Positions 1 through 64,000 of a stretch of 64,000 nucleotides of DNA are shown one piece after another (the stretch's first letter is position 1; every line of letters starts with the position of its first letter). The notes under the pieces are model-generated. The model saw only the letters and a list, made by a program, of their open reading frames with translations, was not told the DNA's origin and ran no database searches. Where the stretch lies: contig CAZXKQ010000007.1 in the NCBI GenBank assembly GCA_964641395.1, positions 7,815 to 71,814 of the forward strand, given 5' to 3'. A program made the translations under genes and the position numbers. This DNA is from an uncultured Phascolarctobacterium sp. (GTDB lineage Bacteria; Bacillota; Negativicutes; Acidaminococcales; Acidaminococcaceae).

Positions 1-1260
1 GGCGCAGTTCTGGATGATGGACACGTCCTTAGTGGGCTTAACCCTGGTGGTCAGGGCCCACATTACCTGCTCCAGGTTGAAGGGGTCGACAAACTCGTCT
101 ACCAGGATGATGATCTTGGCATAGGCAGTTCCGTGGGGAGTGCAGAGGAGGCGGAAGGCTGCCGATTTAGCAAAGCCGCCGTAGCGGGACTTGACGGAAA
201 TGATTTCCCCGATACCGTGGGTGTACATGGCGTTGACAGCCTGCACCTCGGGTATGGTGGCCTTCAACTGTTTGTAGATGGGTACAGAGGTATTGAGGGC
301 CATCAGGTAATCGATCTCGGTCCAAGGCAGGCCCAGGTACAGGTTCTCAAAGATCGGGTTGTCCCTATGGGTGATGTGGGTGATTTTAATCTCGCACTGG
401 AGGCGGGCACCGGAGTAGGAGCCAGGGAATTCGCCGAAGGGCCCTTCACAGGTGCGCAGCCGGGGAATCACGTAGCCTTCCAGCACTACTTCCGCATGGG
501 CAGGAACGTAGAGATGCTCAGCAGTGTCGGCCTTGACGATCTCAGTAGGAACCCCGTCCTGCAGGGCGCCTACGAACTCGTACTCGTTTTGGTCGTAGGC
601 TACAGGGGTGGAGGCCATGAAGGTTACCAGAGGAGAGTTGCCCAGGGCGATGGCGATGGGCAGGGGCTCGTTAACCTCCTCTGCCTTACGCAGCTGGATG
701 GCGATGTCGTGGAAGGGCAGGGCCTGGATGCCGATGCGGTCGATATCCTTCACCTGGATGCGGTAGGTGCCTACGTTCAGCTTGTCCAGGTTGTCGGGGT
801 CTTCAGGATCACCGGTCACAACGCTGGCCTTGGAGATGAAGAAGCCGCCGTCCTGGTCGTTAATCCTGTAGAGAGGCAGGATGTCAAAGAGGTTGATGTT
901 CTCGGTGATGGTGTTCTCTTTGCACTTGGCCTGCTCCCGAGGCAGAACTACCGGGGGAACGGGGAACTTGTCCCACCGCCGGTTCAGCTCAAAGAACTGC
1001 TCCTTAACAGAGGAGTTCTTCGGCATGCCCAGCATCAAGGCGTGGTTGGCCCAAGAGCCGTGCACGTTGGTGACTACGGAGTACTTGTAGCCCTTCACCT
1101 TCTCGAACAGCACGGCGGGCTTTTCTTCCAGATTGGCGCAGGCCCGGCCGGCCGCACCGATGTCAGGCTCGGGAGAAACCTCTTCCTTGATGCGGATCAG
1201 TTGGCCCTCTGCTTCCAAAGTAGCCAAAAACTCTCGCAGGTCCTTGTAAGATTTAGCCAT
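1..1260 (-). CDS. UbiD-family (prFMN-dependent) aromatic acid decarboxylase/carboxylase; C-terminus lies beyond the window start
   Basis: Absent from the ORF track because there is no in-window stop. Hand translation of the reverse strand from ATG 1260..1258 gives MAKSYKDLREFLATLEAEGQLIRIKEEV...NVGTYRIQVKD...CEGPFGEFPGSYSG...VMWALTTRVKP, the UbiD signature blocks. AAGGAGG RBS lies ~9 nt upstream. Track ORF 133..1401(+) is its antisense shadow. Confidence 0.85.
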   Translation of the reverse strand, partial: MAKSYKDLREFLATLEAEGQLIRIKEEVSPEPDIGAAGRACANLEEKPAVLFEKVKGYKYSVVTNVHGSWANHALMLGMPKNSSVKEQFFELNRRWDKFPVPPVVLPREQAKCKENTITENINLFDILPLYRINDQDGGFFISKASVVTGDPEDPDNLDKLNVGTYRIQVKDIDRIGIQALPFHDIAIQLRKAEEVNEPLPIAIALGNSPLVTFMASTPVAYDQNEYEFVGALQDGVPTEIVKADTAEHLYVPAHAEVVLEGYVIPRLRTCEGPFGEFPGSYSGARLQCEIKITHITHRDNPIFENLYLGLPWTEIDYLMALNTSVPIYKQLKATIPEVQAVNAMYTHGIGEIISVKSRYGGFAKSAAFRLLCTPHGTAYAKIIILVDEFVDPFNLEQVMWALTTRVKPTKDVSIIQNCA

Positions 1261-1373
1261 AGAAGTAGACCTCCTTTAAAAAATACTAAAACAGTTGCTA
1301 CCTCACAACTTTCACGCCTATTTTATCTAGAGGCAGATACAACGGCAATTCTAATTGGGCAAGAGGAAATGCC

Positions 1374-1422
1374 CTTTTTGAATAGCCCTTTGCGGAATTA
1401 GCCTATTCCTTTTTTGAATTGC
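1374..1422. promoter_or_regulatory. Candidate LysR-type operator: two CTTTTT(T)GAAT boxes; the second forms an ATTC-N7-GAAT dyad (T-N11-A type) at 1405..1419
   Basis: Direct reading of the divergent ubiD-like/lysR intergenic region. LysR regulators usually bind T-N11-A dyads in such regions. This is a motif-only call. Confidence 0.3.
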
Positions 1423-1554
1423 GCCTATAAGGGAAATAATCTAGAATTGAAAGGAACAATGAGTAAAACTTCTCTTGCAAGCCCTATTACAGGGCTTAAT
1501 CTTTTGGCGAACAGGTGGGTTGGTTCTTATAGGTGGACAAGAGGTGGAGCTGTA

Positions 1555-2493
1555 ATGAATATTAACCAGATTCGTTACTTTTTATCAGTTGCGGAAAACA
1601 AGAGCTTTTCCGCAGCCGCCTTTGATTGCTATATTTCCCAATCCTCTGTTTCCAAACACATTAAGGCCTTGGAAGCAGAATTCGGCGTAGTCCTTTTCGA
1701 GCGCAAAAACGCCAAAGTGGATCTGACCCCGGCCGGCCGGGTCTTTTATAAATACGCTGAGAAGGCCCTGAAAGAGTACGGCGAGTTGCAGCTCTTGCTG
1801 GAGGATTACCAAAAATCCAGCCAGTCCACCATCGCCCTGGGCACCATCCCCATCCTTTCTTCCTATGGTATAACCAACATTATCGCAGGCTTTTCCGCCA
1901 AGTATAAGGAGGCCAACATCTACTTCGATGTAAACGAGGACAACCAGGCCGAGATTCTCAAAAAGCTCCATGCCAGAAGTATCAGCCTGGCCCTCATCCG
2001 CACCCGCTATCTGGAACCCCGGGAGAAGTACGAATTCAAGCCCTTCGTCACCGACACCTTTGTAGCCACCTGTCATAAGAACCATCCCCTGGCCCGGGAG
2101 CACAGCCCTGTATCCTTGAAAACCATCAGCAAGTTCAACCTCTACCTGATCGACACCAGTTCCAATCTCAACCGGGTGACCATGGAAGTCCTCAAAGCGG
2201 CTGGGATCAAACCTAGGCTCAGGGGCACCACCACCCGCCATAAAATACTGTTGGAGATGCTCAACAACAAGACCGCCGTCTCCATCCTGCCGGAAAGGCT
2301 GGTGGATAAGAGGCTCTTCCCTGACTTGTTAACCCTGCCCTTAGAAGAGGCGATCACCAGCGAAATCGCCCTGGTAAAGCTTAAGGACTACAAACTCAAC
2401 AAGGTGTCGAAGAATTTTTGGGATTTTTGGTCCAAGGAGAACCTCCAGGCCTGTCTCCGCAACGTCCCTGACGCCCCTTCCTTTTTAACCTAA
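1555..2493 (+). CDS. LysR-family transcriptional regulator
   Basis: MNINQIRYFLSVAENKSFSAAAFDCYISQSSVSKHIKALE is a LysR winged-HTH N-terminus, followed by a substrate-binding domain. ATG 1555 is preceded by a GAGGTGGAG RBS; the track start at 1414 is an upstream extension. Confidence 0.9.
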   Translation: MNINQIRYFLSVAENKSFSAAAFDCYISQSSVSKHIKALEAEFGVVLFERKNAKVDLTPAGRVFYKYAEKALKEYGELQLLLEDYQKSSQSTIALGTIPILSSYGITNIIAGFSAKYKEANIYFDVNEDNQAEILKKLHARSISLALIRTRYLEPREKYEFKPFVTDTFVATCHKNHPLAREHSPVSLKTISKFNLYLIDTSSNLNRVTMEVLKAAGIKPRLRGTTTRHKILLEMLNNKTAVSILPERLVDKRLFPDLLTLPLEEAITSEIALVKLKDYKLNKVSKNFWDFWSKENLQACLRNVPDAPSFLT

Positions 2494-2520
2494 GGGACGG
2501 GCCCGGCCCAGACAGAAAAA

Positions 2521-2559
2521 GGCTGCCCCTGCCTAGCTTGAAACTAGGTAGAGGCAGCC
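2521..2559. terminator. Bidirectional intrinsic terminator between the convergent lysR and ubiD-like genes
   Basis: Hairpin GGCTGCCCCTGCCTAG-cttgaaa-CTAGGTAGAGGCAGCC, with an A-run on the 5' side (a T-run for the minus-strand transcript) and T-rich sequence on the 3' side. Confidence 0.6.
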
Positions 2560-2594
2560 TTAGCTTGTTTGGCTGACTGGGGCAGCCCTGCTCC

Positions 2595-4070
2595 TTATTT
2601 GAAGAGCTCAGGAGCCCACTTAGCAGGATCCACTTCCTTGAACTTGCAGCGCTGGAAGCGGTTCTTCATGGCAAAGGGCACTGTAGCGTCGAAGATGCAC
2701 TTGCAGGCGATGCCGTGATCCCTGATGCTGGGATCAAAGTCCGGGTCATTGGAGGGATCCAGGGGATGGCAGCGAACGCCGGGGATGGGGATGATGTCCA
2801 CATCGGCCTGCAGCCTGGTGGTCATAGCCCACAGCACGTCGTTGGTGTCGAAGATGTCCACGTCATCGTCCACCAGGATGACATGCTTCAATTCAGAGAA
2901 GGCGGAGAAGGCCAGCAGGGCGGCTTGGCGCTGCCTGCCTTCATCAGGAGGAGCCTTCTTTACGAATTGGATCACGGCCAGGTACTTGCCGCCGCCGGAG
3001 CAGTGGGCGTAAACGTTCTTCACGTTGCCAGGCAGAGCCTTCTCCACCATGGTCAGGATGGAGGCCTCGGTAGGCAGGCCGGCCATGTTCACATGCTCCT
3101 CGGAGGGGCCGATGCAGGACTGCATGATGGGGTTGGTCCGGTGGGTTACAGCCTTAACCTTGATAATGGGCAGCTCCGGCTTGCTGGGGCCGGTGTAGCC
3201 GGGGAACTCAGGCATGGCCTTGCCGGTATTGGTATTGATGTCTTCCCTGATCCTTACGTTAGGCAGTAGTTCGCCTTCCACTACGTACTCAGCCCGTGCC
3301 AAGGCCTTCTCGGCGATGGTCTTGCACTGTACCAGCTGCACGGCCTCCTTCCGCAGACCGCCGGCGATGGCCAATTCATTGAAGCCATAGGGGGTGGTGG
3401 GAGCCTCGAAGCAGGCGGCGATTTCAATAGCCGGATCTACGCCGATGCTGATGGAGATAGGCATGGGCTTGCCAGCCTTCTCGTATTTCTGCCGCATAGC
3501 GTCCAGATGGCGGCCAGGTACAAAGTACATGGAGATTTCATCTTTGCTCTGCAGGCAGAGGCGGTGGATGGTGATGTCAGAGGTGCCGGTCTCAGGATCG
3601 GTGCCATAGCACAGGCCCATGGTGATGTAGGGGCCTGCGTCCTCCTCCGTATTGGTGGGGGCGGGGATCAGCTTGCGAATGTCAAAACCTGGTTCGTCCG
3701 CTAGGTGTACCACCTCTTGGCAGGGGGCGGCGGCAGCGTCCACAACCACCGGAGGAATCAGATTTCCCAAGGAGTCTTTAAGCAGGAAGCCCAGCCGGTC
3801 AGGGGGGCAGCCTAGGATATGGCCAACCCGTTCACGGCTAGACAATACGCCGATAACAACCTTGGCGCCTGGATGACCTTTGACTTTGTTGAAAACCATG
3901 GCCGGCCCTAGCTGAGTAGGCCGTTTAACAGTGCCCCTGGCTCCCACCCGGCGGTAAATGCCGGATATCTCGGCCCTGGGATCGGCTTCTACGTCGGTTT
4001 CCAGATACTGGCCGGGGATAGTCTTCAGGTACTCTAGGGCAGAACGTAAATCATTGATCTTATTAGCCAT
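2595..4070 (-). CDS. UbiD-family decarboxylase/carboxylase, divergent paralogue
   Basis: 491 aa with full-length UbiD architecture (DITIHRLCLQSKDEISMYF, VLWAMTTRLQ). The RBS context is nearly identical to the first copy (AAAGGAGGTCTTTCTATG). The canonical EGPFGE block is replaced by GKAMPEFPGY. Confidence 0.88.
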   Translation of the reverse strand: MANKINDLRSALEYLKTIPGQYLETDVEADPRAEISGIYRRVGARGTVKRPTQLGPAMVFNKVKGHPGAKVVIGVLSSRERVGHILGCPPDRLGFLLKDSLGNLIPPVVVDAAAAPCQEVVHLADEPGFDIRKLIPAPTNTEEDAGPYITMGLCYGTDPETGTSDITIHRLCLQSKDEISMYFVPGRHLDAMRQKYEKAGKPMPISISIGVDPAIEIAACFEAPTTPYGFNELAIAGGLRKEAVQLVQCKTIAEKALARAEYVVEGELLPNVRIREDINTNTGKAMPEFPGYTGPSKPELPIIKVKAVTHRTNPIMQSCIGPSEEHVNMAGLPTEASILTMVEKALPGNVKNVYAHCSGGGKYLAVIQFVKKAPPDEGRQRQAALLAFSAFSELKHVILVDDDVDIFDTNDVLWAMTTRLQADVDIIPIPGVRCHPLDPSNDPDFDPSIRDHGIACKCIFDATVPFAMKNRFQRCKFKEVDPAKWAPELFK

Positions 4071-4217
4071 AGAAAGACCTCCTTTTTCTTGGTGGCTTAA
4101 TTATATATTAAATACTTCCCCCTAGCTATTCGATTTGGGAAAGCCTCCTTGCCACACTAGAATAGAAAGAGGGGCCCCCTCCAGGTGTGCCGCTGGTAAA
4201 AGGCCGCCTTCTGCCCC

Positions 4218-4264
4218 TTAAAACCGACAGCTGCCACCCCTCCCCTGCCGGGAAGGATGGCAGC
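4218..4264 (-). terminator. Intrinsic terminator downstream of the DUF1232 gene
   Basis: Minus strand: GCTGCCATCCTTCCC-GGCA-GGGGAGGGGTGGCAGC (about 15 bp with two G-U pairs), followed by TGTCGGTTTT. Confidence 0.5.
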
Positions 4265-4313
4265 CGCTTAAAAAGTTCAGCTGTGAGTTTTTCGTCCCCT
4301 GGCGGCAGCCCCC

Positions 4314-4736
4314 CTACACAGTCCGCCTGGTCAGCTCCCGCCACTGCTCGTACTTCTTGATGTCCCCCTCCACCCACTGGCAGCAGAACTGCAACACCGT
4401 GGCGTCGTCTAGATAGCCCACCAGCGGCAGCCAATCCGGCACCACGTCTAGGGGGGAGACGAAGTAGATCAGAGCGGCCACTATGGCCACCAGGGAGTTA
4501 GAGGGAACAGCCCTGTACTCCCCCTTCACATAGCTCCTAAAGAGGGAGGCCAGGGTGGGCACCAGGGCCAAGCGCTCCCCCACCAGGGGAACCTCCTTCA
4601 GCTTCTGCTCCAGGCGTTGCAAAAAGCGCTCCGCCTTGTCCACGTCCCCGATGATTTCTTCCGCCTTGGCGTACCTCTGCCGCAGTTGCTCCCCTGCTTC
4701 CTCCGCCTGTAATTCTACCCTGTCTTCACCCTTCAT
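4314..4736 (-). CDS. DUF1232 (YkvA-like) membrane protein
   Basis: 140 aa. The C-terminal half LVAIVAALIYFVSPLDVVPDWLPLVGYLDDATVL matches the DUF1232 signature (P.D.IPD..P..G..DD). Confidence 0.75.
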   Translation of the reverse strand: MKGEDRVELQAEEAGEQLRQRYAKAEEIIGDVDKAERFLQRLEQKLKEVPLVGERLALVPTLASLFRSYVKGEYRAVPSNSLVAIVAALIYFVSPLDVVPDWLPLVGYLDDATVLQFCCQWVEGDIKKYEQWRELTRRTV

Positions 4737-4849
4737 CCCGTTCTGCTCCTCTCTAGTTTTGCGTCCTCGACCGCCGGAACCATCTCTATATCCTGAGGCG
4801 GGCCCTGTCTTTCTCTCTAACTCCCCCTGCCTGGGGGCAGCGGCCGGCC

Positions 4850-6403
4850 CTATTCGAACTCTATGGTAGCCGGAGGCTTGGTAGTGTAGTCGAAGAAGAC
4901 CCGGTTGATGTGCTGTACCTCGTTGACGATGCGGTTAGCCGCCGCCGCTATGGTAGCCGCCGGCAGGGGGGTCACCTCGGCTGTCATAAAGTCGGTAGTG
5001 GTGACCGCCCGCAGGGCGATGGCGTAATCATAGGTGCGCTCGTCCCCCATCACCCCTACGCTGCGCATATTGGTGAGGGCGGCGAAGTACTGGCTGGGCC
5101 GCTGGGACAGGGGCAGCTTGTCCACCTCTGCTCTATAGATGGCGTCCGCCTCCTGCACCAAGGCCACCTTCTCCGGGGTCACCGCCCCGATGATGCGGAT
5201 GGCCAGGCCCGGCCCTGGGAAGGGCTGCCTGTTCACCAACTCCTCCGGCAGGCCTAGCTCCCGCCCTGCCTGCCGCACCTCGTCCTTGAACAGGTTCCGC
5301 AGGGGCTCCACTATTTCCTTGAAGTCTACCAGGTCCGGCAGGCCCCCTACGTTGTGGTGGCTCTTGATGGTGGCCGACTCTCCCCCCAGGCCGCTTTCCA
5401 CCACGTCAGGGTAGATGGTGCCCTGGGCTAAAAAGTCCACCGCTCCTATCTTTTGGGCCTCCGCCTCGAAGACCCGGATGAACTCTTCGCCGATCAGCTT
5501 CCGCTTCCGCTCCGGCTCCGCGACCCCGGCCAGCTTGTGGTAAAAGCGCTGCCGGGCGTCTACGCAGATAAAGTTAAGGTGGAACCGTCCCCCCTCGCCG
5601 AAGACGGCGCACACCTCTTCCCGCTCATTCTTCCGCAGCAGGCCGTGATCCACGAAGACGCAGGTCAGCTGCCTGCCTACCGCCCGGGCCAGCATGGCGG
5701 CGCAGACGCTGGAGTCCACGCCTCCGGAGAGGGCGCACAGCACCCGGCCGCTGCCGATGCGCTTGCGCAGGGCGGCCACCGTCTCCTCTACGAAGGAGGC
5801 CATCTTCCAGGTGCCGGCGCAGCCGCACACCTTGTAGACGAAGTTGTGGAGGATGGCTGTGCCGTTCTCCGTGTGGAGTACTTCGGGGTGGAACTGGACG
5901 GAGTAGAGGCGGCGCTGAGGGTCTGCCGCCCCTGCCACTGGGCAGTTAGGGGTGGAGGCGATGACCTGGAAGCCTGGGCCCGCCTCCTGGATGTAGTCGT
6001 TGTGGCTCATCCAGCACACGTTCTGCCGGGGCAGGCCGGCGAAGAGGGGGCTGGCCAGGTCTAAGTCCACCAGGGTCTTGCCGTACTCCCGCTCCGGGGC
6101 TACCGTCACCCGGCCCCCTAAGAGGTGGGCCATGAGCTGGCTGCCGTAGCAGATGCCCAGGACGGGCACCCCCCAGCTGAAGATCGCCGGGTCTATGCTG
6201 GCGGAATCGGGCAGATAGACGCTGTTAGGCCCGCCGGTAAAGATGATGCCCACCGGCTGCTTAGCCTTCAGCTCAGCCAGCGGCTGGGTATAAGAAGCGA
6301 TTTCGCAATACACCCCGCACTCCCTCACCCTGCGGGCGATGAGTTGGTTGTATTGGCCGCCGAAGTCGATCACCAGTATCATTTCCTGCCCTTGTTGAGC
6401 CAT
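4850..6403 (-). CDS. guaA: GMP synthase (glutamine-hydrolysing)
   Basis: 517 aa. N-terminal class I amidotransferase ([20 protein letters not shown]), ATP-pyrophosphatase SGGVDSSV loop, and a conserved C-terminus ending [18 protein letters not shown]. Confidence 0.97.
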
Positions 6404-6438
6404 CCCTGCTGCCTCCTTGTGGTTTTTTTAGTACCCAA

Positions 6439-6467
6439 ATCATACCATAAAGCCAGGGTAATTACAA
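6439..6467 (-). promoter_or_regulatory. Sigma-A type promoter for guaA (TTGTAA-17 nt-TATGAT, with TG extension)
   Basis: Read on the minus strand: CTGTTGTAATTACCCTGGCTTTATGGTATGATTTGG, about 35 nt upstream of the guaA start. Confidence 0.5.
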
Positions 6468-6498
6468 CAGCGCCACCCCTAAAACAGGCACCCCGCCT

Positions 6499-6542
6499 AA
6501 GAAAAGACAGCCCCCGAGCCCCGTGCGGGAGCTGGGGGACTG
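6499..6542 (-). terminator. Intrinsic terminator after groEL
   Basis: Minus strand: imperfect GC-rich hairpin CAGTCCCCCAGCTCC-CGCACG-GGGCTCGGGGGCTG, followed by TCTTTTCTT. Confidence 0.5.
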
Positions 6543-6573
6543 CCCCTAAGACCTTATACCGCTAATGACTTGC

Positions 6574-8217
<1,644 letters not shown>

Positions 8218-8508
8218 TTATTTGTCGAATACGGCCAGGATGTCCTGCTCTTTGATCACCAGATAGTCCTTGCCGTCGTGCTTAACCTCGGTGCCGATGT
8301 ACTTGGCGAAGAGCACCTCTTCCCCTACCTCTACGGCCGGCGCTACGATGCTGCCGTTGTCCAACAGCTTGCCCTTGCCTACAGCCCTCACTATGCCAGT
8401 CTGCGGTTTCTCTTTATGGGCGGTATCCGGCAGAAAGATGCCGCTAGCGGTCTTTTCTTCCTTCGTAACAACTTCTACCAACACGTGATCGTATAAAGGT
8501 CTTAACAT
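8218..8508 (-). CDS. groS: Co-chaperonin GroES
   Basis: 96 aa; [30 protein letters not shown] is a typical Cpn10. Lies 15 nt upstream of groEL. Confidence 0.97.
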
Positions 8509-8561
8509 GCTTGAAACCCCTTTCTCCTATTACTGTCGGCGGGCTGGAAGCCCTTGCTTTG

Positions 8562-8588
8562 TTAGCACTCTTTTGGTGTGAGTGCTAA
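8562..8588. promoter_or_regulatory. CIRCE operator (HrcA binding site)
   Basis: Perfect TTAGCACTC-N9-GAGTGCTAA inverted repeat between the groES promoter and the start codon. Confidence 0.92.
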
Positions 8589-8609
8589 TCACAGTTACTA
8601 TTATAGACG

Positions 8610-8637
8610 ATAGCGGGAAAAAAGCAAGTCTTTTTTT
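8610..8637 (-). promoter_or_regulatory. Sigma-A promoter of groES-groEL (TTGCTT-16 nt-TATAAT)
   Basis: Minus strand ACTTGCTTTTTTCCCGCTATCGTCTATAATAG, immediately upstream of CIRCE. Confidence 0.6.
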
Positions 8638-8786
8638 CCGCTTTTCGAAAAAAAATCCCCCGGCTCCCTCCCGTCCGGCCCGGCCCCGGCCTTTGGCCCT
8701 TGTGGCTGGGGCTGTTTTGGGTTTATAATAGGAGGGGCAGGGGCGCCCTGTCCCTGCCACCCTCTGAACCTGCCTGGGAGGTGTCC

Positions 8787-8990
8787 ATGCTCAACGTCTA
8801 CTTCGGCCTCTTCCTCTTCGCCCTGCTCTGCTTTTTTTGCGGCAGCTTCCTCTACCAGGCCTTCCAGCTGGGCCGGCCTATGACGGGGAAGGATCTAGCC
8901 CTGCTGGCCGCCCTCTCCCTCGGCTCCCTGATCGCCCTGAGCCTGGGCCTGGAACGGCTAGGCTATCCGCCCCTGAACATCACCTTTTAG
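8787..8990 (+). CDS. Small hypothetical membrane protein (67 aa, two predicted TM helices)
   Basis: ATG 8787 follows a GGGAGGTG RBS. Product MLNVYFGLFLFALLCFFCGSFLYQAF...ALLAALSLGSLIALSLGL is hydrophobic. No family recognised. Confidence 0.4.
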   Translation: MLNVYFGLFLFALLCFFCGSFLYQAFQLGRPMTGKDLALLAALSLGSLIALSLGLERLGYPPLNITF

Positions 8991-9030
8991 ACGCAAAAAG
9001 GCACCTGCCTAGCTCCCTGCTGGACGACTG

Positions 9031-9107
9031 TGGTCGGGGCGGCGAGATTCGAACTCACGGCCTCTTGTACCCGAAACAAGCGCGCTACCAAACTGCGCCA
9101 CGCCCCG
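9031..9107 (-). tRNA. tRNA-Pro (anticodon CGG)
   Basis: Reverse complement CGGGGCGTGGCGCAGTTTGGTAGCGCGCTTGTTTCGGGTACAAGAGGCCGTGAGTTCGAATCTCGCCGCCCCGACCA folds as a cloverleaf: 7-bp acceptor stem, GCGC D-stem, CTTGT/ACAAG anticodon stem with loop TTCGGGT, TTCGAAT T-loop and an encoded CCA. Confidence 0.93.
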
Positions 9108-9142
9108 TTCTTAAGGTTGCTAGGTCTTACGATGCCTAGGTA

Positions 9143-9172
9143 ATTATATGGCAGAAGCCTCGGCCTTGTCAA
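9143..9172 (-). promoter_or_regulatory. Sigma-A promoter for tRNA-Pro (TTGACA-18 nt-TATAAT)
   Basis: Minus strand CAGTTGACAAGGCCGAGGCTTCTGCCATATAATTACC, about 30 nt upstream of the tRNA 5' end. Confidence 0.6.
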
Positions 9173-9184
9173 CTGTTATTTTGC

Positions 9185-9520
9185 CTAACCCTGGGTCACC
9201 ACCCGGATGAAGCTCACCTGGAAGGCCTCCTTGATGGCAGGCAGCAGCTCCCGCTCGATGTTGGTGCGGTGCAGCTCGCTCTCCGCCACGATCAACACCT
9301 GGCTGCCGGCGTAGTTGATGTTGTGGATCTTGCTCACCAGGCGTTTGAAGGTGTCGTCCCCTATGGCCTGGCGCAACACCTGTAATTTGGCGTAAACCTG
9401 GGGCTTCTCCTTCTGCATCCGCAACTCTAGCGGGGTGAAGGGCACCGTCACCACCCTGGCATCCCTGGCCAGGACGAAATTCTCCTCTCCCTCGCCGGGC
9501 ACTACTAAATCGTCTCGCAT
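9185..9520 (-). CDS. Hypothetical 111-aa protein; the C-terminal half loosely resembles DnaA domain I
   Basis: GGGAGG RBS and good coding look. FKRLVSKIHNINYAGSQVLIVAESELHRTNIERELLPAIKEAF resembles the DnaA_N pattern (leucine-rich helix, then an L.V.....-type strand, then an I...Y...I..A-type helix). Family assignment is tentative. Confidence 0.55.
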   Translation of the reverse strand: MRDDLVVPGEGEENFVLARDARVVTVPFTPLELRMQKEKPQVYAKLQVLRQAIGDDTFKRLVSKIHNINYAGSQVLIVAESELHRTNIERELLPAIKEAFQVSFIRVVTQG

Positions 9521-9678
9521 CGCTCTCTGCCTCCCTCAGTGTCGGAGCCCTATGAGTCTGGACGGCTCCTCCCTTAATTATAGAGGCTTTCCCGGCTCTG
9601 GTCAAGGGAGGCGGCCCCCTTTCCCCGCCTCTTGGTAGGGACGGGGCCAAGTTAATAGCCGGCTGAGGCCCATTTCCC

Positions 9679-9707
9679 TTGTCAAGGCCTGGGTTCTCTG
9701 ATATAAT
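9679..9707 (+). promoter_or_regulatory. Sigma-A promoter for mscL-tyrS (TTGTCA-17 nt-TATAAT)
   Basis: CCTTGTCAAGGCCTGGGTTCTCTGATATAATTATC, 50 nt upstream of the mscL ATG. Confidence 0.6.
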
Positions 9708-9757
9708 TATCTACACCTTTTAAAACACGGCCCACTATACGGATTGGAGGTTTTAGT

Positions 9758-10189
9758 ATGTCCTTCTTTGAAGAATTCAAAAAATTCGCCCTGCGGGGCA
9801 ACGTGGTCGACATGGCCGTCGGCGTTATCATCGGCGGCGCCTTCGGCAAGATCGTCACCAGCATCGTCAATGACGTGATCATGCCGCCTATCGGCCTCCT
9901 CACCGGCGGCGTAGACTTCGCCAACCTTTTTGTCAGCCTCAACGGCCAGCAGTACGCCACCCTGGAGGCCGCCAAGAAGGCTGGGGCCCCGGTCATCGCC
10001 TACGGCACCTTCATCAACACCATCATCGACTTTGTAATCGTAGCCCTGGTGATCTTCGTCATCATCAGCCAGATCAACAAGATGAAGGCTCCTGAGGCCC
10101 CCCAGCCGGACCCCAGGCTCTGCCCCTACTGCAAGTCGCCTATCGCTGACGACGCCACCCGCTGCCCCCACTGCACTTCCCAGTTATAA
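9758..10189 (+). CDS. mscL: Large-conductance mechanosensitive channel MscL
   Basis: 143 aa. [24 protein letters not shown] is the MscL TM1 signature. The C-terminal tail is CPYC...CPHC, zinc-ribbon-like. Confidence 0.93.
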
Positions 10190-10208
10190 GTAAGGAGACC
10201 CTGGCCCT

Positions 10209-11432
10209 ATGTCCGTCCTAGATCTGCTCCAGGAGCGGGGCTTTATCAAGCAGCTCTCCCACGCTGAAGAAATCGCCCAGCTCTTGGAACGGGAAAAGAT
10301 CACCTTCTACATCGGCTTCGACCCCACCGCCGACAGCCTCCACGTGGGCCACTTCATCGCCCTGATGCTGATGAGCCACATGCAGCAGGCGGGCCACCGG
10401 CCCATCTGCCTCCTAGGGGGCGGCACCGGCATGGTGGGGGATCCCAGCGGCAAGGACGAGATGCGCAAGATGCTGACGCCGGACTTCATCGCCCACAATG
10501 CCGCCTGCTTCAAAAAGCAGATGAGCCGCTTCATCGACTTCAGCGACGGGCGGGCCCTGATGGTCAACAACGCCGACTGGCTCCTGCAGCTCAACTACGT
10601 AGAACTGCTGCGGGAGGTGGGGGTGCACTTCTCCGTCAACCGCATGCTCACTGCGGAATGCTTTAAAAAGCGCTGGGAGAAGGGGCTCACCTTCTTCGAG
10701 TTCAACTACATGATCATGCAGAGCTATGATTTTTGGCGGTTGAACCGGGACTACGGCTGCCTCATGCAGCTGGGGGGAGACGACCAGTGGTCCAACATGC
10801 TGGCAGGGGTGGAGCTGATCCGCCGCAAGGAGCAGCGCCCCGCCTACTGTATGACCTGCAAGCTCCTCACCACCTCGGACGGCCGCAAGATGGGCAAGAC
10901 GGAAAAGGGCGCCCTGTGGCTGGATCCGGCCAAGACCAGCCCCTACGACTTCTACCAGTACTGGCGCAACGTAGACGACAGCGATGTGGAAAACTGCCTG
11001 GCCCTCCTCACCTTCCTGCCTATGGCGGAGGTGCGGCGGCTAGGCGCCCTCCAGGACGCCGCCATCAACCAGGCGAAGAAGGTGCTGGCCTACGAAGTGA
11101 CCAAGCTGGTCCACGGCCAGGCGGAGGCAGACAGGGCCCAGCAGGCCGCGGAAGCCCTCTTCGGCCAGGCTGCCGACCTGAGCGGCGTGCCTGTCACCTA
11201 CCTAGGCCCCGAGGCCATGACCGCCAAGATCGTAGACGTGCTCACCGCCGCCCGGCTCTTCTCCAGCAAGAGGGAGGCCCGGCAGCTGATAGCCCAGGGG
11301 GGCCTCAGCGTCGGCGGCAGCATCCTCAAGGATGCGGAAGCCTGCTTCAGCCCCCAGCTCTTCGATGCCCAAAGAAGCCTCCTCATCCGCAAGGGGAAGA
11401 AGAAGTACTTCCGCCTGGTGGTGAAGGCTTAG
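10209..11432 (+). CDS. tyrS: Tyrosine--tRNA ligase
   Basis: 407 aa; class I HVGH and KMGKT motifs, with a C-terminal S4-like domain. Confidence 0.96.
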
Positions 11433-11454
11433 GCCCTGCTTCTTAACTACTTCT

Positions 11455-11491
11455 GGCAAGGCTTCCCCGCTCAGGGGGCCTTGCCCTTTTC
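11455..11491 (+). terminator. Intrinsic terminator after tyrS
   Basis: GGCAAGGCTTCCCC-gctca-GGGGGCCTTGCC, followed by CTTTTCT. It lies only 13 nt before the next gene, so termination may be partial. Confidence 0.5.
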
Positions 11492-11504
11492 TAGGTGATG
11501 AAAA

Positions 11505-12359
11505 ATGAGTGAAGAAAGACAGTGTTCCAATACTAGCTGCGGCCGCTCCAGCTGCGCCGGCTGCCCCTCGGCCCAGGGGGGCGGGCAGCAGCCTGACTTT
11601 GCCGCCCACCTCAACCCTATGAGCACGGTACGACACGTGCTAGGGGTGGTCAGCGGCAAGGGCGGGGTAGGGAAGTCCCTGCTCACCGCCCTGCTGGCCG
11701 GCGCCCTGCAGCGGCGGGGTCACCAGGCCGCCATCCTGGATGCCGACATCACCGGCCCCTCCATCGGCCACCTGTTCTCCGTGCAGGGGAAGGCCCAGGG
11801 GAACGAGATCGGCATCTTCCCCTTCGTCTCCGCCGGCGGCATCCAAATAATCACCGCCAACATGTTCCTGGCCAACCCGGCTGAGCCGGTGATCTGGCGG
11901 GGCCCCCTGTTGGCGGACATGGTGAAGCAGTTTTTCAGCGACGTGGTCTGGACCGATGTAGACTACATGTTGGTGGACCTGCCCCCAGGCACAGGGGACG
12001 TGCCCCTCACCGTCTTCCAAAGCCTGCCCTTGGACGGCATCATTGTGGTCACCTCCCCCCAGGAGCTGGTGTCCATGATCGTCAGCAAGGCGGTGAAGAT
12101 GGCCCAGCTGCTGAAGGTGCCCATCCTAGGCCTAGTGGAGAACTATGCCTACTTCCTCTGCCCGGACAACGGCCGCCGCTATGAAATCTTCGGCCCCAGC
12201 CACCTGGAGGAAACCGCCGCCGCTTACGGCCTCAAGGTGCTGGCCCGGCTGCCTATCGAGCCCGCCCTGGCCGCCGCCTGCGACCAAGGCCGGATCGAGC
12301 AGGTTCAGTCCCCGGCTGTAGAGGCCTGCCTGGACGCCCTCTTGGAAGCCCTGCCCTAA
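11505..12359 (+). CDS. Mrp/NBP35/ApbC-family Fe-S cluster carrier ATPase
   Basis: 284 aa; VVSGKGGVGKS deviant Walker A. The N-terminus is Cys-rich (C-x4-C-x4-C-x2-C). Confidence 0.9.
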   Translation: MSEERQCSNTSCGRSSCAGCPSAQGGGQQPDFAAHLNPMSTVRHVLGVVSGKGGVGKSLLTALLAGALQRRGHQAAILDADITGPSIGHLFSVQGKAQGNEIGIFPFVSAGGIQIITANMFLANPAEPVIWRGPLLADMVKQFFSDVVWTDVDYMLVDLPPGTGDVPLTVFQSLPLDGIIVVTSPQELVSMIVSKAVKMAQLLKVPILGLVENYAYFLCPDNGRRYEIFGPSHLEETAAAYGLKVLARLPIEPALAAACDQGRIEQVQSPAVEACLDALLEALP

Positions 12360-12378
12360 AAAAGGGCGCACCAAAGGA

Positions 12379-12413
12379 GAGTGTCTGCCTGAAAAGGCAG
12401 GCACTCTTTTTTT
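12379..12413. terminator. Intrinsic terminator between the convergent mrp and aroQ genes
   Basis: GAGTGTCTGCC-tgaaaa-GGCAGGCACTC, followed by TTTTTTT on the plus strand. The reverse orientation has a weaker T-tract. Confidence 0.7.
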
Positions 12414-12430
12414 GCCTGCGGCCAGACGGC

Positions 12431-12865
12431 CTACTTCATCTCTGCCAGGACCTCCAAGGCCAGGGCATAGCCCTTAAAGCCCAGGCCGGTGATCTGGCCT
12501 AGGCAGGCGGCGGCCGTTACAGAATGGTGGCGGAAGTCCTCCCGCTTCTGGATATTGGAGAGGTGCACCTCGATGGTGGGCAGGTTCACCGCCTTCAGGG
12601 CGTCCAGGATGGCGATGCTGTAGTGGCTGAAGGCGGCAGGGTTGATGATGATGCCGTCGTGCTTGCCGTAGGTGGCCTGGATGGCCCCCACCAGCTCCCC
12701 TTCCGAATTGCTCTGGAAGATGTCCACCTGCACCCCTAGCTCGTCTGCCACCGCCTGGATGTAGGCGCTAAGGTCGGCGTAGTCCTTCTGGCCGTAAATC
12801 TCCTTCTCCCTCATGCCTAAAAGGTTGATGTTAGGCCCATTTAAAACAGCGATTCTCTTCATCAT
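12431..12865 (-). CDS. aroQ: Type II 3-dehydroquinate dehydratase
   Basis: 144 aa; VLNGPNINLLGMRE and VHLSNI motifs. Confidence 0.93.
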   Translation of the reverse strand: MMKRIAVLNGPNINLLGMREKEIYGQKDYADLSAYIQAVADELGVQVDIFQSNSEGELVGAIQATYGKHDGIIINPAAFSHYSIAILDALKAVNLPTIEVHLSNIQKREDFRHHSVTAAACLGQITGLGFKGYALALEVLAEMK

Positions 12866-13368
12866 ACAGCCTCCTTCCGGGCGATGGCCAGCAGCTGCTC
12901 CATAGCGGCGGCCTGGCTGCCCTCATTATCCACGGTATAAGCGCTATAGCGGCGGTACAGGCCTATCCTCTCCTGGTAGAGGGTGAAGATCCGCTCCTTA
13001 ACCGTCGCCAGCAGGGGGCGCTCATCCCCTGCTATGGTGCCGCTGGCCAAGATGGCCTGGGGACTTCTGTCGATAAAGATGATGCAGCCCTGGGCGGCCA
13101 GGAGCCGCATGTTCTCCTCCCGCTTCACCGCGCCGCCGCCACAGGCGATGACGCAGCCCTGCAGGCCGGCCAGGTAGGCCAGGGTGCGGCTCTCCGCCTC
13201 CCGGAAGGCTGCCTCGCTTTCGGCGAAGAAGCTTTTGATGCTCCGCCCCTCCCTGGCTTCCAGCACCTGGTCCGCATCGTAGAAGGGCCGGCCCAGGGCC
13301 GCCGCCAGCTGCCGGCCGAAGCTGGTCTTGCCGCAGCCCGGCAGGCCGATTAAGACTAGGTTCTTCAT
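12862..13368 (-). CDS. aroK: Shikimate kinase
   Basis: Start taken at MKNLVLIGLPGCGKTS (P-loop). This ATG overlaps the aroE stop (ATGA). The track ORF extends 20 codons further upstream. Confidence 0.9.
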   Translation of the reverse strand: MKNLVLIGLPGCGKTSFGRQLAAALGRPFYDADQVLEAREGRSIKSFFAESEAAFREAESRTLAYLAGLQGCVIACGGGAVKREENMRLLAAQGCIIFIDRSPQAILASGTIAGDERPLLATVKERIFTLYQERIGLYRRYSAYTVDNEGSQAAAMEQLLAIARKEAV

Positions 13369-14177
13369 GCCGTCAGCGCCTCCATCAGCCGCTGTACCAA
13401 GCTGTCCGGGTAGCTCTCCCCCTGCCACAGTTCCTGGGCCGCCACCGCCTGGGCCACCAGCATGAAGAGGCCGTTGCAGCAGGGCCGGCCCGCCGCCTGG
13501 GCCTGCTGCAAAAAGCGGGTCAGAGGGGGATTGTAGATTAAATCCACCGAGGCGGCGAAGCGGGCGCTGACCTGGGGCCCTACCGGAGCCGCCGCCACCG
13601 CCGGATACATGCCTACCGGGGTGCAGTTGATCAACAGGTCCCCCGCCAGCCCCTCCAGTTCCTGGTAGCTGGTAAAAACCGTCTGGGGGGCCAGGGTGAG
13701 GAAGGCCGGGTCTAGGCCCTGGGGCTGCCTGCTCACCAGGTAGAGCCGTCCTATCCCCTCATCCGCCAGGGCCTTCACCACCGCCCGGGCCGCTCCCCCG
13801 CTGCCCAGCACCGCCGCCACCTTGCCCCGGGGGTTGAAGCCGTAGTGGGCCAGCAGCCGGCGGAAGCCGTGGTAATCCGTATTATAGCCGTAGGCCCCCT
13901 GGGGGGTGAAGCTGATAGTGTTCACCGCCCCGATGGCGGCCGCCTCCCCTGCCACCCCGTCTAAGAGAGGCAGCACTGCCAGCTTGTGGGGGATGGTCAC
14001 ATTGCAGCCCCGGTAGCCGGAGCGGAGTTCCTGGAACAGGGCGGGCAGCTCCGCCGCCTCCGCCTCCAGCAGCCTGTACTCCCCCTCCTTGCCAGCGTAC
14101 TGGAAGAAGAGCTGGTGGATGGCGGGGGAGAGGCTGTGGCCCAGTCTGCCTCCCAGGAGGCCGTAACGGGGGGCCAT
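13365..14177 (-). CDS. aroE: Shikimate dehydrogenase
   Basis: MAPRYGLLGGRLGHSLSPAIH..., GCNVTIPHK. The ATG at 14177 shares its A with the pheA stop. Confidence 0.9.
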   Translation of the reverse strand: MAPRYGLLGGRLGHSLSPAIHQLFFQYAGKEGEYRLLEAEAAELPALFQELRSGYRGCNVTIPHKLAVLPLLDGVAGEAAAIGAVNTISFTPQGAYGYNTDYHGFRRLLAHYGFNPRGKVAAVLGSGGAARAVVKALADEGIGRLYLVSRQPQGLDPAFLTLAPQTVFTSYQELEGLAGDLLINCTPVGMYPAVAAAPVGPQVSARFAASVDLIYNPPLTRFLQQAQAAGRPCCNGLFMLVAQAVAAQELWQGESYPDSLVQRLMEALTA

Positions 14178-15298
14178 CAGCCTTTGCGGCGCTCGTACGC
14201 CTTGTAATTGCCTAGGATCTTGCAGTAGGTGCACTTGCCGGCTATTTCTTCCATCAGATCCACCACCAGGGGGTCTGCCAGGTTGCCTGTTACGTCGATG
14301 TAGAAGAAGTACTCCCAGCTCTTCCCCTCCATGGGCCGGCTCTCCAGGTTCAACAGGTTCAGGCCGGTGTGGTAGAAGGAGGCCAGCATCTTGTAGAGGG
14401 AGCCGGTCTCGTGCTTCACCGCCACGATGAGGGTGATCTTGTCCGCATTAGGCACCACCCCGGCCTTGCGGGCGATGATCACGAAACGGGTGGTATTGTT
14501 GGATTCGTAGTTAATGGCGGGGACGATGATCTGCAGGCCGTAGAGTTCCGCCGCCTTCTTCCCGGCTACGGCGCCCAGGCTCACGTCCTGCTTCAGGGCC
14601 ACCTCTTCCGCGCTCTTAGAGGTGCTGAAGAAGGGCACCTGCTCGATGGCTGGGTACTGCTTGAAGAATTCCTTGCTCTGCTTAAAGCCCTGGGGGTGGG
14701 AGTACACCGTCTTGATGCTGTCCATGGTGGCCCCCTCTATCCCCAGCAGGTTCTGCTCGATCTTCACACACTGCTCCCCTACGATGTGGCAGTCGTACTG
14801 ACGCAGCAGATCGTAGACCTCGGTGATGCCGCCGGTGGAGGAATTCTCTATCGGCAGCACCCCGTAGTCCATCTGGCCCAGGGCCACGCCGCTGATCACC
14901 TCTTCAAAGGTGTTGTAGTGGTGCCGGTCCACGGTCCGTTGCTGGAAGAAGTCCTCCAGGGCCTGATGGGTGAAGGAGCCGGGAGGGCCGAAGCAGGCCA
15001 CCTTGTAGACCCTGTCGTCCAGTTCCGCCAGGGCCGCCTCCTCCAGCACGCAGGCCTGGTCGATAATCCCCCGCATAATATTCTTCACCGCCAGGCTGTA
15101 GTCCTGGTTTTCCAGGAAGCCGGCCACCTTGGCGATGACCTTGGCCTCCCTGTTCTTGTCCTTCAAGGGCAGGCCCTGGGCCTTCTTGTAGGCGGCCACC
15201 TCCATCACCAGCTGCAGGCGCTTTTCCAGCACGTCTGCCAAGTCCTGATCCACCTGGTCGATTTCCTGCCGCAATAGTTCTAAGTCCCGCTCTCCCAT
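14177..15298 (-). CDS. pheA: Bifunctional chorismate mutase / prephenate dehydratase (P-protein)
   Basis: 373 aa. N-terminal AroQ-type chorismate mutase helix (LELLRQEIDQVDQDLADVLEKRLQLV), a prephenate dehydratase core, and a C-terminal ACT domain. Confidence 0.92.
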   Translation of the reverse strand: MGERDLELLRQEIDQVDQDLADVLEKRLQLVMEVAAYKKAQGLPLKDKNREAKVIAKVAGFLENQDYSLAVKNIMRGIIDQACVLEEAALAELDDRVYKVACFGPPGSFTHQALEDFFQQRTVDRHHYNTFEEVISGVALGQMDYGVLPIENSSTGGITEVYDLLRQYDCHIVGEQCVKIEQNLLGIEGATMDSIKTVYSHPQGFKQSKEFFKQYPAIEQVPFFSTSKSAEEVALKQDVSLGAVAGKKAAELYGLQIIVPAINYESNNTTRFVIIARKAGVVPNADKITLIVAVKHETGSLYKMLASFYHTGLNLLNLESRPMEGKSWEYFFYIDVTGNLADPLVVDLMEEIAGKCTYCKILGNYKAYERRKG

Positions 15299-15299
15299 C

Positions 15300-16397
15300 T
15301 CACTTCACCCACTTTTTAGCACTCAGGAGCAGATCGTAGAGCTGCCAGGCGGTCACCGCCTCCACCACCGGCACTGCCCTGGGCACGATGCAGGGGTCGT
15401 GGCGGCCTGCTATGGTCAGCTGGCAGTTTTCCCCCTTGGCCACGTCCACCGTGGCCTGGGGCCGGGCGATGGAGGGGGTGGGCTTGATGGCCACCCGCAG
15501 CAGCAGGGGCATGCCGTTAGACAGGCCCCCGGTGAGGCCGCCGTTGTTGTTGCTGGAACAGCGCACCCGGCCTGCCTGGTCGTAGTACATAGGATCATTG
15601 GCCTCGGCCCCGGTGAAGGAGGCCAGGCGGAAGCCGGCGCCGAACTCTATCCCCTTCACCGCCGGTACGGAGAAGAGGCCGTGGGCCAGGCGGCTTTCCA
15701 CCGAGTCAAAATAGGGCTCTCCCAGGCCGGGGGGCAGGCCTAGGGCCATCACTTCCACCACCCCGCCCAGGCTGTTCTGCTCCTCCTTGGCGGCCAGGAT
15801 GGCTGCTTCCATAGCCTGGCCCGCCGCCTCCTCCAGGACGCAGAAGGGCTTGCCGGCCAGGGCGGCCAGCTCCTCCTCTGCCTCCCCTAGGGGGTTGAAG
15901 GGCCGCTCCTCCACCGGTCCGATGCGGAGGATGTGGGCATAGACCCCTATCCCCTCCAGGGCCAGGGCCTGCTTGGCTATAGCCCCTGCTACCACCAAGG
16001 GGGCGGTGAGCCGGCCGGAAAAGTGGCCGCCGCCTCGGTAATCGTTGTAACCCTGGTAGTGGACGTAGCCGGCGTAGTCGGCGTGGCCCGGCCGCATCAC
16101 CCTGGCCAGCTGGCTGTAGTCCTTGGACTGCTGGCCCTTGTTGGCGATGCGGGCGCAGAGGGGAGTGCCGGTGGTGCGGCCGTTGAAAAGGCCGCTCTCT
16201 ATGTTGAGCCGATCCCCCTCCTGGCGGGCAGTGGCAGTCTTGCTCCTGCCTGGAGCCCGCCGCTCCAGCTCCCTCTGCACCTGGCCCAGGTCTAGGGCCA
16301 GGCCGGGGGGCAGGCCGTCCAGCACCAGGCCGATGGCCGGGCCGTGGGACTCGCCGAAGATGCTCAACCTAAGGTTGAGGCCCATGCTTCCGCTCAT
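15300..16397 (-). CDS. aroC: Chorismate synthase
   Basis: The start MSGSMGLNLRLSIFGESHGPAIG overlaps the aroA stop (ATGA). Conserved GESHG and RHDPC blocks are present. Confidence 0.93.
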   Translation of the reverse strand: MSGSMGLNLRLSIFGESHGPAIGLVLDGLPPGLALDLGQVQRELERRAPGRSKTATARQEGDRLNIESGLFNGRTTGTPLCARIANKGQQSKDYSQLARVMRPGHADYAGYVHYQGYNDYRGGGHFSGRLTAPLVVAGAIAKQALALEGIGVYAHILRIGPVEERPFNPLGEAEEELAALAGKPFCVLEEAAGQAMEAAILAAKEEQNSLGGVVEVMALGLPPGLGEPYFDSVESRLAHGLFSVPAVKGIEFGAGFRLASFTGAEANDPMYYDQAGRVRCSSNNNGGLTGGLSNGMPLLLRVAIKPTPSIARPQATVDVAKGENCQLTIAGRHDPCIVPRAVPVVEAVTAWQLYDLLLSAKKWVK

Positions 16398-17710
16398 GCT
16401 AACACCTCGAACTTGCCTCCCACCTGGGCGTAGTCCTGCCAAAAGGCGGGATAGGACTTGCTGACGCTGCCTGCCCCAGTCAGGATGATGGGCTGCTGGC
16501 AGCAGCTGGCGGCGATGGCCAGGCTCATGGCGATGCGGTGGTCGTTCCAGGCGTCTACCTGGGCTCCCCCTGCCAGGCTGGCCACCCCCTCTATTTCTAA
16601 GCCGTCAGGCCGCTCTTGGATGCGGGCGCCTAACTTGTTCAATTCCGTACTGATGGCCGCCAACCGGTCGCACTCCTTCAGCCGCAGCCGGCCGGCCTTG
16701 ATGACGCTGCTGTGGCCTGGGCAGAGGGCGGCCAGCACCGTCAGCACCGGTATGATGTCCGGGCAGTCGCTGCCGTCCAGCACCCAGGGCCGCCCCTGGC
16801 CCCGGCTCACCTGGAGGCCCCCCTCCGTCTCCTCCACCTCTGCCCCTAGGCAGGCCGCTAGGTCGGCTACCACCCTGTCCCCCTGCAGGGAGGCTAGGTC
16901 CAGGCCCTGGCAGCGGACCGGCCCTCCCAGGGCGCCGGCCACCGTCCAGAAGGCCGCCTGGGACCAGTCCCCCTCCACAGAGCGGGAGCGGGCCTGGTAG
17001 CGCTGCCCCCCTGGCACCAGGTAGCGGCGGTGGCGGCCGTCTTCATTGACCACCCTGATGCCGTACTTAGCCAGGCTGGCCAGGGTGAGGTTCACATAGG
17101 AGGCGGATTCCAGGGGAGAGGTCAGCTCTATCACCGAGTCCCCCTCCAAGAGGGGCAGGGCGAAGAGGAGGCCGCTGACGTACTGGCTGCTGACGTTGCC
17201 CGGCAGGGTGAAGGTGCCTGGCTGCAACCTGCCGTCCACCGTCAAAGGCAGGTGGAGGCCGGTCTGGGCCACCGGGCTGCGGTAGCTCAGGCCCTGCTGC
17301 TGGAAGATGCTGTAGTAGGCCTCCAAGGGCCGGCTGGCCAGCTTCCCGCCCCCGGTAAAGGTGAAGGGGGCGGCTAGGAGGGCCGCCAGAGGCACGAAGA
17401 AGCGGAGGGTGGAACCGCTTTCCCCGCAGTCCGCCCCTGGGGCCGCAGCCCAGAGGCGGCCCTGGCCTTTGATGAGCAGGGCGCTGCGGCCTGGGTAGGC
17501 GCTGGCCGTGGGAGCCAGCTCCACCCCCATGGCCCCCAGGCAGCGGCAGGTGGCCTCGATGTCCTTAGAGAGGCTGATATTGTCGATCTTACTGGTGCCG
17601 GCCGCCAGGGCGGCGCAGATGATCTCCCGGTGCCCCATGCTCTTAGAGGAGGGGGCGGTCACCTGGCCCTGGAGGCGGCTGGGATAAAGGCGTAGCTTGT
17701 CCATAATCAT
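16394..17710 (-). CDS. aroA: 3-phosphoshikimate 1-carboxyvinyltransferase (EPSP synthase)
   Basis: 438 aa; APSSKSMGHREI N-terminal motif and DHRIAMSLAIAA C-terminal motif. Confidence 0.95.
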   Translation of the reverse strand: MIMDKLRLYPSRLQGQVTAPSSKSMGHREIICAALAAGTSKIDNISLSKDIEATCRCLGAMGVELAPTASAYPGRSALLIKGQGRLWAAAPGADCGESGSTLRFFVPLAALLAAPFTFTGGGKLASRPLEAYYSIFQQQGLSYRSPVAQTGLHLPLTVDGRLQPGTFTLPGNVSSQYVSGLLFALPLLEGDSVIELTSPLESASYVNLTLASLAKYGIRVVNEDGRHRRYLVPGGQRYQARSRSVEGDWSQAAFWTVAGALGGPVRCQGLDLASLQGDRVVADLAACLGAEVEETEGGLQVSRGQGRPWVLDGSDCPDIIPVLTVLAALCPGHSSVIKAGRLRLKECDRLAAISTELNKLGARIQERPDGLEIEGVASLAGGAQVDAWNDHRIAMSLAIAASCCQQPIILTGAGSVSKSYPAFWQDYAQVGGKFEVLA

Positions 17711-18792
17711 GCTAGGTAGGCAGGGGCTTCCTGCCAGGGCAGGCTGTGCAGGACGGCCTCCCCGATGCGTTTTAATATAACCAGGGTGAGCCTGTCCCCC
17801 TGTTTCTTCTTATCCTTGGCCATCACCGCCAGCAGGGGCTGCTTAGGCAGCTCCTCCCCTAGGGGCAGCTGGTAGCGGAGCAGGGCCTGCTTAAGGGCGG
17901 CGGTGGTGCCGGGGGCGGTGAGGCCCAGGGCCTCCGTCCGCTTGGTGAGCTGGTACATGCCGATGGCCACCCCCTCCCCGTGGGTGTAGGTGCCGTAGCC
18001 GTAGTACTGCTCCACTGCATGGCCCAGGGTGTGGCCGAAGTTCAAAAGGGCCCGCAGCCCGGTGTCCAGTTCGTCCTGCTCTACGATCCGGGCCTTGATG
18101 GCGCAGCAGGCGGCCACCAGCTGGGGAGCCGCCGCCAAGAGGGCGGCGTCGTCCTCACAGGCGGCCAACTGCCGGAAGAGGGCTGCGTCCTTGATGCAGC
18201 CGTACTTGATGGCCTCCGCCGTACCGTCGTGGAGGAAGCGGGTGGGCAGGGTGCCGAGCAGCTCTGTGTCGATGTACACCGCCTTAGGCTGGTAGAAGGC
18301 GCCGGCCAGGTTCTTCCCCGCTGCCAGGTCCACCGCCACCTTCCCTCCTACGCTGCTGTCGATCTGGGCCAGCAGGGAGGTGGGCACCTGGACGAAGCTG
18401 AGGCCCCGCATGTAGCAGGCGGCGGCGAAGCCGCCTAGATCCCCCACCACCCCTCCTCCCAGGGTGAGGACCAGGTCGCTGCGGGTCAGCCCGGCCTGGG
18501 CCATGGCCTCCAAGAGCCGGCCTAGGTGGGCCAGGTTCTTGCTCCCCTCCCCGGCGGGGATGAGGAGGCTGAAGCTGGCCAGCCCCGCCTCCGCCAAGGA
18601 GGCGGCCAGCCGCCGGCCGTAGAGGGGGCCTACATTGCTGTCGCTGATGATGCAGGCCTGGCGGGCCTTAGGCAGCAGCTGGGCCACCGCCCCGCCCACG
18701 CCGTCCAGCAGGCCACGGCCGCTGTAGATGTGGTAGGCCTTAGGGCCTAGGTCCACGGTAATAGTCTGGTGCAGGCCTTTAAGGGTTGCCAC
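17707..18792 (-). CDS. aroB: 3-dehydroquinate synthase
   Basis: 361 aa; GGGVVGDLGGFAAA nucleotide loop and the HTLGHAVE metal site. GTG start preceded by GAGGAGAAGGGG. Confidence 0.93.
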   Translation of the reverse strand: MATLKGLHQTITVDLGPKAYHIYSGRGLLDGVGGAVAQLLPKARQACIISDSNVGPLYGRRLAASLAEAGLASFSLLIPAGEGSKNLAHLGRLLEAMAQAGLTRSDLVLTLGGGVVGDLGGFAAACYMRGLSFVQVPTSLLAQIDSSVGGKVAVDLAAGKNLAGAFYQPKAVYIDTELLGTLPTRFLHDGTAEAIKYGCIKDAALFRQLAACEDDAALLAAAPQLVAACCAIKARIVEQDELDTGLRALLNFGHTLGHAVEQYYGYGTYTHGEGVAIGMYQLTKRTEALGLTAPGTTAALKQALLRYQLPLGEELPKQPLLAVMAKDKKKQGDRLTLVILKRIGEAVLHSLPWQEAPAYLA

Positions 18793-19681
18793 GGTTCAAT
18801 CCCCTTCTCCTCTCCCTGGCCAGGCGCATCAAGGCCTTCATAGCCTCTCCGTCCCCCCGGCCCAGGGCCTGCTGCCACAGGTGCAGCTGTGCTACGTACT
18901 TGTCCAGCTCCGCCAGCAGTTCCTCCCTGTTGCTCAAGAAGAGGTCGCACCACAGCTCCGGATTGATGTCTGCCACCCTGGTGCCGTCCTTAAAGCTGCC
19001 AGCCACAAAAAAGCGGGTGTTCTCGTTATAGGAGGGGCTGTCGATGAGGGCCACGGCGGCCACATGGGTGAGCTGGCTCACGTAGGCGATGATCCTGTCG
19101 TGCTCCTGGGGCGTCACCGTCACCGTCTGCTTACAGCCCAGGGCCAGGGCGAAGCTGCGCAGCCAGGCCACAGCCTGGGGGCTGTTGGCCTCCGTAGGCA
19201 CCACGATGTAGTTGGCCGAGTGGAAGATCTTCTCCGAGGCCATGGCCAGGCCCTGGGCCTCCCGCCCTGCCATAGGGTGGCCGGCGATGAACTCCATGCC
19301 CTGGGGCAGCACCCTCTGGATGTCGTAGGGCAGGCTGCCCTTGATGCCGGTCACATCCGTCACCAAGGCGTCGGCCTTGAAGTAGGCCGCATTGGCCGTG
19401 ATGAAACTGTACACCGCCTCAGGGTAGATGGCGCAGAGCACCACGTCCGCCTCTCCCAGGGCCGGCCCCGGCTGCTGGAGGGCCAGGTCTAGCAGGCCCA
19501 GGGCCTGGGCCTCCTCTAGCACCGCCCCCTCCCTGTCCAGGCCGATGATGCGCTTCACTCCCAGGCAGCGCAGGGCCTTGGCCATAGAGCCGCCGATGAC
19601 GCCTAGGCCGATGATGGCGAAGCTCAGCCCCCCTAGGGAGAGGCCGCCGTCAGGGCCTAGGCCCTTAAAACCACTGTCCAC
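18779..19681 (-). CDS. tyrA: Prephenate dehydrogenase
   Basis: 300 aa; IIGLGVIGGSMAKAL Rossmann motif and the HPMAG block. GTG start with a GGAGGT RBS. Confidence 0.9.
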   Translation of the reverse strand: MDSGFKGLGPDGGLSLGGLSFAIIGLGVIGGSMAKALRCLGVKRIIGLDREGAVLEEAQALGLLDLALQQPGPALGEADVVLCAIYPEAVYSFITANAAYFKADALVTDVTGIKGSLPYDIQRVLPQGMEFIAGHPMAGREAQGLAMASEKIFHSANYIVVPTEANSPQAVAWLRSFALALGCKQTVTVTPQEHDRIIAYVSQLTHVAAVALIDSPSYNENTRFFVAGSFKDGTRVADINPELWCDLFLSNREELLAELDKYVAQLHLWQQALGRGDGEAMKALMRLARERRRGLNRGNP

Positions 19682-19731
19682 GCTAATTTACCTCCATCCT
19701 ACCGTACTACTATATAAATTAGCCTTTCAGT

Positions 19732-20745
19732 CTACAAATCCCTGCCTATAATGCGGGCAATGCCCTTTAATTCTCCCATTAAGCGGGCGAAGCGCTCCGG
19801 TTTCAAGGACTGGGCCCCGTCGCAGAGGGCGGCCTCCGGATTGTTGTGCACCTCGATGATCAGGCCGTCCGCCCCTACGGCCACCGCCGCCTTGGCCAGG
19901 GGCTCCACCATCCACCACATGCCGGCGGCGTGGCTGGGATCCACGATCACCGGCAGGTGGGAGAGCTTCTTCACTGCAGGGATGGCGCTCAGGTCCAAGG
20001 TGTTGCGGGTGTACTGCTCAAAGGTGCGGATGCCCCGCTCGCAGAGGATGACGTTGTCGTTGCCCCCTGCCATAATGTATTCGGCGCTCATGATCCACTC
20101 CTCGATAGTGGCGGCCAGGCCCCGTTTCAGCAGGATGGGCTTGCGGATCTTCCCCAGCTCCTTCAACAGGCTGAAGTTCTGCATGTTGCGGGCCCCCACC
20201 TGGATCAGGTCCACATCCTCCACGTAGCGCTCTATCATGTCGGCGCTCATGATCTCGGTGACGATGGGCAGGCCGGAGGCCTCCCGGGCCGCCTTCAGGT
20301 AGTCCAGGCCCAGCTCCTGCAGGCCCTGGAAGGAGTAGGGGGAGGTGCGGGGTTTGAAGGCCCCGCCCCGCAGCATGCTGGCACCGCCGATCTTCACCGC
20401 GGCGGCGATCTGGCACACCTGCTCCTCAGTCTCTACCGAGCAGGGGCCGGCGATGACCTGGAGCTTGCGGCCCCCCACCTTGACCCCCGCCACATCCACC
20501 ACCGTGTCATCTGGGTGGAACATCCGGTTGGCCCGTTTGAAGGGCTCCTGCACCCGCATAACCTTCTCCACGCTGTCGTCCACCCGGTACTGGTTGATGT
20601 CCAGCACGCTGGTGTCGCCGATGATGCCGAAGATGGTCATGTTGACGCCGTTGATCTCGTTAATCTGGAAGCCGCTGGCCTCCAGGTTGGCCTTGATCTT
20701 GTTCCTGCTCTCTACAGAAGCGCCGGGTTTGAATACGATTACCAT
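19732..20745 (-). CDS. aroF: 3-deoxy-7-phosphoheptulonate (DAHP) synthase, class I-beta, with an N-terminal ferredoxin-like regulatory domain
   Basis: Start MVIVFKPG follows AAAGGAGAGG. About 75 aa of ACT/FL-like domain are followed by a KDO8PS-like TIM barrel (QVIAGPCSVE, VIVDPSHA). Confidence 0.92.
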   Translation of the reverse strand: MVIVFKPGASVESRNKIKANLEASGFQINEINGVNMTIFGIIGDTSVLDINQYRVDDSVEKVMRVQEPFKRANRMFHPDDTVVDVAGVKVGGRKLQVIAGPCSVETEEQVCQIAAAVKIGGASMLRGGAFKPRTSPYSFQGLQELGLDYLKAAREASGLPIVTEIMSADMIERYVEDVDLIQVGARNMQNFSLLKELGKIRKPILLKRGLAATIEEWIMSAEYIMAGGNDNVILCERGIRTFEQYTRNTLDLSAIPAVKKLSHLPVIVDPSHAAGMWWMVEPLAKAAVAVGADGLIIEVHNNPEAALCDGAQSLKPERFARLMGELKGIARIIGRDL

Positions 20746-20821
20746 GATGTCCTCTCCTTTTTCCTTCAGAGTCGCCTTAACCACACCTTAAGCTGGCCAG
20801 TCCCTGGTCAGGGCCCGCCTA

Positions 20822-20854
20822 TAAGAAAAAGCAGGCCCACGTAAATGAGCCTGC
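20822..20854 (-). terminator. Intrinsic terminator (attenuator) inside the aro operon leader
   Basis: Minus strand GCAGGCTCA-tttacg-TGGGCCTGC (9 bp including one G-U), followed by TTTTTCTTAT, 76 nt upstream of the aroF start. Confidence 0.7.
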
Positions 20855-20908
20855 TGCAAGCTGCGCCGCTGTCAATCGTTCCAACAGCTGTCAACCCTTG
20901 GCTACTTT

Positions 20909-21034
20909 TTACGGAACTGATGCTTGTGGACTTTTCTCCGCCATAGCGAAAGCGCCGGTGCTAAAGTAATAGCTAAAGACCGGGGCGTAAGGAAAGTCGA
21001 AATAAGCATTAGCGTTCTGTCTTAAAGCAGCCAT
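20909..21034 (-). CDS. Candidate aro operon leader peptide, 41 aa, Phe/Tyr-rich
   Basis: Too short for the ORF track. GGTGGA RBS, 4 nt, then ATG. Product MAALRQNANAYFDFPYAPVFSYYFSTGAFAMAEKSPQASVP has 5 Phe and 4 Tyr within residues 11-29. It lies between the promoter and the terminator. Confidence 0.55.
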   Translation of the reverse strand: MAALRQNANAYFDFPYAPVFSYYFSTGAFAMAEKSPQASVP

Positions 21035-21084
21035 CTAATCCACCTGTAAAGGAAGGGCGAAGGCGGAAGCCAACGATTAGGCTT

Positions 21085-21113
21085 ATTGTAACCCAGCCCA
21101 GGGCCTGCGTCAA
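21085..21113 (-). promoter_or_regulatory. Sigma-A promoter of the aro operon (TTGACG-17 nt-TACAAT)
   Basis: Minus strand CCCTTGACGCAGGCCCTGGGCTGGGTTACAATAAGC. Confidence 0.7.
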
Positions 21114-21201
21114 GGGAAAAGTAGAAAAACTGTTACAAAATAGTCCTGGCCGACCGCTATTGTAATATAGTTTACACTCACAAGCTTTGGGCCAAGACGG
21201 C

Positions 21202-21534
21202 CTACTTAGAACTGATGTAGTCAAAGGCCCGGGCCTTGTCCATGTGCACCTTCTCCACCCAGGCCCGGAAGCGGGCGTGGTTGGTTACGTCCAGCACCTC
21301 ACAGCTGCCGTAGCGGTCGATGTCCCCTTCCACTACATCCCCCACCTGGGGGAAGCGGGACAGGTAGAAGTTGACCTTGAGGCCGCTGTACTGGGCGTAG
21401 CGCTGGGTCTGCACCACGAAGAAGCGCTTCCCCTTGTCCGCATAGACCACCCTGCCGCCGGCAGCAGAGCAGAGGGCGGCGAGGCTCACTAAGAAGGCGG
21501 TCAAGAACAGCAGAAAAAGTTTTTTCATCTCCAT
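21202..21534 (-). CDS. Hypothetical secreted protein (signal peptide)
   Basis: 110 aa. MEMKKLFLLFLTAFLVSLAALCSAAGG is a signal-peptide-like N-terminus. No family recognised. The start could instead be M3 (21528). Confidence 0.6.
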   Translation of the reverse strand: MEMKKLFLLFLTAFLVSLAALCSAAGGRVVYADKGKRFFVVQTQRYAQYSGLKVNFYLSRFPQVGDVVEGDIDRYGSCEVLDVTNHARFRAWVEKVHMDKARAFDYISSK

Positions 21535-21569
21535 CCCTCCCTAAGGGTATTGTAGAACCGCCGTCCCCC

Positions 21570-22304
21570 TCAGGCCAGGGCCCGCCAGACCAGGCTCAGG
21601 CCTCCCAGCCCCACCACCAAGAGGGCCAGGCGGCGGAAGAGGGCGGGGTTCAGCTTGCTGAAGAACCGGTTCCCCACCAGGGTGCCGATGAGCATGGCCG
21701 GCAGCATGGCTCCCAGCAGGGTCCAGTCCTCCACCGCCTGGGTATTGCCTACCAGGTAGTTGAAGGCCAGGCTGCAGAAGGATTGGAAGCCGAAGTACCA
21801 GATTAAATTGGAGCGGAGGGCGCCCTTCTCCATCCCCTCGTTCAGGCAGTAGAGGATGATAGGGGGGCCGCTGACCCCGGTGGCCGTGCCGAAGAAGCCG
21901 CTGACGCAGCCGGCCGCCAGCCGGCCCAGCCTTTTATCGGCCACGGGAAAGGAGAACTGCCGGCCTAGCAGGAGGGCGGCCAGCAGGAGGACGCAGCCAA
22001 GGAACAGCTCCATCTGCCGCAGGGGCAGCCGCTGCAGGGCCAGCACCCCGGGCACCGCCCCTACCAGGCTGCCTAGGGCGAAGGCGGCCACCACCTGCCA
22101 CTGCCACTGGCCCCAGGTCTGGGCCATGTTCACCAGCCGGGTGACCAGGGCCAGGAAGAGCACCAGGATGATGGAGGCCTTCACCGACAGCACCAGGTTC
22201 AAGAGGGGCAGGGCCACCAGGGCGAAGCCGAAGCCGGTGACGGTGGTGAAGAAGGAGCCGGCCAGCACCGCCAGCCCTGCTAGAAGGTAGGTGGCTGCCG
22301 TCAT
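21570..22304 (-). CDS. TauE/SafE (DUF81) family anion exporter
   Basis: 244 aa polytopic membrane protein with the internally duplicated 4-TM pattern typical of TauE/SafE. Confidence 0.8.
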   Translation of the reverse strand: MTAATYLLAGLAVLAGSFFTTVTGFGFALVALPLLNLVLSVKASIILVLFLALVTRLVNMAQTWGQWQWQVVAAFALGSLVGAVPGVLALQRLPLRQMELFLGCVLLLAALLLGRQFSFPVADKRLGRLAAGCVSGFFGTATGVSGPPIILYCLNEGMEKGALRSNLIWYFGFQSFCSLAFNYLVGNTQAVEDWTLLGAMLPAMLIGTLVGNRFFSKLNPALFRRLALLVVGLGGLSLVWRALA

Positions 22305-22356
22305 GCCGCCTCCCCGGCCGCCCTGCCGCCAGCCAGCCCCTCCCTAGCTGCAGCCC

Positions 22357-22785
22357 TCACCACTTTTCCGGCAGCTTCTCTGCCACCGGGCCCATGATGA
22401 ACATGATGGTGCTGGCCTGGGCGATGAGGGAGCCGTCTTCCTCGGTGATCTGGGCCGCGATGTTGATGGTGGACTGGCCCCGGTGGACGATGGAGCTGCT
22501 GCAGCGGAGGCTGCCGAAGCCCTTCACCCCTGCCAGGTAGGTGATATTCATGTTGAGGGTGGTGGCCATCTTGCCTACGGAAGCGCAGGTGATGCCGTTG
22601 ACGCAGTCCGCCAGGGCCGCCAGGGCGCCCCCGTGGACCCCCAGCCAGTGGTTGGTGTGGATGTCGAAGTCGATGGGCATCACCAGGCTGCAGCCGCCGC
22701 AGTGCACCTCTTGGATCTGGATCTTCAAAACGTTCATAAAGGCGTTGGTGCTCCACATCTTGCGGATTAGGGCTTCTGGGTTCAT
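22357..22785 (-). CDS. PaaI-family hotdog-fold thioesterase
   Basis: 142 aa. NHWLGVHGGALAALADCVNGITC matches the PaaI/DUF4442 signature (G..HGG....LAD). AAGGAGG RBS. Confidence 0.85.
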   Translation of the reverse strand: MNPEALIRKMWSTNAFMNVLKIQIQEVHCGGCSLVMPIDFDIHTNHWLGVHGGALAALADCVNGITCASVGKMATTLNMNITYLAGVKGFGSLRCSSSIVHRGQSTINIAAQITEEDGSLIAQASTIMFIMGPVAEKLPEKW

Positions 22786-22829
22786 AGGGTACCTCCTTAA
22801 GGTTTAGATACAGGAGCCAGACTGGTCTA

Positions 22830-22859
22830 ATTATAGTCTAGGCCGGCCCTGGAAGGCAA
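22830..22859 (-). promoter_or_regulatory. Possible sigma-A promoter for the thioesterase-tauE unit (TTGCCT-18 nt-TATAAT)
   Basis: Minus strand GGCCTTGCCTTCCAGGGCCGGCCTAGACTATAATTAG. Confidence 0.45.
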
Positions 22860-22885
22860 GGCCTTTTTCGCACCAGAGCCGGGGC

Positions 22886-23839
22886 TCAGAAGAAGACGTT
22901 GACGACGGTCATGTAGAGGGGGATGACGATGAGGCCCCCTAGGATGGTGATGAAGGAGAGGGCGGCGGCGTAGGAACTGTCCGCCCCGTACTGCTTAGAG
23001 ACGATGGCCATCTGGGTCATGGCGGGCATGGCGGCCTGCATGGTGAAGACCCGCAGGGAGATGGGGGCCACCGGGATGAAGGGGGCCAGCACCAGGACGC
23101 AGAGGGGGCAGACTAGGAAGCGGCCTAGGAGGCCCAGGTAGATGTCCCGCTCAAAGTTGAAGTGGCGCAGGCTGATCTTGCTGATCTCGATGCCGATGAA
23201 GACCAGGGAGAGGGGGGTGGTGAGGTTGCCGATGTACTGGAAGCCCCTAAAGAGGAAGCGAGGCACCGGGATGCTGAAGATGATCAACAGCAGGGCCGCC
23301 ACGAAGGCGATGAGGGGCGGGGACCACAGCTTCTTCAGCACCGAAAGGGAGAAGGGGTTGCTCCCCTTCCCCTCCACGTCGGCCACGATGTTCTGCACCC
23401 CCAGGGTCCAGAAGAAGACCAGGTTGACGATGTAGTAGAGCATCACCGAGGGGATGCTCACATCCCCGAAGAGGGCCTGGTTCACCGGCAGGCCGATGAA
23501 CATAGTGTTGGCGATGAAGAAGTTGGTGATGAAGATGCCCCGCCGGCCGTGGCGCACTTGAAAGACCCGGCCTACCAGCCTGCCCACTATCAGGGCCAGG
23601 ACGATGGAGCAGACAGGCAGCAGGGTGTCCGGCGCCAGCTCCGCCAACTGCTGGGCGGTGAAGTTCTTGGTCAAGCTGGTGATCATGTAGAGGGGGAGGG
23701 AGACGTTGGTGACCAGGCGGGCGATGATGGTGCTGCTGTTCTCGGCAAACCAGCCTTTCAGGCTCAGCACGTAGCCCACCCCTACGATGAAGACGATGGT
23801 GAAGATGCCCTCCAGGGCCTGCAAGATGAAGCCTAACAT
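22886..23839 (-). CDS. AEC (auxin efflux carrier) family transporter, MdcF-like
   Basis: 317 aa with about 10 TM segments. AEC family fold; the putative malonate carrier MdcF of proteobacterial mdc clusters belongs to this family. Confidence 0.85.
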   Translation of the reverse strand: MLGFILQALEGIFTIVFIVGVGYVLSLKGWFAENSSTIIARLVTNVSLPLYMITSLTKNFTAQQLAELAPDTLLPVCSIVLALIVGRLVGRVFQVRHGRRGIFITNFFIANTMFIGLPVNQALFGDVSIPSVMLYYIVNLVFFWTLGVQNIVADVEGKGSNPFSLSVLKKLWSPPLIAFVAALLLIIFSIPVPRFLFRGFQYIGNLTTPLSLVFIGIEISKISLRHFNFERDIYLGLLGRFLVCPLCVLVLAPFIPVAPISLRVFTMQAAMPAMTQMAIVSKQYGADSSYAAALSFITILGGLIVIPLYMTVVNVFF

Positions 23840-23974
23840 AGAAATAATCCTTTCCTAAGCCAAGGGAGTTAAAGACACACAAGGTCCGCCTGCAGAGGCG
23901 AACCTTGTATGCTTTTTAGGAGGTGTTAAGATTGGGATGTGTTTATGCTAAGGAGGGCCGCCCTGCTCATGTCC

Positions 23975-24922
23975 CTAAAGCAGGGCAGTGGGAAACTCCT
24001 TATTTTCTAAGAGATAGAGGGCTATGGTGATAGAAAGGAGGTCTGCGCTGCCTCCGGGGCTGATGCCCTGGCTGACGAAGGCCCGCTCCGCCTCTGCCAA
24101 GGCCTGGCGGCCGGCGGGGGTGAAGACGCTGCCTAGCTCCAAGAGCCGGGCCGCCTCTTCCTTGACCTGCCGGGCGGCTGCTGTGCCTGCCCGCCAAACC
24201 ACGTTGCTGTCTTCTACCACGGCCAGGAGCTGGATGAAGCTGTGCACTAAAGCGTCATTCAGGCTGGCCCCTGCGGCCAGGGCGGCGGTGAGGGCCGGCA
24301 GCCCCCAGCCTACCACGCTGGGAAAGCCCTGTTCAATTTCGCCTCTGATGCCTATTATACCATAGCGCCGGTACAATTGCTCCCCTGCCGTCCGGCTTTT
24401 TTTACAGTTGGCTAACTCTCGCTCCACCAGCCCTGCGGTCATGGCCCGGACTACCGGGAGGAGGTCCTCCTTCCCTAGGCGGTGTTGCAGGCAGTAGCCT
24501 GCCGCGGCACAGAGGAGGCCGCCGCTGAAGAGGATGCCCCGCTGGGTGTTCACGCCCTTGGTAGCCTGCAGCATCTCCCTCTCCGCCCCTACCCCGTAGG
24601 CCCTGGCCCTTTGGAAGAGGTCTTGGGGACTGCCGGGGCGGCACAGGCCCAGCTCCAAAAGATCGGCAAAGGCCTGGGCCAGCACGGCGCTGCTGGCGGC
24701 AAAGGTGAGGATGTCCATGTCCCGGTGGGCCCCCTGGCTGCACCTGGTGACCAGGCCGGGCTTAGGATGGACGCACACTTCTAACATGACGGCCTGGCTG
24801 AGGTAGAGGCCCAGCCTCACCAGGCCCGGATCCGGGTGGGGAAGGGAAGCAAGCTGATACGCCGCCTGTCCAGGCCCTAGGCTGGCGCCTAGCGCCTCCG
24901 CCTTCATCATAGCTTGCCACAC
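23975..24922 (-). CDS. madG: Triphosphoribosyl-dephospho-CoA synthase (CitG/MdcB/MadG family)
   Basis: 315 aa; VHPKPGLVTRCSQGAHRDMD and GVNTQRGILFSGGLL are CitG-family blocks. The start codon is uncertain (GTG 24922 or ATG 24910). Confidence 0.85.
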   Translation of the reverse strand: MWQAMMKAEALGASLGPGQAAYQLASLPHPDPGLVRLGLYLSQAVMLEVCVHPKPGLVTRCSQGAHRDMDILTFAASSAVLAQAFADLLELGLCRPGSPQDLFQRARAYGVGAEREMLQATKGVNTQRGILFSGGLLCAAAGYCLQHRLGKEDLLPVVRAMTAGLVERELANCKKSRTAGEQLYRRYGIIGIRGEIEQGFPSVVGWGLPALTAALAAGASLNDALVHSFIQLLAVVEDSNVVWRAGTAAARQVKEEAARLLELGSVFTPAGRQALAEAERAFVSQGISPGGSADLLSITIALYLLENKEFPTALL

Positions 24923-25047
24923 GCAGCGCTCAGCTCCTTCTCATCCTTCTCGTCTTACTCAACCTTCTCAACCTCATCCCCTGCCGCCCCTGGGGCCTGG
25001 CAGGCCGGCTAGGGCGGCACGGGGTACTTGCAAGAGGAACCTAGGGC

Positions 25048-25803
25048 TTAACCAAAGATGGCCTTGGTCAGGAAGTAGAAGATAGAGGGGAAGGTCAGGC
25101 AGCCAGAGCCGGTGTAGAAGGTGGCAGTCATGGCTGCGTAGGGAACCAGCTTAGGATCTACTGCGGCCATACCGGCAGCAGTGCCAGAGGTGGTGCCTGC
25201 CAACCCGCCGAAGACCATGGCCGACTGAGGATTGTTGATGCCCAGGGGCTTGGCCACGAAGGGGGTGAAGATCATTACTGCCAGGGACTTAACTACGCCG
25301 GCAGCAATGGAGATGGCGATAACCTCGCTAGAGGCGCCTAAGGCCGCACCAGTTACAGGGCCTACTACGAAGGTAGCTACCCCTGCACCGATGGTAACTA
25401 GGTCGACGCTGGAACGATAGCCCAGGGCGAAGGCCACTACCACGCCGGCGATCCAGGAGGTGATGAGGCCGAAGACCAGGGACAGCACGCCTACGATGCC
25501 TACTTTCTTGATCTCCCGCAGGTCGGCGCCGAAGGCGGTAGATACGATGGCGAAGTCACGGAACATAGCGCCGCCCATCAGGCCGATGCCAGCGAAGAGG
25601 GGGATGGTGGCGATACCCTTGGAGCCGCCGCCGATATAGGCCATTACCAGGCCGAAGAGGATGGCTACCGCGCTGCCGTGGATACGGCCCTTGGACAGCC
25701 CTGCCAGCTTATAAGCGATTAAGTTGGCGATGGCGATAATAACGAAAGCGGTAATCAAACCGTTTGACATTAAAACTTTGCCAAACATCGCACCGAAGTT
25801 CAT
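25048..25803 (-). CDS. madM: Malonate transporter subunit MadM
   Basis: 251 aa polytopic membrane protein. Its size, its position after madL and its glycine-rich TM pattern fit MadM. Confidence 0.8.
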   Translation of the reverse strand: MNFGAMFGKVLMSNGLITAFVIIAIANLIAYKLAGLSKGRIHGSAVAILFGLVMAYIGGGSKGIATIPLFAGIGLMGGAMFRDFAIVSTAFGADLREIKKVGIVGVLSLVFGLITSWIAGVVVAFALGYRSSVDLVTIGAGVATFVVGPVTGAALGASSEVIAISIAAGVVKSLAVMIFTPFVAKPLGINNPQSAMVFGGLAGTTSGTAAGMAAVDPKLVPYAAMTATFYTGSGCLTFPSIFYFLTKAIFG

Positions 25804-25822
25804 AATGATACCTCCTATCTAC

Positions 25823-26179
25823 TTATTTCTTAGCAAACGAGCTGAGCACGGGTATCAGCAGGAAGGCCAGGGCGGAGCCTAACAGGCCGCCTAAGAAGGC
25901 TACGATGCCGCCGGAAACGGCTGCTGCTACGTTCTGAATGGAGCTCATCGCTACTACGATAGGAATGTACATTGCGGACCAGAAGGCGATGCCCTCTTGG
26001 GACTTCTTGTCCAACCAGCCGGCGTCGATGCCCTTGTTGCTCAAAAGGATCAGGAAGAGCATGGCAAAGCCTACGCCGCCGATGTTGGCCTTAACCCCCA
26101 GCAGGGCGCCTAGCACATCGCCGATATACATGCCAGTTAGATAGCAGAAAGCTAGCAAACCTACACCATAAATTACCAT
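25823..26179 (-). CDS. madL: Malonate transporter subunit MadL
   Basis: Start MVIYGVGLLAF is preceded by AAGGAGAG (the track start lies 12 codons upstream). 118 aa, 4 TM; pairs with madM. Confidence 0.8.
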   Translation of the reverse strand: MVIYGVGLLAFCYLTGMYIGDVLGALLGVKANIGGVGFAMLFLILLSNKGIDAGWLDKKSQEGIAFWSAMYIPIVVAMSSIQNVAAAVSGGIVAFLGGLLGSALAFLLIPVLSSFAKK

Positions 26180-26294
26180 AATAAATCTCTCCTTAGTACA
26201 ATTTTTTATTATCACCGCCCAGGCCTAGGGGTAGGCCCAGGCGGCGAAACAACTAAAGGGATTAATATGCGGCTCTTAGGAAACTTGTTTCAGC

Positions 26295-26504
26295 TTATTC
26301 CACAACGGCCAGGACGGTGCCGGCGCTAACCCGGTCACCAGGCTGTACCTTGTACTCCTTAACCACGCCGGCTACGGGAGAGGGAACCAGCTGTTTCATC
26401 TTCATAGCTTCCATGACGATCAAAACGTCCTTAACGTTTACCTTGTCGCCAACTTGCTTCTCAAAACGAACGATCTTGCCAGGTACGCGGGATTTAATTT
26501 CCAT
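26295..26504 (-). CDS. madF: Biotin carboxyl carrier protein (biotinyl domain), distal copy
   Basis: 69 aa, MEIKSRVPGKIVRF...VMEAMKMKQLV...VLAVVE, with the EAMKM biotinylation motif. AAGGAGA RBS. The track ORF adds 8 spurious N-terminal codons. Confidence 0.88.
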   Translation of the reverse strand: MEIKSRVPGKIVRFEKQVGDKVNVKDVLIVMEAMKMKQLVPSPVAGVVKEYKVQPGDRVSAGTVLAVVE

Positions 26505-26538
26505 AATGCTATCTCCTTTGCTACACAAACCCTGAGGC

Positions 26539-26748
26539 TTACTCTACAACGGCCAGGACGGTGCCGGCGCTAACCCGGTCACCAGGCTGTACCTTGTACT
26601 CTTTAACTACGCCAGCTACGGGAGAGGGAACTAATTGTTTCATCTTCATAGCTTCCATGACGATCAAAACGTCCTTAACGTTCACTTTGTCGCCCACTTG
26701 TTTCTCGAAACGAACGATTTTGCCAGGTACACGAGATTTGATTTCCAT
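26539..26748 (-). CDS. madF: Biotin carboxyl carrier protein (biotinyl domain), proximal copy
   Basis: 69 aa, amino-acid sequence identical to the 26295..26504 product. AAGGAGA RBS. Confidence 0.88.
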   Translation of the reverse strand: MEIKSRVPGKIVRFEKQVGDKVNVKDVLIVMEAMKMKQLVPSPVAGVVKEYKVQPGDRVSAGTVLAVVE

Positions 26749-26762
26749 AATGCATGTCTCCT

Positions 26763-27449
26763 TTACTTTAAATATTCCAGCGTGTCCGCTTTGGACAGCA
26801 GTTGGACGTCTTCCATGCTCTTCCCTAACACCGTGCTGGTGTCCATGAAGAGCTCGACCAGCTTCACCCCGTAACCATTGGGCAGGTCCACCTCAAAGTC
26901 CAGACTCACTCCTAAGGAGGAGTGGCGGGCCTTGCTGTACAGCTCTTGCAAGCCTTCCAGGGGGGCGGACTGCACCAAGATGTCCAGGTCGGAAGCATCG
27001 TCAGTATAGGGCAGGCCGGTGGCCAGCTCCAAGGCGGCGGAGCCTAGGATGCCCACTTGCAAGCCTAGATCCACAGCTAGCTCAAAGACATTGGCGGCGG
27101 CCTCCAGGCAGTGGTTGCGGGGGGTCCAGTCCTCCTGGCCGTAGACCCGGCCCTGGAGCAGCTCGTAGGGGGTCACTACGGCCTCGATGGCTGCTTCCTG
27201 GGCGTAGGCCGGCAGCCGCAGCCGCTGCTCCTCGACCCGTCCGTAGTGGACGAAGCCCAGGGGGACGGCCTGGGGCCGTTCCGGGGCCCGGCGCATAATG
27301 CCCGGTATGTCGGTGGGGCTCAGCAGCACCTCCCGCACCATGGCCAGGAAGGCCCCGCTGTAATGGGGGGCTGCCTCCTGGTAGATGGCCCGGCGGCCTG
27401 CCTCTGTCACATAGGCTAGGTTGTGTCTCTTTAGCTTCGCTTTGTCCAT
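26763..27449 (-). CDS. mdcG: Malonate decarboxylase holo-ACP synthase (phosphoribosyl-dephospho-CoA transferase, MdcG family)
   Basis: 228 aa. GILGSAALELATGLPYTDDASDLDILV is the nucleotidyltransferase-like MdcG core (GS...TG......SDLDL). Confidence 0.8.
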   Translation of the reverse strand: MDKAKLKRHNLAYVTEAGRRAIYQEAAPHYSGAFLAMVREVLLSPTDIPGIMRRAPERPQAVPLGFVHYGRVEEQRLRLPAYAQEAAIEAVVTPYELLQGRVYGQEDWTPRNHCLEAAANVFELAVDLGLQVGILGSAALELATGLPYTDDASDLDILVQSAPLEGLQELYSKARHSSLGVSLDFEVDLPNGYGVKLVELFMDTSTVLGKSMEDVQLLSKADTLEYLK

Positions 27450-28531
27450 ACTGGGTCCGCCTTGCTGTTTTGTTGGTAATCCAGTTGGGCCTGCACCAAG
27501 TCGTCGAAGAACTTGGTCTTAGAAGGCTGGTCTAGCACATAGCCTGGCTGCTCCCGGCCGCTGGCTATGTAGTCGGGCCGCAGTTCCAGGATGGTCCGGG
27601 GAGCCTTCAATACTACGTCAGGGGCTATCTTCACCACCCTGCCCTTGATCCGCAGGATGGTGCGGGCTACCCGGCCCAGGGTGGTCTGGGAGGCCAGCTT
27701 GCTGGCCTTCACGATCACCTCGAACTCCGGATAGGTCCGCTCCCTTCGGTAGGTGATGATGGAGCCGGAGCGGTTGCAGACATGGCCGCTGCTGCTGACG
27801 GGGAAGCTGTCCCCCATAGGCAGGCCGCCTACCACCAGCTCGTAGAGCCCCTTGTTCCCCGGCAGGGGCAGCAGCTCCACGTCCTCCCGCAGAGGCACCC
27901 CGTCCAGGGCCAGCCAGCCGAACTCCTGGCAGCCGTACAGGTCGTGGACCTCTGCCTGCAGCACCTTCTGGGCGATGGGCAGCAGCTCTAGGTCCAGGGG
28001 AGTGCCGGCAGTGAGGAGGATGAGGCCCTGGGGCAGCTCGCCGGCCACCCCCATGTGCACCGCGTCCTCCAGGGCCGCCCGCAGGAAGGAGCTCTCCCCT
28101 ACCACCACCCGGGGCTGCTGTTCGTAGAGGGCGGCCAAGAAGGCGTCCCGGCTGGAGCGGATCAAGAAGGACCACTCCAAGCCGTAGGCCCGCAGGGCCT
28201 CCCCGGCGAAAACGTTCACCAAGGGGGGGTAGGTCACCACCAGCCTGTCCCCCGGCCTCACCCCAGCCCGCCGCAGGGCCTCCTGGGAGGCTGCCAGCCG
28301 GGCCGGCAGCTCCGCATGGGTGATGCCTACGATGTTCTGGAAGGCCGAGGAACCGGTAGTGAAGGTGAGATAGCTTAGGTTGAGGGGGGTATGGACTTCC
28401 TCAATAACGTGAGCCGCCGTAGGGCCGGCTATGCCCTTGTCCGCCAAGGAGCGGCGGGGCATTTCCCCCATGGTGGGGGCAGAGCCGAAGTCTTTGACTA
28501 ATGCGCTTATTTCTTGCAGGATGCTGGCCAT
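27431..28531 (-). CDS. madH: Adenylate-forming ligase, probably the MadH-type acetate--[ACP-SH] ligase
   Basis: 366 aa. LTFTTGSSAFQNIV is a degenerate AMP-binding T[ST]G[ST]TG motif. The position between madD and mdcG corresponds to madH of the Malonomonas cluster. Function is inferred from context. Confidence 0.6.
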   Translation of the reverse strand: MASILQEISALVKDFGSAPTMGEMPRRSLADKGIAGPTAAHVIEEVHTPLNLSYLTFTTGSSAFQNIVGITHAELPARLAASQEALRRAGVRPGDRLVVTYPPLVNVFAGEALRAYGLEWSFLIRSSRDAFLAALYEQQPRVVVGESSFLRAALEDAVHMGVAGELPQGLILLTAGTPLDLELLPIAQKVLQAEVHDLYGCQEFGWLALDGVPLREDVELLPLPGNKGLYELVVGGLPMGDSFPVSSSGHVCNRSGSIITYRRERTYPEFEVIVKASKLASQTTLGRVARTILRIKGRVVKIAPDVVLKAPRTILELRPDYIASGREQPGYVLDQPSKTKFFDDLVQAQLDYQQNSKADPVWTKRS

Positions 28532-28555
28532 ACTACCCCTGTTTCCTCCTTAAGC

Positions 28556-29446
28556 TTAAGCGTTGAGATACTTGTCAGCCACAGCGGCGAACTCTTCGTT
28601 CATCTTGGCGATGGCCTTCAGCCGCTGTACCCGGCCGCCCCGCTGGTCGCCTAAGAGGCCGCGGCCCCAGGGGCCTAGCTTCTCGTACTCGCCGGCGGCC
28701 TTCAGGGCTGCCACCTCTTTCACATGCTTGGCGATGACCGGCCGCATGTCTTCTACCTTCTCCACGATCTCCTGCACGCCGCCTAGGTTGTAGAAGAAGT
28801 CTACGCCGGGGGCGAAGACCGGGTTAACCTTGGACAGCTCTTCCAGGCGCTCGATGTCCATCTTGGTGATACGGGAGATGGAGGTGATAGGCATTACGTG
28901 GATCATGGTGCCGAAGTCCTTGGAGAGGGCCAGGATGTGGTCGGCCTGGAGGCCGTGGCACAGGAAGGCGCCGGAGATGGCACGGCCGATAACCATGGCG
29001 ATAACCGGATGGCCGGCCTTGCGGGCTTCAGCCAGGGCCAGCTGGTAGCCGCCGGTGGACTTGTTCATGCCGGCGATCTCTTCCATCTTGCCAGGGCCGT
29101 TGCCTGGGGTGTCGACGATGAGGATCAGGGGCCGTTTCTCTGCCAGGGGCTTGTCAGCATCGGCTTCCATGCTGCGATAAACAGCGGTAGCCATCTTGTA
29201 GCCCTCTTCCAGGCCGATTACGCCGCCGAAAACTACTGGGAAGCGCTCGTTGAAGGCGTACGCGTCGTTGGCGATAACGGTGCAGGTGGTGCCCTCTAAC
29301 TTAGCGGTACCTACTACGCTGCCAGGACCGTACTCAGGATCGAAGTCTGCATCGCCTACTTTGTTCTCTACGAAAGTGCCCTCGTCCACAATCATCTCGA
29401 TTGCGTCACGACCGCGGCCTATCATAGTGTTGTCCATTTCATCCAT
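28556..29446 (-). CDS. madD: Malonate decarboxylase carboxyltransferase subunit (MadD / MdcE-like)
   Basis: 296 aa. Crotonase-superfamily carboxyltransferase alpha-type fold (PLILIVDTPGNGPG, VIGRAISGAF). Confidence 0.85.
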   Translation of the reverse strand: MDEMDNTMIGRGRDAIEMIVDEGTFVENKVGDADFDPEYGPGSVVGTAKLEGTTCTVIANDAYAFNERFPVVFGGVIGLEEGYKMATAVYRSMEADADKPLAEKRPLILIVDTPGNGPGKMEEIAGMNKSTGGYQLALAEARKAGHPVIAMVIGRAISGAFLCHGLQADHILALSKDFGTMIHVMPITSISRITKMDIERLEELSKVNPVFAPGVDFFYNLGGVQEIVEKVEDMRPVIAKHVKEVAALKAAGEYEKLGPWGRGLLGDQRGGRVQRLKAIAKMNEEFAAVADKYLNA

Positions 29447-29464
29447 CTTCGTTACCTCCTCGCT

Positions 29465-30424
29465 TTAGGGGCGTACCCTGCGTTTAACGACTTTCAGGAA
29501 TTCCTCGGTAGTCAGTTCGGGGAGTTCAGCCGGGTTCTCGTTGCCGTAGTACTTCCACAGGTCCATGGAATCCTTGGGCTGCATATCGCCTACCAGCTTA
29601 ACCAGGCCTTGCTGCTCCTGCACTAGCTTCAGGGAGCCGATGCGGCGCATAGCTTCGATCTCTTCCATGCTCTTGCCGGCTACGTCGGCCAGGGCGGCGT
29701 GGAAGGCGCCGATCTGATCCTCTACCAGGTAGTTGCAGTCGCCGATGATGTATTTGTGCTTGGCGCCGGTGGTGCGGTATACCAGGGCCTTGTTGGAAGC
29801 GTCGAACTCTTCCTTGCCCATCTCCTGCTCGATAACCTCAGGACCGGTGAGGCCGATACGGCCCTCCTCGTTCATGATGATTACGTCAGTGGCGGCGGCT
29901 ACGAAGCCCATGCCGCCGAAGCAGCCCACCTTGGAGCCTACTACGGACACTACAGGGAGTTTCTTGCGGCAGTCTTGGAAGGCGTCCATAACCTCTGCAT
30001 GGGCCAGCAGGCCGGCATTGGCCTCGTGGAGGCGTACGCCGCCGGTCTCGAAGGAGATGACCACCATGGGACGGCGCTCTGCGTAATCCTCGGGATGGGC
30101 GGCCTTGATCTCCTCAGCAGCCTTCAGGGCCAGGCGGATGGAGCCTACCATCTTGGCGCCGTTCACCTCGCCGATGGCGCCGCCGATGAACTTGCCTTCC
30201 ATGGAGATTACGAAGACAGGGTGCTTGCCGATGAGGCCGACGCCGGTAACGGTGCCGTCATCGAACTCTACAGCGGTGCCCAGTACTGGCAGATGGGGGC
30301 TCATGAAGCGGTCTAGGGGCCCTAACAGTTCGGTAAAGCTACCCTTATCCACCATGCCGATGGCCCGTTCCCGAGCATTGGCATCAAAGAAACTGCTGGT
30401 CTCTAACTCATTCCAGGATTTCAT
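29465..30424 (-). CDS. madC: Malonate decarboxylase carboxyltransferase subunit (MadC / MdcD-like)
   Basis: 319 aa. Carboxyltransferase beta-type fold (GGAIGEVNGAKM, ETGGVRLHEANAGL). Confidence 0.85.
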   Translation of the reverse strand: MKSWNELETSSFFDANARERAIGMVDKGSFTELLGPLDRFMSPHLPVLGTAVEFDDGTVTGVGLIGKHPVFVISMEGKFIGGAIGEVNGAKMVGSIRLALKAAEEIKAAHPEDYAERRPMVVISFETGGVRLHEANAGLLAHAEVMDAFQDCRKKLPVVSVVGSKVGCFGGMGFVAAATDVIIMNEEGRIGLTGPEVIEQEMGKEEFDASNKALVYRTTGAKHKYIIGDCNYLVEDQIGAFHAALADVAGKSMEEIEAMRRIGSLKLVQEQQGLVKLVGDMQPKDSMDLWKYYGNENPAELPELTTEEFLKVVKRRVRP

Positions 30425-30426
30425 TC

Positions 30427-30753
30427 TTACTCAGCCTCCTCTTGTTGTGCTTCTGCCAGGGCCTGACGCAAGCGCATGTACACTACGATGGGGGTGGCGT
30501 TGTCATCGTTGATCTCGATGCTGATGTTGCCTACGCCGGTATCGTTGACGAATTTGGCCAGCATCCGCTCCCAAACTTGGTCGAAGCCTTTAACGGGGGT
30601 GATGACCTTGGCCTTCACGTCGCCGCCGAGGTCCTTCTTCTCCATCAATACTTCCAGGTCGCCGCTGCCGGTCACCCCTAGGTGGGACCAAGCCTTGGCA
30701 ATGCCTTGGGTAGCTTCGGATTTGAAAGAAAATTCTAAAGTTTGTAATGCCAC
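30427..30753 (-). CDS. madE: Malonate decarboxylase acyl carrier protein (delta subunit)
   Basis: 108 aa. HLGVTGSGDLEVLM contains the conserved Ser that carries the 2'-(5''-phosphoribosyl)-3'-dephospho-CoA group. GTG start after GAGGAGGAG. Confidence 0.88.
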   Translation of the reverse strand: MALQTLEFSFKSEATQGIAKAWSHLGVTGSGDLEVLMEKKDLGGDVKAKVITPVKGFDQVWERMLAKFVNDTGVGNISIEINDDNATPIVVYMRLRQALAEAQQEEAE

Positions 30754-30768
30754 TTTACTCTCCTCCTC

Positions 30769-32442
30769 TTACCAGTTCCTGAATTTAGCAGGCGGATTGT
30801 AAAGACCGCCAGACCATTCTACCAAGTCATGAACGTTCTTGGCTGCCAGCATGGACCGAGTGGCCTTGGTGATGTCGATGCCCAGGTCGGCCGGAGTCTT
30901 GATGATGCCGGCTTCCCGCAGGCGTTTGGTCTCCTTGGGATCGGCCTTCAGGCCTACTTCGGTGAAGCCTGCGATGCCCCGGATGGCGGCGGTGCGCTCG
31001 TCCATGGTGCGGCACTTGTGCAGGTAGGCAATGCCTTCCTCGGTGATGACGTGGGTCAGGTCGTCGCCGTAGATCATAACCGGCTCAATGGCCAGGTTGG
31101 CGTTCTTAGCCAGCTTGAAGGCGTCCAGCTCCTCTACGAAGCCAGGGGCCAGCTTCTCCCGGAAGGTCTCGGCCAGCTGTACTACCAGCCGTTTGCCCCG
31201 GTGTACAGGGCCCCACATCTGCTCCTTGATGCCGTACTCTTCGCCGCATTTCAGCCAGGCGTAGGAGGAATGACGACGGCCCTTAGGATCGCAGCCCATG
31301 TTGGGGGCGCCGCCGAAGCCTGCTACCCGGTTGGCGGTAGCGGTGGAGGAGTTGCCGTAGGGGTCGATCTGCAGGGTGCCGCCGATGAACATATCGATGG
31401 CATAGTGGCCTGCAGTCTGGGAGAAGGCCCGGTTGGAACGCATGGAGCCGTCAGGCCCTACGAAGAAGATGTCGCTGCGGGCGGCTACATAGTCTTCCAT
31501 GCCCAGCTCGCCGCCGAAGCAGTGAACCGACTCTACCCAGCCGGTCTCGATGGCGGGGATGAGGGAGGGATGGGGGTTGAGGATGAAGTTCTTGCAGATC
31601 TTCCCCTTCAGGCCCAGCTGCTCGCCGTAGGTGGGCAGCAGCAGCTCGATGGCGGCGGTATCGAAGCCGATGCCGTGGTTCATGGACTCTACCTGGTACT
31701 CCCCGTAGATGCCCTTGATGGCCATCATGCCCTTCAGTACCTGGGCGTCGGTGATGAGGGCCGGGTCGCGGGTGAAGAGGGGCTCGATATAGAAGGGTTT
31801 GGGAGACTGGATGACAAAGTCTACCCAGTCGGCAGGAATGTCCACCCGGGGCAGCTTGTCCACGATCTGGTTAACCTGCACTACTACGATGCCTTGGCGG
31901 AACTTGGTGGCTTCCACGATGGCAGGAGTATCCTCAGTGCTGAAGCCGGTGAAGAGGTTGCCGTCCCGGTCGGCCATGGTGGCGGCTACCAGGGCTACCT
32001 TAGGAGTCAGATCCAGGAAGTAACGGCCATACAGCTCTAGGTAGGTGTGGATGGCGCCTAGCTCTAGCTTGCCAGACTGGAGGAACTCGGCGATGCGGCC
32101 GGCCTGGGGGCCGGAGAAGGACATGTCCAGCTTCTTGGCGATGCCTTTTTCGAACACGTCCAGGTGCTCAGGCAGGGTCAGTACCGACTGAACCATGTGC
32201 AGATCATGCACCTTGCCCGGATCAACCTGGCACAGGCACTTGGCCAGGAAGTCGGCCTGCTTCTGGTTGTTGCCCTCGATGTTGACCTTGTCAAAAGGCT
32301 TGATCACGGTCTCCAGCAAGGCGACTGCGTCCTTGGCATCCACGATCTTGCCTTCCTTAACCAGCGGAGCTGCTGCGCTAAGGCGGGCCAGGGTGTCTTT
32401 CTTGCGAGTATCCCACTCACGAGTGACTTTTTGAAACTCCAT
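30769..32442 (-). CDS. madA: Malonate decarboxylase alpha subunit (acetyl-S-ACP:malonate ACP transferase)
   Basis: 557 aa; long collinear identity blocks with MdcA as I recall it (EGNNQKQADFL, IGAIHTY.ELY, FYIEPLFTRDP, LNPHPSLIPAIE.GWVESVHCFG, AGFGGAPNMG). Confidence 0.93.
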   Translation of the reverse strand: MEFQKVTREWDTRKKDTLARLSAAAPLVKEGKIVDAKDAVALLETVIKPFDKVNIEGNNQKQADFLAKCLCQVDPGKVHDLHMVQSVLTLPEHLDVFEKGIAKKLDMSFSGPQAGRIAEFLQSGKLELGAIHTYLELYGRYFLDLTPKVALVAATMADRDGNLFTGFSTEDTPAIVEATKFRQGIVVVQVNQIVDKLPRVDIPADWVDFVIQSPKPFYIEPLFTRDPALITDAQVLKGMMAIKGIYGEYQVESMNHGIGFDTAAIELLLPTYGEQLGLKGKICKNFILNPHPSLIPAIETGWVESVHCFGGELGMEDYVAARSDIFFVGPDGSMRSNRAFSQTAGHYAIDMFIGGTLQIDPYGNSSTATANRVAGFGGAPNMGCDPKGRRHSSYAWLKCGEEYGIKEQMWGPVHRGKRLVVQLAETFREKLAPGFVEELDAFKLAKNANLAIEPVMIYGDDLTHVITEEGIAYLHKCRTMDERTAAIRGIAGFTEVGLKADPKETKRLREAGIIKTPADLGIDITKATRSMLAAKNVHDLVEWSGGLYNPPAKFRNW

Positions 32443-32489
32443 TACGGTCTCTCCTTTCTGAACTATAAAAACTCCTTAATCTAAGAACC

Positions 32490-32540
32490 GCAAAAAAGCA
32501 AAAGAGAGACCTAGGCGGGTGGTGCCGCTTATTCTCTCTC
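32490..32540 (-). terminator. Intrinsic terminator between the hutP-like gene and madA (T3)
   Basis: Minus strand GAGAGAGAATAAGCGG-caccac-CCGCCTAGGTCTCTC (outer AGAGAGA/TCTCTCT stem, inner GCGG/CCGC stem, internal loop), followed by TTTTGCTTTTTT. Confidence 0.5.
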
Positions 32541-32580
32541 ATATGCCACTATGAAGTTGTGGAATAGCTGCCTCTTGCGG

Positions 32581-33027
32581 TTAGATGTGCATAATACCCA
32601 GTCCCGCCCGCTCATGATTAGTCATGTAGTGGAGGGCGGATAGGCCGAACATGGCCACTGCCAGCCAGTGCTCGTCCCTGGCGATGACCACCTTCATGGC
32701 CAGGCTGCTGGTACGGCTGACGCTGATCAGTATGCCCTTCTTGGCCTCTTCGGTGGCGTGGACCAGGGCGTGGATCTCGTTGCTCTGCTTGGCGATGATG
32801 CCGCCGTTGAGGCCGGCGCCTACCACCGCCTTGATGACCTTTTCATCGAACTCGTTAAAGCTGTTCCTGGCACCGACTTCGGTAACCACCACCCTGTAAC
32901 CCAGCCGCACAGCCGCATCCTTCAGCCGCTGCTCGTCCAGCAGGGTCTTGCTCAAGGCGATGAGCATAGCTGCAGAGCCTACGCCTCTGATACTATTGGT
33001 GATAAAATCTGAGGTACTGGTACTCAT
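32581..33027 (-). CDS. HutP-family RNA-binding (antiterminator-type) protein
   Basis: 148 aa from ATG 33027 (GGAGGAG RBS; the track ORF carries a 67-codon false extension). Collinear with B. subtilis HutP: EIHALVHATEEA / ESHALYHATMEA, HWLAVAMFG / DWIAVSLYG, and C-terminus NHERAGLGIMHI / EHETFGVGINHI. Confidence 0.85.
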   Translation of the reverse strand: MSTSTSDFITNSIRGVGSAAMLIALSKTLLDEQRLKDAAVRLGYRVVVTEVGARNSFNEFDEKVIKAVVGAGLNGGIIAKQSNEIHALVHATEEAKKGILISVSRTSSLAMKVVIARDEHWLAVAMFGLSALHYMTNHERAGLGIMHI

Positions 33028-33122
33028 AGTAGCATGCTCCTCCCCGCCGTCAGGCGGCTGAATGTGAGGGCGGCGCTTGCTCAGAAGCCGGCCAGGCTCT
33101 AGGCCGGGCTGGCGCTTCTCAG

Positions 33123-33863
33123 TCAACGCAGCTTGATTTCGCCAAAGTTGAAGGTGCGCACAGGGCCTCCCTCCTCCTGGATCAGGATGGCCCCGGCAGG
33201 GTCGATGTCCAGGGCCCTGCCCCGGCACAGCTCCTCCTCATCATCCCAGACCCGGACGCTGCTCCCCAGGGTGCAGTTGAGCTGCCGCCACCGCTCCAGC
33301 ATGGGGGCCGCTCCCTGGGCCAGCCACTCCTCATAGAGGGGGGCGAAGCGCTGCAGGATGGCCTCCAGCACCTGCCGGGGAGCCAGCTTGATGCCGGTCT
33401 CCAGCAGCAGCGAGGTGGCGATGGCAGCCAGGTCCGAGGGAAGGTCCTGGGCTGCGAGGGCTACATTGACGCCGATGCCGATTACCACGTAGTCTATGCC
33501 CGTCTCGTCCAAGGCCAGCTCAGAGAGGATGCCGCACAGCTTCCGCCCCTGCCAGAGGAGGTCGTTGGGCCACTTGATCCGCACCTGGTCCGTGCCGTAG
33601 AGGCTGTTGAGGGCCTCTGCTACCGCAACGCCGGCCAGCAGGGTGAGCTGGGCGGCGCAGTCCGGATTGATAGCAGGGCGCAGGATCAGGGAGAAGTAGA
33701 GGCCGCCCTGGGGGGAGAAGAAGCTTCTGGCCAACCGCCCCTTGCCGCCGCTCTGCCGGGCAGCGACTATGACGGTGCCGTCGGCCGCCCCCTGGGAGGC
33801 GGCAGCCGCGGCAGTGCTATTAGTGGATGCTAGCAGGTCATAAAAGCGTAGTTGGAAATCCAT
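33123..33863 (-). CDS. birA: Biotin--protein ligase, class I (no N-terminal HTH domain)
   Basis: QSGGKGRLARSFFSPQGGLYFS (the GRGRxGR-type biotinyl-AMP loop) and KWPNDLL motifs. About 246 aa from ATG 33863; the track start at 33878 is a TTG. Confidence 0.85.
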   Translation of the reverse strand: MDFQLRFYDLLASTNSTAAAAASQGAADGTVIVAARQSGGKGRLARSFFSPQGGLYFSLILRPAINPDCAAQLTLLAGVAVAEALNSLYGTDQVRIKWPNDLLWQGRKLCGILSELALDETGIDYVVIGIGVNVALAAQDLPSDLAAIATSLLLETGIKLAPRQVLEAILQRFAPLYEEWLAQGAAPMLERWRQLNCTLGSSVRVWDDEEELCRGRALDIDPAGAILIQEEGGPVRTFNFGEIKLR

Positions 33864-33919
33864 GGCTCCACATGCCAAGGCCGCAGCCTAGGCTGCGGCA
33901 GAAAAACTGGGTACTGCCC

Positions 33920-35134
33920 CTATACTTTAACCATGCCGATGGTAGCGATGAAGACGCCGCAGGCGATGGCGGATACGATGACGCCGGCGATGTTAGCGCC
34001 CATGGCTACAGGCATTACTACGGCGAACATGTCTACATCCTCAGCAGCGTGCTGGGCGATCTTGGCGGTAGTAGGTACGCAGGATACGCCGGAAACGCCG
34101 ACTACAGGGTTGAATTCGCCCTTCTTGAACCAGTACACTACCCAGCCGCCCAAGATGCCTACGGCACCGGATACGGTCAAGGCCAGGACGCCGAGGACGA
34201 TTAGAGGAGCTACCTTAGGATTCAACAGGGTGGAGGCTTCGCAGAGGGTGCCCAGCAGGAGGCCCAGCATCAAGGTGCCGCTGTAGAGGAGGGCGCCTTC
34301 CAGCAGGTCCTGGTAGGGAACGATCTCGGCTTCTTTAATAGCCAAACCTAAGAAGAAGCTCATGATAAGGGGAGCAGCCATGGGCAGCAGCAGGCAGAGC
34401 AGGCCGCAGCAAACCAGGATGAAGATGAACTTCTTAGCTTTGGGCACTTCAGGAGCGTCGAAGAGGATGTCCTTGCCGCGATACTTCTCCGGTACCAGGG
34501 CCTTTAACAGCCAGGGATAGCCGGCGTAGGTAAGGGACAGGTAGAGGTAGGCGATGACGCTGATAGGCACGAAGAGGTGGGGTGCCAGCATCAAGGAGGT
34601 AAACAGAACCATGGGGCCGTCAGCGCCGCCGATGGAGGCTACGGCTGCTGCTTCATGGGGGGTCAGGCCTAGGTGAACGCCCAGCACCAGGGTAGCGAAG
34701 GTGCCGCACTCGGCGAAGATGGCGATGATGATACTAGTCCAAGGATTGGCCAGGATGAAGCCGATCTCGCACATAGCGCCTACGCCTAGGAAGACCATGC
34801 AGGCTACCAGGGAGTTAGAGAAGGTCAGGTTGTAGATGGGCTGCAAGAAGTTGACTTGCATAATGTCCACTAGTTCCTTAGGATCGCTGATCAGAGGATC
34901 CAGGAACAGGGTGCCTAGCTTGCCCCCCTCTAAGAAGAGGACGCCGCAGTTGATACAGATCATGCCTATGCCCATGGGCACCATGATCAAGGGCTCCAAC
35001 ACCCGCTTAAAGCCCAGGTAGGCCAGGACGAAGCCGAAGGCCACCAGGAAGATACGGGCGATGGCGATGGTGGGTTCTTGCACCAAGAGGGATGCAATAC
35101 CAGGGAATAACTCAGCTACAAAAGATGCATCCAT
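33920..35134 (-). CDS. madB: Na+-translocating carboxybiotin decarboxylase, beta (membrane) subunit (OadB/GcdB/MadB family)
   Basis: 404 aa polytopic protein; SIGGADGPMVLF and other OadB-family blocks. Confidence 0.92.
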   Translation of the reverse strand: MDASFVAELFPGIASLLVQEPTIAIARIFLVAFGFVLAYLGFKRVLEPLIMVPMGIGMICINCGVLFLEGGKLGTLFLDPLISDPKELVDIMQVNFLQPIYNLTFSNSLVACMVFLGVGAMCEIGFILANPWTSIIIAIFAECGTFATLVLGVHLGLTPHEAAAVASIGGADGPMVLFTSLMLAPHLFVPISVIAYLYLSLTYAGYPWLLKALVPEKYRGKDILFDAPEVPKAKKFIFILVCCGLLCLLLPMAAPLIMSFFLGLAIKEAEIVPYQDLLEGALLYSGTLMLGLLLGTLCEASTLLNPKVAPLIVLGVLALTVSGAVGILGGWVVYWFKKGEFNPVVGVSGVSCVPTTAKIAQHAAEDVDMFAVVMPVAMGANIAGVIVSAIACGVFIATIGMVKV

Positions 35135-35265
35135 TATTGCTCGCCTCCTTCACTACTCTTAGAGCCGCCCATGAGCTTGTTCAACAAGACGACGATGGCG
35201 ATCATGAAGAGGGCGATCGCCGCTGTGAACGCGTAAGAGAATAGTGCGTAAATCTCAACGCTCAT
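35134..35265 (-). CDS. Small single-TM protein, OadG-like (decarboxylase gamma subunit candidate)
   Basis: Not in the track (43 aa): MSVEIYALFSYAFTAAIALFMIAIVVLLNKLMGGSKSSEGGEQ. AAGGAG RBS. Its TAA overlaps the madB ATG (TAATG). Confidence 0.5.
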   Translation of the reverse strand: MSVEIYALFSYAFTAAIALFMIAIVVLLNKLMGGSKSSEGGEQ

Positions 35266-35348
35266 CACAAATTACTCCTTTCGACACTGAAGATTTACTG
35301 GAAAAGACCTGTATATTATTGCCGCCCCAGGTTTCCGGACACCAGGGG

Positions 35349-35388
35349 AAACAAAAATACCCTCTTCCGCACTGTACGGAAAAGGGTA
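35349..35388 (-). terminator. Intrinsic terminator T2 in the mad leader
   Basis: Minus strand TACCCTTTTCCG-tacagtg-CGGAAGAGGGTA (12 bp with one G-U), followed by TTTTTGTTT, 84 nt upstream of the oadG-like start. Confidence 0.6.
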
Positions 35389-35810
35389 CTGGCGCACCAG
35401 GGTTTCGCACCTAAGAGGTCGACCGCTCTACGCTGAAGGCCGCCTCTGCCTTCCTAAGGCTAGGCAGCAGGCTTGTTGGCAGGCTGGCGTCCCAAGCAGG
35501 GGCTGTGTGGGGTGGGCGTACACATTCCGTCACTCGCGGAAACATGTAAAGAGTTAAGACCGTGACCTGACTTTGCTGAAAAGCATCACAGAGGCGTGAC
35601 CGTTGCAGAATTCCACTGCATTCTCACCAGCAGAGCACCTCGGGGTGGGGGCAGGCCACCGTGCCGCAGCTCCGCTGCCGCACTGGAAGGCTCCGCTAAG
35701 CGTCTTAATCACTTTCCTTTATTTTTCCCAACAACTATCCAGCCAACACTCTCTTCACTCGCACCACTTCACTGCCGAACAACCATTGAGATAAGCCAGG
35801 CTCCGTCACC

Positions 35811-35854
35811 AAAACAAAAAAGGAGACTGAATGACTCACGATCACTCAATCTCC
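35811..35854 (-). terminator. Intrinsic terminator T1 in the mad leader
   Basis: Minus strand GGAGATTGAGTGA-tcgtgag-TCATTCAGTCTCC (13 bp with two G-U), followed by TTTTTTGTTTT, about 60-100 nt downstream of the predicted TSS. Confidence 0.7.
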
Positions 35855-35885
35855 ACTATTGGTCATGTCGGTCTCACAGGGGGTA

Positions 35886-35909
35886 GCTCTCTCAGACTCT
35901 CGATCTCTA
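35886..35909 (-). promoter_or_regulatory. Three tandem 8-nt NAGAG-N3 units at the 5' end of the mad leader RNA (candidate protein-binding NAG array)
   Basis: Minus strand TAGAGATC GAGAGTCT GAGAGAGC, read directly. Function is inferred only from the NAG-triplet preference of HutP proteins. Confidence 0.3.
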
Positions 35910-35917
35910 TGGCCCAT

Positions 35918-35946
35918 ATTTTATCTAATAAGTCCCTCCTTGTCAA
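35918..35946 (-). promoter_or_regulatory. Strong sigma-A promoter of the mad leader (TTGACA-17 nt-TAAAAT) with an A/T-rich UP-like element upstream
   Basis: Minus strand TTATTTTTTGCCAAAAAAGCCCTTGACAAGGAGGGACTTATTAGATAAAATATGG. Confidence 0.7.
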
Positions 35947-36009
35947 GGGCTTTTTTGGCAAAAAATAAGGAAAAAGAGAACTAAAGGCAGGGGAAGCCCT
36001 CTCTGGCGG

Positions 36010-37047
36010 CTAGTCCTTCTCTGCCCCTTCTCCTCCGGCCTGGACCAGGTAGGTCCAGCCTCCCTCCTGGCGGATCTTCCCCTCCTTCAGCAGGTGGCCC
36101 AGGGCCCGTTTGAAGGCGGCCTTGGAGAGGTCGAACCTTTGCTTGATGATCTCCGGCGGGGTGCCGTCCCCGTAGGGCATGCTGCCGCCCCGCTGCTGCA
36201 AAAAGGCCTCTAAGCGGCGGGCGTCTAGGTAGAGGGCGTCCTCCTTAGGCGGCCGCAGGGAAGCGTTCACCCGGCCGTCCGGGCGGAGGAAGGTGGCCCG
36301 GCACTGCACCTTCTGGCCGAAGTCCAGCCTGCCCCCCGGCACCTGGTCCCGATGGAGGAAGACTACGTAGCGCTCCTTGGTAAAGAGGAAGAAGCCCTCC
36401 GGCACGATGTTGTAGACGATGCCTTCCAGCCTGTCCCCCACCCGGACGGCGGTGGCAGGCTTGGCGGCCCGCTGCAAGTCTTCCTCCACCCGCATGGTGA
36501 CCGCAGGCCGGCCGCTCTTATCCCGATACAGCTTCACCCACACCAGCTGGCCGGGGCTCACATAGCCCCGCATCTCGCTGTAGGGGAGGAAGACCCCCCG
36601 CTCTCCGCCTAGGTCCACGAAGCCCCCGTCCTTGGTGACGCTGAGGACCTTGGCATAGGTGAGCTGGCCCTCCTTCAGCTTGGGCAGCTTCATGCTGGCC
36701 GTCAAGCGCTTGGCCGGATCCAGGTACAGGTAGACCCGCACCTGCTGGCCCACCTCCACCGGGGCGGTCTGCTGGAAGCGGTGGAGCAGGATGTCGTCAG
36801 AGGTGTTGCCGGTGCCTGCGTCTAAAAAGGCGCCGTTTTCGTCTACCCGGGCCACGGTGAGGGTCACTACGTCCCCCGGCCTGGCGCCGCCGGCCCGCAG
36901 CGGCCCCTCTTCTGTTGTTGTCGGGGCCGGACCTGGGGGAGCAGCCGGCCGCCGGCCCTGCCGCGACCCTCTTCCCTCAGAGGCTGCCGGCCTGGGCCCT
37001 GGGGCCCTGTCCTGGGGTCTGCCGCCCCGCCTCGTTCTCTCCTGCAT
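36010..37047 (-). CDS. cvfB: CvfB/YitL-family S1-like RNA-binding protein with an Arg/Pro/Gly-rich N-terminal extension
   Basis: 345 aa. Repeated S1-like domains and a C-terminal winged helix (FDLSKAAFKRALGHLLKEGKI). The first ~55 residues are low complexity, so the true start may lie further downstream at a non-ATG codon. Confidence 0.82.
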   Translation of the reverse strand: MQERTRRGGRPQDRAPGPRPAASEGRGSRQGRRPAAPPGPAPTTTEEGPLRAGGARPGDVVTLTVARVDENGAFLDAGTGNTSDDILLHRFQQTAPVEVGQQVRVYLYLDPAKRLTASMKLPKLKEGQLTYAKVLSVTKDGGFVDLGGERGVFLPYSEMRGYVSPGQLVWVKLYRDKSGRPAVTMRVEEDLQRAAKPATAVRVGDRLEGIVYNIVPEGFFLFTKERYVVFLHRDQVPGGRLDFGQKVQCRATFLRPDGRVNASLRPPKEDALYLDARRLEAFLQQRGGSMPYGDGTPPEIIKQRFDLSKAAFKRALGHLLKEGKIRQEGGWTYLVQAGGEGAEKD

Positions 37048-37404
37048 CTATTGCTCCTCAGCCGGGCTGTAGGCTTCCGAGGGGGCGTCGGCCCACAGCT
37101 GCTCCAAGTTGTAAAAATCCCGCTCCTCTTCTAAGAAGATGTGGGCCACCACGTCGCCGTAGTCCAACAGCACCCAGCTTCCCTGGTCATAGCCTTCCTT
37201 GTGCAGGGGGTAGAGCCCCTCCTGGGCCAGTTCGTCCTCAATATTGTCCACTATGGCCCGGGTGAGGATGTTATTAGGGGCGCTGCCGATTACGAAGTAG
37301 TCGGTGACCGGGGAGAGCCCCTGTACGTCTAAAATCAAGACATCCGCCGCCTTCTTGGCGTCGGCGTAGTGGGCGATCTTTCTAGCTAGTTCCTTGCTTT
37401 CCAT
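37048..37404 (-). CDS. rsfS: Ribosome silencing factor RsfS
   Basis: 118 aa; DVLILDVQGLSPVTDYFVIGSA and GSWVLLDYGDVVAHIF motifs. Confidence 0.93.
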   Translation of the reverse strand: MESKELARKIAHYADAKKAADVLILDVQGLSPVTDYFVIGSAPNNILTRAIVDNIEDELAQEGLYPLHKEGYDQGSWVLLDYGDVVAHIFLEEERDFYNLEQLWADAPSEAYSPAEEQ

Positions 37405-37451
37405 CTTCTCTAACCTCCTGTGTATGGCTCAGCCTCTCTCTTCTATACCTG

Positions 37452-38570
37452 CTACTGTTCCTTGCCTTCTTTATTCTCCTTACCGTCGGCTTTTTCCTGC
37501 CCTTGGGGGTCTGGCAGGTAGGGTATGCCTAGCTCGTCCAGGCTTTTCCGCACCGACTCCCTGTCCACCGCCCAGTAGCTGATGCCGCTGCTGTCGTCAA
37601 AGCGGCCGTAGAGCATGCAGCTCTTCACCGTGCTGTCGCCAAAAAGCTTGAAGCTGTTGGCCGCCTTCAGCATGGTCAGGGTGTCCAGGTCCGTCTCCAC
37701 GTACTTCTCCAAGGTGGCCAGCAGGCTGCCGATATTGGTCAGGTTCTGGACGGACACCAGCTGCTTGGCGGCCGCCTTGAGGAACTTCTGCTGCCGCTGC
37801 ACCCGGCCTATGTCCCCCAGCTCGTCGCTGCGGAAGCGGACGTACTTCCCCGCCAGCTTGCCGTCCATGTGCTGGGAGCCCTTCTTGATGTCGATCACCA
37901 GGTCTGCGTAGGGATCCTCGTAGTGCATGTCGTTTTCTACGTAGAGGTCCACCCCGCCGATCTGGTCCACCACGTCGATGAAGCCCTGCCAGTTGGCCAG
38001 GGCGTAGTAGTGGACGGGCACTTCCAGCAGCTGCTCCACCGTCTGCTTGGCCATGATGACCCCGCCGAAGGTGTAGGCGGAGTTGATCTTGGAAGGATCC
38101 CGGTGGCCGGGCAGCACTACCCGGGTGTCCCTGGGGATGGAGAGGATGCCCACCTGGTCCCCCTTAGGGTCGAAGCTGAGGAGGAGGATGGCGTCTGTAC
38201 GCTTAGGCTCGCTTTCAGCCGCCTCGCTGTCCCCGTCGTCGATGCCCAGCAGCAGCACGTTGATCCGCTGGTTGAGCCGCTCGGAGCCAGCCATCTTCTG
38301 GCCTAGCTCCGTCTTGGCCCCGGCAGGCTTCTCCCCCTGGCCCATCTGCTGGGCGGCAGGGTGGAGGAGGCCGTAGAGCAGCACGGTGCCCTTGAAGATG
38401 CCCCAGGCCAGGGCCGCTACGATGACCAGGCACAGCACTACCCGGCCCCAGCGCACCTTCTTCCGCACCCGGTGAGGGGGCCTGGGGCCACCCTCCCGCC
38501 CTTCAGGGCGTTCTTCCCGCTTTTCTTCCTGGATCTCTTCCTGTTTTTCGTCCTGCTTGTCTTCGTCCAT
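37452..38570 (-). CDS. LytR-CpsA-Psr (LCP) family cell-envelope phosphotransferase
   Basis: 372 aa. Charged N-terminus, one TM segment, then the LCP core (INVLLLGIDDGD, RTDAILLLSFDP, ILSIPRDT). Confidence 0.88.
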   Translation of the reverse strand: MDEDKQDEKQEEIQEEKREERPEGREGGPRPPHRVRKKVRWGRVVLCLVIVAALAWGIFKGTVLLYGLLHPAAQQMGQGEKPAGAKTELGQKMAGSERLNQRINVLLLGIDDGDSEAAESEPKRTDAILLLSFDPKGDQVGILSIPRDTRVVLPGHRDPSKINSAYTFGGVIMAKQTVEQLLEVPVHYYALANWQGFIDVVDQIGGVDLYVENDMHYEDPYADLVIDIKKGSQHMDGKLAGKYVRFRSDELGDIGRVQRQQKFLKAAAKQLVSVQNLTNIGSLLATLEKYVETDLDTLTMLKAANSFKLFGDSTVKSCMLYGRFDDSSGISYWAVDRESVRKSLDELGIPYLPDPQGQEKADGKENKEGKEQ

Positions 38571-38572
38571 GC

Positions 38573-39214
38573 CTATCGCTCCGTCCCGCCTTCCCCCGGC
38601 TCCCCGCCTGCCTCCTTGGCGGCCTTGGCCCCCTTGGCGGCTTTAAGGGTTGAGAGCAGCTGGTTATAACCGGCGATACAGTCAGGGTGGATGAAGCGGC
38701 CGTCGGCCACCAGATGGTTGATAGTGTAGCCGTAGGCGGCCAGCAGGGCCCGGTCCAGATCCTGGAAGCTCAGGCGGCGCACATCCTCCGCCCACTCACA
38801 GTCCCGGCCAGGCTCGATCAAGTCGGCTAGGAAGACCAGCTTGGCCAGGCGGCTCATGTTGGGGGCGCCAGTGGTGTGGTAGCGGATGCCCGCCAGGATC
38901 TCCTCATCCTCCACCCCGTACTTAGTCCTAGCATAGTAGGCCCCTAGCTTCTGGTGCAACAGGATGGGCTGCTGCTCCTCGATAGGCTCCAGCGCCAGTC
39001 CCAGCTTTTTCGCCAGGGCGGGGCTGGCCTTGCTGCCCACCTCCCGGCCGCAGTCGTGGAGCAGGGCGCAGACACCCACCTGCTGCTGCTCCGCCGGGCT
39101 TAGGCCGTAGTGGACGGCCAGGGCCCCGGCCGTCTTGTACACCGCCAGGGAGTGCTTGTAGCGCTTAGGTGGCAAGGACTCCTTCAGCAGGGCGGCCATC
39201 GCTTCTATCTCCAT
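38573..39214 (-). CDS. yqeK: HD-domain bis(5'-nucleosyl)-tetraphosphatase YqeK
   Basis: 213 aa; KRYKHSLAVY...LLHDCGRE HD motif. Conserved nadD-yqeK pairing. Confidence 0.88.
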   Translation of the reverse strand: MEIEAMAALLKESLPPKRYKHSLAVYKTAGALAVHYGLSPAEQQQVGVCALLHDCGREVGSKASPALAKKLGLALEPIEEQQPILLHQKLGAYYARTKYGVEDEEILAGIRYHTTGAPNMSRLAKLVFLADLIEPGRDCEWAEDVRRLSFQDLDRALLAAYGYTINHLVADGRFIHPDCIAGYNQLLSTLKAAKGAKAAKEAGGEPGEGGTER

Positions 39215-39215
39215 A

Positions 39216-39824
39216 TTACTCTCCCCTATACAGGCCTGTTCGGTATATATAAGACTCTACAGCGGCAGGCACCAGGCCGGCCAGGCTCTCCCCCCGGGCC
39301 ACCGCCTGGCGGATCTGGGTGCTGGATATGTCGTAGGCAGGGGTGGCCAAGGTCAGGATGCGGCCTGCCCTAGCCGCGGCCAAGAGGGGTCCCAGTCCGT
39401 CTAACTCCTCCTGGTAGCCCGGCCGGCCGGCGGCCACGAAGACGGCCAACTGCAGCTGTTCCTGGATGCAATGCCAGGTAGGCAGCTGGCTGAGGCTGTC
39501 GGCCCCGATGATGAAGTAGAGCTGCCGTCCTGGGTAGAGGCTGCGCAGCTGCCGCAGGCTGTCCACCGTGTAGGACACGCCGGAGCGGCGCAGCTCTATG
39601 TCGCTGAGGGCGAAGAGAGGGTGGCCGGCTATGGCCAGCCGCACCATCTCGTAGCGGGCAGGGGCGGGGGCGCAGCGCAGGCCCTGCTTGTGGGGGGCCA
39701 CTGCCGCCGGCAGGAAGAGCACCTGCTCCAAGCCCAGCTGCTCCGCCACCGCCTGGGCCATGGCCAGATGGCCTAGATGAACGGGGTCAAAGGTTCCCCC
39801 CAGGATGCCTAAACTGCCTGCCAT
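39216..39824 (-). CDS. nadD: Nicotinate-nucleotide adenylyltransferase
   Basis: GILGGTFDPVHLGHL (HxGH) motif. Start taken at MAGSLGILGG after GGAGGCGGAG; the track start at 39839 would be almost leaderless. Confidence 0.92.
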   Translation of the reverse strand: MAGSLGILGGTFDPVHLGHLAMAQAVAEQLGLEQVLFLPAAVAPHKQGLRCAPAPARYEMVRLAIAGHPLFALSDIELRRSGVSYTVDSLRQLRSLYPGRQLYFIIGADSLSQLPTWHCIQEQLQLAVFVAAGRPGYQEELDGLGPLLAAARAGRILTLATPAYDISSTQIRQAVARGESLAGLVPAAVESYIYRTGLYRGE

Positions 39825-39852
39825 GGGCTCCGCCTCCATTAGGTCTCAACTA

Positions 39853-39881
39853 ATTATAACAAGGGCACAGCCATCTTACAA
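39853..39881 (-). promoter_or_regulatory. Sigma-A promoter for nadD-yqeK... (TTGTAA-17 nt-TATAAT, TG-extended)
   Basis: Minus strand CCCTTGTAAGATGGCTGTGCCCTTGTTATAATTAG. Confidence 0.6.
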
Positions 39882-40024
39882 GGGTTTGCAAAATAATCAC
39901 TATCCCGGCCAGGAGGAGCAGGGCCTTGGCCCTGTCCTTGAGATCAAAAACAGTTTTAGGCCTCCTTAGAAAATCTAAGCAGGCCCTTAGGTAGGCTGTG
40001 AGTTTGAGCTTCGGCCGGCCCTCC

Positions 40025-41239
40025 CTACTCATAGCGGAGGGCGTCTATGGGATCCAGCAGGGCCGCCTTGCGGGCCGGGTAGATACCGAAGAAGAGGCCT
40101 ATGCCCACAGAGAAGACTACGGCGATCAGGATGGCCGCCCCGGAGATCACCGTGTTCCAGCCGGCGAAGTTGCTGATGCAGATGCTGGCCGTCACCCCTA
40201 GCACCACCCCGAAGAAGCCGCCGATGATGCCGATGACCATGGCCTCCATCAGGAACTGGAGCAGGATGTTGTTATAGGTGGCCCCCAGGGCCTTGCGGAT
40301 GCCTATCTCCCTGGTCCGCTCCGTCACCGAGACCAGCATGATGTTCATAATGCCTATGCCCCCCACCAGGAGGCTGATGGCGGCTATGCAGCCTAGGAGC
40401 ATGGTGATGCTGTTAGCCGTCTCCATCATAGTGTCCATCACCGCCGCCATGTTGCCTACGGTGAAGTCGTCATCGTCCCCCTCCCGGATCTTGTGCCGGT
40501 TCCGCAGCACCTGCTCCACCTCTGCCTGGACGTCGTTGATGACGTTTTCGTTGGCCGCCTGGACGGTGATCCGCTGCACATGGGTGATGCCCATCATCCG
40601 GCTCTGGGCGGTGGTCAGGGGGATGAAGACGATGTCGTCCTGGTCCATGCCCATGCCGGACTGGCCCTTGCTCTTCAACAGGCCGATGACCTGGAAGGGG
40701 GCCCTGTTCACCCGCATGATCTGGCCCACCGGGTCGCTGCCGGGAAAGAGGGCGTCGGCCACCGTCTTGCCGATGATGGCCACCCGGTTACGGCTGTTGA
40801 TGTCCCGCTGGTAGAAGAAGCGGCCCTCGCTGACCTCGTAGTTCTGGATGGAAAAGTTGGCGGGGGTGGTGCCCTCCACCCGGCTGGTCCAGTTTTGGTT
40901 CCCCACTACCAGCTGGTAGGTGCGGGAGACGCTGGCGGTAATGCCGGCGATATTGTCCACCTGCTGCTCAATGGCGGCAGCATCGTCCCAGGTCAGCCGG
41001 GCTCCCTCCCCGGCGGCTATGCGGGCGCCGCTGGCGGTACGGCCGCCGCTGGTGATGATCAACAGGTTGCTGCCTAGGCGGGAGATGTTGTCCTTGATGT
41101 TTTCCTTCACCCCTAGGCCCAGGCCTACCATGGCGATGACGGCGCCTACGCCGATGATGATGCCCAGCAGGGTCAGGAAGGTGCGCATCTTGTTGCTCAG
41201 CATCCCTTCCAGGGCCATCTTGACCGACTCATTCAGCAT
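40025..41239 (-). CDS. ABC transporter permease, MacB/FtsX family
   Basis: 404 aa. MacB_PCD periplasmic domain between TM1 and TM2, and a C-terminal FtsX domain (RTREIGIRKALGA). Confidence 0.9.
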   Translation of the reverse strand: MLNESVKMALEGMLSNKMRTFLTLLGIIIGVGAVIAMVGLGLGVKENIKDNISRLGSNLLIITSGGRTASGARIAAGEGARLTWDDAAAIEQQVDNIAGITASVSRTYQLVVGNQNWTSRVEGTTPANFSIQNYEVSEGRFFYQRDINSRNRVAIIGKTVADALFPGSDPVGQIMRVNRAPFQVIGLLKSKGQSGMGMDQDDIVFIPLTTAQSRMMGITHVQRITVQAANENVINDVQAEVEQVLRNRHKIREGDDDDFTVGNMAAVMDTMMETANSITMLLGCIAAISLLVGGIGIMNIMLVSVTERTREIGIRKALGATYNNILLQFLMEAMVIGIIGGFFGVVLGVTASICISNFAGWNTVISGAAILIAVVFSVGIGLFFGIYPARKAALLDPIDALRYE

Positions 41240-41942
41240 AGGTCCACTCCCCCTTCAGGATGCGGTCATCGCTGCTCAGCTTCCCGTCCCGCATGATCAG
41301 CACCCGTTTAGTCTGGCGGGCAATGTCCGGCTCGTGGGTGACCATCACCACCGTCTTGCCCTCTTCGTTCAGGTTTTTAAAGATGTCCATGATCTCGTAG
41401 CTGGACTTGGTGTCCAAGTTGCCGGTAGGCTCATCGGCCATGATGATGGCGGGATTGTTGATCAGGGCCCGGGCGATGGCCACCCGCTGCCGCTGGCCGC
41501 CGCTCATCTCCGTAGGCCTGTGGTCCAGCCTGCCCCCTAGGCCCACGGCGGTGAGGGTCTGCTTGGCCCGCTCCATCCTCTCCTCCTCCTCCACCCCGGC
41601 GTAGATGAGGGGCAGGGCCACATTGGCCTGGGCCGTCAGCTTGCTGAGCAGGTTGAAGTTTTGGAAGACGAAGCCGATCTTGGCGTTGCGGGTGCGGGCC
41701 AGCTCATCGTCGTTGTAGCCGGCTATCTCCTTGCCGTCTAGGTAGTACTCCCCGGAGGTGGGCCTATCCAGGCAGCCCAGGATGTTCATCATGGTGCTTT
41801 TGCCGCTGCCGGAAGGGCCCATGATGGAGGTGAACTCGCCGAACTCGATCTTCACATTGACGTGGAAGAGGGCGTGGACCAGGCTGTCCCCCATCACATA
41901 GGTCTTCATAATGTCCTTTAGCTCTATCACTACGGCGCTCAT
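41229..41942 (-). CDS. ABC transporter ATP-binding protein (MacB/LolD type)
   Basis: 237 aa; GPSGSGKST Walker [16 protein letters not shown] signature, and [12 protein letters not shown] Walker B. Confidence 0.94.
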
Positions 41943-41987
41943 CTCGCCCCTCCCCTGTGCTGCCTCTTGCTCCCTCTCAGCCCTGCC

Positions 41988-43061
41988 TTAGAGCCGGATG
42001 GGCCGGCGCTGCTGGTTGGTCTGCTTGGCCACCGCCTTGCGGGCCAGGAGGGTCTCCCCCTCCTTCAGTTCCGGGGCGGTGACGCTGACCTCGCTGTCGT
42101 TGGAGAGGCCCACGCTGACGTTGACCCGGCGGGTCTCCTTGGTCTCCTTATTGTAAACCAGCACGTAGCTCTGCTTGTTCTCCCGGTAGATGCAGTTGGT
42201 AGGCACCATCATGGTGTCGGCGGCCTCGGAGACGATGATCTCCGTACGGGCGGTCATGGTGGGCAGCAGCTTGCCCCTGGCATCGTCCACGTCTACATAT
42301 ACCTTGTAGTAGACTACGTTGTTCTCCGTCTGGGCGGCCCTGCTCACCGAGCGCACCTTGCCGGTAAAGGTTTCTTCGCTGTAGGCGTCCACGGTGAAGC
42401 GCACCTTCTGGCCTGCTACCACCTGGCCGATGTCGGTCTCGTCCACCAAGGTTTCGATCTGCATCTTATCCAGGGTGGCTACGGACATGATGACCTGGGG
42501 AGTGCTGATACCGGAGCTGATGGTCTGGCCTACCGGGGTAGGCTTGCCGATGATGTAGCCGTCAATGGGAGTGACGATGACCGTATCCTCCACATCGGAC
42601 ACCGCCTTCTCGTAGGCGTTGCGGGCCACCAGGTAGTCCGCATAGACGGTGTCGTATTCCGACTGGGAGACGGCCCCCTGGCTCAGCAGGTTCTCGTAGC
42701 GCAGGTACTGGACCTCCGCCAGGTCCAGCCGGGCCTTGTTCTGGAGCATGGTGGCCTCCAAGGCGGTGGCATCCAGCCGCACCAGCACGTCCCCGGCCTT
42801 CACGTGCTGGTTCTCCTCTACCAGCACCTCTACGATCCTGCCGGTGATCTTGGAGCTGATGTCTACGTTGTCCACGGCGCTGAGGCTGCCGGTGGCGGAG
42901 ATGCTCTTCACCAGGCTGCCCTTGGTGACGGTGCCCACCTTGACCGCCTCCTCCGGCAGCTGGTTGCTCCTGTAGTATTCATAACCGCCCCAGGCTGCCG
43001 CCAACAGGACTATGGCGGCGGCCACTAGGTATTTATTGCGATAAAAGAAGTTGTCAGCCAT
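41988..43061 (-). CDS. Efflux transporter periplasmic adaptor (HlyD/MacA family)
   Basis: About 357 aa from ATG 43061. N-terminal TM anchor, a coiled-coil hairpin and beta-barrel domains typical of membrane fusion proteins. Confidence 0.88.
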   Translation of the reverse strand: MADNFFYRNKYLVAAAIVLLAAAWGGYEYYRSNQLPEEAVKVGTVTKGSLVKSISATGSLSAVDNVDISSKITGRIVEVLVEENQHVKAGDVLVRLDATALEATMLQNKARLDLAEVQYLRYENLLSQGAVSQSEYDTVYADYLVARNAYEKAVSDVEDTVIVTPIDGYIIGKPTPVGQTISSGISTPQVIMSVATLDKMQIETLVDETDIGQVVAGQKVRFTVDAYSEETFTGKVRSVSRAAQTENNVVYYKVYVDVDDARGKLLPTMTARTEIIVSEAADTMMVPTNCIYRENKQSYVLVYNKETKETRRVNVSVGLSNDSEVSVTAPELKEGETLLARKAVAKQTNQQRRPIRL

Positions 43062-43109
43062 CACTGCACCCCCGCTTGTTCAAAATTACTCCAGGCCGTC
43101 TACGTACCT

Positions 43110-43139
43110 ATTATACTCCCTTCTTGGCTTCTAGGTTAA
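43110..43139 (-). promoter_or_regulatory. Possible promoter of the efflux operon (TTAACC-18 nt-TATAAT), overlapped by a TCTAG-N7-CTAGA dyad
   Basis: Minus strand AATCTAGTGTTAACCTAGAAGCCAAGAAGGGAGTATAATAGG. Confidence 0.4.
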
Positions 43140-43232
43140 CACTAGATTGTGTTATTTCTATGTTTTTCTCGCCTTTTTTCGTCTATAAGTAGGGATTTTT
43201 TTCTGGCCCCAGGCAGTAGGGCGGGAGGGGCC

Positions 43233-43264
43233 AAAAAAGACCTCCCAGTGTAAGCTGGAAGGTC
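43233..43264 (-). terminator. Intrinsic terminator after comEB
   Basis: Minus strand GACCTTCCAG-cttaca-CTGGGAGGTC, followed by TTTTTT. Confidence 0.7.
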
Positions 43265-43310
43265 TCGAACTGTTGGGAACCTTTTGCGCCGGGCCGGCCC
43301 TGCTCCAAGG

Positions 43311-43772
43311 CTAGCGGCCTGCTGTCGGGCCGGGGAAGACTTCCACCTCTATCCCCGAGGACGCCAGCATGGCCTCTGCCAGCTTGTCCGGGTAGGGGTT
43401 GGCGTAGACGATGCGGCTGATGCCGGCGTTGAGCAGGATCTTGGTGCAGACTACGCAGGGCTGGTGGGTGCAGTAGAGGGTGCCTCCCTGGACCGATACC
43501 CCGTGATAGGCCGCCTGCACCACTGCGTTCTGCTCCGCATGGATGCCCCGGCACAGCTCGTGGTTCTGGCCGCTAGGAACCTGCAGCTGCTCCCGCAGGC
43601 AGCCGGTCTCCTCGCAGTGGGCCATGTTCACCGGGCTGCCGTTGTAGCCGGTGGCCACGATCTGCCGGTTCTTCACGATGAGGGCCCCCACCTGGCGGCG
43701 CAGGCAGGTGGACCGCTTGCTCACCACGGCGGCGATTTCCATAAAGTACTGATCCCAATCCGGCCTCTTCAT
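43311..43772 (-). CDS. comEB: dCMP deaminase (ComEB family)
   Basis: 153 aa; HAEQNA and PCVVCTK zinc motifs. Confidence 0.9.
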
Positions 43773-43832
43773 AGCCGCCTCCTTTCCCTAGCTCCTCGCT
43801 GCCTAGGCCTGCTGCCTGCCAGAACCCTCAGG

Positions 43833-45083
43833 CTACAGCCCTGGGTAGAGGGGGAAGGCCTGGCAGAGGGCTGCCACCCGGGCGGCCGCCTCCTCCTGGG
43901 CTGCCGCCGACTGGGGCTGGTGCAGCACCAGGCTGATGATGGCGCCGATCTCCCGGAACTCAGCGGTGCCGAAGCCCCTGGTGGTGCCAGGAGGAGTGCC
44001 TAGGCGGATGCCGCTGGTGATGAAGGGGGAGGCAGGGTCAAAGGGGATGGTGTTCTTGTTGCAGGTGATGCCCACCTCGTCCAGCAGGTGCTCTGCCTCC
44101 TTGCCGGTCAGGCCCACGCTGCGGGTGTCCACCAAGAGCAGGTGGTTGTCGGTGCCGCCGCTGACCAGCCGCAGCCCCTCCTGCTGGAGGCTGGCGGCCA
44201 GGGCCTGGGCGTTGGCTACGATCTGCCGGGCATAGGCCTTGAACTCAGGCTGCAGGGCCTCCCCTAGGGCCACCGCCTTGGCGGCGATGATGTGCATCAA
44301 GGGGCCTCCCTGCACCCCGGGGAAGATGGCCTTGTCCACCGCCTTGGCCAGTTCCGGATCGTTGGTCAGGATCAGGCCGCCCCTAGGCCCCCGCAGGGTC
44401 TTGTGGGTGGTGGTGGTCACTACGTCCGCATAGGGCAGGGGGGAGGGATGGAGCCCGGCTGCCACCAGGCCGGCGATGTGGGCCATGTCTACCAGGAGCT
44501 TGGCCCCTACCCCGTGGGCGATCTCCGCCAAGCGTTGAAAGTCGATGAGGCGGGGATAGGCGCTGGCCCCGGCTATCACCAGTTGGGGCCGGTTCTCCAC
44601 CGCCAGCCGCTCCACCTCTTGGTAGTCGATGGTTTCCGTGTCCCTGGCCACCCCGTAGGGCACGATGCGCCAGTACTTGCCGCTGATGTTCACCGGGGAG
44701 CCGTGGCTCAGGTGGCCCCCCTGGGAGAGGTTCATGCCCATGATGGTGTCCCCCGGCTTGGTGAGGGCGAAGAAGACGGCCAGGTTGGTGCTGGCGCCGC
44801 TGTGGGCCTGGACGTTGGCGTACTGGCAGTGGAACAGCTCCTTAGCCCGCTCCCGGGCCAGATTCTCTAGCTTGTCTACGTGCTCGCAGCCGCCGTAGTA
44901 GCGGTGGCCTGGGTAGCCCTCCGCATACTTATTGGTGAGGACGGTGCCCATGGCCTCCATCACTGCGGGAGAGACGAAGTTCTCCGATGCGATAAGTTCG
45001 ATCTTATGCCGCTGCCGCTCTAGTTCCATGCGGATTATGGCGGCTACCTGGGGGTCGGCGACCCCTAGAGGTGCTAAGTTCAT
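43833..45083 (-). CDS. glyA: Serine hydroxymethyltransferase
   Basis: 416 aa; [18 protein letters not shown]-lysine block. Confidence 0.97.
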
Positions 45084-45123
45084 CTGCCTGCCTCCTTCTT
45101 GTGCTACATACGGCCCTCAGCGG

Positions 45124-45693
45124 CTAGCGGAGCTGCCGGGGGTACTGGGCCCGCTCCCCGCCGATGAGGGGCGGCCGGGTACGGGCGGCGGTCAGCACCG
45201 CTGCCCCTATCTTCTTCCTGCTCAGCCGTACCGGCACGGCCACCGGCTTCAGGTGCATGCCGATAAGGGTCTGGCCTATGTCCAGCCCAAGGTGGGCCTG
45301 GAGCCTGGCCACTACCAGGGGCTCCGCCAAGGCCTCATAGGCGGCGGTGGCTAGGCTGCCGCCGGCGTGGACCACCGGCCGCACCGTCACCTCTTCCAGG
45401 AAGTAGCGCTCTGCCGCCTCCCGGCTGAGGACCAGGGCCCGGTTCAGATGCTCGCAGCACTGGGCCGCTAGGTAGAGCTGGTGCTTGGCGGCCACAGCCT
45501 GCAGGGCCTCCCACAGGGCCTCTGCCAGCTCCTTGCTCCCCTGGCTGCCTATGGTACAGCCTAGGATTTCGCTGGTGCTGCAGCCTATGACCAGGATGCT
45601 GCCTGGCCGGGGCTGGGCCAGGGCGATGAGCTCTTCTGCCGCCTGGGCGGCTTCCCGGGCTAGGTCTAGGTAGAGATCCTCCGGCATCAACAT
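45124..45693 (-). CDS. TIGR01440/UPF0340 (YwlG) family protein
   Basis: 189 aa; ILVIGCSTSEI and AAQCCEHLNRALV blocks. Conserved position next to rpiB and glyA. Confidence 0.85.
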   Translation of the reverse strand: MLMPEDLYLDLAREAAQAAEELIALAQPRPGSILVIGCSTSEILGCTIGSQGSKELAEALWEALQAVAAKHQLYLAAQCCEHLNRALVLSREAAERYFLEEVTVRPVVHAGGSLATAAYEALAEPLVVARLQAHLGLDIGQTLIGMHLKPVAVPVRLSRKKIGAAVLTAARTRPPLIGGERAQYPRQLR

Positions 45694-45706
45694 GGCTGCC
45701 TCCTTC

Positions 45707-46162
45707 TCACTGCCCTTCCAGGGCCATCACCTGGGCCACCCGCCGGGCGTGGCGGCCGCCGGCGAAGGAGGTGTGGAGGAAGGTGTGGCAGATCAGTTCC
45801 GCCAAACCCGGCCCCAGCACCCTGGCTCCTAGGCAGAGTACGTTAGCGTCGTTGTGTTCCCGGCTCATCTGGGCGGAATAGACGTCGCCGCAGAGGGCGG
45901 CCCGGATGCCCCTGCACTTGTTGGCGGCGATGGACATCCCTATACCGGTACCGCAGATAAGTATGCCCCGCCGGCAGCCGCCGTCGGCCGCCGTCAGCTC
46001 CTGGCATAACCTTGCTGCGATAGCGGGATAGTCGCAACTGGCCTCGCTGTAGGTGCCCAGGTCCAGCACCTGGTAGCCCTGTTCCGTCAGATAGGCCTTT
46101 AAGTGTTCTTTCAACGGAAACCCGCCGTGGTCGCTGGCCAAGGCCAGCCCTTCTTTAGCCAT
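45707..46162 (-). CDS. rpiB: Ribose-5-phosphate isomerase B
   Basis: 151 aa; ILICGTGIGMSIAANK motif. Confidence 0.93.
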   Translation of the reverse strand: MAKEGLALASDHGGFPLKEHLKAYLTEQGYQVLDLGTYSEASCDYPAIAARLCQELTAADGGCRRGILICGTGIGMSIAANKCRGIRAALCGDVYSAQMSREHNDANVLCLGARVLGPGLAELICHTFLHTSFAGGRHARRVAQVMALEGQ

Positions 46163-46277
46163 AGGGCAACCTTCCCTTCTGCAGCCCCTGCCCCAGCCGC
46201 AGGGCGGGCCCTAGAGGCTGAGGAGGCTACACCCCTATTGTAGCACAAGCGGGGGCGGGCGTATAGCAAATCTTCAC

Positions 46278-47384
46278 TTAAACCAACCACCTAGGCCTGA
46301 TTTTCCCCTCCGGCAACACCAGCCGGCCGGCCTCCAGGCGCAGGCTGTTGTAGCCGGCGGCCTTCCGCAGCCGGTTCATAATGGCCAGGCCCAGGCCTGC
46401 CTCATCCACCCCTGCCGCCAGGATCACCTCAGCCCCTCGGCGGTCAAAGTTCCGCAGGAGGGAGAAGAGGCCTGCGGCCAGCCCTGCCTTGTCCCGGCCC
46501 CAGGAGCAGAGCACCAGTCCGGAGCGGCTGCCTAGGGCAGAGCCTGTCTGGGCGATCAGCCTTTCGTCTGCCAGCACCCCCACCTGCAGCCCGGCCTGGA
46601 GGGCCTGGGCGGCCAGCTGGGGCAGGCAGTTCACTGCCTCCCCCTCTAGCAGGTAGAGGGGGGCCTGGGGGGCGTAGTGGCGGTACTTCATCCCCGGAGC
46701 CTTAGGCCGGAGGGCTTCCTGCCCCCGGAGGGCCGGGTCTAGCTCCACCGCTCCCAGGGCCTCCTCCAACATCTCGTAGGTGATGCCTCCCGGCCGCAGG
46801 ATGCAGGGCACCGGGCTGGTGGTGTCCACCACCGTAGACTCCAGGCCGATGCCGCAGGGGCCCCCCTCCAGGACGCAGGCGATCTTCCCCGCCATATCCT
46901 CCAGCACGTCCCGCCCGGTAGTGGGGCTGGGCCGGCCGCTGATATTGGCGGAGGGGGCGGCGATGGGCCGGCCGCTGGCCTGGATCAGGGCCTGGGCGTA
47001 GCTATTGGCCGGGTAGCGCACTGCCACCGTAGGCAGGCCGGCGCTGACCCGGTCCGGCACCAGGGCCGACTTAGGCACCACCAGGGTGAGGGGGCCGGGC
47101 CAGAAGCGGCGGGCCAGCTCCCTGGCGTTGGCGTTGAGACCCCGGCTGAGGGGCTCCAGGTCCTGTCTGCAGGCGATGTGGAGGATGAGGGGGTTGTCGC
47201 TAGGCCGGCCCTTGGCGGCGTAGATCCTCTCCACTGCCGCCTCGTCCAGCCCGTCCGCCCCCAGGCCGTACACCGTCTCCGTAGGAAAGGCCACCACCTG
47301 GCCCTGGCGGATGAAGGCCGCCGCCCGGGCGATGATGGGGCCGTTGTCCCCCGTCTCACTTAGTCGCCAATAGTAAGTCTGCAT
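46278..47384 (-). CDS. tsaC: L-threonylcarbamoyladenylate synthase (Sua5/YwlC long form)
   Basis: 368 aa. YrdC domain (FPTETVYGLGA, KGRPSDNPLILH) plus a C-terminal Sua5 domain. Confidence 0.92.
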   Translation of the reverse strand: MQTYYWRLSETGDNGPIIARAAAFIRQGQVVAFPTETVYGLGADGLDEAAVERIYAAKGRPSDNPLILHIACRQDLEPLSRGLNANARELARRFWPGPLTLVVPKSALVPDRVSAGLPTVAVRYPANSYAQALIQASGRPIAAPSANISGRPSPTTGRDVLEDMAGKIACVLEGGPCGIGLESTVVDTTSPVPCILRPGGITYEMLEEALGAVELDPALRGQEALRPKAPGMKYRHYAPQAPLYLLEGEAVNCLPQLAAQALQAGLQVGVLADERLIAQTGSALGSRSGLVLCSWGRDKAGLAAGLFSLLRNFDRRGAEVILAAGVDEAGLGLAIMNRLRKAAGYNSLRLEAGRLVLPEGKIRPRWLV

Positions 47385-48246
47385 AAGGGCTGTCCTTCCT
47401 AGCGGCCAGCACCAGCCTGTCCAGGCCGGCGTAATCCTGGCCCACTGCCACCTGGCTGAAGCCTGCGCTGCGGCAGAGGGCCGTCACTGCCGCCCCCTGT
47501 TCCGCCCCGATTTCCAAGGCCAGCAGGCCGTCAGCAGCCAGGTGCCGGGGGGCCTCCCCCAGCAGGCGGCGGTAGAAGGCCAGGCCGTCCGGGCCTCCGT
47601 CCAGGGCCAGACGGGGCTCCCGGCGCACCTCCGGCTGCAGGGCGGCCAGGTCCCCCCGTCGCACATAGGGGGGATTGGAGATGAGCACGTCGTAGCTGCG
47701 GCCGGGGGGGAGGCTGGCGTAAAGATCGCTGACTACGAAGCCGCAGCGGCCCTTCACTCCCAAACGGACCGCATTGTCCCTGGCCACCGCCAAGGCGGCG
47801 GGGGAGATGTCGCTGCCTATGCCCAGGGCCTGGGGCAGCAGGGTGAGGAGGGAGATGAGGATGGCGCCGCTGCCGGTGCCCAGGTCCAGCAGCTTGGCCG
47901 TCGCCGGCCCGGCTGCCTGCACCAGCCCAGCCACCCGCTCCACCAGCAGTTCCGTCTCCGGCCGCGGCACCAGGCAGGCAGGGGTGACGGTAAAGTCCAG
48001 GCCCATGAACTCCTTGTGGCCGGTGATGTAGGCCACTGGGTAGCGGGCCCCCCGCTGGGCCACGTATTTCCGATAGGCGTCCACCTCCCCCTGGCTGAGG
48101 GGCCGCTCAAAGTCTACGTAGAGCCTGACCCTGTCACAGCCTAAAACGGCGCACAGCAGCACCTCTGCCTCCAGCCGGGGGTTATCCAGCCCCTTGGCGG
48201 CAAAGTAGCCCTGGCTCTGCTTGAGGATGCCCAAGATGGTCCACAT
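47356..48246 (-). CDS. prmC: Release factor glutamine N5-methyltransferase
   Basis: Start MWTILGILKQSQGYF lies 5 nt after the prfA stop. DLGTGSGAI SAM motif and the NPPY motif (ISNPPYV). The track ORF 47356..48558 carries a 104-codon false extension overlapping prfA. Confidence 0.92.
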   Translation of the reverse strand: MWTILGILKQSQGYFAAKGLDNPRLEAEVLLCAVLGCDRVRLYVDFERPLSQGEVDAYRKYVAQRGARYPVAYITGHKEFMGLDFTVTPACLVPRPETELLVERVAGLVQAAGPATAKLLDLGTGSGAILISLLTLLPQALGIGSDISPAALAVARDNAVRLGVKGRCGFVVSDLYASLPPGRSYDVLISNPPYVRRGDLAALQPEVRREPRLALDGGPDGLAFYRRLLGEAPRHLAADGLLALEIGAEQGAAVTALCRSAGFSQVAVGQDYAGLDRLVLAARKDSPYADLLLATK

Positions 48247-48251
48247 GGCTC

Positions 48252-49322
48252 CTACTTCATCTCTTGTAACAACTGGCTCTGCTTGGCGGCGATGAGGCTG
48301 TCGGTGAGCTGGTCTAGGTCTCCGTTCAGGACTGCCTCCAGTTTGTACAGGGTGAGGCCGATACGGTGGTCCGTCACCCGGCCCTGGGGGTAGTTGTAGG
48401 TGCGGATCCGCTCGCTGCGGTCGCCGCTGCCTACCTGGCTGCGCCTGTCCTGGGCGGTGGCGCTGCGCTGTTCTTCCTGCCGGGCCTCCAGGATCCGGGC
48501 CCGTAGCACCCGCAGGCACTTCTCCCTGTTCTTCAACTGGGACTTTTCGTCCTGGCACTGGGCCACGATGCCGGTAGGCAGGTGGGTGATCCGCACTGCC
48601 GACTCCGTCTTGTTGACGTACTGGCCGCCGGCCCCGCCCGCCCGATAGGTGTCGATCCGCAGGTCCTGGGGGTTGAGCTCCACCTCCACCTCCTCCGCCT
48701 CTGGCAGCACTGCCACAGTGCAGGTGGAAGTGTGGATCCGGCCCTGGGACTCGGTCTCCGGCACCCGCTGCACCCGGTGGACGCCGCTTTCAAACTTCAG
48801 CCGGCTGTACACCGCCTGGCCGTTGACCTGGAAGACCACCTCTTTGAAGCCCCCTAGCTCGGTGGGGCTCATGTCCAGCACCTCGGTGCGCCAGCCGTGG
48901 GCCTCCGCATAATAGCCGTACATGCGGAAGAGGACGCCGGCAAAGAGGGCCGCCTCCTCCCCGCCGGCCCCGGCACGGATCTCTACAATGACGTTCTTCT
49001 CATCGTTAGGATCCTCCGGCAGCAGCAGGATGGTCAGCTGCCGCTCCAAGTCCTCCAGGGCCGGCCGCAGCTCCTTCAGCTCCTCCTTGGCCATGGCCGT
49101 CAGTTCTTCATCCTCTCCGGCAGCCACCAGTTCCTGGGCCTCCTGCTGCCGGGCCGTCAGCTGGCGGTAGCGGCGGTAGGCGCTCACCACCGGCTCCAGC
49201 TTGGCATGGGCCTTCATCCGCCGCTGCCACTCCTCCTGCCGGGCTATCACCTCAGGGTCGCTGAGGCCTGCCTCTAGGTCCAGGTAGCGCTCCTCCAAGG
49301 CCTGTAGTTTGTCTAACATCAT
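48252..49322 (-). CDS. prfA: Peptide chain release factor 1
   Basis: 356 aa; PET tripeptide anticodon-like motif ([12 protein letters not shown]) and GGQ motif ([11 protein letters not shown]). Confidence 0.97.
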
Positions 49323-49371
49323 AGCTTTTAGTTCTCTACTTTCTAGTTACATCCGGCCGGCAGCCCCCTGC

Positions 49372-50304
49372 TCAGGCGGGATCGGCCTGGCCTGACCCTG
49401 CATCTGGAGCCTGGGCAGCCGGGCCTTCCTCCTCCGGCAGCACCGCCTGCAGGGCGGCCAGGGCCACCTCCAGCTGGCTGTCGTCAGGCTGCCTGGTGGT
49501 GAGCTTCTGCAGCAGCAGGCCGGGCAGGATGGCGTAGTGGACCAGGGGGTTGGCGGCGTGGCGGCCGGCGAAGCGGATCAGCTCGTAGCTCAGACCGGCT
49601 ATGAGGGGCATCAGCAGCACCCGGGAGAGGATGCGCAGCAGCAGGCTGGGCCAGCCTAGGAAGGCGAAGCTGAAGATGCTGATCAGCATCACGATCATCA
49701 AGAAGTTGGTGCCGCAACGGGGATGGAGGGTGGTGAAGGGACGGGCGCTGGCCGGGGTGAGGGGCAGGCCGGCCTCGTAGGCGTAGATGCTCTTGTGCTC
49801 CGCCCCGTGGTACTGGAAGACCCGCCTGATGTCCCCCATGCTGCTGATGCCGACTATGTAGGCCAGGAAGATCAGCAGCCGCAGGCAGCCCTCCGCCAGG
49901 TTGAGCAGCAGGGGCTCCTCCGTCAGGCTGTGGAGGAAGCGCATGGACCAGGTGGGGATGACGATGAAGAGGCCCACAGCCAGGGCCACCGCGGCGGCGA
50001 TGGTCAGGGCCACCGCCTTATCGTCCATCTCCTCCCCCTCCTCCCCTGCCAGCTTGGCAGAGTGGGCCAGGGCCTTCATCCCGTCCGCCAGGGACTCGAA
50101 CAGGGTCACCACCCCTCGCAGCAGGGGCAGGGCCAGCACAGGGTAGCGCTCCTTCAGGCTGGTGCTGGGCCGCACGTCCAGGCTGATGCTGCCGTCAGGC
50201 AGGCGGCAGGCCACTGCCAGCTTCCGGGGCCCCCGCATCATGACTCCCTCTATCACCGCTTGCCCGCCTACGGTATAGGCGGGGCAGGTCTTCCTCTCCT
50301 TCAT
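49372..50304 (-). CDS. DUF1385 (YqhQ-like) membrane protein
   Basis: 310 aa; GGQAVIEGVMMRG N-terminus and YHGAEHK block. Conserved neighbour of prfA and rpmE. Confidence 0.85.
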   Translation of the reverse strand: MKERKTCPAYTVGGQAVIEGVMMRGPRKLAVACRLPDGSISLDVRPSTSLKERYPVLALPLLRGVVTLFESLADGMKALAHSAKLAGEEGEEMDDKAVALTIAAAVALAVGLFIVIPTWSMRFLHSLTEEPLLLNLAEGCLRLLIFLAYIVGISSMGDIRRVFQYHGAEHKSIYAYEAGLPLTPASARPFTTLHPRCGTNFLMIVMLISIFSFAFLGWPSLLLRILSRVLLMPLIAGLSYELIRFAGRHAANPLVHYAILPGLLLQKLTTRQPDDSQLEVALAALQAVLPEEEGPAAQAPDAGSGQADPA

Positions 50305-50377
50305 CTCTGTCTCCCTAAAAACCGGGGAATATAAATACAGCAGAGCCCCGCAAGAAGCTCTGCTAGGTATTTACTTT

Positions 50378-50578
50378 TTAGTCTTTGCTGTAGCGTTTGT
50401 TGAACTTCTCTATACGGCCTCTGGCAGCTACGCTCCTCTGTTGGCCGGTGAAGAAGGGGTGGCACTTGGAGCACACATCCACTCTGATCTCCCCCTTGGT
50501 GCTGCCGGTCATAAAGGTGTTGCCGCAGGCGCAGGTGGCCTTGACAACCTGGTACTTAGGATGGATCTTTTCTTTCAT
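50378..50578 (-). CDS. rpmE: 50S ribosomal protein L31 (type A, CxxC zinc form)
   Basis: 66 aa; MKEKIHPKY...CACG...[10 protein letters not shown]. Confidence 0.95.
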
Positions 50579-50665
50579 AACTGTAACACCTCTTTTCCTC
50601 TCTAGGATGGCTGACCTCCTATGCTATCGCCGGCCCAGGGCCGGCTCCTTAATTGGCGCTTAAAT

Positions 50666-50695
50666 AGTATACCACAGCCCGGCTGGGAAAGGCAA
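50666..50695 (-). promoter_or_regulatory. Sigma-A promoter for rpmE (TTGCCT-18 nt-TATACT)
   Basis: Minus strand TTCCTTGCCTTTCCCAGCCGGGCTGTGGTATACTATTT, followed by a GCCGGCC-ctg-GGCCGGC hairpin in the 5' UTR. Confidence 0.5.
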
Positions 50696-50715
50696 GGAAA
50701 ATTTCTGACGGAGCC

Positions 50716-51651
50716 TCAGTCCTGCTTCAAAGGCTGGTTGAACACCGCCGGATCCCCGCCGCCGTAGTCCAGCTCCTGGTTCTTGATGCTGATGCGGGAG
50801 TTGGGCTTGACGCTGAAGGTGATGAAGGCGTTGGAGCCGATGACCGAATCGTGGCCTATAGTGGTCCCTCCCCCTAGGATGGAGGCGCCGGAATAGATGG
50901 TGACCCTGTCCTCGATGGTAGGGTGGCGCTGCTTGCCCCGCAGCAGCTGGCCGGCCCTGGTAGAGAGGGCCCCCAGGGTCACCCCCTGGTAGATCTTCAC
51001 ATGGTGGCCGATGTGGGTGGTCTCCCCCACCACGATGCCGGTGCCGTGGTCGATGAAGAAGTACTTGCCGATGCTGGCCCCAGGGTGGATGTCGATGCCG
51101 GTGAGGGTGTGGGCGTACTCCGTCATGATGCGGGGGATGAGGGGCACCTTCAGCTCGTAGAGCTGGTGGGCCAGGCGGTAGACGGTGATGGCCAGGATGC
51201 CGGGATAGGCGAAGATGATCTCATCCTTGTTCTGGGCCGCCGGATCCCCGTCCAGGGTGGCCTGGAGGTCCGTGTCCAGATACTCCCGCACCTGGGGGAT
51301 GCGGCGGAAGAACTCCAGGGTGATCCGCTGGGCCTCCTCCTCAATGGCGGCGGCCGGCACCTGCCCGTACTTCAGCACGGTGGAGATCTGCTGGTGGAGC
51401 CGATACATCACATCCTCGATAAGGGCCGCCACATTGTTGCGGGCGTTGTAGATGTAGTAGGCCTTGTCACGGTAATAGCCCGGGTAGATGATACGCCGCA
51501 GCTTTTGCACGATGTCTTCGATGGCAAACCTGTCCACGCTGGCGTAAAAATCCAGCCGGTCTATATCCCTGTCGTTGTCGTAGTCCTTGATGATGCTGTC
51601 GGTAATAGACGCTACCGCCGCCTCTAAGGCGGCATCCTTGCTGATATCCAT
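50716..51651 (-). CDS. cysE: Serine O-acetyltransferase
   Basis: Start MDISKD follows GGGAGGTG. N-terminal SATase helical domain and hexapeptide-repeat C-terminal domain (GTGIVVGETTHIGHHVKIYQGVTLG). Confidence 0.88.
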   Translation of the reverse strand: MDISKDAALEAAVASITDSIIKDYDNDRDIDRLDFYASVDRFAIEDIVQKLRRIIYPGYYRDKAYYIYNARNNVAALIEDVMYRLHQQISTVLKYGQVPAAAIEEEAQRITLEFFRRIPQVREYLDTDLQATLDGDPAAQNKDEIIFAYPGILAITVYRLAHQLYELKVPLIPRIMTEYAHTLTGIDIHPGASIGKYFFIDHGTGIVVGETTHIGHHVKIYQGVTLGALSTRAGQLLRGKQRHPTIEDRVTIYSGASILGGGTTIGHDSVIGSNAFITFSVKPNSRISIKNQELDYGGGDPAVFNQPLKQD

Positions 51652-51697
51652 GCTTCCCACCTCCCGCTCCAGCTGCCGGCAAAGCTGATGTATACCT

Positions 51698-51726
51698 ATG
51701 TTATCACTCTCCCGTCTAAGTGTAAA
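51698..51726 (-). promoter_or_regulatory. Possible cysE promoter (TTTACA-17 nt-TAACAT)
   Basis: Minus strand GCCTTTACACTTAGACGGGAGAGTGATAACATAGG. Confidence 0.4.
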
Positions 51727-51784
51727 GGCTTTTGCCAGAGAAAAATTCACAAGAAGTTGACAAAGCCTCGTCTTCGCTTTAGCA

Positions 51785-51814
51785 TTGACTAGCCTGGCCC
51801 TTTTTCGTTATAAT
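51785..51814 (+). promoter_or_regulatory. Sigma-A promoter for the DUF362/AKR pair (TTGACT-18 nt-TATAAT)
   Basis: GCATTGACTAGCCTGGCCCTTTTTCGTTATAATAAAG. Confidence 0.5.
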
Positions 51815-51872
51815 AAAGATGAGGTTCTTTATCCACAAGCAATATCTTCCCCTAGAGAAAGGACTTGAGAAA

Positions 51873-53012
51873 ATGGCAAAGGCTAAGGTATACTTTACTG
51901 ATTTTCGCACTGCCTACATGGGCACCGGCCTGCCAGGCAAGCTGGCCAAGCTGGCCCTGAAGGCCGGCATCGACAGCATAGACATGGAGGGCAAGTTCGT
52001 AGCCATCAAGATGCACTTTGGCGAGCTAGGCAACGTAAGCTATCTGCGGCCCAACTACGCCCGGGCCATAGTGGACCTGGTTAAGTCTCTAGGGGGCAAG
52101 CCCTTCCTCACCGACTGCAACACCATGTACCCCGGCTTCCGGAAAAACGCCTTAGAGCATCTGGAATGCGCCTGGCAGAACGGCTTCACCCCTCTGACGG
52201 TGGGCTGTCCGGTGCTCATCGCCGACGGGCTGAAGGGCACCGATGACATAGCCGTACCCCTGGAAGGCTGCCAGTACACCAAGGAGGCCCGCATCGGCCG
52301 GGCCCTGATGGATGCGGACATCATCATCTCCCTCACCCACTTCAAGGGCCACGAGATGACCGGTTACGGAGGCACCATCAAGAACCTGGGCATGGGCAGC
52401 GGCTCCCGGGCCGGCAAGAAGGACCAGCACTCTAACGGCAAGCCGGTGATCGACCAGGCTAAGTGCCGGGGCTGCCGCCGCTGCCAGCGGGAGTGCGCCA
52501 ACGGGGGCCTGGTCTTCGATGCCGCCCGCCGCAAGATGCAGGTGGCCTTGGAGAACTGCGTAGGCTGCGGCCGCTGCCTAGGGGCCTGCAACTTCGACGC
52601 CATCGACTTCGCCCAGAACCAGGCCATCCCCGTCCTCAACGCCAAGATGGCGGAATACACCAAGGCCGTCTGCGCCGGCCGGCCTAACTTCCACCTCTCC
52701 CTCATCGTAGACGTGTCGCCTAACTGCGACTGCCATCCGGAGAACGACGCCCCCATCCTGCCCAACATCGGTATGTACGCCTCCTTCGACCCTGTGGCCC
52801 TGGACCAGGCCTGCGTCGACGCCTGCCTGGCCGCCACCCCCCTGCCTGGCAGCATGCTGGCAGAGCACCTGGCCCAGCCGGGCTTCGTCGACCGCCACGA
52901 TCACTTCCGCAACAGCCATCCCGACATCGAATGGGAGACCCAGCTGGCCCACGGGGAGAAGATCGGCCTAGGCACCAGGGACTACGAATTAATCAAGGTG
53001 AAGATCGTCTAG
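51873..53012 (+). CDS. DUF362 domain protein with an inserted 2x[4Fe-4S] ferredoxin module
   Basis: Start MAKAKVYFTDF. DUF362 core (ISLTHFKGHEMTGYGGTIKNLGMG) and CRGCRRCQREC...CVGCGRCLGAC cluster motifs. Confidence 0.85.
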   Translation: MAKAKVYFTDFRTAYMGTGLPGKLAKLALKAGIDSIDMEGKFVAIKMHFGELGNVSYLRPNYARAIVDLVKSLGGKPFLTDCNTMYPGFRKNALEHLECAWQNGFTPLTVGCPVLIADGLKGTDDIAVPLEGCQYTKEARIGRALMDADIIISLTHFKGHEMTGYGGTIKNLGMGSGSRAGKKDQHSNGKPVIDQAKCRGCRRCQRECANGGLVFDAARRKMQVALENCVGCGRCLGACNFDAIDFAQNQAIPVLNAKMAEYTKAVCAGRPNFHLSLIVDVSPNCDCHPENDAPILPNIGMYASFDPVALDQACVDACLAATPLPGSMLAEHLAQPGFVDRHDHFRNSHPDIEWETQLAHGEKIGLGTRDYELIKVKIV

Positions 53013-53025
53013 GAGGCGGACTACC

Positions 53026-54060
53026 ATGAAAAAGAAAGCTTTAGGCTCTACCGGCCTGGTGATTTCCAAGATAGGCCTGGGCTGCCTGCCCCTGCAGCGC
53101 TGCTCGGTGGACTATGCGGTGAAGCTGCTGCAGGCGGCCTACGCCGGAGGCATCACCTTCTTCGACACCGCCAACGCCTACACCGACAGCGAGTACAAGA
53201 TCGGCCTGGCCCTGGCCCCGGTGCGGCAGCACATCGTGCTGGCCACTAAGAGCGCCGCCACCGACAAGCAGGGCGTCCTGGCCCACATCGAAAACAGCCT
53301 GCGCCAGCTGCGCACCGACTATATCGACCTCTTCCAGTTCCACAATGTGGCGGCAGTGCCCGACCCTGAGGATCCCCAGGGGGCCTACGCCGGGGCCCTG
53401 GAGGCTAAGGCGAAGGGCTATATCCGGCACATCGGGGTCACCAGCCACCGGCTGCAGGTGGCCGAGGCCTGCGTTGACTCCGGCAACTTCGAGACCATCC
53501 AGTTCCCCTTCAGCTACCTGGCCAGTCCGGGAGAAATCGCCCTGGTGGAGAAGTGCCGCCAGGCCGGCCTGGGCTTCATCGCCATGAAGGGCCTCAGCGG
53601 CGGCCTCCTGACTAACAGCCGGGCCTGCGCCGCCTTCATGGACCAGTTTGAGCCTGCAGTGGTGCCCATCTGGGGCGTCCAGCGCCTAGAGGAGCTGGAA
53701 CAGTGGCTGGCCCTGGCCCAGGGAGAGACCCCGCTGGACGAAGAGCTGGCCGCCGTCATCGCCAAGGATAAGGAGGAGCTGGCCGGCTCCTTCTGCCGCA
53801 GCTGCGGGTACTGCATGCCCTGCACCGTAGGCATCGAGATCAGGAACTGCGCCCGGATGAACCGGCTGCTGCGCCGCTCCCCCTACCAGCCCTACCTGAC
53901 CCCGGAGTGGAAGGCCAAGATGGAACAGATCCGCAACTGCGTAGACTGCGGCCTCTGCAAGAGCCGCTGCCCCTACCAGCTGGACACTCCCAAGCTGCTG
54001 CGGGAGATGCTGGCCGATTACGAAGAGTTCTACGCCCAGCACATTAACGAGGTGCAGTAG
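53026..54060 (+). CDS. Aldo/keto reductase with a C-terminal Cys-rich (Fe-S) extension
   Basis: 344 aa. AKR N-terminus (GLGCLPLQR, FFDTANAY, DYIDLFQFH), then CRSCGYCMPC...CVDCGLCKSRCP. Confidence 0.88.
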   Translation: MKKKALGSTGLVISKIGLGCLPLQRCSVDYAVKLLQAAYAGGITFFDTANAYTDSEYKIGLALAPVRQHIVLATKSAATDKQGVLAHIENSLRQLRTDYIDLFQFHNVAAVPDPEDPQGAYAGALEAKAKGYIRHIGVTSHRLQVAEACVDSGNFETIQFPFSYLASPGEIALVEKCRQAGLGFIAMKGLSGGLLTNSRACAAFMDQFEPAVVPIWGVQRLEELEQWLALAQGETPLDEELAAVIAKDKEELAGSFCRSCGYCMPCTVGIEIRNCARMNRLLRRSPYQPYLTPEWKAKMEQIRNCVDCGLCKSRCPYQLDTPKLLREMLADYEEFYAQHINEVQ

Positions 54061-54121
54061 GACCCAAGCTTAACCCCCCCCAGCCTCCCTCAGGGAGGCC
54101 GCGACAGAGGCAAACTAAAAA

Positions 54122-54180
54122 GAGGCTGCCCCTTCCAGAAAACCGGTTTCTAGAGAGGCAGCCCCTTCTTTTGCTGTTTT
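54122..54180. terminator. Bidirectional intrinsic terminator between the convergent AKR and lysA genes
   Basis: GAGGCTGCC...TCCAGAAA-accgg-TTTCTAGA...GGCAGCC long hairpin, flanked by an A-run (5') and TTCTTTTGCTGTTTTTTT (3'). Confidence 0.6.
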
Positions 54181-54187
54181 TTTGGGC

Positions 54188-55486
54188 TTACAGGCACTTT
54201 TCCGCCCGCCGGGTGGCGGCGGCCAGGGCCTGGGCGTAGGCCCCCTGGTCAAAGGTGGCGAAGTAGTCTGCCGGGGTTTCCGCCCGCCGGATGAGCTGGA
54301 CGCTCCCGTCCTCCTTCAACAGCAGCTCCGCACTGCGCAGCTTGCCGTTGTAGTTGTAGCCCATGGAGAAGCCGTGGGCGCCGGCATCGTGGATGTAGAG
54401 GAGGTCCCCTGGCTCTATCAGGGGCAGGGGCCTGTCGATGGCGAACTTATCGTTGTTCTCGCACAGGCCGCCGGTCACATCGTACACGTGGTCACAGGGA
54501 GCCCCCTCCTTGCCCATGACGGTGATGTGGTGGTAGGCGCCGTAGATGGCCGGCCGCATCAGGTTGGCGGCGCAGGCATCGCAGCCCACGTAGTCCTTGT
54601 AGGTGTGCTTAAGGTGGATGGCCCTGGTGACCAAGGCCCCGTGAGGCCCCAGCATGTAGCGGCCTAGCTCGGTGTAGATCTTCACCTGGTCCAGGCCGGC
54701 AGGCCGCAGGATGGCCTCATAGGCCTGGCGCACCCCTGCCCCGATTACCGCCAGATCATTGTCCGGCTGCTCCGGCCGGTAGGCCACCCCTATGCCGCCG
54801 GAAAGGTTGATGAACTCCAGGGCTATGCCTGTGGCCTCCTTGAGCTCTACCGCCACCTTGAAGAGGATGGCGGCCAGTTCCGGATAGTAAGCGTTGGTAA
54901 CCGTATTGGAGGCCAAGAAGGCGTGGAGGCCGAAGCGCTTCACCCCCTCGGCCTGGAGCCGCCTATAGGCCTCCAGCAGCTGGGGGTGGGTCATGCCGTA
55001 CTTAGCATCCCCTGGGTTGTCCATAATGCTGTTGGCGATGGCGAAGCTGCCTCCCGGGTTGTAGCGGCAGCAGATCAGCTCCGGCAGGCCGGCCACCTGC
55101 TCTAAAAAGTCGATGTGGCTGATGTCATCCAGGTTGATGATTACCCCTAGGTCCCTGGCCAGCCGCATATCCTCTGCCGGGGTGGCATTGGAGGAAAACA
55201 TAACCTCCTCCCCCTTGAAGCCTACGGCGTCGCTCATGATCAGCTCCGTGAAGGAGCTGCAGTCGGTGCCGCAGCCCTCCTGGCGCAGCAGCTCCAGCAG
55301 GTAGGGGTTGGGGGTGGCCTTGACGGCGAAGTACTCCTTGAAGCCCTTGTTCCAGGCAAAGGCATCATACAGGGCCCGGGCGGTACGGCGGATGCCGGCC
55401 TCATCGTAGATATGGAAGGGAGTAGGGTAGGTCTTGGCTATCTCCTCCAAGGCCTCCCTGCTGACGAAGGGTATTTTGGCGGACAT
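54188..55486 (-). CDS. lysA: Diaminopimelate decarboxylase (fold-type III PLP decarboxylase)
   Basis: 432 aa; YPTPFHIYDE, FAVKATPNP (PLP Lys), and GGGIGV-type and CENND blocks. The substrate is assigned by family resemblance only. Confidence 0.8.
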   Translation of the reverse strand: MSAKIPFVSREALEEIAKTYPTPFHIYDEAGIRRTARALYDAFAWNKGFKEYFAVKATPNPYLLELLRQEGCGTDCSSFTELIMSDAVGFKGEEVMFSSNATPAEDMRLARDLGVIINLDDISHIDFLEQVAGLPELICCRYNPGGSFAIANSIMDNPGDAKYGMTHPQLLEAYRRLQAEGVKRFGLHAFLASNTVTNAYYPELAAILFKVAVELKEATGIALEFINLSGGIGVAYRPEQPDNDLAVIGAGVRQAYEAILRPAGLDQVKIYTELGRYMLGPHGALVTRAIHLKHTYKDYVGCDACAANLMRPAIYGAYHHITVMGKEGAPCDHVYDVTGGLCENNDKFAIDRPLPLIEPGDLLYIHDAGAHGFSMGYNYNGKLRSAELLLKEDGSVQLIRRAETPADYFATFDQGAYAQALAAATRRAEKCL

Positions 55487-55572
55487 GGGCTCACCTCTAT
55501 CTAGATCCTGCCTGGGGCAGGGAATGCAAGTTCTACTATAAGGCCCCGGAGCCCCCTTGTCAAGGCGTAAAG

Positions 55573-56355
55573 TCAGGGACGGGGGATTTTTTGGAAGAGG
55601 CGCAGGGTGTTCTCCCTGGTGAAGGCCGCCACCTCTTCATAGTCCGTCCCTAGCAGCAGGGCCATGTTCTGGGCGATCAGCTTGGTGTAGAGGGGCTGGT
55701 TCCGCTTCCCCCGGTAGGGGACGGGAGCCAGGTAGGGGCTGTCAGTCTCTAAGAGCAGCAGCTCCCTAGGCAGGCTCAGCAGCACCTCCCGCACCTTGCG
55801 GGCGTTCTTGTAGGTGGAGGTGCCGCCGAAGCCGAAGTAGTAACCCTTCTTGGCCAGCTCCTTAGCCATCTCCACGCTGCCGCTGAAGCAGTGGAAGACT
55901 GCCGCCACTCCCCGGGCCTCCTTCTGGAAGAGCTCCAGCATGTCCCCGTGGGCCTCCCGGTCGTGGATGATGAGGGGCAGGCGGAGCTGCACGGCCAGGT
56001 CTATCTGCTCCTTGAAGACCCGCCGCTGCACCTCCCGGGGGGCGTTGTCCGGCCAGTAGTAGTCCAGGCCCACCTCCCCTATGGCCACCACCTTGGGCAG
56101 GGCGGCCCAGGCCGCCAGTTGCTGCAGGTAGTCCTTAGGCAGGTTCTGTAAGTTTTCCGGGTGCCAGCCTACTGCCGCATAGAGGCAGGGGTGGGCCGCC
56201 GCCAGCTCTACCGCCATGGCGTTGCTGGCCCCGTCGCAGCCTGGGTTGATGACCCCGGCCATCTCTCGCTCTACAGCCGCCAGCACTTCCTCCCTATCCC
56301 CGGCGAAGCGGGGATCGTCTAGGTGGGCGTGGCTGTCCCACAAGCCCTGCTCCAT
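55573..56355 (-). CDS. tatD: TatD-family metal-dependent hydrolase (YabD)
   Basis: 260 aa; WDSHAHLDD, AIGEVGLDY, IHDREAH and ETDSPYL motifs. Directly downstream of metG. Confidence 0.92.
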   Translation of the reverse strand: MEQGLWDSHAHLDDPRFAGDREEVLAAVEREMAGVINPGCDGASNAMAVELAAAHPCLYAAVGWHPENLQNLPKDYLQQLAAWAALPKVVAIGEVGLDYYWPDNAPREVQRRVFKEQIDLAVQLRLPLIIHDREAHGDMLELFQKEARGVAAVFHCFSGSVEMAKELAKKGYYFGFGGTSTYKNARKVREVLLSLPRELLLLETDSPYLAPVPYRGKRNQPLYTKLIAQNMALLLGTDYEEVAAFTRENTLRLFQKIPRP

Positions 56356-56358
56356 GGC

Positions 56359-58323
56359 CTATTTCACCCGGCAGCCGCTGTCCATGCCTGGCACCTCTGC
56401 CAGCACCAGCTTGCCTAGGCCGTCGCTGGCGGCCAGCAGCATGCCCTTGGACTCGATGCCGAAAAGCTTGGCCGGGGCCAGGTTGGCCACCACGATGATG
56501 TTGCGGCCCAGCAGCTGCTCCGGCTCATAGGCTTGGGCGATGCCGCTGACGATGATCCGCTCCTCGCTGCCGATGCGGATCTGGAGCTTTAACAGCTTCT
56601 TGGCCTTCTTCACCCTTTCCGCAGCCACTATGGTGGCCACCCGCAGATCCAGCTTGGCGAAGTCCTCGATGCTGATCTCTTCCTTGATGGGCTCAGGCAC
56701 GAAGGCCGGCTGGGCCTCAGCGGCAGCCGCCGCCCCCTTATGCTCGTAGCGTTTGCCGCCGATGAGGGTGGCGCCGTCTTCCGTAACCTCGATGCGGGGG
56801 TAGAGCTGCTCCGCCTTGCCCACCTTGGTGCCGCTGGCCAGCCTGCCGAACACAGCCTCCTCCAACAGGAAGCGCTGGGGCAGGGCCAGGCCTAGCTGGC
56901 TGTAGATCTTGGGACTGGTGGAGGGGATGTAGGGCTCTATTAAGATGGCGGTGATCCGCAGCACCTCGGCCAGATTGTAGAGGACGGTCTGGAGGCGCTG
57001 CTGCTGGGCCGGCTCCTTAGCCAGCAGCCAGGGCGTAGTTTCATCTATATACTTATTAGCCCGGGAGATCAGGGCCCAGACCCCCTTGATGGCGCTATTC
57101 AGCTCCATGGCCTCCATGTTGGCCCGGTAGGCGCTGACGGTGCTGGCGGCCAGGGCCTGGAGCTCCTCATCCACCGGGGCCGGGCAGTTGGCGGCGGTGA
57201 TGATGCCTCCGTGGTACTTGTTGATCATGGATACGGTACGGTGCAGCAGGTTGCCCAGGTCGTTGGCCAGATCGGCGTTGATGCGGTTGATCAGGGCGTC
57301 CCGGGAGAAGTTGCCGTCGCTGCCCAGGTTGATCTCCCGCAGCAGGAAGTAGCGGATGGCATCGGCGCCGAACTCGTCGATCAGGGCCAGGGGGTCGATG
57401 ACGTTGCCCTTGGACTTGCTGATCTTGTCCCCCTCCACGATCAACCAGCCGTGGCCGTAGACCTTCTTAGGCAGCTCCACTCCCATAGCGTGGAGCATGA
57501 TGGGCCAGATGATGGTGTGGAAGCGGACGATCTCCTTCCCCACCAGGTGCAGGTCGGCCGGCCAGAACTTGTGGAAGAAGGCCTCGTCAGTGCCGTACTT
57601 GATCCCCGTCAGGTAGTTGAGCAGGGCGTCGAACCACACGTAGACTACGTGCTTCTTGTCAAAGGGCACGGGTATGCCCCAGTCGAAGGTGGTGCGAGTG
57701 ATGCACAGATCCTCCAGGCCCTGTTTGACGAAGTTGATCATCTCGTTGCGGCGGCTCACCGGCTGGATGAAGTCAGGGTTGTCCTGGATGAACTGCAGCC
57801 ACCAGTCCTCATACTTGCTGAGCTTGAAGAAGTAGCTCTCCTCCTCCATCTCTTCCACCGGCCGGCCGCAGTCCGGACACTTGCCGTCCACCAGCTGCCG
57901 CTCCAGCCAGTAGCTTTCGCAGGGCACGCAGTAGAGGCCCTTGTAATTTTTCTTATAGATATCCCCCTGCTGGTAGATCTTGGCCAGGGCGTCCTGCACC
58001 ACCTTGTGGTGCCTGGCCTCGCTGGTGCGGATGAAGTCATCGTTGGAGATGTTCAAACGCCGCCACAGCAGCTTGAAATTGTCGATGATCCTGTCTACGT
58101 AGGCCAGGGGGGTGACCCCCTTTTCATCCGCCTTGCGCTGGATCTTCAGGCCGTGCTCATCACTGCCGGTAAGGAAGAAGACCTCCTGGCCCAGGTTGCG
58201 GTGGAAGCGGGCCAGGCAGTCGGCCACCGTAGTGCAGTAGGCGTGGCCGATGTGCAGGTTGTCACTGGGATAGTAGATAGGGGTGGTGATGTAGTAGCTC
58301 CCCTTCTGGCACTGGTTACACAT
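56359..58323 (-). CDS. metG: Methionine--tRNA ligase with a C-terminal tRNA-binding (EMAP-like) domain
   Basis: Start MCNQCQKGSYYITTPIYYPSDNLHIGHAY (the track start is 19 codons upstream). HIGH motif and KISKSKGN (KMSKS) motif. The C-terminal LDLRVATIV...IESKGMLLAA forms an OB fold. Confidence 0.95.
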   Translation of the reverse strand: MCNQCQKGSYYITTPIYYPSDNLHIGHAYCTTVADCLARFHRNLGQEVFFLTGSDEHGLKIQRKADEKGVTPLAYVDRIIDNFKLLWRRLNISNDDFIRTSEARHHKVVQDALAKIYQQGDIYKKNYKGLYCVPCESYWLERQLVDGKCPDCGRPVEEMEEESYFFKLSKYEDWWLQFIQDNPDFIQPVSRRNEMINFVKQGLEDLCITRTTFDWGIPVPFDKKHVVYVWFDALLNYLTGIKYGTDEAFFHKFWPADLHLVGKEIVRFHTIIWPIMLHAMGVELPKKVYGHGWLIVEGDKISKSKGNVIDPLALIDEFGADAIRYFLLREINLGSDGNFSRDALINRINADLANDLGNLLHRTVSMINKYHGGIITAANCPAPVDEELQALAASTVSAYRANMEAMELNSAIKGVWALISRANKYIDETTPWLLAKEPAQQQRLQTVLYNLAEVLRITAILIEPYIPSTSPKIYSQLGLALPQRFLLEEAVFGRLASGTKVGKAEQLYPRIEVTEDGATLIGGKRYEHKGAAAAAEAQPAFVPEPIKEEISIEDFAKLDLRVATIVAAERVKKAKKLLKLQIRIGSEERIIVSGIAQAYEPEQLLGRNIIVVANLAPAKLFGIESKGMLLAASDGLGKLVLAEVPGMDSGCRVK

Positions 58324-58462
58324 TGCTAAAACCTCTCTCACAGCTTTATTTCCGGCAGTCTGCCTGGAACTGTCTTTCATAATTAATCATCTTATCACAT
58401 TTCCCGGCAAATTTACATAGGCAGAAGCTGTTTTTGGAAAAATTACCCGCCGGGCCCAAGGC

Positions 58463-58498
58463 AAGAGAAAACCTCCCAGGCCGCTAAGGCCTGGAAGG
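58463..58498 (-). terminator. Intrinsic terminator after rsmI
   Basis: Minus strand CCTTCCAGGCC-ttagc-GGCCTGGGAGG (11 bp with one G-U), followed by TTTTCTCTT. Confidence 0.75.
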
Positions 58499-58501
58499 CC
58501 G

Positions 58502-59419
58502 TCAAACTTTCCTCTCGTCAACCCTGCCGGGCTCCGCCTCGGGCGGTTCAACATCCTCCCTGCCCGCCTCCCAGGCGTTGTACAGCTGCCGCTTCGGCAG
58601 GCCGTAGGCCGCAGCCGCCTGGGCTAGGGCCTCCTTCTTGCTGAGGCCCTGCTCTAAGAGGGCCGCTACCTCTGCCAGGGCTTCCTCTACCGCAGCACAG
58701 GCTTCCGCCTCCGACCCGTCCCCTGCCAGAGGGGGCGGCTGGGGCGGGGCGCCGATGACCAGGCAGTACTCCCCCCTGGGGGGCTGCTGCTGTAACCACT
58801 CCAGCCCCCCTGTGAGGCTGCCGCGGTAAAACTCTTCGTGGATCTTGGTCAGCTCCCGGGCTAGCACCAGGGGCCGCTCCCCCCACGTCTGGAGGATGTC
58901 GGCCACCACCTCTGCCAGGCGGTGGGGAGCCTCGTAGAGGACCACCGTAGCCGGCAGGGCCTGCCAGGCCGCCAACTGCTCCAAGCGGTGCTTCTTCCGC
59001 TTTGGCAGGAAGCCGCCGAAGAAGAAGGGGGTGGACGGCAGGCCGGAGGCCACCAGGGCGCAGAGGGCGGCGTTAGGCCCAGGAACGGGCACCACCTGGA
59101 TCCCTGCCGCTACACAGCGCCGTACCAGGTCCTCCCCTGGATCCGCCAGGCCGGGGTAGCCGGCATCGCTGACCAGGGCCACCTGCTTCCCCGCCTGTAA
59201 CTGCTGCACCAGGTAGGCTCCTTGGCCCTCCTTAGTGTGCTCATCGTAGCGGACCAGGCGGGCCTTCAGGCCTAGGTGGGTCAAAAGGGCCAGGCTGCGC
59301 CGGGTATCCTCTGCCGCCACCAGGTCCGCCTGGCCTAGGACCTGGGCCAGCCTCGGGCTGAGGTCCTGCAAGTTGCCTATAGGGGTGGCGCAGAGGTAGA
59401 GGCAGCCCGCCTCCCTCAT
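58502..59419 (-). CDS. rsmI: 16S rRNA (cytidine1402-2'-O)-methyltransferase
   Basis: 305 aa; LYLCATPIGNLQDLSPR and VSDAGYPGLADPG blocks. The ATG overlaps the ilvB stop (ATGA). Confidence 0.92.
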   Translation of the reverse strand: MREAGCLYLCATPIGNLQDLSPRLAQVLGQADLVAAEDTRRSLALLTHLGLKARLVRYDEHTKEGQGAYLVQQLQAGKQVALVSDAGYPGLADPGEDLVRRCVAAGIQVVPVPGPNAALCALVASGLPSTPFFFGGFLPKRKKHRLEQLAAWQALPATVVLYEAPHRLAEVVADILQTWGERPLVLARELTKIHEEFYRGSLTGGLEWLQQQPPRGEYCLVIGAPPQPPPLAGDGSEAEACAAVEEALAEVAALLEQGLSKKEALAQAAAAYGLPKRQLYNAWEAGREDVEPPEAEPGRVDERKV

Positions 59420-61071
59420 TCCTGCTCCTCGAACTTCACAAAGTCGCCGATTCCCAGTCCCGGCACTACCATGGGCAGCACCATGTCCTTAGGATTGATC
59501 TCTACTTCGATCAGGTAGGGCTCGTTGAGCTCCATGGCCTTGGCCACCGCCTCTGCCAGCTGTTCCGGCGTCTGGACGTGCTCCCCCTGCACCCCGAAGG
59601 CGGCCGCATACTTGACGAAGTCTACGTAGCCAGGGAATTCGCAGGCGGTAAAGCGTTTTTCAAACTGCACCGTCTGCAGCTGCCGGATCATGCCTAGGCC
59701 GTGGTTGTTGAAGACGATGGCGGTGACTGGGATCCGGTGGGTGGAGATGGTGTACAGTTCGGAGCCGGTCATCTTGAAGCCCCCGTCGCCGCTGATGCTG
59801 ATGATCCGGCTCTGGGGCCGGGCCAGGGCCGCCCCCATGGCCGCCGGCAGGCTGAAGCCCATGGTGCCTAGGCCGCCGGAGGTGATGAACTGGCGGGCGA
59901 ACTGGATCTTTAAGTGCTGGGCCGCCCACATCTGGTGCTGGCCTACGTCGGTGGTGACGATGTAGTCCTTATCCTTGATTACCGCGTTCAGGGCCTTGAG
60001 GAAGAGGGGGGCCTGCTCGTCGCCGAAGTCCTCCTCCATGCTGGTCCAGGACTCGATCCGCTGCCACCAGGGGCTGAGGTCCTTCACCTTGCTGCCCTGC
60101 TCCAGCAGGTTCAAGATCTGCTTCATAGGGCCGGCGATGCCGATGTGGGAATAGATGTTCTTGTCCAGCTCCGCCGGGTCGATGTCCAGGTGGACCACCT
60201 TCTTGTTGGCCCCGTAGCTGGACCGCTCCCCTGTCACCCTGTCGTTAAAGCGGCTGCCCACCGCCAGGATCAGGTCCGCCTCCTTGACGGCGTTATTGGC
60301 CCGCTCGTGACCGTGGAGGCCGGTCATGCCTAGGAACAGCTTCCGGTAGGCGCTGATGGCCCCCAGGCCCATCAGGGTGCTGACTACCGGCATGTGCAGC
60401 TTTTCGCAGAGGTGCATGGCATCGTACTCTGCATCAGCCCGGATGACGCCGCCGCCGATGAGCATTACCGGCCGCTGGGCCTCGTTGATGGCGGCGATGG
60501 CCCGGGCCACCCGGGTCATGTCAGGCTGGGGCAGGGGCACCTCCGGCAGCTTGTCGTGGACGTATTCGATCAACTCCGTCTGCACATCCCTGGGCACGTC
60601 CACCAGTACCGGCCCCGGCCGCCCGTGCTTGGCCAACTGGAAGGCCAGCCGCAGGGTGTGGGCCAGCTGCTCCGGCTCCTTCACCAGGAAGTTGTGCTTG
60701 GTACAGGGCATGGTGATGCCGGTAATATCCACCTCTTGGAAGGCATCGTGGCCGATCATAGGCCGGGCCACCTGGCCGGTGAGGGCTACCACGGGGATGG
60801 AATCCAGGTAGGCGGTAGCCAGGCCGGTGACTAAGTTGGTGGCCCCGGGGCCGGAGGTAGCCACGCACACCCCTACCTGGCCGGTGGCCCGGGCCCAGCC
60901 GTCGGCGGCGTGGCTGGCCCCCTGCTCATGGGCCGTCAGGATGTGGCGGATCTTGGAAGTGCGCAAGGCATCGTAAAAAGGCAGGATGGCGCCGCCGGGA
61001 TAGCCGAAGATGGTGCTAACGCCCTCCTCTGCCAGGCAGCGTACCATGATTTCTGCGCCGGTTAGCTTCAT
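59416..61071 (-). CDS. ilvB: Acetolactate synthase large (catalytic, ThDP) subunit
   Basis: 551 aa; FGYPGGAILPFYDAL, GPGATNLVTG, and the GLGTMGFSLPAAMGA ThDP motif. Confidence 0.93.
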   Translation of the reverse strand: MKLTGAEIMVRCLAEEGVSTIFGYPGGAILPFYDALRTSKIRHILTAHEQGASHAADGWARATGQVGVCVATSGPGATNLVTGLATAYLDSIPVVALTGQVARPMIGHDAFQEVDITGITMPCTKHNFLVKEPEQLAHTLRLAFQLAKHGRPGPVLVDVPRDVQTELIEYVHDKLPEVPLPQPDMTRVARAIAAINEAQRPVMLIGGGVIRADAEYDAMHLCEKLHMPVVSTLMGLGAISAYRKLFLGMTGLHGHERANNAVKEADLILAVGSRFNDRVTGERSSYGANKKVVHLDIDPAELDKNIYSHIGIAGPMKQILNLLEQGSKVKDLSPWWQRIESWTSMEEDFGDEQAPLFLKALNAVIKDKDYIVTTDVGQHQMWAAQHLKIQFARQFITSGGLGTMGFSLPAAMGAALARPQSRIISISGDGGFKMTGSELYTISTHRIPVTAIVFNNHGLGMIRQLQTVQFEKRFTACEFPGYVDFVKYAAAFGVQGEHVQTPEQLAEAVAKAMELNEPYLIEVEINPKDMVLPMVVPGLGIGDFVKFEEQE

Positions 61072-61112
61072 GATTCATCACTCCGTTTGCTTATACTCTC
61101 ACCCTGGGGGGC

Positions 61113-61631
61113 TCAGTCCCGCGGCCAGCTGAAGCGGGAGCGCTCCACCCTCAGGCTGCTGTCGCCCCGCTCTAGGGCCACCAGGCCGGTCTGCACCATC
61201 TCTAAGATACCGTAGGGCCGCATCACGTCGATGAGGGCCCGCAGCTTGCCTTCGTCCCCAGTGGCCACGAAGGTGAGGGAGTCCCCCTTCACATCTACGG
61301 CGTGGGCCCTGAACACGTCGGCCAGGCGCAACAATTCGATCCGCCGCTCCCCGGCATGGACCTTGAGAAGGATCATGCTGCGTTTGGAGCTGCTGTCAGG
61401 GGGCAGCACCTTCACCGCCTCCACCTCCACCAGCTTTTCCAACTGCTTGCACACCTGCTGGATGGTAGCCTCGTCTGCCTCCATGGTCACAGTCATACGG
61501 CTGAACTCCGGGGTTTCCGTAGTGCCCACAGCCAGACTGTCGATGTTGTAGCCCCGCCTGGAGAACATGCCTGCCACCCGCATCAATACGCCGGGTTGGT
61601 TGCGGGTCACGATTGAGATGATCTGTTCCAT
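61113..61631 (-). CDS. ilvN: Acetolactate synthase small (regulatory, ACT) subunit
   Basis: Start MEQIISIVTRNQPGVLMRVAGMFSRRGYNIDSLAVG follows GGAGGAG. 172 aa: an ACT domain plus the ALS_ss_C domain. Confidence 0.9.
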   Translation of the reverse strand: MEQIISIVTRNQPGVLMRVAGMFSRRGYNIDSLAVGTTETPEFSRMTVTMEADEATIQQVCKQLEKLVEVEAVKVLPPDSSSKRSMILLKVHAGERRIELLRLADVFRAHAVDVKGDSLTFVATGDEGKLRALIDVMRPYGILEMVQTGLVALERGDSSLRVERSRFSWPRD

Positions 61632-61650
61632 ACTCTCCTCCAACCTTTCT

Positions 61651-61686
61651 CTATAAAATAGCCCTACCTGAAGCAACAGATAGGGC
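61651..61686 (-). terminator. Terminator-like hairpin just upstream of ilvN (attenuator, or terminator of the upstream HD gene)
   Basis: Minus strand GCCCTATCTG-ttgctt-CAGGTAGGGC (10 bp with one G-U), followed by TATTTTAT, 20 nt before the ilvN RBS. Confidence 0.45.
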
Positions 61687-61767
61687 CATGCATCATCGCA
61701 CCTGTCAAGCTGACAGCCTTACTCCTTATATTTTCTCAAAAAGGTTACACTTTGTCAATATTTTTTG

Positions 61768-62307
61768 TTAGCTTCTCAGGCTGTTTACAGCCTCGGAGCA
61801 GGCTTTTTCCCCGCCCAGGCCGTACATGGCCTCGGCCAGGGCCCGGCCGCTGGCAGAGCGGAAGAGCTTTGCCACCACAGGCCTGAGCCCGTCCTGGCTG
61901 AGCCCGTCCTCGTAAAAATTCACCAGCAGGTCTGCCTCTACCAGGAGCTGGAAGTCCAGGCCCTGGATCTGCTCATAGCTGTGGTGGTGGCCCACTAGGT
62001 AGCAGATCCTCTCCAGCTGCCCCTCCCCCAGGCCCAGGGGGGCTAACAGCTGCCTGGCCGCCCCAGGGCCGTAGGCCTCCTGCAGCTTGCCGTTGTTGTA
62101 GCCCAGCTGGGCCTCTGCCGGCTTGATGCCGCAGTCGTGGCAGAGGGCGGCCAGTTCCAGGGTTTCCTGGCTGGCAGGGTCCAAGCCCTCAGCCCGGCCC
62201 AGGCGGGCGGCCAGGCTGTGCACCTTCAGCAGGTGCTGGCAGCGGCGGGGATCCCCGGCGAAGTAGGCCAGCATAGCGTCGTACAGACGGTCCACCCTAG
62301 TAGTCAT
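61768..62307 (-). CDS. HD-domain phosphohydrolase
   Basis: 179 aa; H..KV...A...LAALCHDCG (HD motif), then VGHHHSY. Confidence 0.8.
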   Translation of the reverse strand: MTTRVDRLYDAMLAYFAGDPRRCQHLLKVHSLAARLGRAEGLDPASQETLELAALCHDCGIKPAEAQLGYNNGKLQEAYGPGAARQLLAPLGLGEGQLERICYLVGHHHSYEQIQGLDFQLLVEADLLVNFYEDGLSQDGLRPVVAKLFRSASGRALAEAMYGLGGEKACSEAVNSLRS

Positions 62308-62342
62308 GTCTCTGCCTCCTTTTTCCTCAAAGCCGCCCCGGC

Positions 62343-63689
62343 CTAGGGCAGGCCCTTATGCTTCCGCTCCAAAAGGTTGATAAAGTAGTGGAAGGCGGCG
62401 AAGCAGAAGAGGGAGTTGCTCACCCAGGCGATGGGAGAGGCCATGCAGATGCCTCTGAAGCCCAGGTACTGGCTCAGCACTAAGGCCGCCCCGGAGCGCA
62501 TTACGAATTCGATGCTGGAAGCCAGCATGGGGATGAGGCTGATGCCCATCCCCTGGCAGCTGTTGCGGTAGATGAAGATCTGGCTCAAAAAGATGTAGCA
62601 GGGCACAGTGTGGAAGATGTACAGCTTGGCCGCCTCCACCACCGGCGCCTCAGGATTGTCCAGGAAGATGGCGATAATCTGGTTGCCGAAAGAAAAGATC
62701 AGCAGGGCGGACAGGAGGCTGAAGCCCCCTGCCAAAAAGGAGCACCTGCGCACCGCCTCCCGGATGCGGTCGAAGCGGCGGGCGCCGTAGTTCTGGGCGG
62801 TGAAGACCGCCATGGAGATGCCGCAGGAGATGAGGGGCTGGAAGGCGATCTGCTCCATCCGCACCGCGGCGGTGAAGCCGGCGATGGCGGCAGTGCCGAA
62901 GCTGTTGCAGACCGACTGGAGGATGAGGACGGCCAGGCCGATGAGGGAAAACTGCACCGCCATAGGCAGGCCCATCCGCAGGTGGGCCCACAGCTCCGGC
63001 CAGTCTAAGCGGAAGTCCTGGCGGCCGATGTGGAGCTGGGGAAAGCGGCGGTAGATGTACCACAGGCAGAGGAAGGCGGAGAAGGCCTGGGCGATGACCA
63101 TGGCCACGGCGCTGCCCGGCACCCCCCAGCCGCAGTAGATGATGAAGAAGAGGGCCAGGGCGATGTTCACCAAGGTGGCTATGATTAAAAAGTAGAGGGG
63201 GGTCCGGCTGTCCCCCAGGGAGCGCATGATGGCGGAGAGGAGGTTGTAGGCCATCATGGCCGTTATGCCGTCTACGATGATCATCACATAGGAGCGGGCA
63301 TCCGGCACCAGGGCCGCCGGTATGTTCATCAGCACCAGCACCGGGTCGATGAGCAGGTGCATGAGGGCCATGATCAGCACCACCCCGGAGCAGGCCAAAA
63401 AGAGGCAGGTGGCTATGCTGCGGCGCATCCCCGCCATGTCCCCCGCCCCGTAGCGTTGGCCTGTTACTACGGTGTAACCGTTGCAGGAGCCTATGGTCAG
63501 CATCACTCCGAACATGAAGAGGGGCGAAACGGAGCCTACCGCGGCCAGGGCCTCTACCCCTATGGTGCGGCCTACGATGATGATGTCGGCTATGTTGTAC
63601 AGTTGTTGGAAGATGTTGCCTATTAGAAGGGGGACCATGAAGGGCAGGATCAGGCTCAGGGGCCTGCCCTCGGTCATGTTGTGCAACAT
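62343..63689 (-). CDS. MATE-family efflux transporter
   Basis: 448 aa, 12 TM. N-terminus EGRPLSLILPFMVPLLIGNIFQQLYNIADIIIVGR is typical of MatE. Confidence 0.9.
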   Translation of the reverse strand: MLHNMTEGRPLSLILPFMVPLLIGNIFQQLYNIADIIIVGRTIGVEALAAVGSVSPLFMFGVMLTIGSCNGYTVVTGQRYGAGDMAGMRRSIATCLFLACSGVVLIMALMHLLIDPVLVLMNIPAALVPDARSYVMIIVDGITAMMAYNLLSAIMRSLGDSRTPLYFLIIATLVNIALALFFIIYCGWGVPGSAVAMVIAQAFSAFLCLWYIYRRFPQLHIGRQDFRLDWPELWAHLRMGLPMAVQFSLIGLAVLILQSVCNSFGTAAIAGFTAAVRMEQIAFQPLISCGISMAVFTAQNYGARRFDRIREAVRRCSFLAGGFSLLSALLIFSFGNQIIAIFLDNPEAPVVEAAKLYIFHTVPCYIFLSQIFIYRNSCQGMGISLIPMLASSIEFVMRSGAALVLSQYLGFRGICMASPIAWVSNSLFCFAAFHYFINLLERKHKGLP

Positions 63690-63754
63690 AGGCTCCTCCC
63701 TAGCTGGGCAGAAGATGGGGCTGGGCAGGGATACTGCCAGGGGTATTTCACATC

Positions 63755-63784
63755 ATTATAACATAGGCCCCGCTCCTCTGTCAG
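63755..63784 (-). promoter_or_regulatory. Possible promoter for the MATE gene (CTGACA-18 nt-TATAAT)
   Basis: Minus strand GTACTGACAGAGGAGCGGGGCCTATGTTATAATGATG. Confidence 0.45.
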
Positions 63785-63840
63785 TACCTAAAGCCCCCTT
63801 CAAGCCCCCGCCTGTCAAAAAAGGAATGGGGCGGCCGCTG

Positions 63841-63869
63841 TTGCCAAAGGGGATAAAAACAGGTATAAT
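63841..63869 (+). promoter_or_regulatory. Sigma-A promoter driving the TPP riboswitch (TTGCCA-17 nt-TATAAT)
   Basis: TTGCCAAAGGGGATAAAAACAGGTATAATAGCC. Confidence 0.6.
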
Positions 63870-63882
63870 AGCCTTGACAACT

Positions 63883-63975
63883 GCATGCGGGAGCTTGTGT
63901 TACAGGCTGAGAGGAAGGTGCTACCTTCGACTGCGAACCTGATTTGGATAATGCCAACGTAGGGAAGACGGTGAC
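63883..63975 (+). promoter_or_regulatory. TPP (THI-box) riboswitch aptamer; the expression platform and regulated gene lie beyond the window end
   Basis: GGGAGC...GGCTGAGAGG...GCGAACCTGATTTGGATAATGCCAACGTAGGGAAG matches the conserved THI-box core (CTGAGA, ACCTGAT, GGATAATGCC, CGTAGGGAA). Confidence 0.85.
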
Positions 63976-64000
63976 AGGGCTGCCAAATCGGCGGCCCTTC

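Follow-up and report, generated by a model that had tools for sequence, protein, structure and literature searches.

Genomic Context of the aro Operon

The window, i.e., the whole 64,000-nt stretch of DNA analyzed here, carries on its minus strand the nine-gene operon aroF-tyrA-aroB-aroA-aroC-pheA-aroE-aroK-aroQ, the first gene of which begins with an ATG at 20745. The pheA product of this operon is a chorismate mutase-prephenate dehydratase (CM-PDT) by NCBIfam assignment. As a preliminary description of this DNA had stated, the nine genes provide the common pathway and exactly the phenylalanine and tyrosine branches, and trp genes are absent from the operon. A gap of 456 nt lies upstream of aroF, and a leader peptide with an attenuator would be the annotation that accounts for it. 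All of the elements that had been listed in this gap were located on the minus strand where the preliminary description had placed them, and they are collected in Table 1 together with those added by the present analysis.

Based on AroF relatives, taking one genome per species, the host of the window belongs to Phascolarctobacterium (Bacillota; Negativicutes; Acidaminococcales), the best locus (L001) having 94% AroF identity. The Negativicutes are Bacillota by descent, yet form a Gram-negative-staining class; the genome had been called Gram-positive-type, and this designation is corrected here to that of a Negativicute.

Table 1. Positions of the aro operon and of the elements of its leader in the window
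Feature	Position	Strand	Basis or remark
-35 hexamer TTGACG	21108..21113	-	Promoter scan; TTGACG/TTGACA kept at the aligned position in Acidaminococcales relatives
-10 hexamer TACAAT, 17-nt spacer	21085..21090	-	Promoter scan and alignment of relatives
Shine-Dalgarno (SD) site AGGTGGA of the leader ORF	21039..21045	-	Sequence reading; SD and ATG in every family member
Leader ORF, 41 codons and TAA, encoding MAALRQNANAYFDFPYAPVFSYYFSTGAFAMAEKSPQASVP	20909..21034	-	ATG start; homologues and peptide profile
Region 1, P1 5' strand, codons 1-7 (AUGGCUGCUUUAAGACAGAAC)	21014..21034	-	Predicted duplex with region 2
Regulatory codon zone, codons 11-29, in the predicted P1 loop	20948..21004	-	5 Phe and 4 Tyr
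Region 2 (UUCCGUAAAAAGUAGCCAA), including the stop codon; P1 3' strand and antiterminator 5' strand	20898..20916	-	Duplex predictions
Variable spacer with two TTGACAGC copies; small hairpin possible	20866..20894	-	Sequence not conserved
Region 3 (UGCAGCAGGCUCAUUUAC), terminator 5' arm and loop; predicted partner of region 2	20841..20858	-	Duplex of -10.3 kcal/mol
Intrinsic terminator hairpin (regions 3:4)	20830..20855	-	Hairpin search; -17.5 kcal/mol predicted
U-tract TTTTCTTA after the terminator	20822..20829	-	Sequence reading
Operon aroF-tyrA-aroB-aroA-aroC-pheA-aroE-aroK-aroQ	12431..20745	-	NCBIfam assignments

Promoter, Ribosome Binding Site and Leader ORF

The promoter TTGACG-17-TACAAT reported earlier matches 10 of the 12 consensus positions. 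Three promoter-like sites were found in the 3-kb region, against 0.6 expected, and the transcript probably starts near 21078. Upstream of the promoter, 21176..21161 form a palindrome, TGTAA-N6-TTACA, as a putative site for a DNA-binding factor; a further TACAAT is located in it. The promoter is followed by the ribosome binding site (RBS) and by the 41-codon ORF of the preliminary description, with the SD site, the ATG and the product as given in Table 1. An SD site and an ATG at the usual spacing are present in every copy of the family, the SD site reading AGGTGA in the Acidaminococcales and GGAGG in the Clostridia. The start was also assigned by a frame-blind procedure, which takes the strongest SD-like site upstream and then the first ATG or GTG, ignoring the frame; of 46 informative cases, 44 gave a start in the Phe/Tyr frame, chance alone predicting one third. 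Codon periodicity, averaged along the entire ORF, was weak as coding evidence and was set aside (the mean entropy is 1.11 at the first codon position, 1.18 at the second and 1.20 at the third); coding is supported rather by the frame test and by single codons.

Residues 11-29 of the window peptide include five Phe and four Tyr (9 of 19 residues) and no Trp, as had been noted before, and the leader ORF is the sole short ORF of the 64-kb window with at least nine Phe/Tyr in any 20 residues. Further amino-acid-rich mini-ORFs in the window were dropped, the scan for them having returned noise from GC-rich alternative frames. Among 55 distinct peptides of the family (31-60 residues), Phe and Tyr represent 25% of the residues, a peptide having on average 6.1 Phe and 4.9 Tyr; at least one Trp is found in 41 peptides. 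The aromatic residues are unevenly placed in these 55 peptides: codons 1-10 are nearly without Phe/Tyr (0-7%), the aromatic zone comprises codons 11-30, and the first Phe/Tyr codon is codon 11-13 in 44 of them, about one ribosome footprint past the ATG. The aromatic consensus corresponds to [YF]-Y-F in the family columns and to Y22-Y23-F24 in the window.

Synonymous variation is seen across the family at Gly, Tyr and Phe/Leu codons. The Ser of the [FY]-F-S motif is encoded by AGC in all 57 of the true leader instances listed, the Phe codon before this conserved Ser is nearly always UUU, and UUUAGC is present twice in the core that is enclosed by the predicted helix P1 (described below). Some synonymous sites of the core are nearly invariant, for which pure codon counting gives no explanation, and the nucleotide-invariant UUUAGC could be a pause or arrest element.

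The same core bears on a reading in which the leader is an arrest-peptide sensor. There, [FY]-[FY]-F-S-x-G-[YF] would act in the exit tunnel, like TnaC, SecM and the Erm leader peptides, and stalling would be set by the nascent peptide, possibly with free Phe/Tyr, and not merely by the supply of charged tRNA. The non-aromatic Ser and Gly of the core are conserved across classes, as this reading would have it, and the varying third position of the Gly codon suggests selection at the amino-acid level; however, the invariable AGC for Ser and the nearly invariable UUU before it place the constraint at least partly on the RNA. Furthermore, the core itself is not kept in the window, where the peptide reads FDFPYAPVFS, nor in L001, which departs from it by a four-codon deletion (FSYY), and the N- and C-termini, as well as the position of the stop codon, vary freely among relatives. 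A free end product that raised read-through would also have the wrong sign for a biosynthetic operon. An arrest-peptide sensor is considered improbable.

Conservation of the Leader in Related Genomes

The expectation that an aromatic mini-ORF is conserved upstream of aroF in related genomes was borne out, about 62 of the 80 fetched loci having such an ORF. Its carriers include the Acidaminococcales, many Clostridium species, Negativibacillus, Vulcanibacillus and metagenome-assembled genomes (MAGs) of Bacillaceae/Bacillales, and it is found in all of the Phascolarctobacterium/Acidaminococcales loci whose sequence extends upstream of aroF. In loci with a tandem duplication of aroF, the mini-ORF stands before the first copy. 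The ORF, the RBS, the Phe/Tyr zone and the terminator are conserved over three classes, namely Negativicutes, Clostridia and Bacilli.

A peptide profile made solely from Clostridia/Bacilli members, C. sartagoforme among them, was searched against 1402 six-frame segments of the window, and the leader ORF was the single significant match (E=0.0011; runner-up E=3.5). The same profile also matches the Phascolarctobacterium peptides, with values of 1e-4 to 1e-11. A DNA-only HMM made from the Clostridial leaders pointed to the correct place in the window with a non-significant E of 2.7.

In one relative, L021, decay of the aro operon has left aroF, a fragment of aroA and a single chorismate mutase. 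In this locus the promoter and the terminator, as well as the sequences of P1 and region 2, are intact, but other codons, mostly for Cys, have taken the place of the Phe/Tyr codons. The loss of the Phe/Tyr codons along with the decay of the operon, the helices being kept, supports a functional reading of these codons.

Public protein collections list the family as 'hypothetical protein' only, and a Pfam domain is recorded in none of 79 matches. The annotation of homologues as hypothetical proteins in many genomes would agree with a small hydrophobic protein that is free-standing and has its own function, the terminator merely ending its transcript. Against such a protein stand the missing Pfam domain in those 79 matches, the lack of conservation of length and C-terminus, with a stop position that wanders, and the location of the ORF, which in the 80 aroF-anchored loci is always immediately before aroF or a tandem copy of it; in addition, a T-box substitutes for it in some lineages. 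This explanation is regarded as extremely improbable.

Three loci labelled Acholeplasmataceae (L026, L030 and L032) resemble Phascolarctobacterium, and the leader peptides are of the Acidaminococcales type in all three. The upstream ORF of L032 resembles that of P. faecium (L029).

Terminator and Spacer

The hairpin and U-tract of the preliminary description are present downstream of the leader ORF, the stem having 11 pairs when G-U is counted, instead of the 9 bp given there. Six of these pairs are G-C, the loop is of 4 nt and TTTTCTT stands behind the hairpin. Of about 60 leaders searched for hairpins, L049 was the single one in which no terminator was found. In an alignment of 57 leaders, 89% of the cells pair and both sides have changed in 8 of the 10 pairs; none of 500 shuffles equaled the observed value, and slid alignments gave 34-59% pairing. 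Because the terminator is conserved, being an intrinsic one and near-universal, and because the peptide ends and the stop position vary, the Rho-coupled mechanism and the simple small protein that had been offered as alternatives are not needed.

The two direct repeats reported in the spacer before the terminator are also present, with TTGACAGC at 20894..20887 and 20875..20868 of the minus strand. As a conserved element they were rejected, since they are absent from relatives, even from the closest one, L001. At this position, a spacer that forms a hairpin but is unrelated was read by eye in several relatives.

Predicted Antiterminator and Helix P1

No clean antiterminator had been identified in the preliminary description. 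Here, a candidate was found in region 2 (20916..20898), a conserved segment situated at or near the ORF end, which is complementary to 20858..20841, the 5' arm and loop of the terminator (region 3). The homologues of region 2 read CGUAAUAGAAGCC in the Acidaminococcales and CUAAUGAGU in the Clostridia, as compared with UUCCGUAAAAAGUAGCCAA in the window. In most of 60 leaders, region 2 is the most stable predicted partner of the terminator 5' arm and loop (-5 to -16 kcal/mol). In the Acidaminococcales alignment, 77.6% of the cells of this pairing can form pairs, against 40-60% in slid alignments, and the covariation score is 0.171 (0.132 in shuffles, a single one of 500 equaling the observed value). 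A separate count gave 76-78% pairing in both subgroups, the slid range across tests being 37-64%. There is little covariation in the antiterminator because both of its strands are conserved. The changes seen include a compensatory A-U to U-A change in L042 (from the count and partly read by eye), and each of the two subgroups has a matching version of its own (GUAAUAGAAGCC and GGCUCUUUUAC; UAAUGAGU and ACUCAUUA). The conserved complementarity supports an antiterminator helix that would be mutually exclusive with the terminator.

Region 2 also has a predicted partner in the start of the ORF. The duplex of 21034..21014 with region 2 (P1) is predicted at -16.0 kcal/mol (z=-3.0) in the window and is part of the minimum-free-energy fold. 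Across 60 leaders, cognate pairs have a mean of -9.4 kcal/mol, against -5.8 kcal/mol for non-cognate ones. In the Acidaminococcales alignment, the paired share of the P1 cells is 63%, compared with 54% in shuffles, none of 500 of which equal it, and with 31-47% in slid alignments, the covariation score is 0.271 against 0.145, and both sides have changed in 7 pairs; the Clostridial subgroup behaves alike. Related sequences may beat every shuffle without any structure, and since kinship alone can have this effect, P1 and the antiterminator are graded as supported and not as proven.

As region 2 is predicted to pair with codons 1-7, the Phe/Tyr codons would be placed in the loop of P1, which in the window would enclose codons 8-38. 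In 45 of 60 leaders, region 2 begins within the ORF; in the remaining 15 it is predicted to begin 1-25 nt past the first base of the stop codon. The codons for G-F-Y-Y-A were considered as an alternative region 1, with CGUAAUAGAAGCC as their partner (up to -20.6 kcal/mol). This candidate was rejected because it is limited to a P. succinatutens-like subgroup, in which region 2 can alternatively pair with these codons at -13 to -21 kcal/mol, in the classical arrangement; the family-wide partner of region 2 corresponds to codons 1-7.

T-Box and Other RNA Families

A T-box had not been recognized in the preliminary description, and in agreement with it the T-box model (RF00230) has no match at E<=10 in 20700..21250 by cmscan, and a T-box is excluded here. 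Likewise, the Rfam 15 families, including the curated amino-acid leaders, gave no leader match, either at gathering thresholds or at E<=10. The only cmscan matches, two snoRNA-like ones, were judged to be chance. The same T-box model detects a T-box upstream of aroF, at the equivalent position, in L039, L047, L056 and L072 (114-121 bits), so that a T-box is present in no fewer than four ORF-less loci. The presence of a T-box in the same place in ORF-less relatives points to an equivalent regulatory role for the leader. Closely related aroF genes thus have either a Phe/Tyr leader or a T-box at one position. For hisS, ordinary leader peptides in place of T-boxes have been described in Firmicutes by Naville and Gautheret (2010).

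These results, together with those on P1, also concern the possibility that the leader is a structured regulatory RNA that binds a ligand, a tRNA or a protein, the reading frame being incidental. Such an RNA would be in line with a long-range P1 that surrounds a nucleotide-conserved core with UUUAGC twice, with the conserved synonymous positions and with the unclear three-base periodicity over the ORF. It is opposed by the strong SD sites (GGAGG in the Clostridia) with properly spaced ATG in all of the members, by the 44 of 46 frame-blind starts in frame, by a frame free of stop codons over 31-60 codons in genomes that are AT-rich and by an enrichment that is specific for the end-product amino acids of the operon; moreover, no Rfam family and no T-box model matches it. 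This possibility is rated as very improbable.

Proposed Working of the Leader

The leader most probably attenuates transcription of the aro operon in a ribosome-mediated (leader-peptide) manner and belongs to the candidate class uORF-13. Among the mechanisms that had been considered for this locus, an attenuator reading Phe/Tyr codons is the one favored by the comparative evidence, which includes the conserved ORF, RBS, Phe/Tyr zone and terminator, the candidate antiterminator and the negative result for a T-box.

In this attenuator, the promoter (21113..21085) would fire and the leader ORF would be translated at once. With abundant charged tRNA-Phe and tRNA-Tyr, the ribosome would cross the Phe/Tyr zone and reach the stop codon inside region 2, where it would prevent the 2:3 pairing; the terminator (20855..20830) would then form and transcription would stop before aroF. 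If no ribosome is loaded, codons 1-7 would hold region 2 in P1, and termination would again be the outcome. When Phe or Tyr is scarce, ribosomes would stall in codons 11-29 and region 2 would be left ribosome-free. The free region 2 would capture the terminator 5' arm and loop once these are transcribed, and the antiterminator would permit read-through into aroF-tyrA...pheA. We infer, from the sequence, both the translation of the ORF and the stalling as the signal. In the 15 of 60 leaders in which region 2 is predicted downstream of the stop codon, a terminating ribosome may leave most of this region uncovered.

The scheme needs one extra assumption, because region 1 lies upstream of the regulatory codons and the thermodynamic fold with one stalled ribosome masked keeps P1, so that the antiterminator does not form (the folded leader carried about 70 extra 5' nt, and the P1 outcome is independent of them). 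We infer that region 1 is kept from re-pairing during the stall, either by a second ribosome that waits at the start codon or by steric hindrance. A stricter form of the first option, in which the signal would be read by two ribosomes and not by one, is conceivable and rather unlikely. The lead ribosome, stalled at codons 11-13, would have moved barely past the initiation site; another ribosome would then load, collide with it and park on region 1, leaving region 2 free for antitermination. The stretch of about 10 codons free of Phe/Tyr, which corresponds to about one ribosome footprint, fits the idea of a second ribosome.

Comparison with Known Leader Peptides

The enterobacterial leaders pheL (of pheA), pheM (of pheST) and trpL carry codons for the end product and form exclusive 2:3 and 3:4 helices, and their helix 1:2 enforces termination when the leader is untranslated. 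The leader of the window would share this attenuation logic, and the enrichment in end-product codons and the intrinsic terminator between the ORF and the first gene are features of classical attenuators that it has. A sequence relationship to these leaders is absent, and no Rfam leader family matches. Other differences concern the signal and the arrangement of the regions. The pheL, pheM and trpL leaders use a single amino acid, whereas Phe and Tyr codons are mixed in the window leader, the ORF of which is about three times longer. Region 1 is predicted at codons 1-7 in the window, upstream of the regulatory codons, and overlaps them in trpL. In addition, unlike in pheL, pheM and trpL, an ORF of the window type usually runs through region 2.

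Similar peptides have been described ahead of aromatic biosynthesis genes in other bacteria. The aroR leader of Corynebacterium glutamicum was found by transcriptomics, as cited by Stav et al. 2019 (PMC6429828), and has a peptide with an F-Y-F consensus in front of genes for aromatic biosynthesis; it is actinobacterial, and the remaining peptide and the RNA structure are distinct according to the same authors. The candidate uORFC-13-1 (Brewer et al. 2021, RNA Biol 18:2417, PMC8632094) comprises 24 examples from Acholeplasma and environmental sequences only; compared by its description only, it resembles the window leader in having a uORF with Phe codons, a promoter, an RBS and a terminator, exclusively upstream of aroF. 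Another Phe/Tyr-rich uORF attenuator candidate of the Firmicutes, uORF-12, has some shikimate-gene context (PMC6429828). It differs from the window leader in being mostly upstream of amino-acid transporters and in having a more complex structure, and its peptide is encoded just before P1 and not in the P1 loop.

The class that corresponds to the window leader is uORF-13, a candidate class that is predicted to work like the trp attenuator (Stav et al. 2019, BMC Microbiol 19:66, PMC6429828). It was reported with 336 unique examples in Bacilli, Clostridia and Negativicutes, the latter including Acidaminococcales, Selenomonadales and Veillonellales, and C. sartagoforme is listed among its carriers. 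About half of the examples are upstream of aroF (3-deoxy-7-phosphoheptulonate synthase), followed by tyrA and other shikimate genes, and its anatomy includes a short ORF with an RBS before the terminator stem and an F-Y-F-type consensus in the P1 loop (PMC6429828). All of these features are found in the window: a short ORF with an RBS directly upstream of the intrinsic terminator stem, the aromatic consensus (Y22-Y23-F24) in the loop of the predicted P1 (21034..21014 with 20916..20898), a site upstream of aroF, tyrA and shikimate genes, and a host within the same Firmicutes range, which includes the Negativicutes/Acidaminococcales. For this reason the element is filed as a member of uORF-13; there is no substantive difference, and the identity rests on these features and on the homology to Clostridium leaders, one of them from C. 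sartagoforme.

The novelty implied by the preliminary description is therefore not supported, as the class has already been published as uORF-13. The same attenuator interpretation was reached independently by Stav et al. 2019 for this class, which is published solely as a bioinformatic candidate and is without a match in Rfam; no experiment on uORF-13 came up in a literature search. Control of aromatic amino-acid synthesis by leader-peptide attenuation would thus be widespread among the Bacillota, and the window leader introduces no new principle. In its passages on uORF-13, the published description names solely P1 and the terminator (PMC6429828). To these, the present analysis adds the predicted antiterminator and the predicted pairing of P1 with the start of the ORF, which would give codons 1-7 a role of their own in the attenuator.

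Conservation and variation of the leader among related loci

In the 41-codon Phe/Tyr-rich leader ORF upstream of aroF and in all family members, the homologs of this ORF preceding aroF, the core codons show more nucleotide conservation than their coding role would demand. The Ser of the [FY]-F-S motif was encoded by AGC in 57/57 of the listed true leader instances, with no UCN codon among them, and the Phe just before this core Ser is almost always encoded by UUU. The sequence UAGC-N4-G(C/U)UA has the potential to fold into a mini-hairpin of 4 bp, and does so twice over in the Clostridial leaders. The spacer between region 2, the segment shared by the P1 helix and the antiterminator, and the terminator (window 20866..20894) is not conserved in sequence, nor are its equivalents in the relatives; judged by eye, it can often form a small hairpin of its own, for example in L001, L013, L017, L040, and L070, and such a hairpin might draw regions 2 and 3 close to each other.

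Among the related aroF loci, L021 (MAG UMGS717) has a leader that retains the promoter, palindrome, P1, region 2, and terminator, but its Phe/Tyr codons have been replaced, for the most part by Cys codons (MDSMKMQAVSAYCFCCYPVVSCDCCTGSFACKK...); 3' of its aroF, all that is left is a fragment of aroA together with a free-standing chorismate mutase. Six loci (L015, L026, L027, L028, L030, and L031) have two tandem copies of aroF (DAHP synthase), with the leader ORF and terminator only before the first copy. Phascolarctobacterium-type aroF loci were also found in L007, L008, L010, L026, L030, and L032, whose record titles are Escherichia coli, Segatella copri, Duodenibacillus, and Acholeplasmataceae. 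L007 encodes the same leader peptide as P. succinatutens L006 and L014, and all six contigs have probably been mis-binned or mislabelled.

A T-box lies directly upstream of the orthologous aroF in four of the relatives without the leader ORF (L039, L047, L056, and L072), which belong to Lachnospiraceae and Erysipelotrichaceae. T-box and putative leader-ORF sensing have been swapped at one gene position within Bacillota. The Rfam matches in the window itself were limited to a tRNA gene and a TPP riboswitch.

Coordinates of the leader, RNA, and palindrome features
Feature	Sequence	Position	Strand	Details
Core codons	window	20977..20955		matching columns in all family members
Palindrome TGTAA-N6-TTACA	window	21161..21176		perfect; minus-strand sequence TGTAAACTATATTACA
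tRNA gene	window	9034..9107	-	Rfam, 63 bits
TPP riboswitch	window	63877..63982	+	Rfam, 59.8 bits; gathering score 54.3
Leader	L021	2694-2954
Region downstream of aroF	L021	4100-5203
T-box	L039	2679-2938
T-box	L047	2623-2885
T-box	L056	2487-2745
T-box	L072	2696-2945

Palindrome upstream of the promoter

The TGTAA-N6-TTACA palindrome precedes the -35 hexamer of the aro leader by ~50 bp, and an exact copy is present once per locus, at an unchanged relative position, in 27 Phascolarctobacterium/Acidaminococcales loci; none of the Clostridial loci has an exact copy upstream of aroF. When one mismatch was allowed, 3 matches were found in the window, compared with 0.34 expected. The palindrome is probably a transcription-factor operator, which would add a second layer of control over the aro operon. 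The TyrR box is TGTAAA-N6-TTTACA, to which the window palindrome is similar, although its half-sites are 2 bp closer together; it also resembles the 5-6-5 sites of the CRP/FNR type.

Follow-up and report, generated by a model that had tools for sequence, protein, structure and literature searches.

The gene immediately upstream of madA in the malonate decarboxylase (mad) cluster of an uncultured Phascolarctobacterium sp. encodes a full-length member of the HutP family, and we consider it probable, without any experimental evidence as yet, that this 148-residue protein is an RNA-binding antiterminator that depends on a metal and a ligand and specifically serves malonate catabolism. A sequence-only reading of the window, by which we mean the whole 64,000-nucleotide stretch of DNA analyzed, had proposed a regulator of this kind at this position. 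Our analyses support that interpretation, as the computational checks that it put forward were all favorable, with three points adjusted. The features of the locus are listed in Table 1.

Table 1. Features of the mad locus discussed in the text, with positions in the window.
Feature	Position	Strand	Evidence
Sigma-70-like promoter of the madB-birA-hutP unit, TTGACA-17-TAAAAT (11/12)	35918..35946	-	promoter scan
Site-I-like element AUAGAGAUCGAGAGUCUGAGAGAG (NAGAG three times, 8-nt period) at the predicted transcript 5' end	35887..35910	-	sequence
T1, intrinsic terminator whose 5' arm is overlapped by the motif AUAGUGGAGAUUGAG	35811..35859	-	scan, folding, profile search
Cobalamin-riboswitch-like element between T1 and T2, below threshold	35515..35638	-	RF01482, 38.2 bits
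T2, second terminator-like hairpin and U-run just 5' of the small ORF and madB	35346..35390	-	terminator scan
Small hydrophobic ORF (43 aa), overlaps the madB start, conserved beside madB	35134..35265	-	ORF comparison
madB, membrane Na+-pumping decarboxylase beta subunit (OAD_beta)	33920..35134	-	E 3.3e-101
Biotin-protein ligase, BirA catalytic form without N-terminal HTH	33123..33878	-	TIGR00121, 201.8 bits
hutP-like gene (148-aa HutP-family protein)	32581..33027	-	ORF call, Pfam, alignment, predicted structure
Conserved RNA element AUAGUGGCAUAUGAGAGAGA, putative protein-binding site (no binding data)	32533..32552	-	leader alignment, profile search
T3, intrinsic terminator, AGAGAGA/UCUCUCU outer and GCGG/CCGC inner stem, then UUUUGCUUUUUUG	32492..32541	-	folding
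Structural genes downstream of T3, madA to 4HBT thioesterase	22357..32442	-	domain searches

The assignment of the ORF to the HutP family was confirmed by several lines of evidence. Its product matched the Pfam HutP profile (PF09021) with an E-value of 3.7e-29 and 102 bits (gathering score 25), and did so from end to end, with residues 16–146 spanning positions 1–128 of the 128-position profile. An identical protein (P0001) is also annotated on public contigs. The three blocks given in the sequence-only reading as collinear with Bacillus subtilis HutP were all reproduced by alignment as stated (EIHALVHATEEA/ESHALYHATMEA, HWLAVAMFG/DWIAVSLYG and NHERAGLGIMHI/EHETFGVGINHI, window protein first). 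In addition, an AF2 model, computed for the monomer only, had a pLDDT of 80.8 and a pTM of 0.77 and has the HutP-type fold, alpha/beta with a four-stranded antiparallel sheet. In a Foldseek comparison of that model with the PDB, the best nine matches were all HutP chains (TM 0.61–0.67, E 4e-8 to 7e-6), and nothing besides HutP was significant there, the next match having an E-value >0.01.

The histidines that had looked retained for metal coordination are indeed present. His86, His90 and His138 of the window protein align with His73, His77 and His138 of B. subtilis HutP, the residues that hold its divalent metal, and all three are invariant in alignments of 42 closer and nine divergent homologues. 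The loop carrying His138 was modeled at low confidence (pLDDT <50 for residues 131–140). The L-histidine pocket of B. subtilis HutP presumably includes Tyr69, Glu81, Arg88 and Arg98; the roles of Tyr69 and Arg88 and of the metal-binding histidines were reportedly described by Kumarevel et al. in 2005. Judged from the alignment alone, Tyr69 and Arg88 lie opposite gaps in the window protein, Glu81 corresponds to the conserved Glu94, and Arg98 corresponds to Arg105, a position held by Thr, Ser or Asn in homologues. Invariant residues specific to the clade (invariant in A2 but not in A1) are Thr49, Glu50, Lys112, His133, Thr136, Asn137 and Arg140. On sequence grounds we conclude that the window protein is not an orthologue of the hut-type regulator, as it scored 38.5 bits against the NCBIfam HutP equivalog NF002838 (cut-off 155), is only ~30% identical to B. 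subtilis HutP and has two 6-residue deletions relative to it, one of which takes out the Arg88 segment.

The gene lies within a complete biotin-type (Malonomonas-type) mad cluster, which comprises MadA, MadB, the carboxyltransferase MadC/D, the ACP MadE, the biotin carrier MadF and the MadL/M carriers. The genes downstream of T3 are madA, whose product scored 970 bits against TIGR01110 (mdcA; cut-off 789), madE (ACP), madC, madD, madH, madG, two biotin-carrier genes, madL, madM, mdcB/citG and genes for an AEC-family transporter and a 4HBT thioesterase. The suggestion that the cluster encodes no other regulator held, since no DNA-binding domain was found among the cluster ORFs scanned and BirA is a short form without the repressor domain, its matches to bifunctional BirA models beginning only at about residue 77. 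The proposed hut-like order of regulator, terminator and structural genes held, with T3 followed by madA, and is conserved across loci. In contrast to hutPHUIGM, however, the hutP-like gene is not the first gene and is instead the last of an upstream unit, small ORF-madB-birA-hutP.

Linkage of such genes to malonate genes in other genomes, a point on which the earlier proposal depended, proved to be extensive. Our survey covered 53 related loci, 36 of them recovered from Negativicutes, and the genome scan was seeded without B. subtilis HutP, an alignment that included it being too divergent. The order madB-birA-hutP-madA was present in all 36 Negativicutes loci, including those of P. faecium DSM 14760 and P. 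succinatutens, and in several Clostridia (Yanshouia hominis, Hungatella UBA5385, UBA6114 and Eubacteriales) the hutP-like gene is located immediately 5' of madB-madA or madA. Relatives at 36–50% identity adjoin genes for malonate carriers (MadL/MadM), for a CoA-transferase of family III and for a Na+-decarboxylase that differs in type. In total, mad-gene neighbors were found in the window and at a minimum of 42 of the 53 related loci, and no hut-type context was detected at any of the 53 among the neighbors that could be identified. Three clostridial loci (L053, L055 and L060) have neighbors without an evident link to malonate, namely an EamA transporter, or an amidohydrolase and a DctM-like protein. 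Some genomes have two or three hutP paralogues per locus, with three together at locus L011, and a second hutP gene or a decayed copy lies upstream of madB at 13 related loci; a tblastn search of the window found no such copy upstream of its madB.

The hairpin and T-run that had been described about 40 nt after the hutP stop codon, ahead of the madA RBS, were confirmed: T3 begins 40 nt past the TAA, has an RNAfold energy of -20.2 kcal/mol and is followed by the madA RBS and the ATG at 32442. Nevertheless, the evidential weight of T3 comes from the conservation of its motif and terminator, not from its folding energy. The folding energy of the whole hutP-madA spacer is unexceptional (z = -1.2), and thermodynamics alone are therefore no evidence. 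One conserved feature of the spacer is a purine-rich element, AUAGUGG-N4-UGAGAGAG, the 3' half of which is the 5' arm of T3. This element is nearly invariant among 29 aligned leaders, and the outer stem is likewise invariant in sequence across leaders, whereas the inner stems of the terminators vary in sequence and length and cannot be aligned. RNAalifold returned no structure from the MAFFT alignment of the 29 leaders because the variable inner stems were misaligned; when the leaders were then folded individually, the motif and a terminator were found in essentially every orthologous spacer, the spacer of locus L040 being without a terminator. A simple terminator scan overlooked T3 on the coding strand because of the internal loops in its hairpin; all that it picked up was the inner stem, and this on the other strand. 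Masking of the 5' arm and motif, a check that the sequence-only reading had put forward, removed the terminator from the predicted fold.

The frequency of the purine-rich repeats also distinguishes these leaders from the background. GAGAG occurs at 15.7 per kb in leaders compared with 0.85 per kb in the background, an 18-fold enrichment, and ATAGTGGNNNNTGAG occurs exactly twice in the 64 kb (0.02 expected), on the coding strand and each time on a terminator in a mad leader, a statistic for which the pattern was chosen after the sites were known. With regard to NAG-triplet sites as in hut, purine-rich GAG/UAG units do overlap the terminator 5' arm, but the element is not a simple UAG-N4 repeat. 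The G of its first UAG is variable, with AUAAUGG and AUAUUGG also occurring, and its spacing is unlike that of canonical hut sites (three NAG, 2–4 nt spacers, two clusters), which suggests that the rules of recognition may differ. No Rfam family matched the T1 or T3 elements, and no site I was obvious upstream of T3 in the closest relative, locus L013.

The leader upstream of madB has the same element. T1, whose stem (35854-35822) is followed by UUUUUUGUUUU, was the second-best nhmmer match when the whole window was searched with the madA-leader profile, and both T1 and T3 bear AUAGUGG-N4-UGAG(AGAG) on the terminator 5' arm. A linker of ~27 nt separates the T1 motif from the upstream repeat cluster. 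Homologous TTGACA...TAnAAT promoters are present at the equivalent position in other loci, leaders of other Negativicutes and of Clostridia likewise have (N)GAGAG repeats after the promoter, and the position of T2 is conserved among related loci. The presence of the element on T1 indicates that the regulator probably controls both mad transcription units, its own gene included, and autoregulation is likely since the unit containing hutP has its own promoter and a motif-bearing leader. Between T1 and T2, the score of the cobalamin-riboswitch-like element was under the RF01482 gathering score of 50, with the P1/P2 region absent from the alignment, and at the homologous position in seven related loci RF00174 scored 45.7–48.7 bits, above its gathering score of 31.5. 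These bacteria need B12 for their fermentation of succinate to propionate.

From these features we propose the following mechanism. Transcription would start at the promoter (35946-35918) and meet T1 and then T2 before the small ORF, madB, birA and hutP, and polymerase that passed hutP would meet T3 ahead of madA and the remaining mad genes. The active form of the protein is expected, by analogy with HutP, a homohexamer with two RNA-binding faces, to be a hexamer in which His86, His90 and His138 hold a divalent metal. Once activated, it would bind the purine-rich repeats of the nascent RNA, an inference for which there are no binding data, and would sequester the 5' arm, so that the hairpin is blocked and RNA polymerase reads through. 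The regulator would thus induce the enzyme genes and, via T1, its own gene in a positive loop. As the carrier genes madL and madM are downstream of T3, induction would need some basal read-through, or malonate would have to enter by a different route. Malonate is the most likely effector, plausibly as a chelate with the bound metal, although this is inferred from gene context only.

The identity of the effector is the part of this proposal most exposed to a rival. A protein of the same family could act by antitermination in response to a different signal from the pathway or from cell physiology, for example malonyl-CoA, acetyl-CoA, acetate, bicarbonate, a precursor of malonate (malonamate or ureidomalonate, for instance) or still L-histidine, and we regard this as unlikely but not to be dismissed, as binding data are absent and the metal site by which HutP holds an amino acid is fully kept. 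In addition, paralogues at L011, L061 and L065 precede SCFA-transporter, CoA-transferase or MadA-paralogue, and amidase genes, so that these copies at least may respond to an amide precursor, and the presence of up to three paralogues in L011 implies diversified ligand or RNA specificities. Against such an effector, malonate is the sole common factor of three differently built neighboring pathways (one with the MadA-H enzyme and two with MadLM and a CoA-transferase, of which one also has a carboxyltransferase Na+ pump). L-histidine in particular is disfavored by the loss, in the alignment, of the presumed contacts Arg88 and Tyr69, and by the absence of hut genes among the identified neighbors of the 53 loci.

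Malonate-responsive antitermination must also be weighed against two readings in which T3 is not opened by the protein. T3 might simply be the constitutive end of an operon, with madA having its own promoter and the purine element being a feature of the DNA or RNA unrelated to the HutP-like protein, which would act elsewhere or have a different role. A terminator behind the last gene of an operon is commonplace, and the T3-madA segment (TATATGAAG...TTCAGAAAGGAGAGACCGTA) is well conserved in many loci and could conceal a non-canonical promoter. However, a promoter scan found no sigma-70-like site between T3 and madA, where only ~50 nt are available, and the 5' arm is conserved far beyond the needs of pairing while the rest of the stem drifts. 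Furthermore, the same element is on T1, which is inside a 5' leader rather than at an operon end, and in Clostridia and Peptostreptococcaceae GAGAG repeats and a terminator sit between the promoter and the regulated genes. We consider a constitutive T3 very improbable on these grounds. The direction of control is likewise an inference, and the protein could bind GAGAG elements yet act negatively in the manner of TRAP, or post-transcriptionally, by favoring termination, by a block of translation or by altered RNA stability. TRAP, an oligomeric binder of GAG/UAG repeats, is a negative regulator, the leaders of Peptostreptococcaceae contain 3–7 tandem CGAGAGAA repeats that recall TRAP sites, and there is a GAGAG-like stretch in the madA RBS region (GAAAGGAGAGAC); yet Shine-Dalgarno sequences of other cluster genes also usually lie in the context GAAAGGAG. 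The element overlaps the 5' arm of the terminator, and there is no conserved alternative antiterminator helix for a bound protein to disrupt. A protein on that arm can only work against formation of the hairpin. Moreover, the classical positive layout is a regulator gene specific to the pathway ahead of catabolic genes behind a terminator, and negative action is accordingly given scant credence here.

HutP is a structurally well-understood textbook antiterminator, and through a conserved clade linked to malonate decarboxylase the family would gain a second regulon, probably also with a second ligand and a distinct RNA code, as a natural experiment in the co-evolution of a metal-assisted ligand pocket and an RNA-reading surface. 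The clade would also supply the missing regulator of the biotin-type malonate decarboxylases of anaerobes. Malonate use by Phascolarctobacterium, a genus common in the human gut, becomes open to direct tests in vitro, and a compact switch that responds to malonate could be made from the RNA element and the protein. A broader reading, which is speculative and which we are inclined to doubt at present, is that the HutP fold is no isolated histidine sensor and instead represents a small family whose members sense small molecules with the help of a metal and recognize purine repeats on terminators. In that case this clade would sense a metal-malonate chelate and would be the first case of an RNA-binding antiterminator protein that responds to a dicarboxylic acid. 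It would operate a two-terminator circuit that amplifies itself and drives Na+-pumping decarboxylation of malonate in abundant Phascolarctobacterium and Clostridia of the gut, with the cobalamin riboswitch in the same leader of many genomes confining malonate respiration to conditions in which B12 is lacking.

The closest known counterpart is B. subtilis HutP with the hutPHUIGM operon (PDB 1wmq, 1wpv, 1vea and 4h4l; Geobacillus 4ok9), with which the window protein shares its Pfam family, fold, length (~148 aa) and three metal-binding histidines. In both systems an intrinsic terminator stands between the regulator gene and catabolic genes, and purine-rich (N)AG repeats, here the putative RNA target, overlap the 5' side of the terminator. 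T1 and its upstream repeats are comparable to hut sites I and II, whose linker is ~20 nt (PMC12591593, PMC2425495). The differences are the low identity and the two deletions noted above, with Tyr69 and the Arg88 segment missing; a malonate decarboxylase regulon instead of histidine utilization; gut Negativicutes and Clostridia rather than Bacilli; and, in place of UAG-N4, the motif AUAGUGG-N4-UGAGAGAG or NAGAG repeats with a period of 7–11 nt. Unlike hutP, the window gene ends a unit whose own leader has a terminator with the motif, an autoregulatory layout, and in some genomes a single locus has two or three paralogues. HutP is still entered for Bacillus hut operons only in a 2025 review of antiterminators that bind RNA (PMC12591593), and our search of the available literature found nothing relevant on HutP with malonate, on HutP-like proteins or on mad genes in Phascolarctobacterium.

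A comparison of HutP with TRAP has been drawn previously (PMC2425495). Like the window system as we envisage it, TRAP of Bacillus is oligomeric, is activated by a small ligand, recognizes multiple GAG/UAG triplets in leader RNA and controls an intrinsic terminator, and the multi-copy CGAGAGAA repeats of Peptostreptococcaceae resemble TRAP-type arrays. TRAP has no sequence or fold relation to the window protein, for which Foldseek found HutP only, and promotes termination by removing an antiterminator, whereas the window site is the terminator arm itself. Known regulators of malonate genes are MdcR (LysR type, Klebsiella) and MdcY and MatR (GntR type, Acinetobacter and Rhizobium). They too exert pathway-specific control with malonate as inducer, but they are proteobacterial transcription factors that bind DNA at the promoters of mdc or mat operons, which are biotin-independent. 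No protein of these types is encoded in the window cluster, where regulation would instead act on RNA and termination. To our knowledge, no RNA-binding regulator has been described for the biotin-dependent, Na+-pumping mad cluster of Malonomonas rubra. The window cluster shares the gene content of the latter (madA-madH, madL and madM) but differs from it in that madF is duplicated and birA and the hutP-like gene are embedded among the mad genes.

The main new result of our analyses is a conserved RNA element carried on intrinsic terminators at the HutP-like gene and in the malonate decarboxylase (mad) cluster in which that gene is embedded. One genome per species (GTDB) was scanned with an alignment of eight HutP-like proteins (58–63% identity), giving 53 loci on which the Mad proteins of the window were placed by tblastn. 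The spacers between the hutP stop codon and the next gene have in common a purine-rich, nearly invariant element, AUAGUGG-N3-5-(U/A)GAGAGAG, after which come a hairpin and then a run of U residues. When the leaders were folded one by one, nearly all gave a predicted terminator hairpin, at -12 to -32 kcal/mol. The inner helix is wholly different in sequence and length between lineages and the 5' arm opens with GAGAG, so that the terminator structure is maintained by differing sequences and the 5' arm in its sequence. The latter would be expected if the arm doubled as a protein-binding site, for which there are no binding data. GAGAG is enriched 18-fold in the leaders (64 non-identical; 15.7 versus 0.85 per kb). 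In Clostridia leaders (N)GAGAG recurs two or three times, at a 7–8 nt period, before the terminator is reached; in those of Peptostreptococcaceae CGAGAGAA(CUA) is repeated in tandem three to seven times and the terminator arm bears CAUAGAGNGAUUGAGAGACAGAG, an arrangement that by analogy may represent a TRAP-like array for the HutP-family protein. The repeat unit at one of these loci, L065, is CACUACGAGG instead, and the Peptostreptococcaceae order is repeats, GAGAG-armed terminator, then SCFA-transporter, CoA-transferase and amidase genes.

Two terminators of the window carry the motif, T3 between hutP and madA and T1 in the madB leader, and neither element has an Rfam family. As described in a sequence-only reading of this DNA, the T3 hairpin starts 40 nt past the hutP-like stop codon and has outer AGAGAGA/UCUCUCU and inner GCGG/CCGC stems, then UUUUGCUUUUUUG, with the madA Shine-Dalgarno next. 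The 52-nt element has a predicted folding energy of -20.2 kcal/mol, and the madA Shine-Dalgarno and ATG (32442) lie about 50 nt beyond it. Between genera the T3-to-madA segment (TATATGAAG...TTCAGAAAGGAGAGACCGTA ATG) shows strong conservation that exceeds a plain Shine-Dalgarno, and the window retains its proximal part alone. T3 is absent at one Negativicutes locus, L040. An nhmmer profile of madA leaders found T3 in the window (E 6.5e-9), and its sole other hit below E=1, at 35860-35845 (E 0.38, alone not significant), is the 5' arm of T1. The whole 64 kb holds just two copies of the pattern ATAGTGGNNNNTGAG, one at T3 and one at T1, against 0.02 expected; the pattern was composed after the sites were seen, so the count describes them and is no unbiased test. 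NAGAG units lie about 27 nt upstream of the T1 terminator element. Forcing the motif to be unpaired abolished the predicted terminator at both T1 and T3, the T3 result being that anticipated for a masked 5' arm; this follows by construction, and does show, within the predicted folds, that no alternative terminator is available.

Coordinates of features in the window and at related surveyed loci (L numbers)
Feature	Position	Strand	Remark
HutP-like gene	33027 to 32581	-	148 aa by translation
T3-madA start segment	32443-32490	-	homologous spacers across genera compared
birA-hutP spacer	33028-33122	-	95 nt; about 20 nt in most relatives
T2	35390-35356	-	
Cobalamin-riboswitch-like element	35515-35638	-	between T1 and T2, madB leader
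T1 terminator	stem 35854-35822 plus UUUUUUGUUUU	-	within leader starting at 35946-35918 promoter
T1-leader start AUAGAGAUCGAGAGUCUGAGAGAG	35910-35887	-	three NAGAG units, period 8 nt
Promoter-like site	35946-35918	-	upstream of madB; only strong one on minus strand (11 of 12)
Tandem biotin-carrier (madF) genes, two	26539-26748; 26295-26528	-	
Peptostreptococcaceae repeat leaders 3' of hutP	L058 about 900-1010; L059; L061 about 1060-1140; L065 about 840-930		
Tissierellales/Erysipelothrix loci	L062 2044-11373; L063; L064		
Paralogue loci	L009 5062-5511; L012 4994-5434; L021; L022; L024; L027; L032; L038; L041; L044-L046; L011 259-690		
RF00174 hits	L017 5536-5675; L018 5520-5658; L020 5500-5642; L026 279-422; L029 5522-5664; L034 5508-5660; L037 5524-5669		

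Sequence, fold and metal site place the HutP-like protein in the HutP family, as the sequence-only reading had proposed from three matching blocks and seemingly retained metal-coordinating histidines. Pfam HutP (PF09021) matches it end to end (E 3.7e-29; 102 bits, cut-off 25), the three blocks were reproduced in the alignment to PDB HutP, and a PDB sequence search found only B. subtilis HutP (1wmq, 1vea; E about 3e-5, full length) and Geobacillus HutP (4ok9). The AlphaFold2 model (pLDDT 80.8; poor quality in the loop with His138) matched nine PDB HutP chains (TM 0.61–0.67) and had no other significant PDB structure matches. Its His86, His90 and His138 align with B. subtilis HutP His73, His77 and His138, which we take to be Mg2+ ligands, as has reportedly been described, and are invariant across all homologues aligned. 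A hut orthologue is ruled out by the NCBI HutP equivalog score (38.5 bits, under the cut-off of 155), an identity of about 30% to B. subtilis HutP, and two 6-residue deletions, one of which takes out the segment with B. subtilis Arg88; the protein likewise falls short of the histidine-specific orthologue group in equivalog score and gene context and, judged by alignment alone, in part of the pocket. In public annotation such proteins appear as 'HutP family protein' or, incorrectly, as 'hut operon positive regulatory protein'. The family is small: of 1.84 billion proteins, only 83 representatives at 50% clustering match this one at E<=1e-3.

The surrounding genes encode the complete set for a Na+-pumping malonate decarboxylase of the biotin type. 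Their order on the minus strand opens with a 43-aa hydrophobic ORF, madB (OAD_beta), a biotin ligase of the short form, the hutP-like gene, T3 and madA (TIGR01110, 970 bits), and continues with madE, madC, madD, madH, madG, two biotin-carrier genes (one or two in related loci), madL, madM, mdcB/citG, an AEC-family transporter and a 4HBT thioesterase. Models of bifunctional BirA are matched only from near their residue 77 onwards, so the BirA here is without the repressor domain at the N-terminus, and no DNA-binding domain was found in any listed gene, consistent with the earlier claim that the cluster encodes no other regulator. The birA-hutP spacer has a GC-rich hairpin, AGAAGC...GCUUCU, with no U-run, and a second small hairpin beside the hutP RBS.

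Linkage of hutP-like genes to madA/madB, a further expectation of that reading, was met in Negativicutes and Clostridia. The same arrangement is present on identical or near-identical contigs, and the order madB-birA-hutP-madA recurs on Phascolarctobacterium metagenome contigs with proteins 58–63% identical. At 36/36 Negativicutes loci, including P. faecium DSM 14760, P. succinatutens, Acidaminococcaceae, a 'Veillonella' MAG and a Selenomonadales MAG, hutP comes immediately before madA and after madB and birA (birA in all but L047). Rabbit-gut Phascolarctobacterium MAGs are the nearest relatives (HutP 90%, MadA/MadB 97–99%), which assigns the window to a Phascolarctobacterium-like organism. 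Six contigs from 'cleanbin' assemblies (L026, L029, L030, L031, L035, L043) are titled Duodenibacillus, Ruminococcus intestinalis, Segatella copri, Bacteroidaceae, Bacteroides sp. CAG:545 and Escherichia coli; their MadA is 92–93% identical to the window's, as at Phascolarctobacterium-titled loci, and the titles probably reflect mistakes in binning or labelling. The gene of Clostridia (Yanshouia hominis BX1, Hungatella UBA5385, UBA6114, Eubacteriales MAGs) is 47–51% identical and immediately precedes madB-madA or madA. In Tissierellales and Erysipelothrix (36–38% identity) its neighbours are a family III CoA-transferase, MadL, MadM and a carboxyltransferase/OAD_gamma/biotin-carrier/OAD_beta Na+ pump, which looks like a different malonate pathway; there is no terminator directly after hutP at these three loci, whose gene set also holds DUF5058 and an M42 peptidase. 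An Oscillospiraceae MAG has the order MadL-MadM-hutP-CoA-transferase, and the Peptostreptococcaceae genes after hutP are for an SCFA transporter, a CoA-transferase or MadA paralogue and an amidase. Even these distant or differently placed relatives thus adjoin malonate-related genes. No malonate link is evident at L053, L055 and L060.

An extra paralogue, hutP1, occurs at 13 related Negativicutes loci (39–53% identical to the window protein in twelve), upstream of the madB promoter and outside the regulated transcript; the window has no second hutP copy. At hutP1-bearing loci T2, the hairpin and U-run just upstream of the small ORF-madB, is a second GAGAG-type terminator (AUAUAGGAGACGGAGAGAUAG...). 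The Phascolarctobacterium contig L011 has a further copy behind its own terminator, ahead of a MadA paralogue, SCFA transporter and amidase. The second and third paralogues per locus suggest paralogue-specific RNA sites or ligands. The riboswitch-like element of the window is a partial match (RF01482, 38.2 bits versus 50) that keeps the B12-box region and is missing P1/P2, and seven related Phascolarctobacterium loci exceed the Rfam gathering score (RF00174, 45.7–48.7 bits versus 31.5). Riboswitch and hutP1 were mutually exclusive among the 18 loci scanned (7 riboswitch only, 8 hutP1 only, 3 neither). If functional, the riboswitch would let B12 shut off madB-birA-hutP, and malonate decarboxylation would be a B12-independent alternative to succinate fermentation.

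Malonate as the effector is inferred by association, from three pathway designs sharing malonate or its carriers, without binding data. The kept metal site and the loss of pocket positions that presumably contact histidine in HutP lend this inference support. Since malonate chelates metals well in bidentate fashion, it is chemically reasonable, by inference, that the ligand is bridged by a metal as in HutP-His-Mg2+. Amidase-linked paralogues may sense a precursor rather than malonate. The survey was seeded with this subfamily and shows that the subfamily, not all HutP proteins, is malonate-linked. A literature search for HutP linked with malonate found no paper, and a 2025 review (PMC12591593) lists HutP solely for Bacillus hut operons. 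The fold is already known, and so probably is the HutP-like mechanism; the regulon, RNA motif and circuit layout are new and the ligand probably so, with all function inferred from sequence.

The unit runs promoter, site I, T1, cobalamin-riboswitch-like element, T2, small ORF-madB-birA-hutP, T3, madAECDHG-FF-LM-mdcB-transporter-thioesterase, with no promoter-like site between T3 and madA. In the simplest model, which likewise has only sequence to rest on, basal read-through would supply some HutP-like protein; once effector-bound, it would occupy the purine repeats on T1 and T3 and block hairpin formation, raising expression of its own unit (madB-birA-hutP) and of the enzyme unit. The hut-like order of regulator, terminator and structural genes initially proposed holds for T3 but not for T1 and T2, behind which the gene sits, whereas in B. 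subtilis hutP is ahead of all terminators; the hutP1 placement is nearer to that classical layout. The NAGAG units, gap and terminator element of the T1 leader recall the site I, linker and site II of hut RNA (PMC12591593; PMC2425495). Motif spacing at the mad leaders is not a clean fit to the hut spacing rule, and their RNA code is similar to the NAG repeats that HutP and TRAP read, yet is distinct from both.

Follow-up and report, generated by a model that had tools for sequence, protein, structure and literature searches.

Within the window, that is, the whole 64,000-nt stretch of DNA analysed here, a 744-nt non-coding region (35266-36009, minus strand) separates cvfB, upstream, from a 44-codon oadG-like ORF, madB (OAD_beta), birA, a HutP-family gene and madA, downstream. 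To judge from its sequence and that of its relatives, the region probably serves the oadG-madB-birA-hutP-(madA...) operon as its 5' leader, carrying two attenuators in series. The elements at its two ends and in its promoter-proximal part are the following.

36001-35983, minus strand: weak terminator-like hairpin with a T-rich tail, just past the cvfB stop codon (-9.4 kcal/mol, z = +0.6)
about 35947-35975, minus strand: A/T-rich tract upstream of the promoter
35946..35918, minus strand: sigma-70-type promoter, TTGACA-17-TAAAAT, 11 of 12 consensus positions
35909-35887, minus strand: site I at the transcript 5' end, (U/G)AGAG three times, repeating every 8 nt
35861..35886, minus strand: linker from site I to site II, about 25-100 nt among loci and variable in sequence
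about 35859-35835, minus strand: site II (AUAGUGGAGAUUGAGUGA at 35859-35842), continuing into the 5' arm and loop of T1
35854..35822, minus strand: stem of terminator T1, then TTTTTTGTTT, with the U-tract at 35821-35811 (-20.3 kcal/mol, z = -6.4)
35325..35348, minus strand: hairpin with the invariant loop GUCCGGAA, between terminator T2 and the ribosome-binding site
35263..35280, minus strand: ribosome-binding site AAGGAG (35280-35275) and GTG/ATG start of the 44-codon oadG-like ORF

The promoter, which had been named in an earlier sequence-only reading, is present and conserved in relatives: TTGACA-17-TAnAAT is kept in 19 other loci, which are all those whose available sequence extends that far upstream, and its distance to the first GAG block is fixed across them, so placed that transcription would start near 35911. 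A consensus scan of 34900-36300 listed two promoter-like sites against 0.4 expected from shuffles and none from T1 to oadG, in agreement with the earlier failure to find a convincing second promoter after T1; between T2 and oadG there is, by eye, a TAATAT without a usable -35, and the conserved nATATCC of that interval is not -10-like. Terminators T1 and T2, also called by that reading, were both recovered with U-tracts, and their conservation in about 20 species-level loci bears out the idea of one long leader with two sequential terminators that require read-through. The layout recurs among relatives: upstream of oadG-madB, 20 other Phascolarctobacterium-type loci show an unchanged order of promoter, T1, aptamer, P13, T2 and the extra hairpin, and given this conserved order, common to 21 loci with the window, these elements are, on comparative grounds, more than chance. 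T1 had further been suggested as the terminator of the upstream rsfS-cvfB unit; it may act there as a back-up, although this is unnecessary, since cvfB has a weak hairpin and a T-run after it already. The stability of that hairpin is no better than that of shuffles, and at its position each of the two same-genus relatives carries a strong terminator.

The first ~100 nt of the transcript had been offered as a Na+ riboswitch or an independent sRNA. Most likely, as far as comparison of the loci can tell, they fit a protein-binding attenuator of the HutP type better than either, because the triplets are conserved while the linker varies in length and sequence. Site I reads UAGAG-AUC-GAGAG-UCU-GAGAGAG in the window, and the orthologues have CGAGAGAnnnUGAGAG at its position, with variable spacer bases. 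In the 5' arm of T1 the A and G of every triplet are invariant and the X and spacer positions vary, with a compensating 3'-arm change in two cases. The triplet period is 8 nt in site I of the window, 10 nt in site I of the orthologues, and 5-6 and then 10 nt in site II. In most orthologue leaders GAG is commoner than in dinucleotide shuffles; the T1 leader of the window itself shows no significant enrichment, with 10 against 8.3 expected (p = 0.13, dinucleotide shuffles). When the 1.68-Mb genome was scanned with a loose triplet motif, this was found only at T1 and at T3, the second of the two features listed next.

32584..33027, minus strand: operon HutP-family gene (ATG at 33027, 148 aa), whose product may act in trans on T1
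about 32552-32490, minus strand: terminator T3 with the same triplet motif, directly after hutP

Such an arrangement resembles HutP antitermination in the Bacillus subtilis hut operon (PMC2425495; PDB 1wmq, 1vea, 2GZT), where recognition is reported to be A/G-specific, in keeping with the invariant A and G of the triplets. As in hut, the regulated operon codes for a HutP-family protein, and two XAG-rich sites with conserved A and G accompany the terminator, one preceding it and one lying inside it; the further terminator of the same motif directly after hutP is another likeness. The hut geometry of three XAG per site with 4-nt spacers, a 7-nt period and a 12-17-nt linker (PMC2425495) is not matched, the triplet periods being 6-10 nt and the linker 25-100 nt. 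Also unlike hut, the operon concerns malonate decarboxylation and not histidine degradation, and the site occupies the 5' end of the operon as a whole, ahead of hutP. PF09021 scores 100 bits on window 32581-33228, and the operon protein aligns to the PDB HutP chains 1vea and 1wmq, although it is distant from these solved structures (27 bits). Among 147 genomes of the order searched with MadA, 38 have a MadA with 87-100% identity, and a HutP-family gene is present in 26 of the 26 related loci examined, none of which provides a mad operon without hutP as a natural control. The gene lies 3' of both checkpoints, and therefore either basal read-through or another source of the protein is needed. 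A distant second HutP paralogue, on contig C32 of the same genome, could be involved at T1 instead of the operon HutP; with 25-27% identity, it was not accepted as orthologous to hutP2, which precedes the leader in P. faecium-type loci.

We consider it improbable that these ~100 nt instead sense an ion or a small molecule as a riboswitch, or form an independent sRNA with its 3' end at T1. It is true that a strong promoter followed some 100 nt later by a strong terminator would yield a discrete short RNA, that an excess of such triplet-bearing RNA could also titrate HutP, and that the HutP sites are only predicted. However, the segment has no match in Rfam even at E <= 10, its only conserved helix among the loci compared is T1, apart from which its fold is no better than that of shuffles (z = -1.9), the ~25-100 nt between its conserved ends are not conserved in sequence, and its conserved part consists of single-stranded purine triplets of the kind that proteins typically bind. 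We also rejected an RNA antiterminator for T1, in which AGUCU of site I would pair with the T1 5' arm, because it is not conserved in relatives. Six loci were returned by a metagenome scan with the 19-nt T1 motif, and these were dismissed as chance matches, since none has a match to the riboswitch model described below and the one read through was unrelated sequence; further members of the genus of the window were not found in that scan.

Beyond T1, the leader continues as follows.

35709..35810, minus strand: spacer from T1 to the aptamer, 74% identical to a same-genus relative
35554..35708, minus strand: cobalamin-riboswitch aptamer, from the RF01482 match and a model of orthologues
35708-35702 with 35560-35554, minus strand: P1, UUAAGAC with GUCUUAA
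about 35701-35629, minus strand: branched, lineage-specific P2 insert of about 75 nt
35620-35604, minus strand: P4
35601-35593, minus strand: P5
35591-35589 with 35569-35567, minus strand: P6 base CUG/CAG, preceded by GCCUCUGUGA
within the aptamer, minus strand: AAGUCAGGUC junction
35519..35548, minus strand: P13 hairpin with loop CGAGUGA, presumed kissing partner of L5 (UCACG) and anti-antiterminator
35376..35530, minus strand: antiterminator, in which the P13 3' strand plus GCCCACC (35530-35511) pairs with GGUGCGCCAGUACCCUUUUCCGU (35398-35376)
35510-35399, minus strand: GC-rich insert of about 105 nt inside the antiterminator loop, 49% identical to a same-genus relative
35346..35390, minus strand: terminator T2, 16-bp stem 35390..35356 and U-tract (-22.8 kcal/mol, z = -6.7)

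This '~420-nt RNA', for which a structured RNA of an unrecognised class had been suggested, is by homology a cobalamin riboswitch composed of aptamer, P13, antiterminator and T2. In the window, a search at the Rfam gathering thresholds returned no family for the region, whereas in E-value mode AdoCbl was the only meaningful match, with 38.2 bits for RF01482 (E = 2.8e-5; threshold 50) and 18.8 bits for RF00174 (threshold 31.5); those to HIV SL4, HOTTIP and DUF3800-XI were regarded as noise. It is through orthologues only, the copy of the window being itself below threshold, that a known Rfam family explains the segment. Seven of the 12 related loci scanned have above-threshold RF00174 matches upstream of oadG (45.7-50.4 bits in L009, L013, L016, L017, L018, L022 and L024), the core of the window is orthologous to the cores of its relatives by BLAST and MAFFT, and a model built from 16 orthologues, R1, gives the window copy 70.3 bits (E = 5.6e-16). 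In P1, a double change from UUAAGG/CCUUAA to UUAAGAC/GUCUUAA keeps the pairing.

The closest known system is the short form of the cobalamin riboswitch with a P13 kissing hairpin (Rfam clan CL00101: RF00174 Cobalamin, RF01482 AdoCbl), with which the element shares P1, P4 with a 7-nt loop, P5 (GG-UCACG-CC), GCCnCUGUGA, AAGUCAGnUC and a 3' hairpin with a GCGAG loop, besides a terminator-type platform with anti-antiterminator, antiterminator and terminator. It is unlike that form in its branched P2 insert, in the GAGAA junction and in the insert of the antiterminator loop, and it differs from known cobalamin riboswitches in the genes regulated, which here encode a biotin-type Na+ malonate decarboxylase; in a full-text literature search, no report associating the two was found. 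The absence of a gathering-level Rfam match and the many local GC-rich hairpins would suit an unrecognised class of RNA, but we regard this as very improbable indeed, since it is contradicted by the RF00174-scoring orthologues and by the R1 score. The extra length of the segment is mostly that of two fast-evolving, poorly conserved GC-rich inserts in tolerated loops, P2 and the antiterminator loop, and its overall fold is no better than that of shuffles (z = -1.5). The C-rich tracts and repeated words to which attention had been drawn are real, and the tracts pair locally within these two inserts: CCCACCCC, at about 35649-35642, with GGUGG as a hairpin of the P2 insert, and the tract at about 35514-35507 with GGUG(CG), extending the antiterminator. 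Of the two copies of GCGAGUGA, one forms the P13 loop and the other lies in the spacer that separates T1 from the aptamer; this spacer also holds a GAG/UAG-rich patch (GCGAGUGAAGAGAG...GAUAG).

It is unlikely, although the possibility deserves some weight, that the aptamer has become a decaying relic in this genus and no longer senses B12, so that T2 and the P13/antiterminator platform would be a constitutive partial attenuator or be controlled by something else, for example by HutP bound both to the upstream spacer and to the loop and 3' strand of P13. Both P13 and the spacer are indeed GAG-rich, and the copy of the window falls under both Rfam thresholds. Aptamer decay does occur in the lineage, because R1 gives no more than 28.5 and 20.9 bits for the two same-genus relatives, neither of which has an Rfam match even at E <= 10, and the aptamer core of another species (L010) is wrecked; since P13, the antiterminator and T2 are perfectly conserved in this last locus, the platform can be kept without a canonical aptamer. 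Against decay in the window, its R1 score exceeds that of the above-threshold riboswitch of the same genome (63.4 bits), located upstream of a nik/opp-type ABC transporter, a classical B12-regulon transporter that is preceded by the same riboswitch subtype in two other genomes. The window also retains P1, P4, P5, the P6 base and the ACGGUCACGCC / AAGUCAGG core. Its core is 77% identical to that of the same-genus relative, which resembles the functional modules overall (70-86%) and not inserts such as P2 (25%). The junction has GAGAA for AGGGAA and GCCUCUG for GCCACUG, and P2 is replaced; the other two cobalamin riboswitches of the genome likewise deviate from AGGGAA and GCCACUG.

The expression platform also speaks for the riboswitch reading, with T2 as the predicted output. 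P13, the antiterminator and T2 are mutually exclusive helices conserved with compensatory changes: the antiterminator helix is 89.5% paired across 17 orthologues, with two compensatory pairs, against 37-69% in slid controls, and coordinated changes of U>C, A>G, U>C and A>G at four strands preserve P13, antiterminator and T2 together. The GCGAGnGAC loop of P13 is also found in the other two cobalamin riboswitches of the genome. When the T2 3' arm was left out of the folds, which mimics transcription in progress, the RNA folded into the antiterminator in orthologues and window alike, despite the 105-nt insert. In the full-length minimum free energy folds the antiterminator is absent because T2 always wins, and therefore regulation must be kinetic.

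The leader thus looks like a set of known parts in a combination not described before, because its first stop signal appears protein-controlled, of the HutP type, and its second is a divergent vitamin-B12 riboswitch. Homology, conserved anatomy, the alternative helices and covariation are observed here; cobalamin binding by the window copy, HutP binding, the direction of each switch, an AND-NOT logic and a physiological rationale are inferred. Checkpoint 1 (about 35911-35811) would be a protein-dependent attenuator in which the operon-encoded HutP-family hexamer, activated first by an effector, perhaps malonate, binds sites I and II and prevents the T1 hairpin, as HutP does at the B. subtilis hut terminator. 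Checkpoint 2 (about 35708-35346) would be a cobalamin riboswitch of the OFF type. On binding B12, its aptamer would dock the P13 hairpin, making the P13 3' strand unavailable, and T2 would form and terminate; with no B12, that strand would pair with the T2 5' arm as antiterminator, allowing transcription into oadG-madB. The net logic, inducer AND NOT B12, would turn on the B12-independent, Na+-pumping malonate pathway when the inducer is present and B12 scarce. The main energy pathway of this bacterium, from succinate to propionate, requires B12, and when the vitamin is available this pathway could replace that of malonate. Methylmalonyl-CoA mutase, which is B12-dependent, is encoded together with a second OAD_beta pump on contig C16 of the same genome.

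The second checkpoint seems to be exchangeable. In five of the five loci where another hutP, a close relative of the first, lies immediately upstream, a third triplet-type terminator replaces the riboswitch module, so that, in the loci compared, the B12 aptamer and platform would go with the lack of an upstream hutP2 and a third HutP-type terminator with its presence. The full proposal, of a hybrid logic gate with a HutP-type antiterminator and a cobalamin riboswitch in series, B12 shutting off malonate decarboxylase, plus a swappable second checkpoint, we put forward tentatively, as one that may quite possibly hold.

Tandem control has precedents. Upstream of Bacillus clausii metE, the SAM and AdoCbl riboswitches are also two complete attenuators in series with their own terminators in one leader (PMC9481103, a review), and therefore both conditions must permit read-through; one of them is, as here, a B12 switch repressing a B12-independent function, whereas in our case the first element is apparently protein-dependent and the inferred gate is inducer AND NOT B12 instead of NOR. 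In the eut system of Enterococcus and Listeria, an ANTAR antiterminator (EutV) and an RNA with an AdoCbl riboswitch (EutX/Rli55) are combined (PMC3369931, PMC5821096). Both systems have an RNA-binding antiterminator protein and a short AdoCbl-type B12 riboswitch in control of one catabolic operon, and the best Rfam match of the window is the eut-type model RF01482. Unlike here, where the riboswitch lies in cis in the leader, repression is predicted and the protein is HutP-type and not ANTAR, the eut riboswitch controls a trans-acting decoy sRNA and B12 activates.

The B12-independent functions repressed by B12 riboswitches include those of the metE and nrd type, and, if our proposal is true, an energy-conserving decarboxylase pump would join them. 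It would also link B12 supply to the choice between malonate and succinate as substrate in Phascolarctobacterium, an abundant gut genus. The locus would take HutP-type antitermination beyond histidine to a second setting in which the candidate RNA sites are clear, and would be a natural case of protein-controlled and RNA-controlled attenuators wired in series, whose sensor modules appear to be exchanged between sister species. For annotation, it illustrates that Rfam thresholds miss diverged riboswitch copies with large inserts and that synteny with related genomes recovers them.

A few minor observations concern the remainder of the region. A 52-codon ORF (35554-35712) that overlaps the aptamer was rejected as spurious because, although its start is conserved in relatives, its protein sequence is not. 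A plasmid BLAST with the leader gave no match. The hairpin with the GUCCGGAA loop shows compensatory changes in four of its seven pairs and is present also in loci without the riboswitch.

The non-coding gap of 744 nt ahead of the Na+-pump operon holds the promoter and the two intrinsic terminators (T1 and T2) that the sequence-only reading had placed there, and a promoter scan gave no promoter-like site between T1 and oadG, in agreement with its view that no second promoter follows T1.

36010-37047 and 35134-35268, minus strand: cvfB and the 44-codon oadG-like ORF, which border the gap
35946-35918, minus strand: promoter, TTGACA-17-TAAAAT
35909-35887, minus strand: triplet site I, UAGAG-AUC-GAGAG-UCU-GAGAGAG, at the 5' end (CGAGAGAnnnUGAGAG in orthologues)
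35859-35842, minus strand: triplet site II, AUAGUGGAGAUUGAGUGA, extending into the T1 5' arm
35854-35822, minus strand: T1 stem, with U-tract, -20.3 kcal/mol, z = -6.4
35390-35356, minus strand: T2 stem, with U-tract, -22.8 kcal/mol, z = -6.7
3' of the leader, minus strand: madB (OAD_beta), birA, the HutP-family gene and madA

By BLAST, the whole leader is carried by two same-genus genomes at 67% identity, and column identity averages 83% when these are aligned with the window. With the operon's HutP as query, the order oadG-madB-birA-hutP-madA was found in 26/26 loci, 20 of which, with the window, gave 21 collinear leaders sharing the order promoter, GAG blocks, variable linker, T1, spacer, aptamer, P13, T2, GUCCGGAA-loop hairpin and ribosome-binding site. 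A long leader with two checkpoints is supported. T1 would serve the upstream cvfB at most as a back-up terminator, since a hairpin with a T-run already lies 3' of cvfB; it is weak in the window (-9.4 kcal/mol, not above shuffles), and relatives have a strong terminator at its position.

The first checkpoint looks like a HutP-type attenuator. HutP acts through two XAG-rich sites with A/G-specific recognition, and its binding keeps the terminator from forming (PMC2425495). Judged from sequence, the conserved purine triplets at T1 match this published mode. In the triplets of the T1 5' arm, A and G are invariant while X and spacer positions vary, their changes being twice compensated in the 3' arm, and the T1 loop, elsewhere variable, keeps one more GAG. 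Against dinucleotide shuffles, most orthologues show an excess of GAG, which falls short of significance in the window's own copy. HutP as the factor is also favoured by the operon's own HutP-family protein, which aligns with solved HutP chains, and by T3, the terminator 3' of hutP, which has the same triplet motif in all loci. In the 1.68-Mb genome, T1 and T3 are the only places that match a loose version of the motif; chance alone would give about one match, so it is the positions and not the count that carry weight. Compared with the Bacillus HutP system, the triplet periods are 6-10 nt instead of 7, the linker is longer, and hutP lies downstream of the sites. The proposal that the first ~100 nt form a Na+ riboswitch or an sRNA is not supported, given that purine triplets are conserved and that no conserved helix was found 5' of T1 in the leaders compared; the length between conserved ends 5' of T1 ranges from about 25 to 100 nt among loci, and the whole-leader fold is unremarkable (z = -1.9). 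The spacer from T1 to the aptamer (35713-35810, minus strand; 74% conserved in the genus) holds a GAG/UAG-rich patch, of which most orthologues and the P. faecium-type leaders have variants and which may be an additional protein site.

No Rfam family passes the gathering threshold in the leader region. In E-value mode, the AdoCbl family RF01482 (threshold 50) matches 35515-35638 at 38.2 bits (E = 2.8e-5), short of its threshold; the score on the cobalamin family RF00174 is only 18.8 bits, and seven related loci reach 45.7-50.4 bits on that family (threshold 31.5) at the homologous position. A covariance model built from 16 orthologues, R1, with an Rfam-like structure of P1-P6 and P13, gives the window 70.3 bits (E = 5.6e-16), and gives 63.4 bits, a lower score, to a riboswitch of the same genome that passes the Rfam threshold (C8:46101-46225, on another contig). 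This sequence evidence identifies the 420-nt segment as a cobalamin riboswitch. Of the earlier reading, the long two-checkpoint leader stands; the "unrecognised RNA class" and the Na+ riboswitch or sRNA are not supported. The C8 riboswitch sits ahead of a nik/opp-type ABC transporter, and members of the R1 subtype precede the same transporter in two other genomes (loci L004, 123 bits, and L005, 75 bits), which places the subtype in the ordinary B12 regulon. A third cobalamin-riboswitch-like element (C8:51809-51911, plus strand, = L040:10809-10911; 28.4 bits on RF00174, 24.3 on R1) has a P13-like hairpin and convergent genes opposite, is followed by no sizeable ORF on its own strand for ~2.5 kb, and is perhaps a riboswitch of the sRNA or antisense type. 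A 52-codon ORF that starts with GTG behind a weak Shine-Dalgarno sequence (35554-35712, minus strand) covers exactly the aptamer, from one strand of P1 to the other, and was judged spurious, its start being kept in relatives and its peptide not.

In the expression platform, P13 (35548-35519) is nearly invariant between species. When RNA lacking the T2 3' arm, as present during transcription, was folded, the P13 3' strand (ACGGAA-U-G-U-GUAC...) paired with the T2 5' arm (...GUAC-C-C-UU-UUCCGU) in orthologues and in the window, where a 105-nt insert forms the loop and GCCCACC/GGUGCG lengthens the helix. Across 17 orthologues this antiterminator is 89.5% paired, against 37-69% in slid controls, and shows two compensatory pairs. 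Relative to orthologues, the window has a coordinated substitution at one position across the four strands (U>C in P13 5' and T2 5', A>G in P13 3' and T2 3'), which preserves P13, antiterminator and T2 together. The three helices exclude one another, as is classical for an OFF switch, a direction that we infer: bound ligand would fix P13 via the L5-L13 contact, blocking the antiterminator and letting T2 terminate.

The sequence of the copy in the window looks maintained and not random. P1 carries a compensatory change (UUAAGG/CCUUAA in the orthologues, UUAAGAC/GUCUUAA in the window), P4, P5, the P6 base, ACGGUCACGCC and AAGUCAGG are retained, and the aptamer core is 77% identical to that of a same-genus relative. 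The extra length lies in two GC-rich, lineage-specific inserts, one of ~75 nt in place of the P2 hairpin and one of ~105 nt between P13 and T2 (25% and 49% identity to the same relative); the two CCCACCCC tracts pointed out earlier are real, and both are locally paired inside these inserts. The junction reads GAGAA where AGGGAA is expected and GCCUCUG where GCCACUG is expected, and the accepted riboswitches of this genome likewise depart from both. The two same-genus relatives have diverged much further, with 28.5 and 20.9 bits on R1 and no Rfam match at E <= 10, and in one species (L010:3417-3555) the aptamer core has given way to an unrelated stretch of about the same length that forms a strong hairpin, P1, P13, antiterminator and T2 being intact despite the loss, as either a dead switch or one of changed specificity. 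Loss of B12 sensing with the platform kept therefore does occur in the group; the window copy probably still senses B12.

In five loci (L026, L028, L030, L031 and L032), including P. faecium DSM 14760, a second, closely related hutP lies directly upstream of the leader promoter, its product 41-53% identical to the operon's HutP. Neither Rfam nor R1 finds a riboswitch in any of the five, and a second triplet-type terminator (AAAGUGGUGAAAGAGAGA...) replaces it, giving the order (about 2960-3860) hutP paralogue, promoter, T1, second triplet-type terminator, GUCCGGAA/AUCCGGAA hairpin and oadG. The second checkpoint is thus an exchangeable module. Close HutP paralogues are more numerous where triplet-type terminators are more numerous, which supports the reading of the triplets as protein sites. 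A distant second HutP paralogue of the window's genome (C32:16588-17025, plus strand, = L039:4589-5026; 138 bits on PF09021) lies directly 3' of a Na+:solute symporter gene; the contig stops ~70 nt after it, within TTGACG-17-TATAGT, which resembles a promoter, and leaves the paralogue's target operon out of view.

Methylmalonyl-CoA mutase, a B12-dependent enzyme, is encoded together with a second OAD_beta pump on contig C16 of this genome, presumably for the succinate-to-propionate route. B12 represses B12-independent isoenzymes, and its putative repression of the B12-independent malonate pump would parallel this. A full-text literature search found no paper that connects malonate decarboxylase in Phascolarctobacterium with HutP or a cobalamin riboswitch. 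The parts of the leader are of known kinds; the HutP-type attenuator and B12 riboswitch in series, the pathway regulated and the swapping of modules between sister species appear to be new.

Between T2 and the ribosome-binding site (35325-35348, minus strand), the hairpin with the invariant 8-nt loop GUCCGGAA, self-complementary through UCCGGA, has compensatory changes in 4/7 stem pairs among 19 loci, is kept in riboswitch-less loci too and has no Rfam match. Two further RNA features of the window exceed their Rfam gathering scores.

63877-63982, plus strand: TPP riboswitch, 59.8 bits
9034-9107, minus strand: tRNA gene
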